Below, in pieces: positions 1-64,000 of a DNA stretch of 64,000 nucleotides (its first letter is position 1; every line of letters begins with the position of its first letter). Source of the stretch: Takakia lepidozioides (Eukaryota; Plantae; Bryophyta). The notes beneath the pieces are model-generated. The model was not told the origin of the DNA. It ran no database searches and was given only the letters and a program-made list of their open reading frames with translations. The translations under genes and the position numbers were made by a program. The stretch lies in assembly GCA_030704615.1 (NCBI GenBank), contig CM060732.1, positions 56,792,001-56,856,000 of the forward strand, given 5' to 3'.

Positions 1-1319
1 TGATGTGGATAGTGAGGGAGGGGAGTGGACGTGTTGGTGCTGCCGACGAGATGGGGAGCCCTTGGACAAGAAGAATATCTAGATATAATCTTGCCATACA
101 TAATGGGATGTTTACAGTGGAGAAGAAGATGGGGCCATGTGTCCACTCGAGGGGGTTGGGAATAACATATAGGATATAATAGAGGCCAAAATAAATTACG
201 CCGTTGATGGCCCATGTATTGTCCGTATCGAAATCGGAGCGTTTGTTTAATTTGGGCATCAGTGATTATTGGAGATTTGCAGAAGTGATTAGACATATGG
301 TGGAGTAGCTGAGGTGGCGTAACCCATTTGGATATGTAGGGTTTTAGATAGGTGGGCGATGCACGGATTTGATCCATAGTTTCTTTTGTCATATATGCAT
401 GCAGGTCCCAAATGGGGGCTATGTCCGGGAATCTAGCTTTAGTGGTTGTCAGCCAGAATGGATATGTGTGTGCCAGGTGAATAGGGTCAGTCGTGGGGTA
501 AGTAGAAGGTTGGATGGTTCCAAGTTGGGCAAGTTCGTCTGCTATCTCATTACCCGTGATACCTATATGGGATCTAACTTTGTGGAGATGAATTTGTATT
601 GGAGATGAGTGTACAATGCCTATGATGGCCTTAATGAGGTGAAGGTCATGGTGATGAATTTGAGAGGAGGGTTTAAGGTTTTGGTTAGAGAGGAGATACA
701 AAGAGACTAAGCTATCCGTAAAGAGGTAGTAGCTGGTCGAACCAAGATGACATGGTAGTGCTTTCAACGCATCATGTATAGCCATGAGTTCTGCACGTAA
801 AATATTTTGACGACCTGGAAGACGGTTGTATGTTCTTAAATTGTTATCGGGAGAGTATGTACCATACCCTGCATGTGCATCTTTTAGGGAGCCATCTGTA
901 TATATACATTGGTGAGGAGGGAATTTTAAAGGGGCTAAGTTTGTAAAGTCCGGTATTTGTCCGAATGGGTGTTGTTGTTGGGCTGACCAAGGTGGTCGTG
1001 GGGTGGCCATATTCCATGGTTTGTCTTGGTTGATGCGAGGGTAGATGTGGGGCACTTGTTGCGGTTCATAGACTATGGCAGTAGGGCCAAACAACTGGTT
1101 TAGTATTTGCTATAATTGTGAAAAGAAAGTACATGGTATTTGTGGACTGTCTGAGTGGTGTACATAGACTAGTTTAGTTAGGGTTGGCTCTAGATATTTC
1201 ATATACTTTGGTAATGGTGGGGTTGATTCATAGATGATCGCACGTGGGTCAAATATAGCAAATGTGAACATTTCGGGGGGACTAGCCAGCATAGGGTGAT
1301 CAGTGTTATTGTGATTATT

Positions 1320-1595
1320 GTGCGGGATGTACAATACGATAAAGGCTTTTGCGGATATATGGGCAGCTATTCTTGCCCAATGGATTGCTTCGGTAGCTGT
1401 ACTATAGTCCGAGGGGTGCGCAAATCCCCTACCTTGCCAATGATGAGATCTGGCCAAGCCTAGAGAGCCGAAACACTGGTCTGCGTTATACAAGCTGGAG
1501 TAACTCTTCATCCCCATGGGGCATGTGAGAGGGTTAGAGTAGTATGAGTGAGTGAGTTTAAGTTCTGTTGTAAGAAAGTCTAGGAGGGCCATGGG
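1320..1595 (-). other. PCIF1/CAPAM-like N6-adenine methyltransferase-like domain in Dualen copy A
   Basis: LPMALLDFL..LTHSYYSNPLTC..YSS..DQCFGSLG..QGRGFAHP..FIVLYIP follows the recalled PCIF1 pattern LP..F..L..ECFASPLNC..YCS..D..FGSRG..GSFEANPPF..FIVFIP. The NPPF motif is degenerate. Confidence 0.6.
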
Positions 1596-2041
1596 TAAGG
1601 TTGAATGGGAACGTGCGAGAGAGAGCTTGTTGGTTGTGGTTTGACACTTGGGGGGCAAATCTTGAGCATAGCGCTGGAGGAGTGTGGAAACTTTTGCCTC
1701 AAATGTTGGCGGGATCTGGGGTTGCAATCTAGGTAGGGGGGTTTAAATGAGACATATTCCATAGCCAGTTCAATCTAGCAAGTGATATGCTTCCAATGTA
1801 GCAGCCTAGTGGTCCATATATGTAGGCAAGGCCAGCGTGGGTCTGGATCTTTGGGTGGGTGCAGAGAATATCGATGTCTGGGTTGCACTTGTCTAAAGAA
1901 ATATTTAGGTTGGATACATTTCTTGGTGGGCTAATGAAACGTTTGTCAGAAGTTCGCTAAATAGTTAATGTTGGTTCTGCGGTAGTAATCAGCTATCATT
2001 TGGATATTGTGTTGCAATTGTTGTATTGATGGGCGATCAAA

Positions 2042-2182
2042 GAGGGTGTCATTATGTTCCCAAGTGGCTTTCTTGTCGGGGTCACATTTCCATTTACACA
2101 GGTACATAGTATCAGCGCACGAGGCTCCATATTGGTCTACTCGCATTTTTTTAACTATACCTTGTATTTCTTCAAGCTCATA
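2042..2182 (-). other. Chromodomain-like segment in Dualen copy A
   Basis: YELEEIQGIVKKMR...YLCKWKCDPDKKATWEHNDTL matches chromodomain consensus YEVE.I...R...YLVKWKG.....TWE...L. Confidence 0.65.
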
Positions 2183-5139
2183 GTGGGGTTCCAGTAGGGT
2201 TTGTACTGATTGGGTTGTGTCAGGTTGTTGTGGATCCGTTGTGTGGGCAGATATGGATTGAGCGGCTCTTGGATGAGATATGGGGGCGACAAACAGTCTA
2301 GCGAGTGGGGGGCGTATAGGTTGGGAGCAGTACTGAGGTAGAAGCTCCCATGGATGATGGGGCGAAGTCGCACAGTTTATGGGGCAATTATTTTGGCAGG
2401 TGGTTGCGGGGGGTAGCAAAAAATGGTTTGTAGGTGACCTAAGTGGATATGTTGGGAACGCATTAATGGTCTAGGGTATTTTAGGCGAAAAGCGTGTGGG
2501 TTGATAAGCTTGGTTCCAGTTGCATTTGTTAATCGCAAAATTGTAGATATATTGTACTGCATAAAGAGTTTTAGGGTGGTTTGTTTGTGGGGTCTACTAT
2601 TTGGGTCAAAGAGGCATTGTTGTGGACTTGTATCCCATGCTATTTCTAGGGGTGAAGTGTGAAGTTGAATATTAGGTAGCGATGTGTTAATAGTAATATG
2701 CATGTGTTTGAGGATGTACAAGGTTCTGAGGAGCGGCGAGTGGGTACAGGCAATGGGGTTTATCGCAGGTAAGTGATCTAGACCTCCAAATTTAGAGGCA
2801 ACATGTTGAAGAAGTCCTTGATAAATGCTTCCAAGCTTGCCAGGGTCATTTAAAGCTTCTTGTAGTCGTGTGCCCAGTGTTCTAGCATATGCTTCAGCTA
2901 GGGTTGTAGTTCCAAGGCCATATAGGTTTTGAGGTAGTTGTACCAGTGCGCTAGGGGCGTTGTTTGGAAGACCACACACTTTTTTTGATAATCGTGTAAT
3001 GTGCATGTCTAACGCAATTATGTCTGGGATTGAGAATGGGGTTGTATGGAACGAGTATTCTATAGACGGCCTGATTACGGTACGGATGATAAACAATTTT
3101 TGGCGAATGGTGGCTGGTGAGTTTAGCAAGGCTGTAGCTTGTGATATAAGTTTGTTTCTGGTAGAAGTTCTCTGAGTTTCCCAATTTAGCGATGGCGTCA
3201 TTTGTATACCAAGATACGTGTATGGGTTGTCCTGGTCTAGATATGGAAATGGGTGGTTATTATAGAGCACAATGCAATGTAGTATTCTTGATATAGTCGA
3301 TGTATCATGTTTAATATGGTGAGCAATTCCCGTTATTGCGTATTTATGTATGCTTAGTTCCATTGCCGCCCATGTATTGAATCTCTCCAATTTTCTAATT
3401 TGCCGGTTAGATGTGTGGCTTTATTAGAGAGTAAAACGAGGTCGTCTGCATAAGTAGCTGTTGGGACATTATTTGGTGAGGTAATGTATTGGTATCCGAG
3501 GTTGCCTCGGGCCAGCCATCTGAGAAGAGGCTCCAAAAATACAACAAAAAGGTATGGGCTGAGTGTGTCACCTTGTATAGTGCCTCTGTTGATTGGTATA
3601 GGTGATGTATCTCCAAATGAGGGACCCGAGTAAATGGTGGTGCTCTCTGTGTATATATTACCAACGAGCATCACTGCATCTGTCGGGTATCCGAGATCGA
3701 ACATGACAGAGAGCATGCGAGCATGGTCAATGGAGCCAAACGCATTTTTAAAGTCAATGTATAATAAGTATATATCTTGATGTGTATATCGTGCATCCTC
3801 AAGTGCAGAGGTAATGAGTGGGATTTGTCTAGTTGTACTTCTTGCAGTTCTAAATCCCTCTTGTGCGTCACTAAGGATATGGTGTTGTTCTCCATAGGAC
3901 GTGAGGGGGTTGGTTAGGGTATTGGTGAATAACTTATATATGGTATTAGCGAGGGCTATGGGTCTATACTTTTTTATAAATCAATATTGTTCTGCTATTT
4001 TTCCAAGGTTTGGGTATTCGATGTAGTTGATAGCATAGTATAAAGAATCGGAAGATTAATCGATGTAAATGTGGGTCCAATGCTTTGAGAATCTCATTAG
4101 GTATATTATCTGGTCCAAGTGCTTTAGAGTTGGATAGCGATCTAAGACATGTGTGATAGATTTCGGGGGTGAGAGATGCACTAAGGTCTATGTTTAGAGG
4201 GCCTCTTCGTTCTAATTTGAATCCATCGATGTCATGCCATGGATAATGACGAGCTTGGCATGCACAATGTTGTATATGAGAGGAGGGTTGGAAGCATGCA
4301 TGGGTTTGTGGTTGGTACATGGCTGAGGCCTGTTGGTAAATGGTTTTATTTATTGAGTTTGAGGAAGTGTGTAGGCTTCCAGCTGTATCCCGGATCGCTT
4401 GTAAAGGGAGAGAGGGGGGAGAGTTGAAGATCGATTTATGAATGACACGAGGCTTGTCTTGCAACATTTTACAATAGGATTGGAGAAATTTCTTCTGATT
4501 ATGTCGAGCTTGCTCTTTGGTAATATTATAAGCAACTTTTTTGGCATCTCGACCAATTTTGGAGATTGATTTAATCCATGTTTGAATGTCATCATCATCT
4601 TGAGGTACCGGGAAAGTTGTGTAACATGCAGGGATTGTACGGAGGGCTGTGATATGTAGGGCATTTCTCCATTGGGGGTCTCGTGGAGTGGTTGAGAGTA
4701 CTATAATAGCTTTTCGGACTGTGTGATGTGTGTTTAGTTCTTTTTGCCACTGTCTTTGCTGCAATCTAGTTAGGTATCCTCCATTTATTTTGGATCTTCC
4801 AATCGGGGGGGAGGGTGTGAGCCACTATACACGTGTCTAATTAGAGGTCGCCTCGTCCCAAATCTGAGAGATGGGGTTCAACGAGCATCGGTATAGTTTG
4901 TAGTTCCAAGATGGTTGTGGAGGATATGGATCTAAATTTAGTCTGGAAAGCCAGGATGGACAAGGGCGAGATAGGAGTAGGTATTCAAGGTCTTGTATCC
5001 AAGGAGAGGTCATTCAAGATTGGACCTATTAGTATAATATGTAATGGAATGCGGAGGAGAATTGGGTAGTAGTCAGAGTTATATATGGGGTCATATAGTA
5101 TTGTGCTGTGTAATTGTATGGGGTTGTCGTTAGGTGTTT

Positions 5140-6141
5140 TAAGCATGCAGCGCAATGGAATGCAGAACAAAATTTTTGCGGGCTTCATGGTTGATAGTGC
5201 ACAGGCAAATTTCAATGTTGTGCGGCGCGTGTTTGGTTCGGGGGATCCTAAGGTCCCAATGGAAAATAGGGAGCGCACATGCCTCTTCCATTGGAGTCAA
5301 TCTCTGGCACGTCATACAAAGCGCTGCATTCGCCCTGACCTCCAGTTGGAGCACAGAAGGCTCTGCCTCAAGTACAAAAATGCCATCTCAATGGGAGAAG
5401 CTGAGAGCACTTACCAAGCAATCCGGGCTTGGTGGTTCTCCTCTGGTGCTGCTACTGGTATCCACCTGAAGGAGTTGGAGGACTAGTTGGTTTTCTAGCA
5501 CTTCAGGTACAGACAATGGGGAGCTTTCATGACGACGGTAAGCCTCTTCAATCCCAGAAACACAAATTTCACTTTGCATCGTGCCTGTTCGTTTGGGGTT
5601 GTTGGATTGTCACTTGCAGAACCTTTTCCATTTCCTTTCGTTCCTCACATTTGCATGCAATGCCTCCTGCAGGACATGTCCTTGGAGGACTTGGCCGACA
5701 TGCCATCCTGTAATTTGGCGGAGACTGTTCACAACGCCTGGATGCAGCAGTCTACCAAAGCAGGACGTAACTTGTATGTGGCCACTGCTGATGACATGGT
5801 GCGGGCACTTACACAACAAACATATACATCAATTTTCTGATGGGACGGGGCGGAGGCAAGGGCCCTGATACGACTTTGTTGATGCTAAGGGCTGCGAGCA
5901 GGTCCGGAGACCCATCGAAGATGGCCAAAGCTCTGAATAGGTGCACTGAAGGCTCCCCTTTGCAATCCAGGGTCCCCCATTTGGAAGGCGAGGAAAGATT
6001 TGGATCATGCAAAAGGAAATTGAACACTCCTCCAGGGTCGGATGGAGATTCCCATCGGCCGGACAGGGTCAATTTCTCTGTACCAAAGGTGTCTCCGGTG
6101 CAGACTAAGTTGTGTGCCCGCCCCTTCCCAGGTGGGTCCTC
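5140..6141 (+). mobile_element. MULE/Mutator-like transposase fragment (copy 1), with one GT-AG intron 5538-5672
   Basis: FMVDSAQANFNVVRRVF...CLFHW (catalytic D and CxxH), then SCNLAETVHNAW (catalytic E region). Near-identical sequence at 48520-48823 and 63780-64000. Intron gtaagc...ctgcag. Confidence 0.75.
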
Positions 6142-8220
6142 TATATTAGTTCTCCTCATTTACCTACAGCCTACCACCTCCGATACACTTGCTCCTGCAT
6201 CTTTTAAAGTTAGCTCACAAAGGAATACTGACTTATGCTCGTATAGTCTCACTGTCACCTCACTTCCCTGCTACAGGTCATTATATTTGCTGGCTTCCAT
6301 TTCTAGCTACCTGAGTACGATGCACCTCCTAAATCTTATGCAAATTTACTGTTCACTCTGTGGCACTACACCACATCCTTACTCCAATTCCAATATAATC
6401 TCTGTACAGTGGGCCTCTCGTCCCAACCTTTAGTACTCTATCGCATGCTATCTCTCAAGTATAAATCAGTCACCACATTCTATTCCTCTTTCACAAACTA
6501 CTCATATTCGCTGGCTCTCTATGAGGCCAGTAATTTCCAACTCATGTTACTCAATTCCAAACTTTTACACAGCAGCTTACCCACTCTTTCTACATAACTT
6601 GACTTTTACACTGTTCGACGTTATCACTCCTCTACATACTGCCTCCCTGATGCATGTTACATATCATTTACTACTCAGTTTAGGACTACCACAACTGGGT
6701 GTGTCTTTCACTTACTTCTCCTTGTCCTCAGGATACCCCACCATCCCTCCCATTGGTTGTTCTTTAACTCTGCTGTTTTTTTTTATATTAAATTAATTTG
6801 CAATCTATCCCACCCCTCCTTTCTTGCAGACTGGTGGAATTCATGCCTTCCGCCAAGCACATGTATAACACTGACACTACGGGATCCTCTCCACCCACAA
6901 TGCTGCTGCGAAGAGTTACTTCTACATCTTGCTCCTACAACATCTCCCGATTATGCGTCACTCGGCACTACACAACTTGTTTGTTTTTTACATATGAAGT
7001 TGCTAGGTTGGGACTCTCAAGTCATATTCTTTGATTATAACATTTTTATCTACCCAACTGGGGTACATTCACTTCTGGCTAACACCCAGAGCAATATCCT
7101 CACACTATCTCCTCATACCTCAACACTACTCACACTTTACATTAGTCATACTCCAATACTGTTCTCAATCAAATCTTACATTCCTTGTACTTTAATACTA
7201 CTCTCCCACAAATCGTACATTGCTCATATTTTGATATTACCCTCAAACAAAATTTCCATTGCTCATATTTCTGTATTGTTTTCAAACAAATCTTATATTG
7301 CTCACAACTTATTCCCATTTTTTTTATTATTCCTCACGGACACTACTCATGTACAGTATACCAATATACCACTCAAGTATATCTATCATATATGCAACTC
7401 AGATACACTACTCGGACTTGCTACTCATACATATTTTCCCTATATATTTCTCATGCACACTAATCATGCACAACACTCAAATATACCACCCAGATATACC
7501 TCTCATGCACACCACTCAAATACACTACTTGGACATACTTTTCATTTGTACTCTCCAGCCTTGATGCTAATCCCAAACACTTTTTCCACTTCCCATACCA
7601 CATTAACATTGGCGAACAATTCTTATGCTACTTACACCTCAAGGCTACGTCTTACAAACACTTCTTACATAGTCTATACCTCCAAACTACATTACCTTGT
7701 TCAATTATCCCCACAACTATCTCCTCACCCACACAAACCCGCGCAAAAATTATTCACAAACCTCACCCAAATCTCCCGCAATCACAACCCGGCCACATGC
7801 CGCCACGACTGCACTCTCCCACAGGCCTTTTCATCCATTTCCCTGCTTAATGACACCCATCCAGTCTACTCACCTACTCACCTTGCAACCACCACATTAA
7901 TTACTACAACCCCCATGTCCCCACAACCCATAATTCATATCTGCCATTCTCACAACATATGCCCTCACAGAAACCACTCGCCATATAATTTTTTCCGGTA
8001 ACTGACCCTCCCCCTTACACACCCACGACCAGCTCAACTATTACCCACAAATTCTACCTTTGATTATATACCTCAACCACGCTCCCACACTACCCAACCC
8101 TCATATACACATATATACCGACCTCCCAACACTTATCTTATTACCCACTGCCCGCATGGCCGGTACCATCAACACCCACCCACATCTAAGCATTCTTTAC
8201 ACCACCCTCCATCCTACCAT

Positions 8221-8292
8221 AATAAATTTAAGATTGCATGCGCAACACTTATACTAATGCGTTGTGGCGACATTCATCCCAACCCAGGTCCT
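8221..8292 (+). other. 2A-like (StopGo) oligopeptide motif upstream of the APE domain
   Basis: In-frame NKFKIACATLILMRCGDIHPNPGP versus consensus GD(V/I)ExNPGP (E to H variant). Confidence 0.7.
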
Positions 8293-11200
8293 ACCACTAT
8301 TAGCGATATCATTGGCGAACTCCCCAGCGACCCCCAGGAAAGATACACGTTATATTTCCAAACGAACACCGTCTCCCTTATACTTGCGTATCAACACCTC
8401 TACGATCACTTCTTCCCCAAACAGCCAACCGCTACCCGCACACCCACGCAGCCAATCGCCATCTTCGGCCTCCCAAGCTGTCAATACCCAGCGCTCGTTA
8501 AGGCTGCTTATCAACTCAGACAATATCCAGTGCAACACCTCCTCTTCTCCCTAATCATCATCATTTCCCCACTACCCACGATATGCAACGACTACTTCGC
8601 AGTCCATACAGATGCAAATGTCCGTGCATTTTTACTTAAACTACAAAACCTACATGCACAGCCTCACCAATACTTAGCCCCCCCCACACTACCTATTTGA
8701 CCTGCTCGCATCACTCCACCTCCTACAATCCAAGCCCGGGGAAGTCCACAAAATACTCGGCGAACAGTTAGCAAGCCCCATCTTAGACTTTGACACTATC
8801 ACTAGTAAATTCCCCTTCCTATCCAAAAGCATCCTTAACGCCACTATCCAAGCTAGCTCCACTATTACTGATTATCAACCCCCACCTGCACCACCCCCAC
8901 CCGCGCTCACACCTATCCACAGCAGGGACCCAACACCCGCTGCATCTAATCACTCCCAACCCACTCCTTCTCAACACACAAACTCATTTAAAATCACTAC
9001 ATGGAATGTGTGTTCGTGGCCACCAGCATCCAAAGCCTCATACATCTTCTCACAGATTCCACGCCCCCTTACGCTGATCCCTGACATCCTACACACAATC
9101 TCAGTCACCGTTACCCAACCTATTAACCAGCACCCACTTCATTTCATATTAGCAGGTGACTCAATAGAGATATCGCCCTACTTGGCATACTTACAATGGC
9201 ACGCACAAATCCCCATCCCCACTGGACCATGAATGGGCCAAATTTACTCAATTACATAAATTCCGATATATACCCGCTGACCACCACTACTCTAGACAAG
9301 GTGGACTTAACTACTCCTCATTAAGTCTACTAGACAGTTTCTACCTTCGAATACCGAGTGAGATTCCGGATTATCTTCAGTGCCACATCCACATCGACAG
9401 CATATGTAACTCTGACCACTACCTTGTTTCAATATCCCTCCCGCCATCTCTCATTCCCTTCCGACCCACACCAGCAATACATACCCCACCACCACAATCT
9501 AGAATTCTCTCTCCACTCCCTCAACGCAACATCGCCGCTTTCCAAACCACTTCTACCCAACTGCCTCACTCCTTATACTGAAATTATCTTCCATCCTCAC
9601 TGACACAAACCTAGCACAGTACCGTGACAGAACTTGGCTCGAAGCCGAGGCCGTGCTCACATCTATAATGGAAGAAATGACCAAAAGCATCATCGCCACA
9701 TGTTCCGCCCCCTCTGAGATCCTGCAAACCACCCGTTCAAAACAAAATGGAGGCTACCTCACCCATACACAAAAACATGCATGGACCTCTCACCTTAATA
9801 CCTATCACACAATTCGACGTGCTCTCACATTCATACCCACTTCCCTCACGTCCCATCCAAGTAATAACTGGAAGTCCGACCCTCGCATTATTTGCTTAAA
9901 TACCCTGTCAACCTGTCAAGCGCTTATGCCTCCACCAGATGACCAATCCGCTATATCCAACTGGACTGTTGCTCTCTCCAAACTGGGTAGGGAAGCCAAA
10001 AAAGCTGTCTATCTTATTACCAAACAAAATGCTACTGACAACCACAAAAAAATTGTTTCCTCCTTTAATCAGTTACTACACGACCATCCTAAGAAAGCTC
10101 ACAAAGCCATCTTCAATCCTACGCTCAACCCACCCATTGATTGTCTTAAGCATCGAATGGGCCACCTCATAACAGACCCAAGAGACATCAACAATGAGAT
10201 ATGGACCCAGGCATCGTCATCGTACACGCCCACGGATGTAAATTGCTTACACCCCAACCTCCACTCTCCCACTTGCATGTGCAAAGTCAAACATTACCCA
10301 TGGCAGGATATCGACGGTTTCTCACTAGATAAACGATGTTCCCCTACAGACCGTATTTGCGACCTATTTACAATCGACCTCTACGAATCTTGCCTCAAAG
10401 CCCTCTCAAACCAAAGCCCCAGGCCCCGATCTCATACCAAACGCCATACTCCAAACACTTGATCCACAACTTCCTCACCTCATTTTTACATTTTTCCAAC
10501 TATGCTATCGGTTACAACGCATCCCACACTCCTGGAAGCACAGCCGCACCATTCTACTATTCAAAAAAGGTGATCCTACAGACCTCACTAACTACAGGCC
10601 CATAGCCCTTACAAACTATCTACAAGCTATTTACTAGCACACTCACCACAATGCTCTCAAACTATGGGGAACAACATCGCATCCTCAGTGACCCCCAAGA
10701 GGGTTTCCGAGCCACAAGAAACACAACCCGCCAAATACAATATGTTATATCCGCACTAGAAGACGCTACACTTACAAAACAAGACATATACCTCATATAC
10801 ATTGACTTTAAAAATGCATTCGGCTCCCTAAACCATGCTCGTCTACTCGCCGTCATGGTAGACCTTGGATACCCCACAGATGTTGTTCACCTTATAGGCT
10901 GAATATCTATGCGAACAGTACTACTGAGTACTTTGGTGCATACTATGGGTCCTCCCCACCCATTCCCATATTACGCGGCACTATCTAAGATGATACCTTA
11001 AGCCCCTACCTATTCATTATCTTTCTTGAACCCCTACTCAGATGGATAGTCCATAGCAAGCTCGAGTATCAATACAAAACCTCCTCCAGTGAAATCTTTG
11101 TTGCAGCATATGCCGATGACCTCGCCATCCTAGCGCACAAACCGCAACACCTAAATCGACAAGTCACCAAACTATACCGTTTCAACCAATGGTCCGGCAT

Positions 11201-11676
11201 GGAACTTAGCCTCCACAAATGTGCTATCACCGCGGCAACCCACCATGGCCGACTCACCAAAGCTGCTATCGTTCCCCACTGCAAACTTTATGTGCATTAC
11301 CAGAACAAACCCTTCCCCTTCCTAGGGCCTGATGATCCATACACCTACTTAGGCATTCAACTGGTCCCATCCCTCACCTGGCACGTCCAAAAGGATTCCA
11401 CCTCATCAAAATTAGCCAATAAAAGTCTCGCTCTCCTCAATCCCCCATCGCCATTCGACCCAAACTATCAATCATACAATCAGTACTCCAAACCCAAGTC
11501 CAATATTCTTTCCATGCTGCCCCTTTCTCCCTCCCCGACATTAAAAAACTTGATAAGAGCATTATCCAACTCACAAAACGTGTATGTGGCCTGCTTGTCA
11601 ACACCCCCAATGCCCTCACCCAACTCCCAACGAACAGTTATGGGATTGGCTCAAGCCCCTAAAAACCCAAACGTCA

Positions 11677-11775
11677 TTAGACTCATTCGGAGCCACCTGT
11701 GTCGATACATTTTATTACTGCAAATGGGTTGGCTATCCATTAGACGACAACACATGGCAAATTGAGGACGACCTC
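11677..11775 (+). other. Chromodomain-like segment in Dualen copy B
   Basis: DTFYYCKWVGYPLDDNTWQIEDDL resembles YLVKWKGY...ENTWEPEENL and is homologous to the copy A segment. Confidence 0.7.
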
Positions 11776-12277
11776 TTTGGCCCACACGACGACTGCGACC
11801 CTGAACACACTTAACCTCTTTACCACTTAACGCCTTTCATAAACGCACCAACACGAACTACCTAACTCATATCCATCACCAACACACCTCCCCTGCCCAA
11901 CCTGCAGACAACTGATATATATACATAAGCCAATAGTCGCCCCCAACGTCCGCGGCTGCACGACAAAATGCAATCCTGATAAAGACATCAACCACGATCC
12001 CCCAATGATCCATATCGGCCCTCGACGCTCCACTATCTACGCCCGATACGGCCGCTTTAATTGGTTTTATAATCCCTAATGACAGGATAACTTGGCTTGG
12101 AATAATACTCCCACTGAACCCACAAACCCACAACTCTACAACCCCCCCAACAAGACTTTGCCACCGAATTATGCTGGCTTTTAGAACCTCCTACCATAAA
12201 GATATCCCCCCCAAAAAACCTCGTACCTTTAACAAACTCTGGCCACGGCTTACGCCCATACCACTATAAATACCCCA

Positions 12278-12540
12278 GACATCCTCACACTGCTCATCAA
12301 CTCCTTCCAACTTACCCACTCCTATTACTCCAGCCCGCTCACATGCCCTATGGAACTACATTCATTTGCCAGCCCACACCACAGGGATTGCATCTTCGGC
12401 GCCACGTGTTAATGCCACTCAGCACACACTTGGCAAGGCAGGGCCTTGCCTACCCCCCCGGTACCCCCCGCATGAAGCTCTCCAATTGGCCCGCCTTGCC
12501 GCACAATCATCTCCTCATGCTGTCGCAGTTCTCATACTCA
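12278..12540 (+). other. PCIF1/CAPAM-like methyltransferase-like domain in Dualen copy B (frameshifted)
   Basis: DILTLLINSFQLTHSYYSSPLTCPMELHSFASPHHRDCIFGA...HTWQG/GLAYPP...EALQLARLAA..AVLIL, collinear with copy A. Confidence 0.55.
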
Positions 12541-14476
12541 CACAACAACAATCACTTAACGACTCTCACCCTCTTCTACGACTCCCCGCAGGGGTCAACC
12601 TATTAACCACAATCGAACCAAATCAGCTTAAATACGTGCACACCCCGCCCCTCCCCAAATACCTCCGGCACAAGGAACCAACTCTAACCTTCATCCTACA
12701 TGTCCAACACTCCTCCCCCGCCAATATACCAATTCCTTCTTGAGCCAACTGGACCACCTACTAACCCGAACGCACAAAATGAAGGCTTCACCCACCACCC
12801 AAATGTTCACCGCTCACCCACCTCTTCCTATAACGATACATCAATCCCATCTCCCATCATCAAACCAAACAAAGCTTGGGTAAAGGCGAGGTCGCGCCCT
12901 CCCCAGGTCACCCCGCTATTACCACACCTCCTATGCCCTCCATATACCAACAAAACATCCCTCTCAGATACCCCCCATCTAACTCCCACTATACTGACGG
13001 CTCTCTTACCAAACCTAATGCCGGTTATGGCGTATACCACGCCGCCACCAACCGAGGCACTGCCCTGGTCCTGCCACTATATTGCGTGCTGAACTCATGG
13101 CCATATTTGAAGCACTTTCCCTACTAGATGTTCCCACCTCCCCCCCCCCCCCCCCCCATAACTATATCTTTACAGACAGCCTTACCTCACTCTTTCTCAT
13201 CCGGAACCACATTTCCCGCCCCTCCTCCCACCACCATCACCCAGACCGCAACCTCATTACAGCCATTGTCAACCTCGCTATTTCCAAAGGACACCCCGTC
13301 CATCTGCTCAAGGTTCGCTCACACACTGGCATACCGGGTAATGAGGCAGCAGACTTGCTTGCTCAAACAGGCGCCTCTAAACCCCCAGTGGTACCCACAG
13401 ATGACCTTATTCACATTGCTCATACCCACCCTTTCTAGCTCATACACCCTGTCCCAGACCCCCCTGCATCCCGACCTATCCGCAACCTCCGAAAAACCCT
13501 TACCCGCGAAGCTAACAAACAAGCTGCAACATCTATTAGACACACCAAAGTACACATCCAGAAATGGACTCAGTCCACAGTGCTCCATCACAAGCTATCA
13601 AACTGTTTTTGGCACACCAAAGCCACTACTGATGCACAAATTCGACAAACACTCAAATTCAGGTACGCCCAATATATGGGCCACCAGTGTAAACACATCT
13701 TTTGGCGGCATCTCTTTCCATCCCCATACTGCCCCCTATGCTCAAATACCCACCACGAACGTGACACCTGGCCTCGCCTCCTCAGTCAATGTACCCATCT
13801 GATCATTCACGGCCTTCATATCACTCGCCACAATCACACAGTCTGGCACCTCCATAAATTATTTCTAAGCCGTTCTGAAACCAGGTGGTTCTCACTCATT
13901 AACGCCGGTACCTACCAAGGCCGGCCTCCAGACCACACTATACCACCATGGTTGCTCCCCTGTATATGTACCCGAATACCATGCACTTGCCCCGCTAGAC
14001 TCTGTCCGGATATTCTATTGGTTTTAGGCCTACCCATTAACACCCCGCCACCCACCACACCATCCCCACAGTTCATCACCATCCACTTCATTGAATTTAC
14101 ATACTGTCATGATCGATACCCCAATGACTCTATCTTGGAAAAATGGCAGAAATATGCCCCGCTCATCCTTGCAATCCGCAGACAAGGTTGGAACACTGGC
14201 CCACTAACCGTCATCACTGCCGGAACTAGAGGCGGCATTCACAATGCCAATATTGATGCTATACATAACAACTTCAAAATCCCTATCCTCCCTATCCATA
14301 AATGTTTCAAAGCAATCCATCTCATGACGCTTCGTTCCCTCACTGCTATCATCACCAACAAACGCCAACTGGAATCCAGCTCTAATATGGTACCCTAGAT
14401 ACCCAGGGGTACCACTGCCACATCTATTCCTACGGTCACCTGGTGTCCTCCAAGACACATGTATTTCTTATAGGGC

Positions 14477-14566
14477 CCACCCCCGAAAGGGGGCAGTAGC
14501 CGCAAGGTGACGTGACTCTTAGTTACGCCGGCTTCGGCCGGAGTCTTCTCTCTCTCTCTCTCTCTC
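14477..14566 (+). other. Structured 3' end of Dualen B (four hairpins) plus (TC)n tail
   Basis: CCCCC-GAAA-GGGGG (14480-14493); GCC-GCAA-GGT (14499-14508); CGTGACT-CTT-AGTTACG (14511-14527); CCGGC-TTCG-GCCGG (14528-14541); (TC)10 at 14547-14566. Confidence 0.75.
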
Positions 14567-14567
14567 T

Positions 14568-17484
14568 TTGTACGGATAAAAGAAGGAGACGAATAGAAAA
14601 CAACTTTTCGAACAAGGTATGGACATTTTGAATACAGTGTTATGCCTTTCGGTCTTACAAATGTTCCAGCAATTTTCCAATATATGATGAATGACATCTT
14701 TCGAGAATTTTAGATGACTTTGTAGTCATCTATTTGGACGAAATTTTGATATTTTCACAGAATGAAGAAGAATATGGCCGCCATGTACACCTTGTCCTTG
14801 ATAAATTAAGATAAAGATGACTATATGCCAAGTTGGAAAAATGTCTTTTCCATCAATCTGAGGTCGAATTTCTGGGCTACATTATTTCCGACAAAGGCGT
14901 CTTTATGGATCAGAAGAAAATAAAAACCATCATCGAGTGGATTAAACCAACTTCGGTCCGAGATGTACAATGTTTTCTGGGATTTGTAAATTTCTATAGA
15001 ATCTTCATCAATGACTACTCCAAAATTGCTGCACCATTGACACGACTCACAGGGAAGGACAAATTTGTATGGGACGAGAAGGCTGACCAGACATTTGAAA
15101 AGCTGAAGCAGACATTTACAACGGCCCCAATACTGGTACATGCAGACCCATCTAAACCATTATTTTTTGAAGCAGATGCATCGGACTTTGCACTTGACGT
15201 TATACTCTCTCAATATGGTATGGATGGCCGACTTTACCCTGTTGGTTTTCGTTCTCGCAAATTTTTCGCTGTAGAGATCAATTATGAAATCCATGACAAA
15301 GAACTTCTAGTGATCATTGATGCTTTTGAGGAGTGGCATCATTTATTGGAGGGAGCTAAACATCAGGTCACTGTCTACACCGATCACAAAAACCTCGAAT
15401 ATTTTATGAGTGCTCGTGTTTTGAATTGACGTCAAGCAACATGGGGTATGTCACTAGCAAGGTTTGATTTTGTTATTGTCTATCGCCCCAGACATCTTCA
15501 AGGGAAATCCGATGTTCTTTCTTGACGATCGTATCTTGCGCCGAAAAAAAGGGAGGCAGCTTTCGACCAACAGAAATCTATCATCTTGAAACCAGCAAAT
15601 CTCCGATTGAATATGCTATCCATGTCCACCTATGACGATGCAAAGATCATAAAGGAGATTCAGGAAGTACTGAAGAGCGACCAATTTGCTACGACATTAT
15701 GAAGTCAACTAAATCGACCTCGAGACAACCCACATGTTACAAACAACTTCGAATTCAAAGATGACTTACTTTATTTCAAGGGACTTCTCTATGTATCTCC
15801 AGGACCTATACGACTGCGAATTCTTCAAACATGTCCTGATCTTTCGGCTGCAGGACATTTCGGCTTCAACAAAACAATGGAATTGATATCCAAGGACTCA
15901 ATCTCTCTACCGCTAATCATCCACAGACTGATGGTCAAACCGAACGATTTTGGAGCAGTATCTTCGTTGTACGATAAATTATCACCACGATAATTGGACG
16001 AACATTCTGTCATTGGCTGAGTTTGCCTACAACAACACTATATATTCTTCGACCAAACAAACTCCATTTTTCTCCAATTATGGTCATTATCTTCGAGCAA
16101 ACCCTTTCCACATGAAGACTGTTGAAAATCCTGCAGTAGAAAAAAGAATGATGAATACTGAGATGATCAATCGTGAAGCTAACCCCGGCGATCGGGGGAA
16201 TCTGATGGTGCCAAAACCTTGCTACTCATCTGCTACGATTCACAATGAGCTTACATTCCACCTCGCAGAAGCTCAAAAACAATACAAGGAGTATGCAGAT
16301 CAACATCGCGAACTCCAACCCCAGTTCAAGGTCGGAGATCGTGTGTGGCTTCTTCGACGGGACATACAAACCTCGCGACCATCAAGGAAGTTGGATTATC
16401 CACGCCTGGGACCATTCAAAATTATTTGACAAATAAATCCGGTCAGTTTTCGGCTTGAACTCCCACGAAGTATGCGCATCTATGCAGTCTTTCATGTTTC
16501 ATTATTGGAGTTGTATCATCCATCGAATATTCTAGGGAGAGTTTCCATATCACCTCCACCAATCGAAGTTAATCGGGAAATCGAGTATGAAGTCGACGAA
16601 GTCCTAGACTCTCGCATCAATTATAAACGTCTTGAGTATTTCGTATATTAGAAAGGCTACGACATCAGCGAACGAACGTTGAAACCTTCATCCAACCTTG
16701 CTAATGCATCTGACAAAGTCCAAGAGTTTCATCAACGATATCCAGCTAAGCCCCGAGCTACACGTTAATAAGACGTCACAATGATGATGTTAGCCAAGTT
16801 AGTTTCAAGGTGAAGACTCCACATTTAGTGTATCTGATACACACTAAGGAGGAAGGTTCTCCAACTCTAAGCAAGTCCAAGATTTTGCCGCTCCTCGAGG
16901 AACTCGACGCTAGAGGAGGGGGTGATGTCACGGACATAGCCCAGAGGAACTTACCAGGAGTAAATACCAGAAGTTACCAAGTTATCAAGTTATCAAAAAT
17001 TACCGTGATCTATCACAAGTTACCATAAGTTACCAAGTTACCGGGAGGTTACCAATTTACCAAGAGTAACTTAGGAAACTGCTCAGAAAACTTCTTTTGG
17101 ATGAAACTTCTCGATCAAGAAACCTCATTTGGGAAAGCCTTTTAGGGAACCTCCTAGTAGCCAGTATATATAGGTGGCGAGACTGGACACTCCTTAGTCT
17201 CGCCAACACAAGTTCAAGCTACTCTTGTTCCTAGTCCCAGTACTCCAGTCCAGTTCCCAGTACTCTAGCCTAGTTTCCAGTATCTGGTACTCCAGTCCAG
17301 TTTCCAGCATTCCAGTATTCAAGTCGTGTTCCAATATCTTGTACTCTTGTTCATTGTTATAAAGATCGTCTTGATTCCTATTTACTCATCATGCATTCGG
17401 CCACGCCGACCTTGACTTCTTGTCTAGTCTTGTACATCTAGTTTGATCTCTTGTTTGTGTTCAATCATGTTCTTGTCATTGACA
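14568..17484 (+). mobile_element. Ty3/gypsy chromovirus 3' part (RT, RNase H, deleted integrase, chromodomain, PPT, 3' LTR), decayed
   Basis: [34 protein letters not shown]; EADASDFAL..YEIHDKELL..VYTDHKNL; integrase core deleted at ~15895; GDRVWL; EYEVDEVLDSR..chromodomain; PPT AGAGGAGGGGGTGA 16912-16925. Confidence 0.9.
16926..17484 (+). repeat. LTR (559 bp, TGTCA...TGACA)
   Basis: 5-bp terminal inverted repeat, preceded by PPT, with TATATATA box; homologous to 18096-18675, 43196-43841 and 57440-57795. Confidence 0.9.
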
Positions 17485-17493
17485 AATAAAACT

Positions 17494-18675
17494 AGGTCGG
17501 AGATCGGAGATCGTGTATGGCTTCTTCAACGGGACATACAAACCTCGCGACCATTAATGAAATTGGATTATCAACGCCTGGGACCATTCAAAATTATTCG
17601 ACAAATAAATCCGGTCAGTTTTCGGCTTGAACTCCCACGAAGTATGTGCATCTATGCAGTTTTTCATGTTTCATTATTGGAGTTGTATCATCCATCGAAT
17701 ATTCCAGGGATAGTCTCCGTACCACCTCCACCAATCGAAGTCAATCAGGAAATCGAGTATGAAGTCGACGAAGTCATAGACTCTCGCATCAAGTATAAAT
17801 GTCTTGACTATTTCGTACATTGGAAAGGCTACGACATCAGCGAACGAACGTCGGAACCTTCATCCAACTTTGCCAATGCATCTGACAAAGTCCAAGAGTT
17901 TCATCAACGATATTCAGCTAAGCCCCGAGCTACACGTCAATAAGACGTCATACCGATGATGTTAGCCAAGTTAGCTTCAAGGTGAAACTCCACATTCAGT
18001 GTATCTGATACACACTAAGGAGGAAGGTTTTCCAACTCGAAGCAAGTCCAAGATTTTACCGCTCCTCGAGGAACTCGGCGCTAGAGGAGGGGTGATGTCA
18101 CGGACATAGCCCAGAAGAACTTACCATGAGTAAATACCAGAAGTTACCAAGTTATCATGTTACCAAAAGTTACCGTGATCTACCATGATCTACCATGATC
18201 TATCATAAATTATCATTGATTACCAAATTATCGGAAGTTTACCAAATTACCGAGAGTAACTTAGGAAACTGCTCAGGAAGCTTCTTTTGGAGGAAACTTC
18301 TACATCAAGAAACCTCATTTGGGGAAGCCTCTTAGGGAACCTCCTAGTAGCCAGTATATATAGGAGGCGAGACTGGATACTCTTCAGTCTCGCCAACACA
18401 AGTTCAAGCTACTTTTGTTTCCAGTCCCAGTACTCTAGTCCAGCTTCCTGTACTCTAGAACAGTTTCCAGTATCTAGTACTCCAGTCCAATTTCCAACAT
18501 TTTAGTATCCAAGTCAAGTTCCAGTACCTTGTACTCTTGTCCATTGTTATAAAAGATCATCTTGATTCATGTATACCCATCATGCATTTGGCCACGCCGA
18601 CCTTGACTTCTTGTCTAGTCTTGTACCTCTAGTCTGATCTCTTGTTTGTGTTCAGTCATGCTCTCATCCTTGACA
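17494..18675 (+). mobile_element. Tandem second copy of the chromovirus 3' end (integrase C-terminus/chromodomain, PPT, LTR 18096-18675)
   Basis: Repeats ~16329-17484 with divergence. ORF 17443-17943 contains GDRVWLL..EYEVDEVIDSR..YFVHWKGY. LTR TGTCA(18096)...TGACA(18675). Confidence 0.9.
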
Positions 18676-19098
18676 ATTGTAACTACTGCCGGCTGCTCGT
18701 AATGTAGAGCAATCCCACAACACAACGGCTCCCTGCACATTAAACGACAACTTGCACACAATACACAGACAATGAACCAAGCGCGTGAAGCCAGGAGAGC
18801 AAAAACAAACCGCGGGAAAACCAAGTGCATAGAAAAACTCTTGGCCACCACTGACCCCTTCTTGCTCAAACCTGATTTTCTTACCCTAATTTCGGAGTCA
18901 GGCTAATCCCTCCCGGATTTGGGCCCTACGCTTGGAGGGTATCTCATGGGTAGTTTTCTTTTGCAAAAATCGAGTAAGGTCTGCGATCAGCAGAGCTGCC
19001 GACATAAAGGTGATAACCTAAAATGGGCCCATCGGGCATTTAAGGGCTATAGAACCTTCATGTTCTTTCCAATCATTTAATGTAGAAATTGCCCCAAA

Positions 19099-19265
19099 TG
19101 TAGACAATCAGCATGTAGCCTAGTGGTAATGGGCACATATGTGGTTGTGGGTTCAAACCACGGTCTGGTGTGTCATAAAGGTGTCCACCTTTCAGCTGGA
19201 AGGCAGTAGCCCTTGTGGTGAAGTGACACCATAAGTTACGCTCCCTTCGAGAGGCATTAGACTTT
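19099..19265 (+). mobile_element. tRNA-derived SINE with Dualen-like 3' tail
   Basis: Pol III box A TAGCCTAGTGG (19116-19126) and box B GGTTCAAACC (19150-19159); perfect 16-bp TSD TAGAAATTGCCCCAAA (19083-19098 and 19266-19281); ends in TTT; 3' half aligns to 14477-14541. Confidence 0.85.
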
Positions 19266-20272
19266 TAGAAATTGCCCCAAAAACAATACCTTCATTCTCT
19301 CTTTCTCTGTTCTTTTGACTTCTTTTTTTCCAGCCCTCTTTAAAATGAGACCCGTGGGAGACTCAATTGTCCTCACATAAGTCTTCCATTATGATGATCA
19401 AAAATTTCAATGAGAGCAAATAAGATAAGAGGAAATACAAGTCATTGTCTTCCCTTGCCAGGAGAGAAGATCGGTCTGCCACGGCTGATAGACTTAGGGC
19501 CAACTTCCATGTCTCCGCCATCGGCCAAGATTGCACTAGATGACAAAAATGATACCCAGCTTCCATGTGTTAAATTTCGCCGCCGCCCCGATATCGGTGA
19601 CCGACATCGGTGCGCGCAATATCTGGGAATTTGGCGCCAAAGTTCATGGCCGATATCGGTAATTGCTTTTGACCTGCTGTATTGGGTGACGAGCGTCTCT
19701 TCTACCTGTTGTGAAGGTCACTTTGTGCACATTTGCTTGCCATGCCACACTCTTTGCTTGGGGGACCCACCGTTTCCCAAGTGACCGGTTCAATTGGTCC
19801 GGGTGCCTTGGCCATCGAGGCAGACCTACTCCCGGATTGCTTTCGAACCCTATGCACATAAAAGTAACCATCCAGTCGGCCATGCTCCGGTTAACTGTGG
19901 ATAACTTGGCCGGGACGGCCGGGACATGGAAGTTGGCCCTTATACTCAAGCATGCATCAAACTTCATCCAGGGATTTCATTCATTTATAGATATGGATGA
20001 AATATTCCTGTTATACCTGTCTTGATCTAATTCGAAATGTAATCGCAAGTATTGGTGCTAAGCATCAAAACCCTTTGCATAGTCCCCCTTACAAAGGCAA
20101 GGCCAACAAACCAAATTAAAACAAAAGCAAAAAGAGAAAGCCCAATTTGTATTTGTGTTTTTTGAGGGCCTCACAATTCAGGCCCTTACAAGAGTGGAGG
20201 AATATTTAATCCCCTTCAGTATCAGCCATTCAAGAATACACTATGAAACCAGACAATACCAACGCCCGACAA

Positions 20273-20340
20273 GGTAGCAGGGATTTGAGCCCATAATCAC
20301 CTGGATGGCATACAGCCCGCATCCAATAGCCTAACGCCTG
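20273..20340 (-). pseudogene. Degenerate tRNA-like / SINE head remnant
   Basis: Minus strand TAGGCTATTGG (box A-like) and GGGCTCAAATCCC (box B/T-arm-like) at tRNA-like spacing; no good cloverleaf. Confidence 0.3.
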
Positions 20341-21075
20341 GTGTTAAATTTTCCCTTTAAAGAACGGAAGTAAATAATCGACGCGCAACTACAGATCAAC
20401 ACGTTTCGTGAGAAAGTGCAGCCACGTCGACTACAGTGTGTACACTGCGTCAGCAGCTCGGCATGGCCTTGCTTGCTGGCTCCCTTGGCTGCAACGATGC
20501 TCGATCGTGTCAAGCTGTAGCACACTGTAATCGGGTAGTCCATTGATCTGTGTACCTTCTTGGGTTTTCCTTCTCTTTTAAGTAATTTGCGTGCGCAACT
20601 TCTGGGGGGATCGATTCCCTGGGATTGAGAGGGAAGATTCATTCATTGAATTACAGAGTTGAAGGTGTCGATTTGTTTTTTTTTCCTAGTCTCAAGTGAG
20701 GGTTCCCAGTAGAAATGTGTGTCTGGATCTAACTTAGTCTCTCTATCAGTGTGTTAGATTCTGTTTCTCCGTGGAGCTAACAAACTCTTCTGCTTTATTC
20801 TTTCTCCCTCGGGGGTGTTTGTACCGTCTACTGAAAGTAGGATTGTTGCAATTGAGATCGATCGAGTATATGTGGTCTCTTAGCTATCCCCTCGCAGAGT
20901 TTCCGGTTGATGCCTTCACGACAAAGGTAAAGCAGTTCGAGGAATACTAGTGTTATATCCTTTTGGGATTCACTGTGTATTTCCCATCTCTCGTGTATAA
21001 AACACAGACACCCTCGCACATAGAGGGTCACAGCGAAAGAGATCTAGATACATATCTATTAGTTAGACAGTGAAG

Positions 21076-23342
21076 ATGGAGGACGAGACAGGTGCGCAGC
21101 GTCCTTCCCCACCTCCCGCTCCAAGGAAGTATGAGCCACCGGTACATTTTGCAGATGTGGGGAAGCATGCCAAGAATTTGGTCCACATGGGGTTTGTGAA
21201 GGGTCACATGCTGATGGTGTCGTGCCTGGGGCCTCGCGGTTCCATTCTGTCAACGACCGCCAGCATAATTGGTGGGATTACAGTAGGGATGTTTTCCGCC
21301 ACCTTCCAGGAAGGGAGGATCAAGAATGAGCTAACTTTCAACACTGCTACTAGTCAGGTCTCCCTCACTCTCTCTACCCCAGCGGATGGCATAAACTTCT
21401 TTACTTGTTCTTTCGAACTCTCTTGTTCTGCAGGAAGTGTCTGTGCCCGCGCGTTCACCAACACGTGTTGTCTCACTTGCAATCCCCATCAGTCATAAGT
21501 AACAATAAACCTGTTGGAGTTGACACACAATCCAGTAAAATGTCAATCCGAGGCCTCACATATGACACCATTCACACCACCTCCAACCACATATAGGTCG
21601 GTTTTGAGCGAAGGCAATGGCATTAATCTCCGGCTGACTTTCGTGCCCTGGAACGATGGGCTCTCGGAGGAATGCACCATATTTCGTGGTGCATGTATGC
21701 CTTTTTTAGTCTTGAGTCTTTAGGTTACAGATGCTCGACAGGCTGCAATATGTGTTTTTCGAGCTAATCTATATCCACGGAATGTTGGGAGACACTTTGT
21801 TCCCCCCACACTTTGTTCCCCCCCAACCGCCTCCTTCTTTCCTGCTCTTGATCCTTCTTGCCCGTCTTCTGTCGCTTAAGTTTAAGTGGCTCTCTTCTTT
21901 GCAGATACTTTCATCAACGACATGCACTAATTTGGGCGTTCCAGGCTTGACGGCAGGTCTGGAAACTGTGATTCCCGGTGCAGTGCACCAGGGGAAGACT
22001 CAGGTTTGTGTGCCTAGATCTTTTCCTTATTGATTTTCTTTACACCATTACTTCAGAGATTGTCTGTTTTGGAGTCAGGGAGGAAAATTGCCTACTTCAA
22101 TGGAAAGTGAAATGCAGACAATCACTTTCAGTGGAGACAGACACAAGTTCTCCCAGAGATGAGATGGAGTGGCAGGGCAAGGATAAGTATATAGATGCAA
22201 TCCTGACATTCTTTTGACCTCTAACCTTGGGCTTGAACACGTCATTCATTTGAGACAGGATATGATCAAGTGCAAAGGATGGGACTGTGAACGCCTAGTC
22301 TTTTTCAATTCCACTTTTCTAACTTATACCTTGACATGGGTGTCTATGTACCCCACAGGTGACCTACCAGCGTGAACTTGCTACCATTGGTGCAAAGATA
22401 CATGGCTTAAAAACAACTCCTGATCTTGAATTCTCCGTGAATGTGGGCTCTAAGTATTTATCTGCTGGGGGAAGTGTAATGTACAGCTCATCTTCAAACA
22501 GTATCACTAATGCTAAAACTGGTAAGTTGTCAAATCTCTCTTTCTTTCTGCACGGAGTCGCTGGCAGCTCTTTGAGATCTCCGCAGACCTAAAACTTCTA
22601 TCATTTCATTTCATTTCTGCACGAAGTGGTATTGCTGGATAGATGCAGCTGGGCTTCAGGCCAGGCTTTAAATTTGAATCAATCTGACCCTGCCAATTAG
22701 ATTGTCGTCATGTGTGCATTAATGATTACACCAGGATGAGTTCATAGTTTGGTGGGGGAGACCTCATTAAGTACCTCCCTTTCTGTCGCTCGCCCACACA
22801 CAGCCATGAATGAATGGCGTTTCTATCAAGATAACTTTCTTATGTCATATCATGCCGAATATACCACGTACTGAGGCCTGATTGGTCTTTTCACGAAGAA
22901 GATCGAGTTGCTTAACATGTGCATGAGTGCTGCTTAGGGATTTTTTATAGTCTTGACTCTGCTTCATTGACATTGATGCCCAGGTTTTAGCTACGCAACA
23001 GAGGATTTTACAACTACTTTTCTACTCGACCCAGTAGTTGACAAATGCTTCGATGCCTACTTCACTCGGGTTGTGTCCCCTGAAGCTGAAGTTGGATCCC
23101 ATGTTACCCACCAGATGGAAAAAGGACTGACCTCGGCCACAGTTTCGGGACAATATCTCTGGGATAAACAAACTATCATCAAGGCACGAATGGATGACCG
23201 TGGTATGTTGGCCACTTTGCTTCAGTACTCTCCCAACCCACTTGTCACATTTGGTCTCCTTACCGAGTTTAATGGAAGAGACTTGAGCCAGAAGCCCAAC
23301 ATTGGATTAAGCCTATCAGTGCTGGCTGCTGCACCAATATAA
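21076..23342 (+). CDS. VDAC: Mitochondrial porin / voltage-dependent anion channel family protein, divergent. Exons 21076-21357, 21905-22003, 22359-22521, 22984-23342; ~300 aa
   Basis: PVHFADVGKHAKNL N-terminal helix; alternating beta-strand pattern; QTIIKARMDDRGMLATLLQY...NIGLSL C-terminus. All introns are GT-AG with compatible phases (903 nt total). Confidence 0.85.
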
Positions 23343-24554
23343 GATGGGCTGCATGTCTTCCTTCCAGTATGCGGGTCTAAAGTGCCAGGTGGGTGGCTGC
23401 CTTAAGAAGAGGTGTAAGAGTTTGATGATAGAGATCATCTTCAAATTGATGAAACAATGTGGAGAACGAATCATGGGAGGATATCATCTCTTCCTCAAGG
23501 GAATAACTAGAGTTCACAATGAATGAAACCGGTTAGTTTTTTGGCACATACTACAACTTGACACTCTTGTGAAGACTTGGGCCTCAGTGTGTATATAAAT
23601 TTTGGTAGGTTCAATCTGAGTCGTGGAATTGGATGTACTGGAACTGATCACAATGGTGCTTTCCATGGCAAAGTGTCTTCCGAACCTTCACATGTTTTCA
23701 ATGACAGCTGCTTTGTCACTCATTTACTTCTCATCTCTATAAGAGAATGTCGCATCCATGTGTCTGCAGAGTGTCCTGCTTATGTTCGCAAATTACGAAT
23801 TAGAGATAAGTATGCTTTGGATTTTCTTGTCTCAATTCTAACCTCGGTACTGTTGCTACACTGTTGATGTTCTCTCAATGCTTTACAACCTGTGGCTCTT
23901 CTAATTAATCATCTCTCCTATTACACTCATAAGTGCATTAGAGGAAACTTCAATTCCCCAAATGAATGACAGAATCATGAATGGTGACAGAATCAACTTC
24001 AGCAAAATAGACAAATGAAATGGTACTTAATAAGGGCCAGGGAAAGCTCAAAGAGCCTATGGGACGAGGCGTGAACCAAGAAAGAGAGAGGCCCCCAACA
24101 AGCTGGCTGGAGACAACTATTGATCAAGGATTCTGCAATCTCCAAGAGTGCACGCCTCTTTCAGATATGCTGCTAAGCATTTCTGATCCTCAGAAAACCT
24201 CTGTGAGAGATTGGCTATTTCTGAATAGACAAATAGTGTCTCCCGAGTCCCACGTATCTCGTGGTAGCGAAAGCAGAAATGTTCTTCACTTTCGAATTCC
24301 CTACTGTTATCTTGGGAGCGGTCCTCACGCTGTCGGTTGTCCCACCTATCTGCAGACTGCGGATTAGAAGAGAGGGAGATACAGCTAGTTGGGCTGCAAG
24401 ATGGTTCCCAGATTCGCCTCACGTGAATTTCTATAAGCTCCAGCCTGATGCATCTATTGCGGTCATAGTTGGAAGAGTGAAAATGTGGTCAAGAGCGGGT
24501 GGTTTGTGGCGGAAGCTTGCCTGTCAGCGGCTCGAAGCTGAGAGGATACACCAA

Positions 24555-24800
24555 TCATCCAGTTCCATGGCTACCCCAAACAGTTTAGCTAGCACTGAAG
24601 AGACCATAATTGTGCGATAATCGTTCGGATCGAGCTCGTCGGCATTCTTGGAATGTGGATAATGCTTTTTGTCCATTCTGCTGGAAAACGACGCTGCACT
24701 ACATACTTCCTTTGAAGAGGTGCAATAAATGGGTCCAAAGTCGTTGTCGCATTCGCTCTGCAATTCCGACAGCTCCACCGCTCTGCCAATATGTAATGGA
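24555..24800 (-). pseudogene. Short non-LTR RT N-terminal fragment
   Basis: FPAEWTKSII / KNADELDPNDYRTIMVSSVLAKLFG (RT domains 1-2), frameshifted. Confidence 0.6.
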
Positions 24801-25741
24801 AGCGGTGAAGAGGAAGTGAAGAAGTCTGAAAGCTAGAGACCAGTAAGGAGGTTGGATGATGCAGGGATTAGCAGATTCATGCCAAACGTGGATGTCTGTG
24901 GTGGGGTGTGGGTTTGGTGAGGTTTAAGGGAAGAGAGCTTGTCATGTGCGATGAAGGTAGACTGAAGTTCGATGTTTTCTTAGATCGCTTATAGAACTTC
25001 ATGTGGCAAGTGTAGACTTTGGAGACGAATGGGTACCATGGAGTAGTGATTTCTCTTCATCGTTAAATGGTGCATGTCTATGGGGGGAGAAAGGTGGACA
25101 CTTAGACGGGAGGGTGACAGTGAATGGATTCGGAGACTTTCGAGTCTCCTGGGAGACGAATTGGGCGGTAGATCGCACAAGTCCGTTACACGGTCCATTC
25201 ATCTCGCCCTGCTCAGACATTCGTTCCTAAACAGGCACTATCAACGTCCCATTTGGAAGGGGGAATGCGCAAAGCCAAACCTAATCACATGTTGCCAAGT
25301 GAAATTAGAGATTAGGTGTTGCGGTACTTACCAGAAGCAGACTTCATATGTGGGAAGAGGGAAGCTTCCCTCCCTGTGCCTCTCTTAAGGACCTCGTCGC
25401 ATACTAGACCTGCTTGCGTGCTCACAAGGATGCACACCAGAAGAAGATGAACAAGCTCCGCTGATGAAGACTCACTTGCATTCTTAGAGGAAAATGACGT
25501 ATTTCCTGCATGGGAGTGGTGAAGAGTAGTTGTATGTTTGGAGGAAGATGGTAAAATGTTGCATTTGCAGAGGAAGATGATGCGATCTAGTGGATTTTGG
25601 GATGAACATCGTGGAGAGAGGATGATGCAGAGGCGCACAATGCTGGGAGACAGTTCAGATAGAGCGCGAGAGAGAGATTTCTACGTCCAGAGAATGCCCG
25701 GAGGACCTATGGAACCCGTCACCAAGTAGAACTAGAGAGAT

Positions 25742-25746
<5 letters not shown>

Positions 25747-25782
<36 letters not shown>
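25747..25782 (+). repeat. (GA)n microsatellite abutting the GT47 start codon
   Basis: About 18 GA units running into the ATG. Confidence 0.95.
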
Positions 25783-25785
<3 letters not shown>

Positions 25786-27916
25786 GGTACTACAAGTATG
25801 TAGTGGGTGGAGCCATGTGCCTGGTAATGTTGGTTTTTACACTGCGGGCATTGCCGGACTTGGATTCAAGGCATCCCAGGCATTTCAAGAGCTCCCGAAG
25901 ATTTGCAACCCACCTAAAGCCACCTTCTGATGTCTGCGATGGGAAGAAGGTATATGTGTACGATTTACCCCCTGTATTCAACGTTAGGCTTCGTGAGAGG
26001 TGCGAAGGGGGTCTGGCAGATTGGATTGATTTCTGCCCACATTTAGTCAATGATGGAATCGGGCGGAAAATAGAGGACTGGCCTCATTGGCATTTGACGG
26101 ATGTTTACATGTTGGAGGTGATTTTCCACGAGCGAATGCTCTCGTATACATGCCGCACGGACAGCCCTGCCGATGCTGAAGCTTTCTTCATCCCCTACTA
26201 CGGAGGCCTGGAATCATTGGAGTATCTCTATGGGTCGAAAAACACTTCAAGAAACACGCAGGGAACTGAACTTACAGAGTGGTTGCGGAAGATTGCTTCG
26301 GATTCGTGGAACCGTTATGGAGGTCACGATCATTTCATGGTTTTGGGACGGACCTCCTGGGATTTCACCCGCTCGAACGACACCAGCTGGGGCACAAGGC
26401 TCCTTCAACAACCAGACCTGAAGAATATCACTACACTGGTGCTAGAGAGGATGCCTTGGGCCTATACCCAGCAGGCGGTGCCCTACCCCTCCTCTTTCCA
26501 TCCTCCCTCACAATCCGGCCTTGACGACTGGATGAGGAAGGTAGGGGAATCTCCATATCTTTCATTTGTACATGCTCAGAAAGATTGGGTTTAAGATCAG
26601 ATTTCTATGTATGATTACGAGTGACTGATATGGTGGAAGCCTGAAGTAATGTGTCGGGGAGGATCAAAGGTAAAATGGTAGTTAACTTAATTTGTACACC
26701 CAGTCATACTTTGATGCCATTGTTAACACTGTATAAACGATGATGCGATGTATGCATGGAGGGACTGGGTAGGGAAGGACAGAAGAATATTTGCTGCTTG
26801 CTGTGATGTAGTAAGGCTTATACATCATTGCTCATGCATGAGTGGGCGGGTTGGTGAAAATTGCAAAGAATAGGACTGATTAGAAAATAAAGAGGACACT
26901 GGCAGATAATAGTATGGGCTCATGACCGTGCGGATGAATATCTTGCAAAATGACTACAGAGGAAAAGCCACCAGCCACTTGCCCTAGCATGTCAAGTATT
27001 CTTTTAGCAGTAGTACTCTGGGTATAATTTTTTTCTTTATGAGTGCATGTGTGGATTGATGTGGGAAGGAACAGTCAAAGGACTGAGTAATGGAATAGAA
27101 GGACAATTTTGTAATGTGAACGGAAGTACATCTACTGGGATTAAAAAGTGGGTGTGACAAATGGGACAATGGATGGTCCAACAGACCTGTCTCTTTGCCC
27201 TTCCACTTCAAAGATGAGGTGATCATTCAGTTGTATGTTATCTGCAGGTGAAGGATGCACGGAGGACCTCTCTTTATACATTTGTGGGTGCCCCACGCCC
27301 CAATAAACCAGAGGATATACGAACTCTGCTGATCGAGCAGTGCAATGCCTCCTCCAGCTGCAGCTTTTTGGACTGCCGGAAAATCCCATGTAGCCACAAT
27401 CCGGTGCCCATTGCCCAGGCCTTTCTAAAGGCTGATTTTTGCTTGCAACCGCGGGGTGATACTGCAACCCGGAGGTCAGTCTTTGATTCGATGATTGCAG
27501 GGTGTATACCAGTATTCTTTCATGCTGATTCAGCCTACACACAATACAAATGGCATCTACCTGAGGATCCTGCGCTATACTCTGTATACATTGATGAACA
27601 AGAAATACGCGATGGGTTGAATGTAGAAGACATTCTCAATACATTTTCGCCAGAGGAGATTGAAGGCTTGCGTGAGACTGTTGTGTCTCTCATTCCAAGC
27701 TTGGTGTATAAGAACTTTTCAAGCTCCCAAGACTTTGGCAGGATGCGAGATGCATTTGACATTAGTATAGAAGAACTTTTGAAGAGAGTCAAGGCTTGGA
27801 AACAAGAGCAGCGATTTTGTTTAGTTTGCTTTGTTGGTAAGCTTTTTCTGGTAGTTTCGTGTGTTTGTCTGGTGGTGCGCTTCTTCAAACGTCGTCCAAG
27901 ACTTCTTTCAAATTGA
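25782..27916 (+). CDS. Exostosin-family GT47 glycosyltransferase (xyloglucan galactosyltransferase MUR3/XLT2-like clade). Exons 25782-26540, 27248-27916; ~475 aa
   Basis: N-terminal signal-anchor; CDGKKVYVYDLPPVFN, LEVIFHERM, FFIPYYGG, GGHDHFMVLGRTSWDF, AVPYPSSFHP, FCLQPRGDTATRRSVFDSMIAGCIPVFF, AYTQYKWHLP. Phase-0 GT-AG intron. Confidence 0.93.
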
Positions 27917-28269
27917 GGCAGGCAGGAAGGAAAGATAGGGAGACGCTTGAGAGTGTTTTGTGCTTTTCTTCAGGACAGGGATTTGTCCCTAGTTCATCTT
28001 TGATTCATGGAGAGGAGGAAGTACTTATCTGCCTTAGACTTGCTAGTAAAGACTTACAAACAAGAGGGAAAGATAGCACACAGCCTTGTGATCACATTCC
28101 CAGTGCATTGTGTGAACAGAGCCAGAAAGGAGGATTCATGAAAAAGATGTGCTAATCTAATGTTAACCCGACTAGTTTGGATGGAGCACAAAACCCAGGG
28201 GAGAGACAGAAAAAGAAAGGAAAGAAATTTATTACTCCGGGGGTGGTGGGGGGAGGAAGGAGAGAGAGA

Positions 28270-28780
28270 ATGCACTCATTAAGACGTTTGCCGTAGCCTT
28301 GTGGCCATTGACCCGGCACTCAGTTTGAGCGGAACACAAAGGGACAGAAACTACCTTTGTGAGGGGCCGACGCTGGTAGTATGACTTACTTTGAAACAGA
28401 CAATTAAGCCGAGTTTTCCAGATATCCTCTAAAAGTCCCTTCACAAAAGCATCAAGCTGCTGTGTGTTTTGCCCAAAAACTAGGCCCCAAAAGAGCCTGG
28501 ACTTTTGGCTCACCCTCACTTTCAAAGTTGGTAAAGAGAGGTTCAGGCACAATTCCCTTCATGGATTTTAAGAGGGCGTCTCTCTTGTGAGAGTACCCAG
28601 GACAATGAATCAGAAAATGAATATTGTCTTCGGGTTGCCCGCACAACGGGCAATTGCAAGCCCTCTTTCCTCTCTGCATCTATTTGCTATTCCAAGGTAG
28701 GCTTCCCGCCCAGAGTTTAAATTTCAGTCTAGTGCCGCGGGTGGGTAAACCCATGAGGTCATCCATGATGTCCTCCTCCA
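28270..28780 (-). mobile_element. 3' fragment of an RTE-X-like LINE
   Basis: GTRLKFKLWAGSLPWN..CPLCGQPEDNIHFLIHC (CCHC knuckle)..LEDIWKTR..CRVNGHKATA, then a (TC)-rich tail. Confidence 0.6.
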
Positions 28781-29244
28781 CGTCACAGACTGGAAACAAG
28801 TTCAGGGAAGTTTTTTGCCTAACTTCATTTTCATCAGACAATGTCTTGGCAACAAAAAATTGCCAGGAAACTACAGCCTTTGGACACTAACAGCCTCTAA
28901 GTCAGATTTATCCAGCAGGGGTCAAGACTTGCGGGCTAGTTCAGATCCTTGAGAATCTCTTCTACTCTCTTCCGCCAGGACTTAGCATGTTTGACAGGGA
29001 GATCCTGCTTCCAAGATATAGAGTCGATTAACTTAGGATATCTGATGTTGGACATATGTTGCAGCTGACCCGTCAGAGAGAGTTCGACCAAGGGACACCG
29101 TTCAGAAGAGTGTCTGGATGGTGTTAATTTTGAAGGGGAGTTGATTGGTAGGGGTTAACTCTGAAATGGGAGGATCAACATCTTACACAGAAGGGTACTT
29201 TGTATTATGCCTTCAAAATCAGTAGAGTTGTCCCTTTGATAATG

Positions 29245-29478
29245 TTGGAGGCCATGCCCCAGTGCCGATTCCCGGGAAAGACTGGGCGTCGCGGTTCATA
29301 CGCGGTCCAACTGTGTCCCAACACAGCCTGCTATTGGACTACATGGAACCGAGACATCAACGCGACGGTCAACATCATGCACCGGTTCTTGGAAATGCGG
29401 GACTCCCGGCCTCGCCACCCGGCATTCTGCAGGGTGGAGAGGCCGGAGAGGGACTTGCCCGGCCGCACATCTCATTAA
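29245..29478 (+). pseudogene. Fanzor/TnpB C-terminal fragment (second half of Zn ribbon plus RuvC-III)
   Basis: SYAVQLCPNTACYWTTWNRDINATVNIMHRF...RHPAFCR matches the Fanzor1-type C-terminus C-x(n)-C..WNRD.NA..NI.....RP..F.R. GC-rich island; RuvC-I/II absent. Confidence 0.8.
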
Positions 29479-29561
29479 GACTACCATAGTAACAGGCAGT
29501 CCGCGCTGAGCGGGCGAGGGTGCAAACCCTCTCCGCAATGATGCACAATGGTGGGTTTTGA
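29475..29561 (+). ncRNA. Putative Fanzor omega-RNA scaffold
   Basis: Starts at the stop codon. Outer stem TTAAGAC.TACCAT (29475-29487) pairs with ATGGTG.G.GTTTTGA (29548-29561). Inner hairpin GCGG..GAGGGT-GCAA-ACCCTC..CCGC (29510-29536) has a GNRA loop. Confidence 0.6.
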
Positions 29562-32500
29562 TACTCATGTTGAGAAGAGATGAATGTAACATACTTGGAT
29601 GGAGCAATGTCAAACCTACAACAAACGAACCCCAAATCCTCAATAATTATGTGCCACCAGACAGGAGCTGCTTCCTGAAAGCACTACCATCCAATATATC
29701 CGCTCCATATCTCTGATGTCCATATTAAGCTCCAGAGAACGTCTGCTTACAAACACTTGCAAATGGTGTCCAAAACCATTGAGAATAGTTTGTTGCACGT
29801 GCAACTAGTGAATACTCATAAAACAGAAAACATAATTTGTATACAACTGAAGTCGATTTCCAAAGCCTCTGAAAATAGTCCAACAAAAGTGGAACCTATG
29901 GAACCAAATGCTCTTGCCACCACATCCCATGGCACTGCTCTTCTGAAAGGTACTAACATCATCGCACAAAAATCATGCTATAACCTGCTCTCTTTTACAC
30001 AGTACTCATTCACAATCCAATGGCGACATACACCATCCTACCAGCACATATCTCTCTGGATAATTATATTGGCCTGCACTACACACACGCCCCAGTGCCA
30101 AACTATTACTATTACACATTTACTGCTGAACACTCTTATTACTGGGAAAGATCCACTGCAATCAAATACAAACTACTACACAAAAGCTATGCAACACTAT
30201 GCTACTTCACGAGAGGCACTTATAGAACTTTGTCATTTTTCCCTCCGACCTTTTTCCACTCTCCATGGACCTATTCAAAACGGCGCATTAAAGCTGCTGC
30301 CCAATCTCCAGTTATATTATCACCCACATTTCCCCCCTCTAATGTATGATATACACACACACCCCACCACAACAGTAAACCATATACATATGCTACAAAA
30401 ACAACTGCATGGTTACATAGTTGGCAGACATTGATTACAGATACAACATTGGCACACCTGAGGCGGGACTCCACGTCTAGCAATACATCTAAAATTCACG
30501 ACACACAAACAAAAAATATTTACCCTTGACAATGCATCATTCAAAAAATCCTAGCTCCAATTACAAAAAGGTCTCATGCCGCCAGTAAATTATATTCCCA
30601 ACACATTGCACAGTACGACCTCCAGCTGTGTATCATTAAATTGCTTACTCCATCCCACTGTCCCCCTCTATACCATGTTCAGCGTCAAGACCCCAAGCAA
30701 GGCCCCCTCTACGTAGTCACATTTAACAAAGCCTCTGCCAATATAGAACCAAAAAACAAAACAGGAACCAATCAATTATGCTTATCAAACCCATGTCCAC
30801 AAAACACCTCCGTTGGTATCCCTCAAAACCCCATGCAACCTACAAATATTGTCACACAGCTCTTGCCGGACACGGATAGCTCTATGTATGTAACTAATGC
30901 AACACCCCCTCTCGCTCAACTGCCTTGCTACACCATGCAAGATTCAAAATTTGTTATTAAAAGCTACATCCACATCGACTGGCAGCTACTGTGTGCAGAT
31001 ACAGCATTAATGCACCTGCGGCCTGATGCCACATGCAGCAATATATTCAAAACTCATAACACACGAACTAACCGTACTGATTCCCTCCTAGTAACTGTAC
31101 ACATGCAAACTATTTACAGCCTGATGTATGAATACTTTCAGAAATCCACGATGTTCCACAAATACATATCAATTACAACAAATTGTACCTCAATCCCCAT
31201 TAAACAACCCCTATTAGCTACAAGGTTGAGGCAGACTGAATGCCAATTACAAACACCTAGCTGCACCAGGATACAACATATGCTGCTTCATGATTACAGC
31301 CCTGGCCCCCCTTACCGCCATCAATACTCAGCCATATGTACCCTACCGCCACAGTGCCCCATTCAAAAGACTCGAGCCTCAATTTTAATATGGTCTCACA
31401 TCACCAATAAATACTACCAATGCATTGCAAACTGCTCCAACCAACTGTAAATCAACTACGCTCCACACAACTCACAGATCATGCAATATCCCTCACCTCT
31501 CGCTACTACAAATGACAAATCTCAAATCCCTAATTCACTAATGCCTCCGAATTGGGCTGATGTCAGCCCCTATAACCTCATGCATCTCTCACAATTGCCT
31601 CATTGCAACAAGAAACAATTACCCTCGCAACCTGGCAAAATAGCCCCATCTACGCTACCAGACCAGACGCTCTCTTACCCCCGCATTCCACCCCTGCTCC
31701 TACCTGCAACCCACTCACAAATACTTCGACAGAGTCTAAATCAACCAGATACACATAGACAGGCCCCTTATTTCTACACTGCACACTGGATCCTACGAAA
31801 ACACATTAAAAATCCCCTGCTAATTGCCCGCATAATGCAAGCAGAAAGCTCACCACATAAAATGAAGCTGCCATTTGCAGGACCCCCAAACGCCGACCTT
31901 GACCCCCCCTGCCATACTCAAAATCCACCCTAACCACCCTGACAACGGCCTTGACAACGCTGTATGTCATTAAAATGCAAATACATATCACTCAACCTGT
32001 CAACATACCATAGCTTTTGAGTCAGAAATCCATAATGCCTTGCAGTCTCATGACAATTACAGCAAGCTACATTAAGCAGCCCCTGGTAATGACACCTGAG
32101 ATGCAGACTACGCACCCATTTTTCTCATTCACCATTCCCACCAAAACCACACACGCCGCAGTTCGCCTACAAATAATCCGCCCACCACATCTCCCCTCAC
32201 ATAAAGCCACACAACTCCATAAAAAAAACTCAATACACGATCATACAAAACTCACTACACGAATCTACAGAAGATCCTTGGTGTCAGGCACCCCAATACC
32301 GCTCAAAACTGCTCACATTGACAAGCAACCAGAATATTTCGAAATGGGAGTTCACTTGAAGATCACACTAGCTATGTTTTTATGTTGAAAATTATCCGCT
32401 CAGGTATTTTGCAGAAGGCCTCTATAATCCCAAGGATAGGAAAATGTACATGAAGAGTTGTCGACCAGTACATGCCATTTGGACGCTGCTCTAGGACAAT

Positions 32501-33573
32501 GCAGATTCCTTAGATGATGGGCTTCACTATTCCCTTGAAATTGGTCTGAAATACCCTCAATACCAACTGTGAAGACCAGCCGACAGAATGTGGATGAATC
32601 TTTTAACCTCAAACCAATGAATCTTGAAACTTCCCCGATCACTTACAGCGGGATGAGATCATTCCTCGGAAGAGTCTGGAAGGATCGTTGAGTGTGGCAA
32701 CCCTAATTAATACTTGCATTTACATCACAAAAGTACAAACATTAGCATGAAACCTCTTTAAACGACATCACACCCACATATCGCTACTTAATTATTGCAC
32801 CCTACACACACCACATATCTCAGGCAAACCCCTATGCATTGTAGTAGTACGTCAAAATTACAGGCTCACCAGGAAAATGAAACAATACTCTACCTTATGC
32901 GGAAAGTTCAAAGGGAGAATAACCATTCATCAAACTAACAGGTCTAAATCCAAAATGCTACAATACTCTCCACCCCGCAGAAAACTCAAATGCAGGCTGC
33001 AGGACAAAGAACGCCATGTATCCAGGCCAACTGACATTTGGTCTACAACGGTACTCTCCCAAGACCTCATTCTCTGCCACTGTGGACCCCTGCTATGATG
33101 AGATTACAACAAATCGCTTGGCCGATGCAGGATATTGTTTGGCACTCAACCTCGACTGAAGCATACCCCCCTGAGAGCTCATGTTGCCCGCAACCAAGCC
33201 CATGCACAGATCCAACCCGCCCAACTTTCAAACCCATGGATATCATCCAAATAACACACTCCACATTCATCCAAGGGGTAACGACTCTTTTGCCCAATCC
33301 CTTTCATCCCCATTCACACCAAGAAACGAAATAGAAGATTATAATAAAAACAATGTAATAATCAAAATTAAAATCATAAAAATAATTATAATAAAAATAA
33401 TTCTCATATATTTGGACTCCGTATGCTCATGACACATAAACTGAAACCCAACAATATTACATTATATATACAAACACTATTACGCCCAAATATACTACAA
33501 GCGCCTTGTATATACTTGATAATACCAAGCCCCCAAAACATCCGCCGCCATACGAAACCTAGCGTACCAACCC

Positions 33574-34281
33574 CAGCATAGCTACGGCGTAAGCCCAGCC
33601 CCGTGAGCCTGAGAGCTGAGCTCACGCTTCAGGGAAGCGTGAACGGCACAAATATGCTGGAGAAGCAGGTCCTATAGGCGAGGATTGCAGGAAGAGGGCC
33701 TATGACCGTGGACAAAACAAAGGGGGCCACCATGCACCATGTCTGCAATGCCTGCACAAAAAGAGGAATATGAAAATATGGCAAATTTGAGCTCAGAATG
33801 ATTGACACACTTTATTTCAATTCACAGATAGACGCTTACAATGAATGGCATGTACATTTGCCCTGGTTCCGTGAACGAAATGTATGTGTTTGTCATAAAT
33901 GCAAAGTCTTCACATGATAACCTGGAAATCAGCATGGGATGCGGGCATGGCTCGTATGTGTTCAAAGAGAATCTGGCGGAGCCCTACGTGAGGTGTCCCG
34001 CTGCAGAAGGGTGATGACTTCTCCATAGCCTAGTGTGGCTTGGTGAATGAATTGGTCTCTCTTACCTTCGCAACACATAATTACAAGGTATATGTAATAT
34101 TGATGCTTGCAGGGGACCACTTCCCTCTCATGCCGAGAGCGCCCTCACGCATCGTTACAAAATCCGGATAAGTGCACGTAGGGAAATTCCCCACGGTAAC
34201 CTGATATTCTTTGCCATGAAGAACTGAGCCAATAGACAGCACTGTGTAAATCCGTCCATACCCCGGGGTAGGGACTTCGGT
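33574..34281 (-). mobile_element. MULE-SWIM family 3' end and terminus (copy 2)
   Basis: YQVTVGNFPTCTYPDF..GKW SWIM region. Collinear with 47381-48120; homology begins sharply at CAGC(A/G)TAGCTACGGCGT in both copies. Confidence 0.8.
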
Positions 34282-35253
34282 GTCGGATAATTGAGACATG
34301 TAGACAGTATATTGCAGATAGTAGCATACAGTTGCAGAATAGAGGAAACCTTCCCTGAGGCTAAGCATTGTGTGAGTTGGCTGTAGTGGCCGCCGCAGGT
34401 CTGATTGACCGACTGGGAGCTGTGTGTGCAGTAGTTGGCAGGTATCAGTGTGTTGGGAAGTCGAGTCTTTATCCGATGCATGTCCCTGGGGTTTGAGTAA
34501 TTGAGCCTGCACGAGGTGGATACACCATAGGTAAGAATTTGGTAAGCGCACTTCACTTTCCCATCGATCATGGAAAGACAACATAGGAAAAAACCCGTAA
34601 GGTCTTGTTGCGAAATTGATAGAGAGAGACAGACACAAATCAGAAGGATAGGAGGGTTCCCTGTAGATCATGGAGTAGTAGAAGATGTTATGGGCTGGCA
34701 GAATAGAAACAATTGTGAGACTCTCATCGCGGCACCCCAAGTCCACGTCCCTTGGTGGTTTGTTCGGGTGGGTTGATGTAGGATAAGTTGCATGCGTGCT
34801 AGTATTTGTTGTCCGATGAGCTCCACATACAGATGCAGAAATGGATGTCAGTCTGGCAAGGAACCTGAGATCCAGCTTAGCAGCCCCAGTACTCCCACCA
34901 AACAATTCCATCAAGTTCGGATCTGAAGCATTAGTGTTCGGGGGCCAGTCTGTAAATGACATAGTGTAGGGGGGGGATTCTAAAATAGCTGCAATATATA
35001 TAGGCGTTAAGAGAGGCATGTTGGTTGGAACATCAACAGATACAATGTATTGGAAGGGTGATACAGAGGTAGTTTTTGAGAGTTTGTCGATCATAAATGA
35101 ACTTGTTAGGGGCTTACTTACAAAGAGCAAGCTGCTTGGAGGCGCGCTCGGGAAATTGTCCTCAAAGAAAACAATGGGCGGAAGATGAACCATACAAAGA
35201 TTATTCAAAAGATTATCAGCAAAGAGCGCTATGCGCTATGCCAGGTTGAATTG

Positions 35254-37296
35254 TCACATTGCTGGTAGTGGGTGTGGCATACTTTCCCAGCTGCTTCTGA
35301 ACAGGGTATTGCACACCAGATTCCAACGGGCTACTGACTTGATGAATTGCCTCGTAGTTACAGAGTTACCTAGCTCAAAACAAAATTCATCAGACTGGGT
35401 GCATTGCCAAAAAGGCTCAACAACCAGCCCCTGTCCATCAATAAGTTGCAATGCAGCGCAAAACATAGGCCCATGGGTAGTATATGTCTTAAAAGAACTC
35501 TGGGGACAGGTTTCGTTGCAAATTCCAGATATGAGAGCTCCCTTGGTGTACTCAAAATCTGCAGGTTCATACCTTTCCATTCCTGCACCTGCCTCCCTCT
35601 GAACGGCAGTGTTTGGTGGGCCCTTTGGCAGCAAATGCCTCCACAAAGATGGTGGTCCAATGCTTGTTGTTGGTGGGACATCGGGTGCCACCGCTGGCTG
35701 GCCAACTTGTTGATTGACTGGACTGGTGGAAGGTTGGTTTACCTGGTCAGATACAGGTTGGGAGGCTGCTTGAGTAACAAATAATAAATGGCCAGCTGGT
35801 TCATCTTTCGACTCCTTTACAGGTGCCATAGTGCACAACTTGATCATCTCTGTTGCCACATTCATGGAGTAACGGTGACCGCTGTCGGGCTGATTTCCAT
35901 TCCCTGCGGAGAGTTGTTGGAGACCTGGTGGAAGATTTGCAGTCAATCCAACTGAAACACCACCAACTGCAGTCCCTGTCCTATGGGCATTGGTTACCAC
36001 ACTGGTCACCAGCTTCTCAACAGGTCCAGATGTAATTGCCATCTGAAGCACAACTGAAACATTGAAATAATTCTTCAAACCTCTTGCATTCTTATTCAGC
36101 TCATCTGTAAGCGAAGATGTCGACAGTTGCACCGGTGGTGTTGCAGCCGATTCATTAAAAGTGCGGTGTCGGGGAATCGAATCACTCCCTGACGAGTATG
36201 GTTCCGGGAGTGGGTTGGAGAGCATACTGGGCTTGGAGTCCCCAGGTTGCAACCAGACCCTATTTTCAAATGAGAAGAGGTTAGCATTGTTGCACCAAGA
36301 GCTGGTGCTGAGGGCCGAGGGCAGAGTATAGCAGGGACTTGCCGGTTGGCTGTTTGTGTGGTAATTGCTGAAGAACTGGAAGGGAGGAAATTGAGTCCAA
36401 GACAGGCGACAATATTGCGCTGGGAGTCTTTGGTGGTGACATCTACAGCATTTGTTGACAGGGCCAGTACTCCCTCGGGTGTCCAACCCGAGATTGGTCT
36501 GGACAAAGCTCTCCTGGAGCCGACTGCCCACCTTATACAACCTTCTGTCCATTAATGTACTAGCCATCATAAGTGAGCCAGCGTGGGCAAAAGGCCGGAT
36601 GCTAGAAGAAATAAAGCCCCCCACGGAGCTGCGCTGCTTGAGAGAGGGAGACGAGCGAATGTGAGGGCAGCTTTCGGTATCATAGCCAACATGCAATTCG
36701 CTGTTTTTTGCGCCAGCACGGTGTGCTGCCGTGCCTTTCAGCCCAGGCCCGCTGCGCCAGGAGTCAACCGCTACAATAGTGCGCCCATGTAAGTCAGCCC
36801 TTTGAGATGCAGAATGGGAGGTCTCAACCATGAGTGCAGTCTTTGACGATTTCCGGGAGCGAGTCACGCTGTGAGCTCGAGTTAATAGAGCTCCTGTGGT
36901 GTACTTGCGATCTACAAATGTCTTCACTTGAAATGAAACAATGAAGGGATTGAAGAGGGGATTGTTACCATGGGCAGCAGGGCTGATGCCTTGGTCATGA
37001 ATGGCGTGGTTGATGAAGGGTTTCCGTTGAGGGTATTGTTGCCTTTGGAATAGATAACTTGGAGTAGATGTCTTCCTCGTATCCACCCTCAACTTGCCCT
37101 TAATGTTGACTCTTAGATCTGCGCTGTGGGGAGGCCGACTGCGAGCCTGGTGATGCGTCATGCCATACCACAAACCCTCGACAGTGCACCAGCGTCGGGA
37201 ATAGGCGATGTTCATTTGCGAGAAAGCAGGAATCATCACAGAACGGGGGTGAAAACCTCCGCCAGAGAAGAAGCAGCTCTGGGATGAAGTGGCCAA
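35254..37296 (-). CDS. Long ORF of unknown function (680 aa, Ser/Pro/Gln-rich), flanked by same-strand ORFs of 312 aa and 375 aa
   Basis: ORF length only; no recognisable domain. Confidence 0.3.
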   Translation of the reverse strand: MATSSQSCFFSGGGFHPRSVMIPAFSQMNIAYSRRWCTVEGLWYGMTHHQARSRPPHSADLRVNIKGKLRVDTRKTSTPSYLFQRQQYPQRKPFINHAIHDQGISPAAHGNNPLFNPFIVSFQVKTFVDRKYTTGALLTRAHSVTRSRKSSKTALMVETSHSASQRADLHGRTIVAVDSWRSGPGLKGTAAHRAGAKNSELHVGYDTESCPHIRSSPSLKQRSSVGGFISSSIRPFAHAGSLMMASTLMDRRLYKVGSRLQESFVQTNLGLDTRGSTGPVNKCCRCHHQRLPAQYCRLSWTQFPPFQFFSNYHTNSQPASPCYTLPSALSTSSWCNNANLFSFENRVWLQPGDSKPSMLSNPLPEPYSSGSDSIPRHRTFNESAATPPVQLSTSSLTDELNKNARGLKNYFNVSVVLQMAITSGPVEKLVTSVVTNAHRTGTAVGGVSVGLTANLPPGLQQLSAGNGNQPDSGHRYSMNVATEMIKLCTMAPVKESKDEPAGHLLFVTQAASQPVSDQVNQPSTSPVNQQVGQPAVAPDVPPTTSIGPPSLWRHLLPKGPPNTAVQREAGAGMERYEPADFEYTKGALISGICNETCPQSSFKTYTTHGPMFCAALQLIDGQGLVVEPFWQCTQSDEFCFELGNSVTTRQFIKSVARWNLVCNTLFRSSWESMPHPLPAM

Positions 37297-38524
37297 CCGA
37301 AAGTCGGGGGGGCGTATCCGAAAAAGGAGGCGATGCCAGTTGCGACCCTGCAGATATAATCAAAGCAGGCTGCGAACTTCTTACATGCTGAAGCAGCATC
37401 GTATCAGTGGGCGAGAGTGGAGCCAGTTGCGTTGGTGTCAATGCATCCGATTCATTCAGGGTGGTCTGAAGCCAGAATCCGCTATGGGAAGATTGGGCCC
37501 CAGTAAAGCGCCAATAGCCGCTATTGAGAGGTCTGGGGTGGGTGGAGGGAGAAGAATAGTAGGCCTGCTGAAGATTCCCCTTTCTGGCACAATCGAGGCA
37601 TATACGGTACTGCCACTTTAGTGGGACCTTGTAAGCATACTCATTTTGAGTTGTCAGGAGAGAGTACTTTGGAAGCAACACATAGTGCGGACAGTGAAAC
37701 TGCATCGAAACATCAGCACTTTGTTGAGTGTCGTAATGGTAAGTGGACTGAGGCTGTAAGTTGTGCGGTCGTGTGGGCGCCTGGGGAGTGTGCTGATTGG
37801 GAGTCAGAGTAGCCCGTCGATCATTCAAGTAGTTGAGAGTGTGTGGCTCCGCATGGTAGCAAGCCGTGTGAGGAGCTGGGACGACAATCTTGGTCCTGCA
37901 GGTGACATACTTCGTGAAATCAACTGAAATAAAACAGAGAAGAATCATCAGAGAGAAGCGAAGCAAGTAATGAGAGTGACGACGGTCTGGGAGAGAAGAT
38001 TGCTGCGCAGTAGGGGAGCAAGCAAAGGACACAGCCATGGTGGCGACCGTAGCTAAACCACTAGAGAGGGTAGAATAGCGGGTGTACTAAAAAAAAAGGG
38101 GCGCAAAGGCAAGGGTGGAACGGGAAAAATAGCATAACCTTAGAAACTTAGTCATGGTTAACAGAGTAGCGGAGGGGACGGCGGGGAGGCGGAGCTCCGC
38201 CCCATGTCCAATTTGGTCGATAAGCCCATAAATCAGCGACAACGGATAACGATTCTTAACCCTTAAGTGCCCAGCGACAAAGTTTGGCTTTTTCAACCCG
38301 TGCGCAGGAAAAACCTCAGAAAATCTTGAAAACAAAAAAATTTTAAATTTTGAATGCACATTAGGTGTGTACCTACCTCGTGCAGGGACACACCAAATTT
38401 GCAAATCAGAGCAAGATCGCCAAAATGCCACCGTTGAATGTAGGGTCCATTTTTGGACCGCCTCTCATTGTTTAATAATAGGGTCATGAATGCACGGGCG
38501 GGCCCTGCCAGTACGACCCTTGGG

Positions 38525-38710
38525 GTGAGCTCGTAAGCCCACCACCCATTCACCGGGTCGACGAGATTCTGAAATTTTTCTAAGTCCTTGTTAATCTACC
38601 GTGGCGGACCTTCTAGCGTGAGCTCATAAGCCCACCGCCCATTCACCGGGTCGGCGAGATTCTGAAATTTTTCTAAGTCCTTGTTAATCTACCATGGCGG
38701 ACCTTCTAGC
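38525..38710 (+). repeat. 93-bp tandem duplication (2 copies)
   Basis: GTGAGCTC...CCTTCTAGC at 38525 and 38618. Confidence 0.9.
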
Positions 38711-39437
38711 GGACTGGGCAGACCCTCCAACAGACCGACTCCAACCTTCTAGCAGACCCTCCGGCACTCCGGCAGACCGACAAGCGGACTGGCACCTCTC
38801 GAGCAGACTGGGCAGACCCCCCTCCAGCAGACCGGCTTGGACCCTTCAGCAGACCGGCAGACACATTACTACCACTGTACAACGTAACAAGATTTGAACA
38901 CCATACCTCATGTTTATCATTCATTGCTCTTAACCACCACACTACCCGCCGCTTTTTACAAACCTTTGTAATAACTAAAGCTTTATGTGCATATTGTGGG
39001 CCCCATCAGACCAGCTCATGTGTTTTGTGGGCCCCAAACCAGCTTGCTGGGCAGACCCAGGAAGCATACTGGCGGGGATTGGCGGGGTCCGGGTAGGGGC
39101 GCTCCCACCCTCCGCGACCCCCTCTGCCACACGCGGGCCCCGTCGCAACCACACACGCGGGCATTCATGACCCTATTATTGTTAAATGAGAAGTTTTTTG
39201 GACCCCACTCAACAGAATTACATTTACTTTCTACGCCAGTGCAAAATTGAAAAACGGGATGAAAGCCAAATGGGCTGAAACTGCTCCATGTTCATTCTGG
39301 TGGGTCCTTCCATCCAGCCCAAAAAGAAAAAAGTGATTTGGACAAAAATAGTGGTGTTGACACTTGGTCAAACGTGAGGGGGTCAGATTTTGAGAATTTG
39401 GGGTGCTGGAAAAATGACAAAGTCCTGCATGTAGCTC

Positions 39438-40088
39438 CCTTTGTTTCCTGAATCGTGCCATGGTGTTTGTTGGTGTATGTTTGCAGGAGCACCCTTCAAC
39501 CATGACCAACAGGGCTGTAGACCTCCACACATAAAATGACCATCAACCATGACCAACAGGGCTATAGACCTTCACACATAAAATGACCACAGTACTGCAG
39601 CAAGAGGGCTACCCAAAACAACACTAATTACTGATTGAAAGGCTGTCCACCACATTTTGAGAGGTGCTTTGTACTTGAGGGTGTACAGCCAAACCATTCA
39701 TGGTTTACATATAGCAAGTCCCCGTGTGTAATTGCTACAGCAGGCTTGAGCAATGTGCAAACCTTTGTTTCCTGAATCGTGCCATGGTGTTTGTTTGGTG
39801 TATGTTTGCAGGAGCACCCTTCAACCATGACCAACATGGCTGTAGACCTCCACACATAAAATGACCATCAACCATGACCAACAGGGCTGTAGACCTTCAC
39901 CCATAAAATGACCACAGTACTGCAGCAAGAGGGCTACCCAAAACAACACTGATTACTGAATTGAAAAGGCTGTCCACCACATTTTGACACGTGCTTTGTA
40001 CTTGAGGGTGTACAGCCCAACCATTCGTGGTTTACATACAGCAAGTCCCCGTGTGTGATTGCTACAGTAGGCTTGAGCAATGTGCAAC
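39438..40088 (+). repeat. ~324-bp tandem duplication with internal ~47-bp repeats
   Basis: CCTTTGTTTCCTGAATCGTGCC...GAGCAATGTGCAA starts at 39438 and 39762; each unit has CAACCATGACCAAC...ATAAAATGACCA twice. Confidence 0.9.
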
Positions 40089-42125
40089 ATCGAGCATAAA
40101 ACAGATTCCACAATCCCACCCATGGGATCCTCCCCCTTGTGTTCATGTGCGAGCTGCCAGTTGGGGCAGGTTACTGGGTTCAATTCAAAGCAACTTAGTC
40201 TTTTCATAACAAATGCCTGTAGCAAGACCTGAACATGCAACTATGCCTCCTCCACACTACACTATGGCAAGGACTAAACTAGCATCATACTACCAGAGCT
40301 GGTTATGTTCTGTTGCAGCAGTACTAACTACGAACTGATTAGTCACCAAAAATCCAAGCACAACTGCCACTACAGCCTAGAACACTCAAAACCCTGCACG
40401 CAAAATTGGCATATCACAAAACTACCACACATGAGCTGGCTGCACCCATAACCAGATCTCGGAGTGCTGCACCAGCCAAGACATACACATGCGCATTAGG
40501 AAGTGACCATAGACTTCCCACACACCATTGACCCACTATCCTAGGACTTGTCAAGCGACTCCCTACACTAAAGTAGTTAGTAAAACCTCTTCAAGCTCAA
40601 AACTAGCATGAAAGCACTTACCCCCAAGCACGTTAGAGTGTTGAGGAACAAACACAAGGCCATAACCTAGCCCATGGACACTCCACCTTTCGGAAGAGTC
40701 TCCACGTCTCTGCAGGAGCAATCAATCAAAATGTTTAGTGAACCACCAGCCACTCACAGCATCACAGAAGGCTATGGCTCCGCACAAAACAACGTCCAAG
40801 GCACATGGGAAGATCTCCACACATTGCACAGAAGTACCTCTGGCGAACACCGCATTCAACACACTTCCTCCTCCTACTACTTCCGAGGCAAAAGTGAACT
40901 GCACCCGGGTTGGGCACGTCTGAACCTGGCATCACTGTTCTCTTGGGAGCAACCCACCCCTCCGTTAGTCCTTTAGCTATAGCTAAATTGTATAGCATGT
41001 GGCTACGAGGCGTCTGGCCCTTTGCTGCCATCCAGCCCAAGTACAAAATATAAGAATTGACCAAAGAGGTGTCCACGGAGTGGAAGTACAACCTGTGCCA
41101 CCACTTGTGGTCACGGGTCTGAACTGAATAGTAGCCACGTAGTTGATCCTGCACATCCACCCCCCACATGTGGTGCTAATAGTGCACCACTATGGGGGAG
41201 GTCGGCACAAGGCGTCTAGCCCCCTCATGTATTCTTTCAATGAAACAATCTTCACCAACAGGGGAGATGGCAGTACTCAAGAGGGTCACCATTTTCCTGT
41301 CCATCCATGAAACAGCCGCCAACTTACCAGATATGTGCATGCGCCATTCCAGCCTTCCCCTCTCACCATTTTTTCCCAAATCAAGACAAGAAGGAAACCC
41401 CACCCTCGCTGTTTTTACTGTGCCAGTAGCAAAGATGGACTTGGCTGCCAAGCCATAGAAAAGAAGAGGGCTACTGAAGAAGTTATCCATAGTTACTATA
41501 TGACCCTTCCCTTCAAATCCAGCCAGTAGCCTTGTGACAACTCCATATCCAGACCCATGCGTCAAATCATTTTTCTCATCCTTCCCTAGATACACCTCCA
41601 GTTTGTGAACATACTTAGAAGTTGCCCCACACAAGCACCATGACTTTATGCCCCACTTCACGGGCTTCTTCGCCATGTACTGCTGAATTCGAGCATACCT
41701 CCTTTTATACTTCACCATTTGCTAATCCACACACAGGTTCTGTTCAATCATTTTGGGCATCTATAAGCCAATGGGTTTTCGCTAGCTTATCAAATGCTGG
41801 CTCGTTTGGATCAGTGACCACATCTCTGTTGTCAACAAGGTGGAGGCATCTCAAGATGCTCTCCCACCGGTTGCGCGACATGATGCGAATTATAGAAGGG
41901 CAATTGAAGAAACTATCGTTGTGCTTCCAGTACAGCCTAGTGTTAGGAAATTTCTTGATGCCCATAAGAATATGAACAGCAATCCAGGCCCTCAATTCAC
42001 GAACTATAAGCGGGTACCACCATCTACCCCCTTTCAGATTTCCATTCGAATTCAATGTCCTTGCATACAGGTTGGTCATTGCACATATTCTCCGCATGAT
42101 AGAGACTGGCCAAAACAAATTGAAA

Positions 42126-43157
42126 AAATCTTCGACAAGGAGCACGTCCTGCTTCCGTTTATACTACCAAATTTTGACAACTTGCGTGCGACCTCGACTA
42201 GAATGAGAAGAGCATCATTAGTCAGTTTCGATGTGGGCTAAAAGAAGATGTAAAAGATTTGTTGCTGACAATGCCAAACGTGAGTACACTGAGCGAATTC
42301 ATCACCCAAGTCATTGCATGCGATACTCGTTTGTTCGAAAGACGTCAAGAGAAGCGATCTGGATGGTCGACGATGCATCATGCCACTGCTACTACGACAC
42401 TAAACACAACGGTCCATCAGACATCCGGTAGTGATCATATGCAGATTGATGATGTCCGATTCAAGCCATTGACGCAACAAAAAAAACAAAGACGGCGCTC
42501 GAATGGATTATGCCTCTATTGCGGAGAAGAAGATTATATAGTATTAAACTGCCCCAACAAGAGAAGATTCAAAGCTTGGGGCGCAACTCAAGTGTTCGAT
42601 ACGAGGAGGTCGGAAAACGAAATGTCCAGTCACAACTTTGTCTCTGCAACTCTCTCCCTATCATTTTCTCCAAACGTTGCAGTGAACTCAGACATGAATG
42701 CTTCAAAATTGTATAGTAAATGCGATTTTTTTTCTAATAGCAGTGCAAACCAAGATAGGGCAGTGCCTGATAGAAGGGTGCCCACGAATCCCACTTGAAT
42801 ACCTTCATCGGGGTAGCGTTGTGGATGTAGTTGTAGGAACAGTCGTATTTGTTGAACAAAACCGCGAAATCTTGATCTCGTCCCATCAAAATTCTCGGGC
42901 ATGCTGATCTTTGGTTCTCTCGTAATCTGTTGAAGAGGAACCGTTGTAGTATGAGCTGTTGCAGTAGAGACTCGTATGGTTGAAGATCCATTGTTTGACT
43001 CCTTTAACTCTTAAATTTGTTGTTGCAAATTGTGGATAGCGTTGCCAATATCTTAAGACTGATCAGCTTGTAATTGGGCGGTAGAGATACGAAGTTCTTG
43101 CATCTGGAGCTGAAGATTCTGCAATATGGCCACCATTTCCGCAAATGTGCATTCTAT
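42126..43157. pseudogene. Ty3/gypsy gag, split by an inversion (N-half on - 43157-42632; C-half on + 42126-42631)
   Basis: Minus: PENFDGTRSRFRGF..LSGTALSWF..AETKL. Plus: LRQGARPASVY..QFRCGL..VKDLLL..MQID..LCLYCGEEDY..CP. Confidence 0.85.
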
Positions 43158-43182
43158 CTTAACTAACTAAGGAACAAACTTT

Positions 43183-43193
43183 AGTCTCGCCAA
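43183..43193 (-). promoter_or_regulatory. Self-priming primer-binding site (Tf1-type)
   Basis: TTGGCGAGACT lies just inside the 5' LTR and is complementary to AGTCTCGCCAA located ~24 nt downstream of the LTR TATA box (43474-43484). Confidence 0.75.
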
Positions 43194-43195
43194 AC

Positions 43196-43841
43196 TGTCA
43201 AGAACGAAAGCATGACTGAACACAAACAAGAGATCAGACTAGAAATACAAGACTAGACAAGAAGTCAAGGTTGGCATGGCCAAATGCATGATGGGTATAC
43301 ATGAATCAAGATGATCTTTATAACAATGGACAAGAGTACAAGATACTGGAACTTGACTTGGATACTGGAATACTGGAAACTGGACTGGAGTACTAGATAC
43401 TGGAAACTGGACTAGAGTACTGGAAGTTGGACTGGAGTACTGGGACTGGAAACAAAAGTAGCTTGAACTTGTGTTGGCGAGACTGAAGAGTGTCCAGTCT
43501 CGCCTCCTATATATACTGGATACTATGAGGTTCCCTAAGAGGCTTTCCCAAATGAGGTTTCTTGATGGAGTTTCCAAGGTTAAACAAAGGTTTCTTGATG
43601 GAGAAGTTTCCTTAAACAAAGGAGGTATCTTGATGGAGAAATTTCCTCCAAAGGAAGCTTCTTGAGCGGTTTCCCAAGTTATTCTCGGTAATTTGATAAA
43701 CTTCTGGTAACTTGGTAACTAATGGTAATTTATGATAAATCATGGTAGATCATGGTAGATCACGGTAACTTTTGGTAACATGGTAACTTGTAACTTCTGG
43801 TATTTACTCATGATAAGTTCCTCTGGGCTAGGTCCGTGACA
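43196..43841 (-). repeat. 5' LTR of the same chromovirus family
   Basis: Reverse complement of the 18096-18675 LTR, with TGTCA/TGACA ends, followed by PBS and gag. Confidence 0.9.
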
Positions 43842-45808
43842 ACAATCAGCAATAAGATCGTAAGGGCCTACTTGTTTGTAAATTGTGAGATCTGGTGTTT
43901 CATAGAGTTGTTTTGGTTAAGAGAGGTTCATTGCTTGTGAGGTACAATGCAAGTTGTGAGTAGGCCTAGATAGCTTCATTGCACATACATTCCTGTAGGA
44001 TTTGATGGCACACTGTTAGAGAGTGTGTGTTGCAAGGTGTAAGTGAAGCAAGATGAGTTCTGGAACTCTTTTCCCACCCGTGCCAAAGCATTTAGTTGCA
44101 GAAGCAACTATCATGGCAAACTTGGCTGAGCAATTGGGGGCATCTCCTGAGCAAATCGTTGTGCTTGTGGCCACCTTGAATGACGACTACTTGATTGAAT
44201 TGAAGCGGCCAAAGGGTGTGAGATGGCCTAGCTCCCTCAACCTGCAAATTTCCGGTATTTGTGGCGGAGGCAAGCTACTGAGGTCTTGGGCTGGGTTGGG
44301 CCAATTTTGAAATGAGATGGTTGTGTGTCCATGTTGTCATGTTTGCAATGTGTGCGTGGGATGCAAATTCATGGGAACAAACTATCGTTGGAGATGGGGG
44401 TTGCATGGACTGCCCGGATTGTTCCTTCAATCTATTTAGTGTTTTGCGGAGCTCACAGGCTTGTGTGCATTGCAAAAACAAACAAACGACTTTGGTTCGG
44501 GTAGAGCATTCTCGCATCATTTGCTCGTTGGTCTCCAAACCATTCATGCTAGAAGAATGCTTGGTAAATCCATCACGTTGAAGTCCACGTGATCAAAGAA
44601 CGTTCAGGCATTCTCAATTCTGGTGAGCATCCATGATGCTCCCGCACATACCTGGCATGTTTGCAAGGGTGGTGTGTAAGAAAAGATTTCGCAGGGATCC
44701 GCTTTGGATGATGTCAGTGTGCACCTGCTCATGACATAGCCACATTCCAATGCAGGGGCTTGGTATGTTGATAACGTCTAAATGGTTGCAATGGATAGAA
44801 AGGATGGATACAATGGATGTAACACATCTAGTTTGCATTCCCTGGAAATGGCTGATCAACCCGCGGTAATAGGTGACACCCGCGGAAATAGGCCATGTAT
44901 GCATGCTGACGTGGCGTGAGCCTGTGCTGGGCTCACGGTTTCCTGGGCTCATAGGCTCACGCCTCCGGGCTCACGAAATAGCACCCCCCCGGAGCCACTC
45001 ACCGGCGTTTGCGGAGCTCCATCATGGAGCTCCCTGTTTGGAAAAGTTCTTGGATGAATAATATGTATGGAGGTTTTTAAACTTTGTGGAAAGTGGTTAT
45101 CTTATGGAATCATATGTCAATCTCGTATGAATGTCATTCATTTCATTTGCTATCAGATTCCATACATGCATTGAAGAGGACATATAATCATGTACTTTTT
45201 TTTTTCATGTACTTTTTTAAACTAAATATCATAAATACATAAATACCTCCAAAATTAACAATATGTGTAAATAACATTGTCAAATGCCGGAATATCCAGT
45301 GAAACATTTTTTCAAATATGTACATTAACCCTTAACCCAGCTATTTTTTGGTGGGCCCACTAAAAAAGAGTATATACACTTATGGATGAGGGCGTAACTT
45401 CTTACCCCCACTCATCCAGGGGGATGAACCTTATACATATGTGCATATCTACTATGTACACATCCTGTAAAAAATGTAGGCAAATTGACCATTGCATTTG
45501 GGAGATTATAACAAAATAATATGCCCCAATTTGTAAATGTATTCAAAATTTGCATGCAAAACATTGTTTGACCATAAATTACAATATCAAGTTGAATCTT
45601 CCTAGACAAAGGCCCTCCATAATCTGATTATATGGCACCTAAACCACTGCCTCCCACAAAATTCAGACCAAAATTCCAAAAATTCAGATAGGCTGCTTTG
45701 TATGTGAAATCTGGGGGGATAAATTGTCTTGTTTTGGCTTCTTTCACAATTACACCCATGAGATGATATTTGTTTTCCAATTGCTCTGGTAAGTAAGTGC
45801 CCATGAAG

Positions 45809-45834
45809 TATATATATATATATATATATATATA
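45809..45834. repeat. (TA)n microsatellite
   Basis: Direct reading. Confidence 0.9.
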
Positions 45835-46649
45835 AAGGGGCCCAAAAAAGGCCCCACTACCAATGGTGGTTTTTTGCAGGATGTGACCTAATTGACTTTA
45901 AGTTTGCATATCCTTGCAAGAGGTAGGACGTAGTCACCAATGTTGTGCGGTTATTTGAATTTTTTTAATATTAGCCAGTTACAGATGTTTAACTTTAACT
46001 TTGTGTTCACATCCTCTGGTTTTGGGGTTTTGGAGCTTTTCCATTTCTGATATCCTGCCTTGGCAACAAATACAAACTTCAACCCTATGCGATTATGGAC
46101 AAATTGAGTTGATGTTAGGATGGCCTCCGGCGGTTTAGTATCCGGTTATCAAACAAATTCTAGCGATGACCGAAGGTCGGAAACTAGTTTAGTGTAGAGC
46201 AGATATAGGATGCCATAGTGCCTCGTCATCGTCGCAACATTTCGTAGACACGTCATCGTCGTCGTCAAAAAATTTATATCTGCCCGGACTGCCCAAAAGT
46301 AACTGTCTTGCAGCGCGGGGAAGGGATGCCCCCGTGTGCTCGAGCGCGGAGGGGTTTCACACACCAATCTGCGTGGGTAGATGGTCACTAGGAACAGCAA
46401 CGGCAGCAACACAAATTGATAGAACAAGGCACTGCTAATGAAGGTATCTTCTTCAACACATTTCAGCCTGTTTTTCCATGTTATCACAGTCGGCCCTAAA
46501 TTTCCATGTTGAATTCTGCAAGTTCCGTGCGTTTCTGCTTTTCCTCATTGCATATTTGGAGTAGCATTGTGCAACTCCTTCTGGGCTTGCATATTGCTCG
46601 TCTCTCTTCCTGTTAATTTCTCCCAAAGACACTTAAATCATCTGGGTCT

Positions 46650-47100
46650 AAATTATGTCAATATATTCCTATCGTCCCCAAAGATGGGAAACAGGAATGG
46701 CAAAATATGGGCTCCAAGAATAGTCACTATCTCAAGGATCCTAGATCAATACCTTTACTTCCTTCCCAACATTGGCAATGCCTTTGGTTGCTATTTGGGT
46801 TTCTTAGCTGTTTTTTACCCAGAAATGTGCATGGACAATCTAAGGCAAGAAGAGGCTTGGAAGGGTGTCATGATTGCTTCAAAGAGGAAGGAAAACGGGT
46901 TACCAAAAATTGTCATTATGATGCCCAATGACAAAATTTCAGGGTACATAAGGCTTCCAATTGATAACAACGGCAATTATTTTACAGTCAAGCTCATGGA
47001 GAATTCCCCCAGTACCGCAAGTTTCAATTGTGCGAAACACGGTCATTTGAAAGCCGAGTCCTGCCCGGATGGGAAAATGAAATACAACTCGTCTGTCAAA
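46650..47100 (+). pseudogene. L1-type LINE ORF1 remnant
   Basis: FLPNIGNAFGCYLG..PKIVI..IRLP..ENSP..SFNCAKHGHLKAESCP (degenerate CCHC knuckle), typical of plant L1 ORF1. Confidence 0.5.
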
Positions 47101-47380
47101 GAGGATTCCCCTCCACTACTACATTCGAGCTCTTACGTTCCATGGAGTTACTTCCAATGTGATCAACAAAAGCAGTTTCCCATATTCTTCTATAAGGTAA
47201 CCTACAGTGACCAACAGCAGGGAGCAACCATGCTGGGCCCTCAACCTACTACCATCCTCAACTAGAGCACCTGCAGCAAAGAAACACCGCAGACCCACAA
47301 ACCCTATATTGCTGCTACAAAACAATATTGCAGGTTCAACTGTGGTGGCGGGCATTGCGCCTCCCCTCCAACTCGAAGAT

Positions 47381-48823
47381 CAGCGTAGCTACGGCGTGAG
47401 CCCAACCCCGTGAGCCTGGGAGCTGAGCTCACATTGTAGCTGCAAAGCGTGAGTTGAGCTCACGCTTAAGGGAAGCGTGAGCGGCACAAATGTGCTGGAG
47501 AAGCAGGCCCTATAGGCGAGGATTGCAGGAAGAGGGCCTATTACCGTGGACAAAACAAAGGGGCCACCATGCACCATGTCTGCAATGTTTGCACAAAAAG
47601 AGGAATATGAATATATGGCAGATCTGAGCTCAGAATGATCGTCACACTTTACTTCAATTCAGATAAAGACGCCTACAATGAATGGCATGTGCAATTGCCC
47701 TGGTTCCGCGAATAAAATGTATGTGTCTGTCCTACATGCAAAGACTCCACACGATAAGCTGGAAACCAGCACGGGGAGTGGGCATGGCTCGTTTTTGTTC
47801 ACTAAGAATTTGGCGGAGCCCCACGGCAGGTGTCTCGCTGCAGAAGAGTGATGACTTCTCCATAGCCTAGTGTGGCCTGGTGAATGAATTGGTCTCTCTT
47901 ACCGTCGCAACACATAATTATAAGGTATATGTAATATTGATGCTTGCAGGGGACCCACTTCCCTCTCATGCCGAGAGCGCCCTCACGCATCGTTACAAAA
48001 TCCGGACAAGTGCACACAAGGAAATTCCCCACGGTAACCTGATATTCTTTGCCATGAAGAACTGAGCCAGTAGACAACACTGTGTAAATCCGTCCATACC
48101 CCGGGGCTAGGATTTCGGTGATACGAGTCACCCGAGCCTGCAAAATTCTAACCGATTCCATCTTGCAGTCGTGATCTGCACCCGAAGCGACACGGCACAC
48201 TGTTTTTCCATCTCTTTTTGTTGGGTGGGAGTCGGCACCGGGTGGAGGCATTGCCGGAGCATGTGGCACATATGTGCCCAAAGTGCATGAGGGCACCACC
48301 CGGGACCGTGCAAGACGGAACCCCCCCTCCTCCAGCATGCTTATCTCATTTGATGACAATGATGTCCCAAGTTTCACAAGCCAAATTGCGGGCGGAGGGG
48401 GCTTCATTATAACCGAAGGACGAAATGTTCCCTTGACGCATCGTGCCATATCGTCTGGGCAGAACCAGAACTTGTGGTCCTTTGACTCCCCACTATGATA
48501 AGGTTGGAACAACGCTATGAATGTCTCCGCCAAATTACAGGAAGGCATGTCGGCCAAGTCCTCCAAGGACATGTCCTGCAGGAGGCATTGCACGCAAATG
48601 TGAGGAACGAAAGGAAATGGAAGAGGTTCTGCAAGTGACAATCCAACAACCCCAAAGGAACAGGCACGATGCAAAGTGAAATTTGTGTTTCTGGGATTGA
48701 AGAGGCTTACCGTCGTCATGAAAGCTCCCCACTGTCTGTACCTGAAGTGCCAAAAAACCAGCCAATCCTCCAACTCCTTCAGGTGGATCCCAGTAGCACC
48801 AGAGGAAAACCACCAAGCCCGGA
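47381..48823 (-). mobile_element. MULE-SWIM family fragment (copy 3) with terminus and internal deletion at ~48520
   Basis: WLVFWHFRYRQWG..SCNLAET|..KFWFCPDD..CTCPDF..CKHQYY (SWIM)..FIHQATL. Confidence 0.85.
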
Positions 48824-51800
48824 TTTCAAGTATGCCATGTTCAAAATACCCCTAATTGGAAGCCCTTTCTGATTGTTTTTTGATGTCTAAATGTGCCACA
48901 CAGGGCCAGTGTGCCAAGTTCAAAACACCCGTTGTTGGAAGCACCCCTCTCAACCTCCTTTTTTATTTAAAAATGGGCCATGTTTGATGTCCAAATGTGC
49001 CACACAGGGCTAGTATACCATGTTCAAAAAACCCGTAGTTGGAAGCACAAAAGAGAGTGCGGCAACGCACACTGTTTGTGCCCCTCTCTCAGCCTATTTT
49101 TAGATTTCAAAATGGGCCACAGGGCCAATATGCCATGTTAAAAAACCCCTAATTGGAAACACCAAACAGTGTGCTTCAAAACACACTGTTTTTGCTCCCC
49201 TTTATGCGTGTATATTGATGTCTAAATGGGCCAAACAGGGCCAGTGTGCCGTGTAAAAAAACCCTATAGTTGGAAGCACCAAACAGTGTGCTCCCCTTTA
49301 TGCTTGAATATTTATGTCTAAATGGGCCACATGGGGCAAGAGTGTCGTGTCAAAAAACCCCATAGTTGAAAGCACCAAACAGTGTGTGTCAACGCACACT
49401 GTTTGTGCCCCTCTCTCAACCTATTTTTAAATTTCAAAATGGGCCACACACAGCCAGAATGCCATGTCAAAGAACCCCTAATTGGAAGCACCAAACAGTG
49501 TGCTTCAAAACACACTGTTTTTGCTCCCCTTTATGCGTGTATATTGATGTCTAAATGGGCCAAACAGGGCCAGTGTGCCGTGTAAAAAAACCCTATAGTT
49601 GGAAGCACCAAACAGTGTGCGTAAACGCACAGTGTTTGTGCCCCCCTTTCTAGTTGTTTCTTCATGTCTAAATAGGCCACACAGGGCCAGTGTGGCAAGT
49701 TCGAAACACCCGTAGTTGGAAGCACCAAACAGTGTGCGTCAGCGCACACTGTTTGTGCCCATCTCTCAGCCTGTTTTTGGATGTCCAAATGAGCCACACA
49801 GGGCTAGAATGCCATGTCAAAAAACCCCATAGTTAGACACACCAAACAGTGTGCGTCAACGCAAACTGTTTGTGCACCTCTCTCAGCCTATTTTTAAATT
49901 TCAAAATGGGCCACACAGGGCCAATATGCCATGTTAAAAAACCCCTAATTGGAAGCACCAAAGAGTGTGCTTCAAGGCACACTGTTTGTGCTCCCCTTTA
50001 TGCTTGTATATTGATGTCTAAATGGGCCACACAGGGCCAGTGTGCTGTGTCAAAAAACCACATAGTTGGAAGCACCAAACAGTTTGGGTCAACGCACACT
50101 GCTTGTGCCCCTCTCTCAGGCTGTGTTTAGATTTCAAAATGGGCCACACAGGGCCAGAATGCCATGTCAAAAACCCCCTAATTGGGAGCACCAAACAGTG
50201 TGCTTCAAAACACACTGTTTTTGCTCCCCTTTATGCTTATATATTGTTGTCTAAATGGGCCACACAAGTTTTGTGTGCCGTGTCAAAAAACCCCATAGTT
50301 GGAAGCACCAAACAGTTTGGGTCAACCCACACTGTTTGTGCCCCTCTCTCAGCCTATTTTTAGATTTCAAAATGGGCCACACACGGCCAGAATGCCACGT
50401 CAAACAACCCCTAATTGGGAGCACCAAATAGTGTGCTACAAAGCGCACTATTTTTGCTCCCCTTTATGCTTGTATATTGATGTCTAAATGGGCCACACAG
50501 GGCCAGTATGCCATGTCCAAAAACCCTATAGTTGGAAGCACCAAACAGTGTGCGTCAACGTACACTATTTGTGCCCATCTCTCAGCCTGTTTTTGGATGT
50601 CCAAATGAGCCACACACGGCTAGAATGCCATGTCAAAAAACCCCATAGTTAGACACACCAAACAGTGTGCGTCAACGCAAACTGTTTGTGCACCTCTCTC
50701 AGCCTATTTTTAGATTTCAAAATGGGCCACACAGGCCCAATATGCCATGCTAACAAACCCCTAATTGGAAGCACCAAACAGTGTGCTTCAAAGCACACTC
50801 TTTGTGCTCCCCTTTATGCTTGTATATTGATGTCTAAATGGGCCACATAGGGCCAGTGTGCCGTGTCAAAAAACCCCATAGTTGGAAGCACCAAACAGTG
50901 TGTGTCAACGCACACTCTTTGTGCCCCTATCTCAGCCTATTTTTAGATTTCAAAATGGGCCACACACGGCCAGAATGCCATGTCAAAAAACCCCTAATTG
51001 GGAGCACCAAACAGTGTGCTTCAAAGCACATTGATTTTTCTCCCCTTTATGCTTGTTTATTGATGTCTAAATGGGCCACACAGGGCCAGTATGCCATGTC
51101 AAAAAACCCCATAGTTGGAAGCACGAAACGGTGTGGGTCAACGCACACTGCTTGTGCCCCTCTCTCAGCCCGTTTTTAGATTTCAAAATGGGCCACACAG
51201 GGCCAGAATGCCATGTCAGAAAGCCCCTAATTTGGAGCACCAAACAGTGTGCTTCAAAGCACACTGATTTTGCTCCCCTTTATGCTTGTATATTGATGTC
51301 TAAATGGGCCACACAGGGCCAGTGTTCCGTGTCAAAAAACCCCATAGTTGGAAGCACGAAACGGTGTGGGTCAACGCACACTGCTTGTGCCCCTCTCTCA
51401 GCCCGTTTTTAGATTTCAAAATGGGCCACACAGGGCCAGAATGCCATGTCAGAAAGCCCCTAATTTGGAGCACCAAACAGTGTGCTTCAAAGCACACTGA
51501 TTTTGCTCCCCTTTATGCTTGTATATTGATGTCTAAATGGGCCACACAGGGCCAGTGTTCCGTGTCAAAAAACCCCATAGTTGGAAGCACCAAACAGTGT
51601 GCGTCAACGTACACTGTTTGTGCCCGTCCCTCAGCCTGTTTTTGGATTTCAAAATGGGCCAGGGCCAGAATGCCATGTCAAAAAACCCCTAATTGGGAGC
51701 ACCAAACAATGTGCTTCAAAGCACACTATTTGTGCTTCCGTTTATGCTTGTTGATTGATGTCTAAATGGGCAACACAGGCCGAGAATGCCATGTCAAAAA

Positions 51801-52690
51801 ACCCCTAATTGGGAGCACCAAATAGTGTGCGTCAACGCACACTGTTTGTGCCCCATCTCAGCCTGTTTTTTGATGTCTAAATGGGCCACACAAGGCCAGT
51901 ACGCCATGTGAAAAAACCCCCTATTGGAAGCACCAAACAGTGTGCTTCAAAGCACACTGTTTGTGCTCCCCTTTATGCTTGTATATTGATGTGTAAATGG
52001 GCCAAACAGGGCCAGAATGCCATGTCAAACAACCCCATAGTTGGAAGCATCAAACAGTGTGCGTCAACGCACACTGTTTGTGCCCCTCTCTCAGCCTATT
52101 TTTGGATTTCAAAATGGGCCACACAGGGCCAATATGCCATGTCAAAAAACCGCTAATTGGAAGCACCAAACAGTGTGCTTCAAAGCACACTGTTTGTGCT
52201 CCCCTTTATGCTTTGTTTATTGATGTCTAAATGGGCCACACAGGGCCAGTATGCTATGTCAAAAAAAACCCCATAGTTGGAAGCACCAAACAGTGTGCGG
52301 CAACGCAGACTGTTTGTGCCCCTCTCTCAGCCTGTTTTTGGATCTCAAAATGGGCCACGCAGGGGCAGATTGCCATGTCAAAAAACGCCTAATTGGGAGC
52401 ACCAAACAGTGTGCTTCAAAACACACTATTTGTGCTTCCGTTTATGCTTGTTGATTGATGTCGAAATGGGCAACACAGGGCCAGAATGCCATGTCAAAAA
52501 ACCCAATAGTTGGAAGCACCAAAACAGTGTGCATCAACGCACACTGTTTGTGCCCCCATCTCAGCCTGTTTTTTGGTGTCTACATGGGCCACACAAGGCC
52601 AGTATGCCATGTCAAAAAACCCCTAATTGGAAGCACATTGTTTGTGCTCCACTTTATGCTTGTATATTGATGTGTAAATGGGCCAAACAT
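48824..52690. repeat. Tandem satellite, ~116-117-bp monomers in a ~233-bp dimeric higher-order repeat
   Basis: Alternating A (CCCTAATTGG..GTGCTTCAAAGCACAC..TTTATGCTTG) and B (CCATAGTTGG..GTGCGTCAACGCACAC..CTCTCAGCC) monomers. ORF starts recur at 233-bp spacing (50838, 51071, 51304). Confidence 0.95.
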
Positions 52691-54144
52691 GGAGTTCAAC
52701 AAGGAGGGTGGCATCAGTCAAACAAATGAGCTTGACCAGCAAGAGAAAGGAGAGGAAGCCTGGAAACGATGCCTTTACAGGTGCGAAATAGACTATGTTT
52801 CTTTGTTTTGCATCCAAGCTGTTTTGTGCTGCCTCATATGAGTGTGCGGTGCCGCACACACATTTGCTCTATCCGTGTGTAGTAACACCAACGTGCACAC
52901 CCTGGGCCCTTCAAGCTATTTTGTGTGCGGTGGTTGCAGTATGCGGTGCCGCATACTCTTTTAGGGGGTCTTCGTGATGTGGTAGAAAAGCTGGGAGACA
53001 ATAGTTGCATTGCATAATGAGGATGTCTCTGTGCCTACAGGTACATAAAGTATGTTCTCATGGCAGAGAACTGCTTGGACAAACATTCTGATTTCGTGGA
53101 CCTGTGGCTAGTTCCTGCTGGCAACCAGACCGTGTTTACTACGGGGTTCTTCCAGGACTGGGGTCGGGATCGTCCGGGAGAGATGGTAAATCTGCCTTCT
53201 TATTCCTCTTCTTGGTGGTTCCCGGATGGAGTTGCATAAGTCGCTCAAATGAATATGTAGGGGCCTGGTTTTCAAGCTTCTTAGTTCCTTGTGGATGTCC
53301 TATTTGCAGACTCGTTTGTTTGAAGCAGTTTGTCTCGTCCGAGTGCATCCACCTACGACTCCAGCCGTCATTAGGGAGTTCGCCATCACTCATGGGGGCA
53401 AGTTCATAGACGAGAGGACAGATCCTCCCACGGATGACATGCACCACAACTACGTAGACAACAACGTGTGCTTGCAAAGGGGGAATGGGGTTCCTTGGAG
53501 AGGGGCCAGGGAGAGGAGCCCGACTTTCATTCAAACGATTGTGGAGTGCTGCACCTACACCGACTCCAGAGTGATACACTTCTCAAGTCCTTCCGAAGCC
53601 CCTTCCCGGTGATATTGATACAGGGGAGACATCCGACAAGGAGCTGGACTCCGACTTTGCCTGTGAGTAAGTTCAAGCTGTGGATGCTTGCATTCTTGTT
53701 TCAATACCCATAATCACTGTTCTTAAGGCAAAGTGCACATGGGAGACATCCTCTTCGTTGGACTTGTGCTTGCATCATTGTATTCAAAATGGGTTTTTGC
53801 CGACTTGTGCAGGAGTCCGTGTGCTTCTACTGACCCTCCAAGGCTATCACACCTTTTTGGACTTCTTTCAAGTCCTCCTCAGTCTTACATGCTACCCGTC
53901 TATGCGGAGGCACTCGCAGCAAGCATGTCTGTTCATGGCACTCGCAGTCTTACCATCGACGGCCGTGGTAGAAGCCGTGGTGTTGGGACCGGAATCTTTG
54001 TGGATGACATAGACAAGAGGTCGATTCTGAATCTGATGACTGTGACACTTGATATCAAGTTTTCTCTTACTTTTGTTCGGGCCAATTTTGTTGGAAGTAG
54101 AGGCTGAAGGCACATGGCTAGAGTTTTTGCAATGATCTTGTAGA

Positions 54145-54305
54145 TACATCAAGCCGGGCCAGGCTGGCTTTATTAAAAGCAGGTTCATTCTTGATAACAT
54201 TTTGCTTGCTCAAGAAAAGCCAGTATATGCGGAAGCCACTCACCAGCAGATAGATATGCTTCTTCTGGACGTTGAAAAGGCATTTGACAAAGTCAAGTGG
54301 CCAAT
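54145..54305 (+). pseudogene. Short L1-type RT fragment
   Basis: IKPGQAGFIKSRFILDNILLAQE..LLLDVEKAFDKVKW. Confidence 0.7.
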
Positions 54306-55270
54306 GTTGCTCGCAACAAGGAAGATTGTAAGGTGATTTAGGATTGGACAAAAACATGATGCAAAACAAATTGTCATGGAAATATTTTATTTTCTAATAA
54401 AGGTCATATCGTAATTTACACAATATATTATTGACATTAATTTACTCAATGAGAGTATTTTATTTTATTTTATTACAAAAGAGGAAAGAAATCCCTTAAG
54501 CATCATATTTGTGATGATATTGGAGGGGAAAATAAATAAATAAACCCTTATGAAGGGCATGAGGCATACACACTGCTAGAATTGGCGAGGGAAAATTTTA
54601 TAAGCACGTCATTTCAAAAATAAAAAACTGTCTCTTAGTAATAACTCAATTATTACATTAGATATTTCACAATTCATGCATCATACCATGGATAAAAGAA
54701 AACATGAAACAAATATAATGTGACATTCAATTCTCCTTAAAAACAAATGTGTGATCCAAACATATGTTAGAGTAAAATGCACTCCTAACCACTTTGTTTC
54801 CACCATGTCTGAAAAATCAGCTTTTATAGTTTTAGTATATCGACCGACTTTTATTTTACTAACCATACATGATGATGAGATTAGCATTAGATTTAGCATG
54901 CATATGTGCATGCAACTTAACAATATATAACAATAAAGACTCATCATTGAGTTCTACATTAACCAACTTCCAATTTTTTTTTTTATAAAAATTCAGTGCT
55001 ACATTTTATGGACGAATATTTGATCAATAGAGAAGACAGATCCATTTTCACTAACCAAGTCGTTTATAGTTTATACCAGTATAGCACTAGCATTCATACA
55101 TGGGCATGCACACTCGTTTCTAAACAAAGAAATTAAAACATGCATAAATTGTTTTTGATCATGCAATCCTTAACCCATAATTGTACCCATTTTTAGATTT
55201 ATTTTCATGTTTGAGTAAATCAATATAAATTGCTCATTAAGTCATATGACAATGAACAAATAAAATGTAG

Positions 55271-56245
55271 TCAATTTTTCCTGCCTTCAACTAAAATAAT
55301 GTGATAACCATGTGTGGATTGGAAAGGAGCACTAACAGATCCAACATGAGTGCAAAAAGCAACCTCTTGGAATGGGCTGGGCTCTTTGGCACGTGGAATC
55401 CAACCAAGATCTCCGCCTTTCTTGGCTGATGGACATTCAGAGTACTCGTATGCGAGTTTGCCAAATTCATTGGGGGGCACATGTTTGCCAGCATCAAGCC
55501 ATCCCAACTGCAACTTTTTGTAGGCGTTTGTGATTTTGTCTATTCTGTCGGACAAAATGTGCTTGACTCGTACATATGTACATGTCCCCATACTATCCAT
55601 TCTTGACTGTCTTCTAGAAATCATGGTTTGCTCGACATCGGACATGGGTTTCTTGCCTTTTTGGTCAAGAATAGAATGAGTTCGGTTGAAAGCCACAGAG
55701 AAAGAAGAGTTGCGGCGAGAGATGGAGGGTCTAGAGGAGGTAGAGGATTTGCGGCGTTCAATGAAAGAAGAGTTGCGGTTGTGGGAATAGGGCGCGGTAT
55801 GGGAGTTCTCAACTTGCATGCTCGAGCGTCCAATGTCCAACGAGCCCCCGAAAAGTGAGGAGCGTGAGTAACGTCGAGCTTCCTCTAATGCAAGCAAATG
55901 CGGCGGCTTATCCAACAAAACTTGAAATTGAGATCCTCTTCTTCGTCCTTCCTCGTATTGAGCATCATGTGCACTTTCGGAATTGTTTTTGTATTGAGCT
56001 TCGTCGCACGTGGATAGCTTGGATGCTCGTTTGCGCATGTAGTGACGATCATCCGTTGACATGTTGGGTGGTCGTGTCTTCATAGGCCCCGGCTCCAAAC
56101 TGCCATGACGTGCTTTACAAGGATGTACGTTCTTATCTTCCTTGATTGTTTCCCACTCCGACTCTCTCTCATTGCGGTAGCTTTTTATGAAAGTTTCTTC
56201 TTTAGACGAAGTTGCATCTCTAACACTCTCTCTTCGTTCCCCCAT
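55271..56245 (-). CDS. PIN4: Parvulin-type peptidyl-prolyl isomerase (Par14/PIN4-like) with ~220-aa Ser/Arg-rich N-terminal extension; intronless, ~324 aa from the first ATG
   Basis: GTCTYVRVKHIL..AYKKLQ.GWL..F..LA.EYSECPSAKKGGDLGWIPR..PFQEVAF..VGSVSAPFQSTHGYHIILVEGRKN matches the plant Par14 C-terminus. Confidence 0.85.
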   Translation of the reverse strand: MGERRESVRDATSSKEETFIKSYRNERESEWETIKEDKNVHPCKARHGSLEPGPMKTRPPNMSTDDRHYMRKRASKLSTCDEAQYKNNSESAHDAQYEEGRRRGSQFQVLLDKPPHLLALEEARRYSRSSLFGGSLDIGRSSMQVENSHTAPYSHNRNSSFIERRKSSTSSRPSISRRNSSFSVAFNRTHSILDQKGKKPMSDVEQTMISRRQSRMDSMGTCTYVRVKHILSDRIDKITNAYKKLQLGWLDAGKHVPPNEFGKLAYEYSECPSAKKGGDLGWIPRAKEPSPFQEVAFCTHVGSVSAPFQSTHGYHIILVEGRKN

Positions 56246-56814
56246 GATGAATTTGATGATACGAGTTGCTTCGCTACGGGTTTTTAACAATCCACTACAT
56301 ACAATTGTTTATCATTTTTTTTACCAACTTTTCAGAAGACACCAACATTAGATAAAAACCAATTTGTTTCGTTTACCAACTTCATTGATAATAAATTAGC
56401 AATGTAAACCCAACACTTAATTTGTCAAAAAACTCTATTTCTTCTCTACTCAATAAAATATGACCAATTGCAATATCACTTGTTGTTGTCGAATGGTTAT
56501 GAGGATTGAACTATTAAATAGTCTTATATATTTGAGGATGAAAATATACAAACCATATGATTACCAACAACAAACAATATAATCATATAAACTCTAATCA
56601 CTTCCATTGAACAATTGAAAAGTTCTCAATGAGTGAAATATTTCAGAGTTCGTCCAACTTGAAGTAAAATTCTATCATTTGTTCATAGGATTTAATCTTT
56701 AGATAGTGGTTCACCATAAGCTATCAAAATCGTTTCACATGTAGCTCAAACAATTGTTTCACCCATCATGACATGGAATATTTGCATGAAATTGCATGGC
56801 AAGAAGCCACTTTA

Positions 56815-56817
<3 letters not shown>

Positions 56818-56856
<39 letters not shown>
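56818..56856. repeat. (GA)n microsatellite
   Basis: Direct reading. Confidence 0.95.
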
Positions 56857-56858
<2 letters not shown>

Positions 56859-57439
56859 TTAGTCCAAAGTCTATCGCCTGGTAACCACCTTGCAACCTCT
56901 TGTCTCTTGGCAATAGGGTTGTTGCATTCACATGAATCTTGTGGTGTCAAGGATGCCGATTTGTGGGTTCATACTACGATCCGTCTTTTTTAAAGACATA
57001 AATAAAATTTGCAATCCAATTGACATCAACGAAATGACATGATGGATGAATTTTTTATTTTTTATTTTATTTCTTTATTTTTAGAAAGGGGATAATAGCC
57101 CTGAAACTTTATATCATGGGGACGAAATGTCCAGGAAATTACAAAGAGGAAAAAATAACCTCTCTCAAAAGTGCCATGGAGGCGATCCAGGAAGATCCTG
57201 CTTTGTAACCAACTATAAGGAAGAGCGAAGAAAACAGACTGAATGTTTCGCGATCTCAAGGAAGTGAAACAAAGAGATTTAAGGTTATCAGGTGATGAAT
57301 CTGTCATGTAACCATAAGAGCCACCCAACGAGAACCAGCGGCAGAAGCATAGGGCTCAAGCTCATAAACGAAAGCAGATAGCCTAAAAGCAGCAAACAGT
57401 CAATAGCTCTCGCGTTTTCTTGTATGAGGAAAAAAAGAG

Positions 57440-57795
57440 AAACCTCCATTGGAGAAGCTTCTTAGGGAACTTCATAGTAGCCAGTATATATAGGAGGCGA
57501 GACTGGACACTCTTCAATCTCGCCAATAGCTACTCTTATTTCCAGTTCCAGTACTCCAGCCCAGTTCCCAGTACTGTAGTCCAGTTTCCAGTATCTGGTA
57601 CTGTAGTCCAGTTTCTAGCATTTCAGTATTCAAATCGAGTTCCAATATTTTGTACTCTTGTCCATTGTTATAAAGATCATTTTGATTCTTGTTTACTCAT
57701 CATGCATTCGGCCACGCCGACCTTGACTTCTTGTCTAGTCTTATATATCTAGTCTGATCTTTTGTTTGTGTTCAGTCATGTTCTCGTCCTTAACA
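57440..57795 (+). repeat. 5'-truncated LTR fragment of the chromovirus family
   Basis: TATA, R and U5 parts homologous to 18310-18675; ends ...CCTTAACA. Confidence 0.85.
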
Positions 57796-57799
57796 TTGG

Positions 57800-60700
57800 A
57801 GGGATGTGGTCGTTCCAGCAAATTCCAGTCCCCGTTGGGTCTTTAGAACAGATGATGGCTCATTTTCCCCAAGTGTTGTCAAAGTTGACAAGAAGCAGAC
57901 TCCCTCTTTTGCCATCACACTTGCAAAGAGCTACTCCCAACATCCGCCACGCCTTGCGGGCCTCAGACAACAGGTTTGAGTGAACCACACAAAGAATCAC
58001 TCTTACATTGCATGATCTTGCGACAAAGACATTGGCACATCTAGCCTTCCAGATTTGCCATAAGGTATGGGCTCTTAGTGCAACCCAGACAGGGCAATCC
58101 GTCCACAAATAACCACCAGAGAAATTGAGAAGCAGAATGGACGGGCAATGCATGGGAATCTATTTCCATTGACTATAAAAAGCCAAAATTTGCACCCAAA
58201 CAGTGCCGCTATAGGGCATTCGCAGAGACAGTGCTCTATGGATTCCGAAGCCTGCAACCTACAAGATTCCCAAATCAAGGAGCCATCGGAGAAGTGGGCC
58301 TTCAAAAGAAGGATTCTATTGACCAATTTCCATAAGAAGCCACTGATTTTAAAAGCCCTGTCTTTTCTCCAAACATCCTTCCAAACACAAGACCAGGAAG
58401 AAGGGCAATCAGTGAGGTGAGACCATTTCAGGGTCCATTTGGAATCCAAAGGAGAGGAGGGCTTGAGAAGGGAAGCCCCAAGTTTCACCGTGTATTTGAA
58501 AAAAAAGGTATGTTTTTTGTCCTTCTAGGACCATTCGCCTGGATCGAATTGCAGGAGAGAAATTGGAGCACGAAGGAACTAATTAAGAAATAGGTTAGTG
58601 TGTCTGCCCTGATCCAACGAAGGGTTTGCCTCTCCTGTCGCCATGCAAATAACCCGAATGGCATATCAAAGATTCTCTTGAAGATGACATTGCACAGGGG
58701 AGAAAAGAGTGCCCGATTCCATAACCTGGAAGCTCCATCCATGGAGGAGGTCTCCAGATCTTGAACTAGCATAAAGGGAAATCAACCGTGATTGCACTTT
58801 ACATCCCATCCACGCTGGCAGGGATCTGATGTTGACAAGAAAGGAACCTAGGGAAATCCAGTCTGAAGGCAGATCTTGAACGAGCGAGTCCCAACCTGCA
58901 ATGGATCTCCTGGATGAGAAGTTGGGGGTGGCTATAGATCTGTTGAGGAGCGCTCTATTTTCCCATATGTGAGAGAAGTGGCTAATGTTGGTTGCATCCT
59001 AGGGAACCCATCGTTTCGAGCATTTTTGGAAAACTTCCGAGTTCCTATTGTTGTTTCCAAAGAGGGTTTGCCTGGAAGCCTCCTCGAAAATGATCGGCCT
59101 TCTTTGAAAGAGATGAGCTCGCATTTTGACCCAAGCCTCCCAGATAGATTTCCATGCTTCTGAGCCCACCAAAGGGGATTTGTTCGAATAACCTCCTTGC
59201 ACCACCCATTTCAAGGAGGGAGGCCACAACGGAGAGGAGGAGGGGCGCACGTTAATGACATATTGTCTTACCAGAATGCCACCAGAAAGGTTGCAAAACA
59301 GACGAGGAACCCATTTAGCGAGGAGAACGCATATTTGAGTCTCCGGATCTAGGATGATGAGGCCTCCATGTTTCTTTCTTAGGGTGATCTGCGCCCAGCT
59401 GACAAGCACCTGTCAGTTTGGTCTGTCCTGCGACGCTCCCCATATAAAATTCCGAATCAAAGACTTGATTTTTTTTATTGTGGCTTTTCCAGGGGACCAG
59501 ACTGCCGAAGCAAACCAATTGGAGGCCAGAAGAACCTGGTTTGCCACCAAAGCTCTCCCCACAATAGAGAGAAGCAACGAGCTCCAATAGGCTAGATTCT
59601 TTTTCAACTTTGCAAGCATAGGCTCACATCTTTGAAGATCAGTCAAGCCGTGCCCAATCTGATATCCAAGAAGGACATGTGATTCTCCATCCTGTAACCA
59701 GCGAAGATTGAGGTTTTGACCCCAAGGCAGGCAATGGGAGGCAGAAGCATCATCTGACAGCTTGGATAAAATCCCAACTAACTTACTCCAATTTACTTTG
59801 AGACCTGATGCTTCGCAAAAAGTGGATAGGGAGCCCAAGGTCCAAGAAACATTACCAGAAGAGTTGTTGTTGATGAGAAGAGCTGAATCATCAGCGTACA
59901 TCGAGTTTTTGATACTGTAAGTAGGTGAGGGGGGGTTGGGGACCCTAAGACCTAAGATATCTTCCTGGGCCTGCAGTAGGTGACCCAAACCGTCAGCTGC
60001 AATAAGGAATAAGAAAGGCAAAAGAGGGCATCCTTGTCTAACTGAGCGAAGGAGATGGAAAGGTTTGGAAAGAGCCCCATTTACCATGGTTTTACTGCTG
60101 GCTGAGGTGAGGAGAATTTTGATCCAGGATACGAAATCTCCCAAGATCCCACATTTTTCGATAGCAGAGAAGAGGTAGTCCCATCCAATGTTGTCAAAGG
60201 CTTTTTCAAAATCGAGCATTAGAAGAGCCAATGGCTGGCTGGAGAGCTTAGCGTGATGTAGGGCCTCATTGACCAGCAAAATATTGTCTAGAATCATTCT
60301 CTTCTTAATAAAGCCCGTCTGCTCCGGTCGAATGAGCTTGTCCATGAGAGGCTGAAGCCGAAGGGAGAGAGCTTTAGCAATTATCTTATAGACTGAGTTC
60401 AAAAGAGTGATCGGTCTATAGTTTTTGATGTCATCTTTATTCCCTTTCTCAAAAATTAGGGTAATGACCCCCTGTGAAAGCTGGGATGGCATAATGCATT
60501 TCCTGAGAATGTCATGTGTCATAGCAAGAAAGTCCTCACTACTTTCCTGCCACATGACCTTAAGGAATTCAACCTGCAATCCATCCAATCCTGGCAATTT
60601 GAAAGAGCTAAGCTTATCTAATGCATCCTCTAGTTCCGAGGCCGATAAAGGTGCCGAGAGGGATAGCAAATCCTATGCTAAGACCAGCGAAGGAAATGAA

Positions 60701-62056
60701 TCCAAAACCGCTTGCTTTGAGATTGAATGCTTCAAGTTAGATACAAGCTTGCTAAACAGGTTTGAGAAATAAGAGGCTGCAAAAGAGGTCATGGATTTTG
60801 GGTCAGAATATGTTTCACCTCCGAGGCTAGTGAAGGAGCTGATCATGGTGGCATCTCGACGTTGCTTAGCCTTCAGGAAGAAGTAACGCGACATCTTTTC
60901 GCCTTTTAAAGACCAGTTGATGCCTGCTTTCTTACAAAGGGAATCCTCTTTGACTCTAAGGAGGTCAGCGATGTTACGTTTTGCCAAGTTAAAAGAAGAC
61001 ATAGTCTGAGGACCCGCCCAGTTTGTTTCAATTGTCTTCTGACATTGGGCCAGACATTTAAGAAGAGCTTTCTCCCTATTGTTCCTCTCTTTCGCAAAGG
61101 AAGAGGCCTAGGAACTGGCTACTTTTCTCACCGCTGCCAATTTTCGAACGAATCTAAGGGATGGGGAATCAAAATCATTACCAGAGGCCCGCTAGGTATC
61201 CTTGATTTGCTGCTGGAAGGAGGTAATTTTCCAGAAAGGCAGGGTTAAGCCTGAAAAATCTGCCCATTTTAGAAATCGCTCCAAGGAATTAGAAGGACAC
61301 CGATACACTAGCATGATCAAAATTTGGGAGAACCGGGCCTTGGACCTGAGGCCTAGCCCAAATGAGGGGGGTGGGAGAACAATACACCCTATCTAAACGA
61401 GCCATACACAAATCCGGTGGCTGGCGGTTGTTAGACCAGGTAAAACGGAGCCCACGATTGTTTTCCTCCAACATGTCAACCAGCCCAACAACAAAGCAGA
61501 ATGACTCCCATGCGTCAGCCTCTTCCAAAGATAAGCAGAGAGCGGAATTGATGAGTCTATCTCTGGTACATTCAACCATATTAAAATCGCCACCAAAAAT
61601 CCAGTGAGAAATGAGGGGGAAGTTCAATACTTTCTGCCTTAAGAAAGACCAGAAGGCAACCCTGTCAATTACAGAATTCGGGGCATAGAAGTTCACGAAA
61701 GCACTTTCCTGAAAGGAAGAGTCTGGAAGCATAAAAACACATTGGACCCGACCTTGCAGCCAAGTTTCTACCCTGGAAATGGAAGGGACCAGAGTTGGTG
61801 AAACGAGGATGGCAGTTCCCCCACATGAGTCAGCTAATGTCGGGTTCCACCAACATGCATTTAGAGGCCAAAATGAAGGACCTAGGGCAAATGAAGGACC
61901 ATCTATTTGCGTCTGATCCAGCTTATGTTCTTAAATGAAAATGATAGCATTAATATTGACCATCGATGAAGCCCAACGTTGCAAACGTCTGTGTTTTGGC
62001 ATAGTTGCTTCCGACCCAATGCCACGTACATTCCAGGATGTTAGGGAATAATTCAT
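57800..62056 (-). mobile_element. L1/Tx1-type LINE ORF2 (APE, RT, zf-RVT), decayed; unassigned upstream sequence to ~63200 may be ORF1
   Basis: MNYSLTSWNVRG..NFYAPN..GGDFN..FTWSN..ARLDR..DH (APE); NYRPITLLN..QTGF..LDFEKAFD..RQGCPL..YADD (RT); FLWKL..ESIEHCL.EC (Zn finger). Confidence 0.9.
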
Positions 62057-63200
62057 GGAGGATCAGGTAGCAAGCCCATGGGAAAACCATGATTCGAAGG
62101 CTTGAAAATAGAAAGGCAGCACCCCGCAACACCACGTAAAGGAGATGAAACGAGTGCCACAAAGGCTTCCAAGGGCACAAAGCATGTTGCAAAAGATTGC
62201 TTTCTTATAAAACTGAGGCAGGGCCAAGCACCTGTCCACCCTGAACAAATCCTCCGCATATTGAGTCTCTGAAGCAAAATAGACTTGAGGGCCAGACAAG
62301 ACATCATAATGAAAGGCGAGGTCAGGCAAGGGGAACGTCTAGGGACATTGAATGGAACCAAATGGCATTTGTCGACCCCTACTTGTCTTAAGTAAGGCCT
62401 TGCAGAGCTGAAGAGAGTGAAAAAGAGGGTGGCTCACCGGAGGGGGAGCTTGGAGAGCCAGATCCATCGGAGCCAGATTAGCCGAGGGAGATTCCACCTA
62501 CATCGTGGAAATGACCATGAGGCCGTCGCTGGAGTGAGGCTTTACCAAAGAGGCAGCGTATGCTTTGGCTTTCTCAGCAGCGAACAGAAGCGTGTTACCC
62601 TCTTGGAGTATTTCTGCCATCCGCTGCTTATCCCCTTGCAAGCCCACATCATTAGGAATGGAGTTTCCAGATAGCCACATCATGCTAGCAATACCTGCCT
62701 CAAGCAGTCTGACTTCGGAGAGCCTCATGACAGGCAAGACCTGTACAAAGAAATCATAAGGAGCAACGTTTTGATAAAAGAGGAAGGAGCCAAAGTAAAT
62801 TAATGTTTCTGCAGATAGAGAAAAGAGGGGAAGTTGGGAGGAGAAGATCTGCTTAACCTTGGAGATCATGAGGTCAATTTATTGAGAATCAATAAGAGAG
62901 AAAACATCAACCTCCGAGATATATGTGTTGAGGAACATATTATCACCCGTCAAGAGAATTGAAGGTTTCCCGTCTGGAAAGGCAAAGATGATAGGGGTGA
63001 TTTGGATCTTCACTGTAACTGATCCCACCAGTTTGCCGCTGTCATTACGAAGTCATGCTGTCTCAGATAAATAAACATTCGAGAAAGACTTCAATTGATT
63101 CAGGCAATAGCTTGCCAAATTCGGGGGGATCCCTGCTTCAAGAAAAAAAGAAGTTGGCTTACCTTGAATTTGCCTCTCTGAAAGAAGGGATTTGGACGGG

Positions 63201-64000
63201 ATCTTGCAGTCGTGATCTGCACCCGAAGCGACACGACGCACTGTTTTTCCATCTCTTTTTGATGGGTGGGAGTCGGCACCGGGTGGAGGCATTGCCGGAG
63301 CACGTGGCACATTTGTGCTGACAGTGCATGAGGGCACCACCCGGGACCGTGCAAGACAGAACCCTCCCTCCTCCAACATGCTTATCTCGGTTGATGACAG
63401 TGACGTCCCAAGTTTCACAGGCCAAATTGCGGGGGGAAGGGGCTTCATTATCACCGAAGGACGAACTGTTCCCTTGACGCATCGTGCCATATCGTCTGGG
63501 CAGAACCAGAACTTGTGGTCCTTTGACTCCCCACTATGATAAGGTCGGAACAACCCTGTGAATGTTGGAGCTGGAGTCCCCTGGAGCCTTTGCATATTTT
63601 TTATTTGCATTTCTTGAAAGAGGGGGTCCGAATTGCCATGCAAGCCACTCTAGATCCTGGTGGGGTGCATTCTATATGCCACTCACTGTCAATGCAATCA
63701 GATTCATGCACCATGGACACCACCTCCTCCAATGGGATTCCTGCTGCTGTGCTTGCATGATCTGCACCTGCTCCACTGGAGGAGGACCCACCTGGGAAGG
63801 GGCAGGCACATGACTTAGTCTGCACTGGAGACACCTTTGGTATAGAGAAATTGACCCTGTCCGGCCGATGGGAATCTCCATCCGACCCTGGAGGAGTGTT
63901 CAATTTCATTTTGCATGATCCAAATCTTTCCTCGCCTTCCAAATGGGGGATCCTGGATTGCAAAGGGGAGCCTTCAGTGCACCTGTTCAGAGCTTTGACC
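63201..64000 (-). mobile_element. MULE-SWIM family fragment (copy 4), continues beyond window
   Basis: Homologous to 5920-6141 and 48160-48520 (PHLEGEERFGS..RPDRVNFS..KFWFCPDD..WPVKLGT). Confidence 0.85.

Follow-up and report, generated by a model that had tools for sequence, protein, structure and literature searches.

The window, a 64,000-nucleotide stretch of Takakia lepidozioides DNA that was analysed as a whole, contains a GC-rich island (29245-29572), 1.3 kb upstream of which, on the same strand, lies a two-exon GT47 gene (xyloglucan galactosyltransferase-like; 25782-27916, plus strand) with its first ATG directly after a (GA)n run. The best named matches of this gene come from Sphagnum, Ceratopteris and Diphasiastrum, and the window is therefore seed-free land-plant DNA. 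A very high-copy repeat (28600-29071; summed depth 1e5-1e6) ends at 29071; it is abundant in probable RNA runs as well and has no second copy within the window. Elsewhere in the window there are a tandem array of about 30 units of ~117/233 bp with internal palindromes (48840-52750), a piggyBac-like DDE_Tnp_1_7 transposase fragment (41176-41718, minus strand), a PPIase of the parvulin type whose N-terminus carries a long Ser/Arg-rich extension (55271-56290, minus strand), and pieces of one dispersed repeat family (33600-38000, 47450-48830, 63050-64000 and 5420-6140), whose ORF at 47802-48773 has a SWIM-like C-x-C-x(n)-C-x-H motif and no Pfam match. The island is the top 328-bp GC stretch of the window (58.8% GC; the fraction of stretches as high is 0.00016), and its CpG obs/exp ratio is 0.85 as compared with 0.3-0.5 in the flanks. 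Its features are the following:

29235-29247, plus strand: left flank ending TTTGATA-ATGTTG, single-copy DNA (sequence, contig depth)
29245-29478, plus strand: Fanzor1 C-terminal fragment, 77 aa (Fanzor1 HMM, PDB search, alignment)
29314-29376, plus strand: second zinc-finger pair (C-x4-C) and RuvC-III motif W-N-R-D-I-N-A-x-x-N-I (alignment)
29403-29450, plus strand: predicted hairpin over the last conserved codons (z -5.63)
29479-29501, plus strand: SL-A, a predicted perfect 7-bp stem in paralogues, broken here by A29483 (paralogue letters, predicted fold)
29510-29536, plus strand: SL-B, made up of the GAGGGT-GCAA-ACCCTC hairpin and five further outer base pairs (predicted fold)
29546-29572, plus strand: SL-C, predicted terminal hairpin, with the right ATGTTG in its 3' arm (predicted fold, bin depths)
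29573-29587, plus strand: right flank, single-copy; it would serve as the guide of any omegaRNA produced here (contig depth, fold prediction)

The initial annotation had described the island as a Fanzor/TnpB remnant and had pointed to its GC richness, a C-x4-C pair (29314-29331), the motif WNRDINATVNI (starting at 29344), the stretch RHPAFCR (29413-29433) and the hexamer ATGTTG on both sides, all of which are indeed present, with the stop codon TAA at 29476-29478. The Fanzor assignment was borne out and could be narrowed to Fanzor1. An HMM built on 21 longer or full-length Fanzor1 relatives, from which the window peptide had been left out, gave this peptide 62.7 bits, while the maximum among 2000 shuffles was 5.8; the profile search proposed in the initial annotation thus succeeded with this model, while Pfam applied to the fragment alone returned no match and missed PF07282, a family matched by 12 of the 13 aligned family members. 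The best PDB matches of the alignment were the three Fanzor1 structures PpFz1, GtFz1 and SpuFz1 (E 5e-10 to 1e-8), as opposed to E values of 0.02 or worse for Fanzor2/TnpB structures. A homologue search across 1.84 billion representatives likewise retrieved Fanzor-type C-termini (best true match, E 5.8e-10); several other matches in this search were repeat artefacts, and the true ones were all of the Fz1 type. NCBIfam yielded weak matches to the fragment (a chance match to CLIC; Cas12c, E 0.2), and a word-index homologue search with the 77-aa peptide came back blank and is uninformative. Judged from its sequence, the fragment is nearer to Fanzor1 than to Fanzor2/TnpB, and with its second Cys pair and WNRD it displays the Fanzor1 hallmark of a C4 zinc finger followed by the RuvC-III RD motif.

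According to the alignment, the 77 residues begin immediately past the first CxxC pair of the zinc finger and comprise its second half, RuvC-III and the C-terminal tail, whereas RuvC-I, RuvC-II, REC and WED are all missing; the window copy can therefore encode no nuclease, and it lacks the full RuvC triad and the REC/WED domains that an active enzyme requires. The closest relatives, Fanzor1 proteins of giant-virus-like contigs and of Trebouxia, share 53-58% identity with it over the C-terminal ~45 aa. In a tree computed from 66 columns, the window copy falls in a large group of algal and viral Fz1 proteins without a fixed position, and hence we claim no donor. Scanning of the six-frame translation of the 64-kb window with the Fanzor1 HMM found no second Fanzor piece, in keeping with the earlier view of a truncated, non-coding copy that has kept the 3' tail of its family.

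The left junction of the island is bridged by a mismatch-free contig (29042-29339) and the right junction by another (29485-30200), both at the single-copy flank depth of ~60, as seen in two DNA runs on a single sample of this species, probably the one used for the assembly. These exact contigs across both junctions rule out an assembly chimera or a contaminant, either of which the initial annotation had regarded as fatal to its reading. The exact-match contigs listed cover 29042-29339 and 29485-30200 and leave out 29340-29484, so the private bases in that interval, including A29483, are not read-confirmed. Over the island, the summed depth in the DNA runs rises to ~370-960, compared with ~60 on both flanks, and 5-9 distinct contigs are present per island site. 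Summed depth does not itself equal copy number, and a fair reading of these data is that the genome holds about six or more other copies; the existence of a Fanzor family in this lineage, as previously surmised, is thereby upheld. Among the paralogue contigs, a strand-switch joint was noticed at 29305/29363. The 5' end of the parent element lies outside the 64-kb window.

The hexamer ATGTTG occurs at 29242-29247 and again at 29567-29572, and TTTGATA is common to the left flank and the right end (29557-29563). On the left, excess depth begins at ~29245-29246, and a contig of run X6 aligns from 29246; the last 2-3 nt of the left ATGTTG thus overlap the start of the Fanzor-derived sequence as a junction microhomology. 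On the right, a contig of depth 19.1 from run X6 covers 50 bases of the bin 29518-29571 and one base of the next and therefore aligns to 29522-29572, one contig of run X5 is best fitted as 29516-29574, and in the DNA runs the excess past 29571 amounts to ~1000 depth-bases, equivalent to 1-2 bases at a paralogue depth of ~600. As deduced from these binned depths rather than from aligned paralogue sequences, the family-shared sequence most likely ends at ~29572, where SL-C closes. It follows that the right ATGTTG is element sequence and that a guide would start at 29573; the initial annotation, which had placed the guide after ~29565, is not supported on this point, as the paralogues appear to match up to ~29572. 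A plain target duplication as the origin of the paired hexamers is not supported either; the right copy is most likely part of the element, and the left hexamer is identical to this terminal hexamer and resembles a target motif. Elements of the algal kin terminate in GTTA, which the truncated copies L015, L040 and L063 also carry in the left flank; the equation of target motif with terminal motif consequently has a parallel in close relatives. At the left junction of these algal copies, GTTA is followed by an 8-10 bp duplication, which the window copy lacks. No inverted copy of the right end was found upstream, and the left flank is single-copy; a local TIR element is thereby ruled out, and the pair of terminal inverted repeats typical of a Spu-1-type ghost or MITE is absent. 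When the flanks are joined across the empty site, they form an open frame of 79 codons that is indistinguishable from chance.

The RNA fold of the 3' tail needed to be revised. The 87-nt segment 29475-29561 does fold as formerly described, with a z value of -3.26 that none of 200 shuffles attained, and this part of the earlier claim holds for the sequence at hand. The same z value is reached by 3.4% of random 87-nt segments elsewhere in the window, and the predicted fold of this segment taken alone is therefore modest evidence. The long closing stem, in contrast, did not survive as a scaffold element: its predicted probability is 0.99 with the letters of the window and 0.01 with a G at position 29483, the base found in all six aligned paralogue contigs (the window has A). 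With this G, the tail is predicted to form the three tandem hairpins SL-A, SL-B and SL-C, and the long stem is probably either a misfold of a decayed copy or the product of an assembly error at 29483. No aligned contig carries A29483, which could thus be an error of the assembly and not a mutation. At 29515 and 29537, the window also has letters unlike most paralogues, and further private differences must exist within 29543-29568 because the window's contig does not branch there. The multi-copy depth to ~29572 and the three hairpins predicted with paralogue letters together describe a structured 3' region that is common to the copies and abuts the right end.

Solved Fanzor1 omegaRNAs all start with a 7-bp stem (SL1) that binds RuvC/TNB (PMC11423790), and SL-A is a candidate counterpart of this stem by analogy. 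The tails of the viral kin are predicted to form three tandem stems as well. SL-B is similar to hairpin two of the viral Fanzor1 tails (13/16 positions identical to L088), a weak likeness that was picked post hoc by eye, and a hairpin PWM, likewise post hoc, ranked the tail third of ~128,000 positions. A covariance model built from four viral tails did not detect the window tail, and comparison with 86 outside loci revealed no nucleotide similarity beyond the coding motif. The initial annotation had overlooked both the shared TTTGATA and the hairpin at 29403-29450, which is stronger than the fold of 29475-29561 (z -5.63 as against -3.26) and for which no counterpart was seen in the viral kin. 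Rfam contains no real family for the island; mir-2574 merely matches this hairpin, far below threshold. A TnpB-like pseudoknot (29507-29510 with 29564-29567) was also considered and was dropped because SL-B and SL-C use its bases in the paralogue fold and because Fanzor1 omegaRNAs are reported to have no pseudoknot (PMC13565253).

None of the RNA runs contained the window's own island stretch. Two probable RNA runs from other samples yielded short contigs of paralogous 3' ends, and one of them gave a contig of the coding part in which the RuvC-III codons are scrambled. The letters of the window copy or its flank are absent from every probable-RNA contig, these being assembled contigs that show neither strand, ends nor absence. 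Fold prediction pairs the would-be guide, at 29577-29582, with 29468-29473, and no target with two or fewer mismatches to a guide starting at 29573 exists elsewhere in the window. With no RNA from the copy seen, its first stem broken and the guide predicted to pair back on 29468-29473, the earlier suggestion that this locus supplies a guide in trans is unsupported.

We suggest that the island is probably a dead copy, truncated at its 5' end and intact at its 3' end, from a small multi-copy family of Fanzor1 transposons hosted by a seed-free land plant. The data show directly which protein this is, that the family is multi-copy, where both junctions lie and that the remainder of the gene is missing from the 64 kb; in the family, the ~95 nt past the stop codon, with their three hairpins to ~29572, would constitute the omegaRNA scaffold and the flank beyond would serve as the guide. 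By analogy with relatives, the copy probably arose when copying began at the 3' end of the element, at a site whose left side matched the terminal motif ATGTTG, and halted after ~325 nt; the new end would then have been joined to the left flank via the 2-3 nt of microhomology, as in one-ended transposition or aborted gap repair. Subsequent decay would have altered several sites, and one change would have broken the first stem and refolded the RNA into the long stem. The CRe-1/2/3 elements of Chlamydomonas offer a precedent, since their copies are frequently 5'-truncated and 3'-intact and lie beside the target motif (PMC3627910), and a comparable 5'-truncated copy (L091) occurs in a viral relative. 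Fanzor itself has been raised as the source of the break (PMC10288648); one copy does not discriminate between a break made by an HUH transposase and one made by Fanzor. Most likely, the window copy has no function.

An aborted Fanzor homing event would imply that the element ends with GATA at 29563 and that the guide starts at 29564; the empty site, made up of the TAM GATA and a 9-bp stretch, would have been cleaved by the Fanzor RNP and then mended by copying that stayed incomplete, and the 9-bp duplication left behind would later have lost 3 nt from its left copy. We consider both this placement of the end and this history rather unlikely. In its favour, TTTGATA occurs at 29557-29563 as well as ahead of the left ATGTTG, the left flanks of the nearest viral kin read (A/C)ATA, and algal kin show a motif plus 8-10 bp duplications, those of CRe copies measuring 7-19 bp (PMC3627910); yet independent paralogue contigs reach 29572 and ~29574, the excess DNA depth continues past 29571, 29563-29572 serves as the 3' arm of SL-C, and the 3-nt deletion has to be invoked ad hoc. 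It is very unlikely that the copy is instead a functional ghost locus that is transcribed, for instance by read-through from the GT47 gene, processed to an omegaRNA and loaded on a putative Fanzor encoded elsewhere. The complete tail and the paralogous 3'-end contigs in two probable RNA runs would fit such a role, as would the ghost omegaRNAs of Spu-1, which work with SpuFz1 in human cells (PMC10432273), but no RNA contig carries the letters of the window copy or runs into its flank, SL-A is broken, the guide is predicted to be partly sequestered and the window offers no target within two mismatches of it.

A combination of 5' truncation, 3' microhomology and a short duplication fits target-primed reverse transcription. 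LINE copies are present in the window and abundant; on this reading, a LINE reverse transcriptase primed on Fanzor RNA at ATGTTG would have left a 5'-truncated cDNA with a 6-bp duplication. Such a retrocopy is very improbable in our view, since there is no poly(A) or repeat tail, the fragment spans no exon junction, and in the algae this pattern has been put down to copying at the DNA level (PMC3627910).

The locus is an ordinary dead fragment, and its value rests with the Fanzor1 family in a land plant to which the reading as a truncated transposon copy assigns it. In the literature searched, whose large supplementary tables are searchable only in part, characterised green-lineage Fanzors were found only in algae (Klebsormidium, Chlamydomonas); no named land-plant Fanzor family was found, although Streptophyta are listed in the legend of one tree. 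A multi-copy Fanzor1 family that is fixed in the nuclear genome of a moss-like plant would widen the known range of hosts and could provide a compact editor native to plants. Why elements that carry Fanzor leave behind 5'-truncated copies with odd duplications is a question (PMC3627910; PMC10288648) to which the junctions of such copies are relevant. It is an unlikely extension that the land plant has a still-active Fanzor1 family that spreads partly by its own RNA-guided breaks, with truncated copies as homing scars that add guides to a trans repertoire. The use of the window copy lies mainly in marking the family's right end and target motif rather than in any working role.

Among known systems, the Fanzor1-Helitron2 elements CRe-1/2/3 of Chlamydomonas reinhardtii (PMC3627910; CrFNuc, PMC10530073) resemble the window copy in being multi-copy, in their 5'-truncated, 3'-intact copies and in the target motif at the left junction; they differ by a separate 7-19 bp TSD, which the window copy is without, and the host here is a land plant. 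Chlamydomonas has in addition 20 extra stand-alone fRNA copies (PMC10530073). The Spu-1 ghosts of Spizellomyces punctatus similarly retain an omegaRNA region without a coding nuclease, and they possess both inverted repeats, form a conserved family and have functional scaffolds (PMC10432273); unlike them, the window copy retains part of the ORF, is without a left end or TIR in its vicinity, and its first stem is broken. The closest characterised streptophyte Fanzor1 is KnFNuc of Klebsormidium nitens, likened here by description: its intronless gene is present in ~5 copies in an algal host, and the active enzyme uses a guide RNA from the 3' end and a TTA TAM (PMC10530073).

The uncharacterised Fanzor1 elements of giant-virus-like contigs (P0007, P0110, P0111) and of Trebouxia (P0112, L007-L084) share hairpin tails and truncated copies with the window copy, whereas the viral ones are TIR elements with TA ends, the algal ones end in GTTA, and the tails of both are not significantly similar to that of the window. 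The TIR/TA-ended viral family comprises L088, L002 and four loci on one 395-kb giant-virus-like metagenome contig (L001, L087, L090, L091); on that contig it is present in four or more copies, among them a 5'-truncated one, and its tails have covarying stems and (A/C)ATA left flanks from which a TAM is predictable. The Trebouxia-like metagenome contigs (JAABU*; L007-L086) hold several Fanzor1 families, all GTTA-ended, with nested 3' ends in L022 and L025, and the truncated copies L015, L040 and L063, flanked by GCGTTA and an 8-10 bp duplication, make a good set for testing aborted homing.
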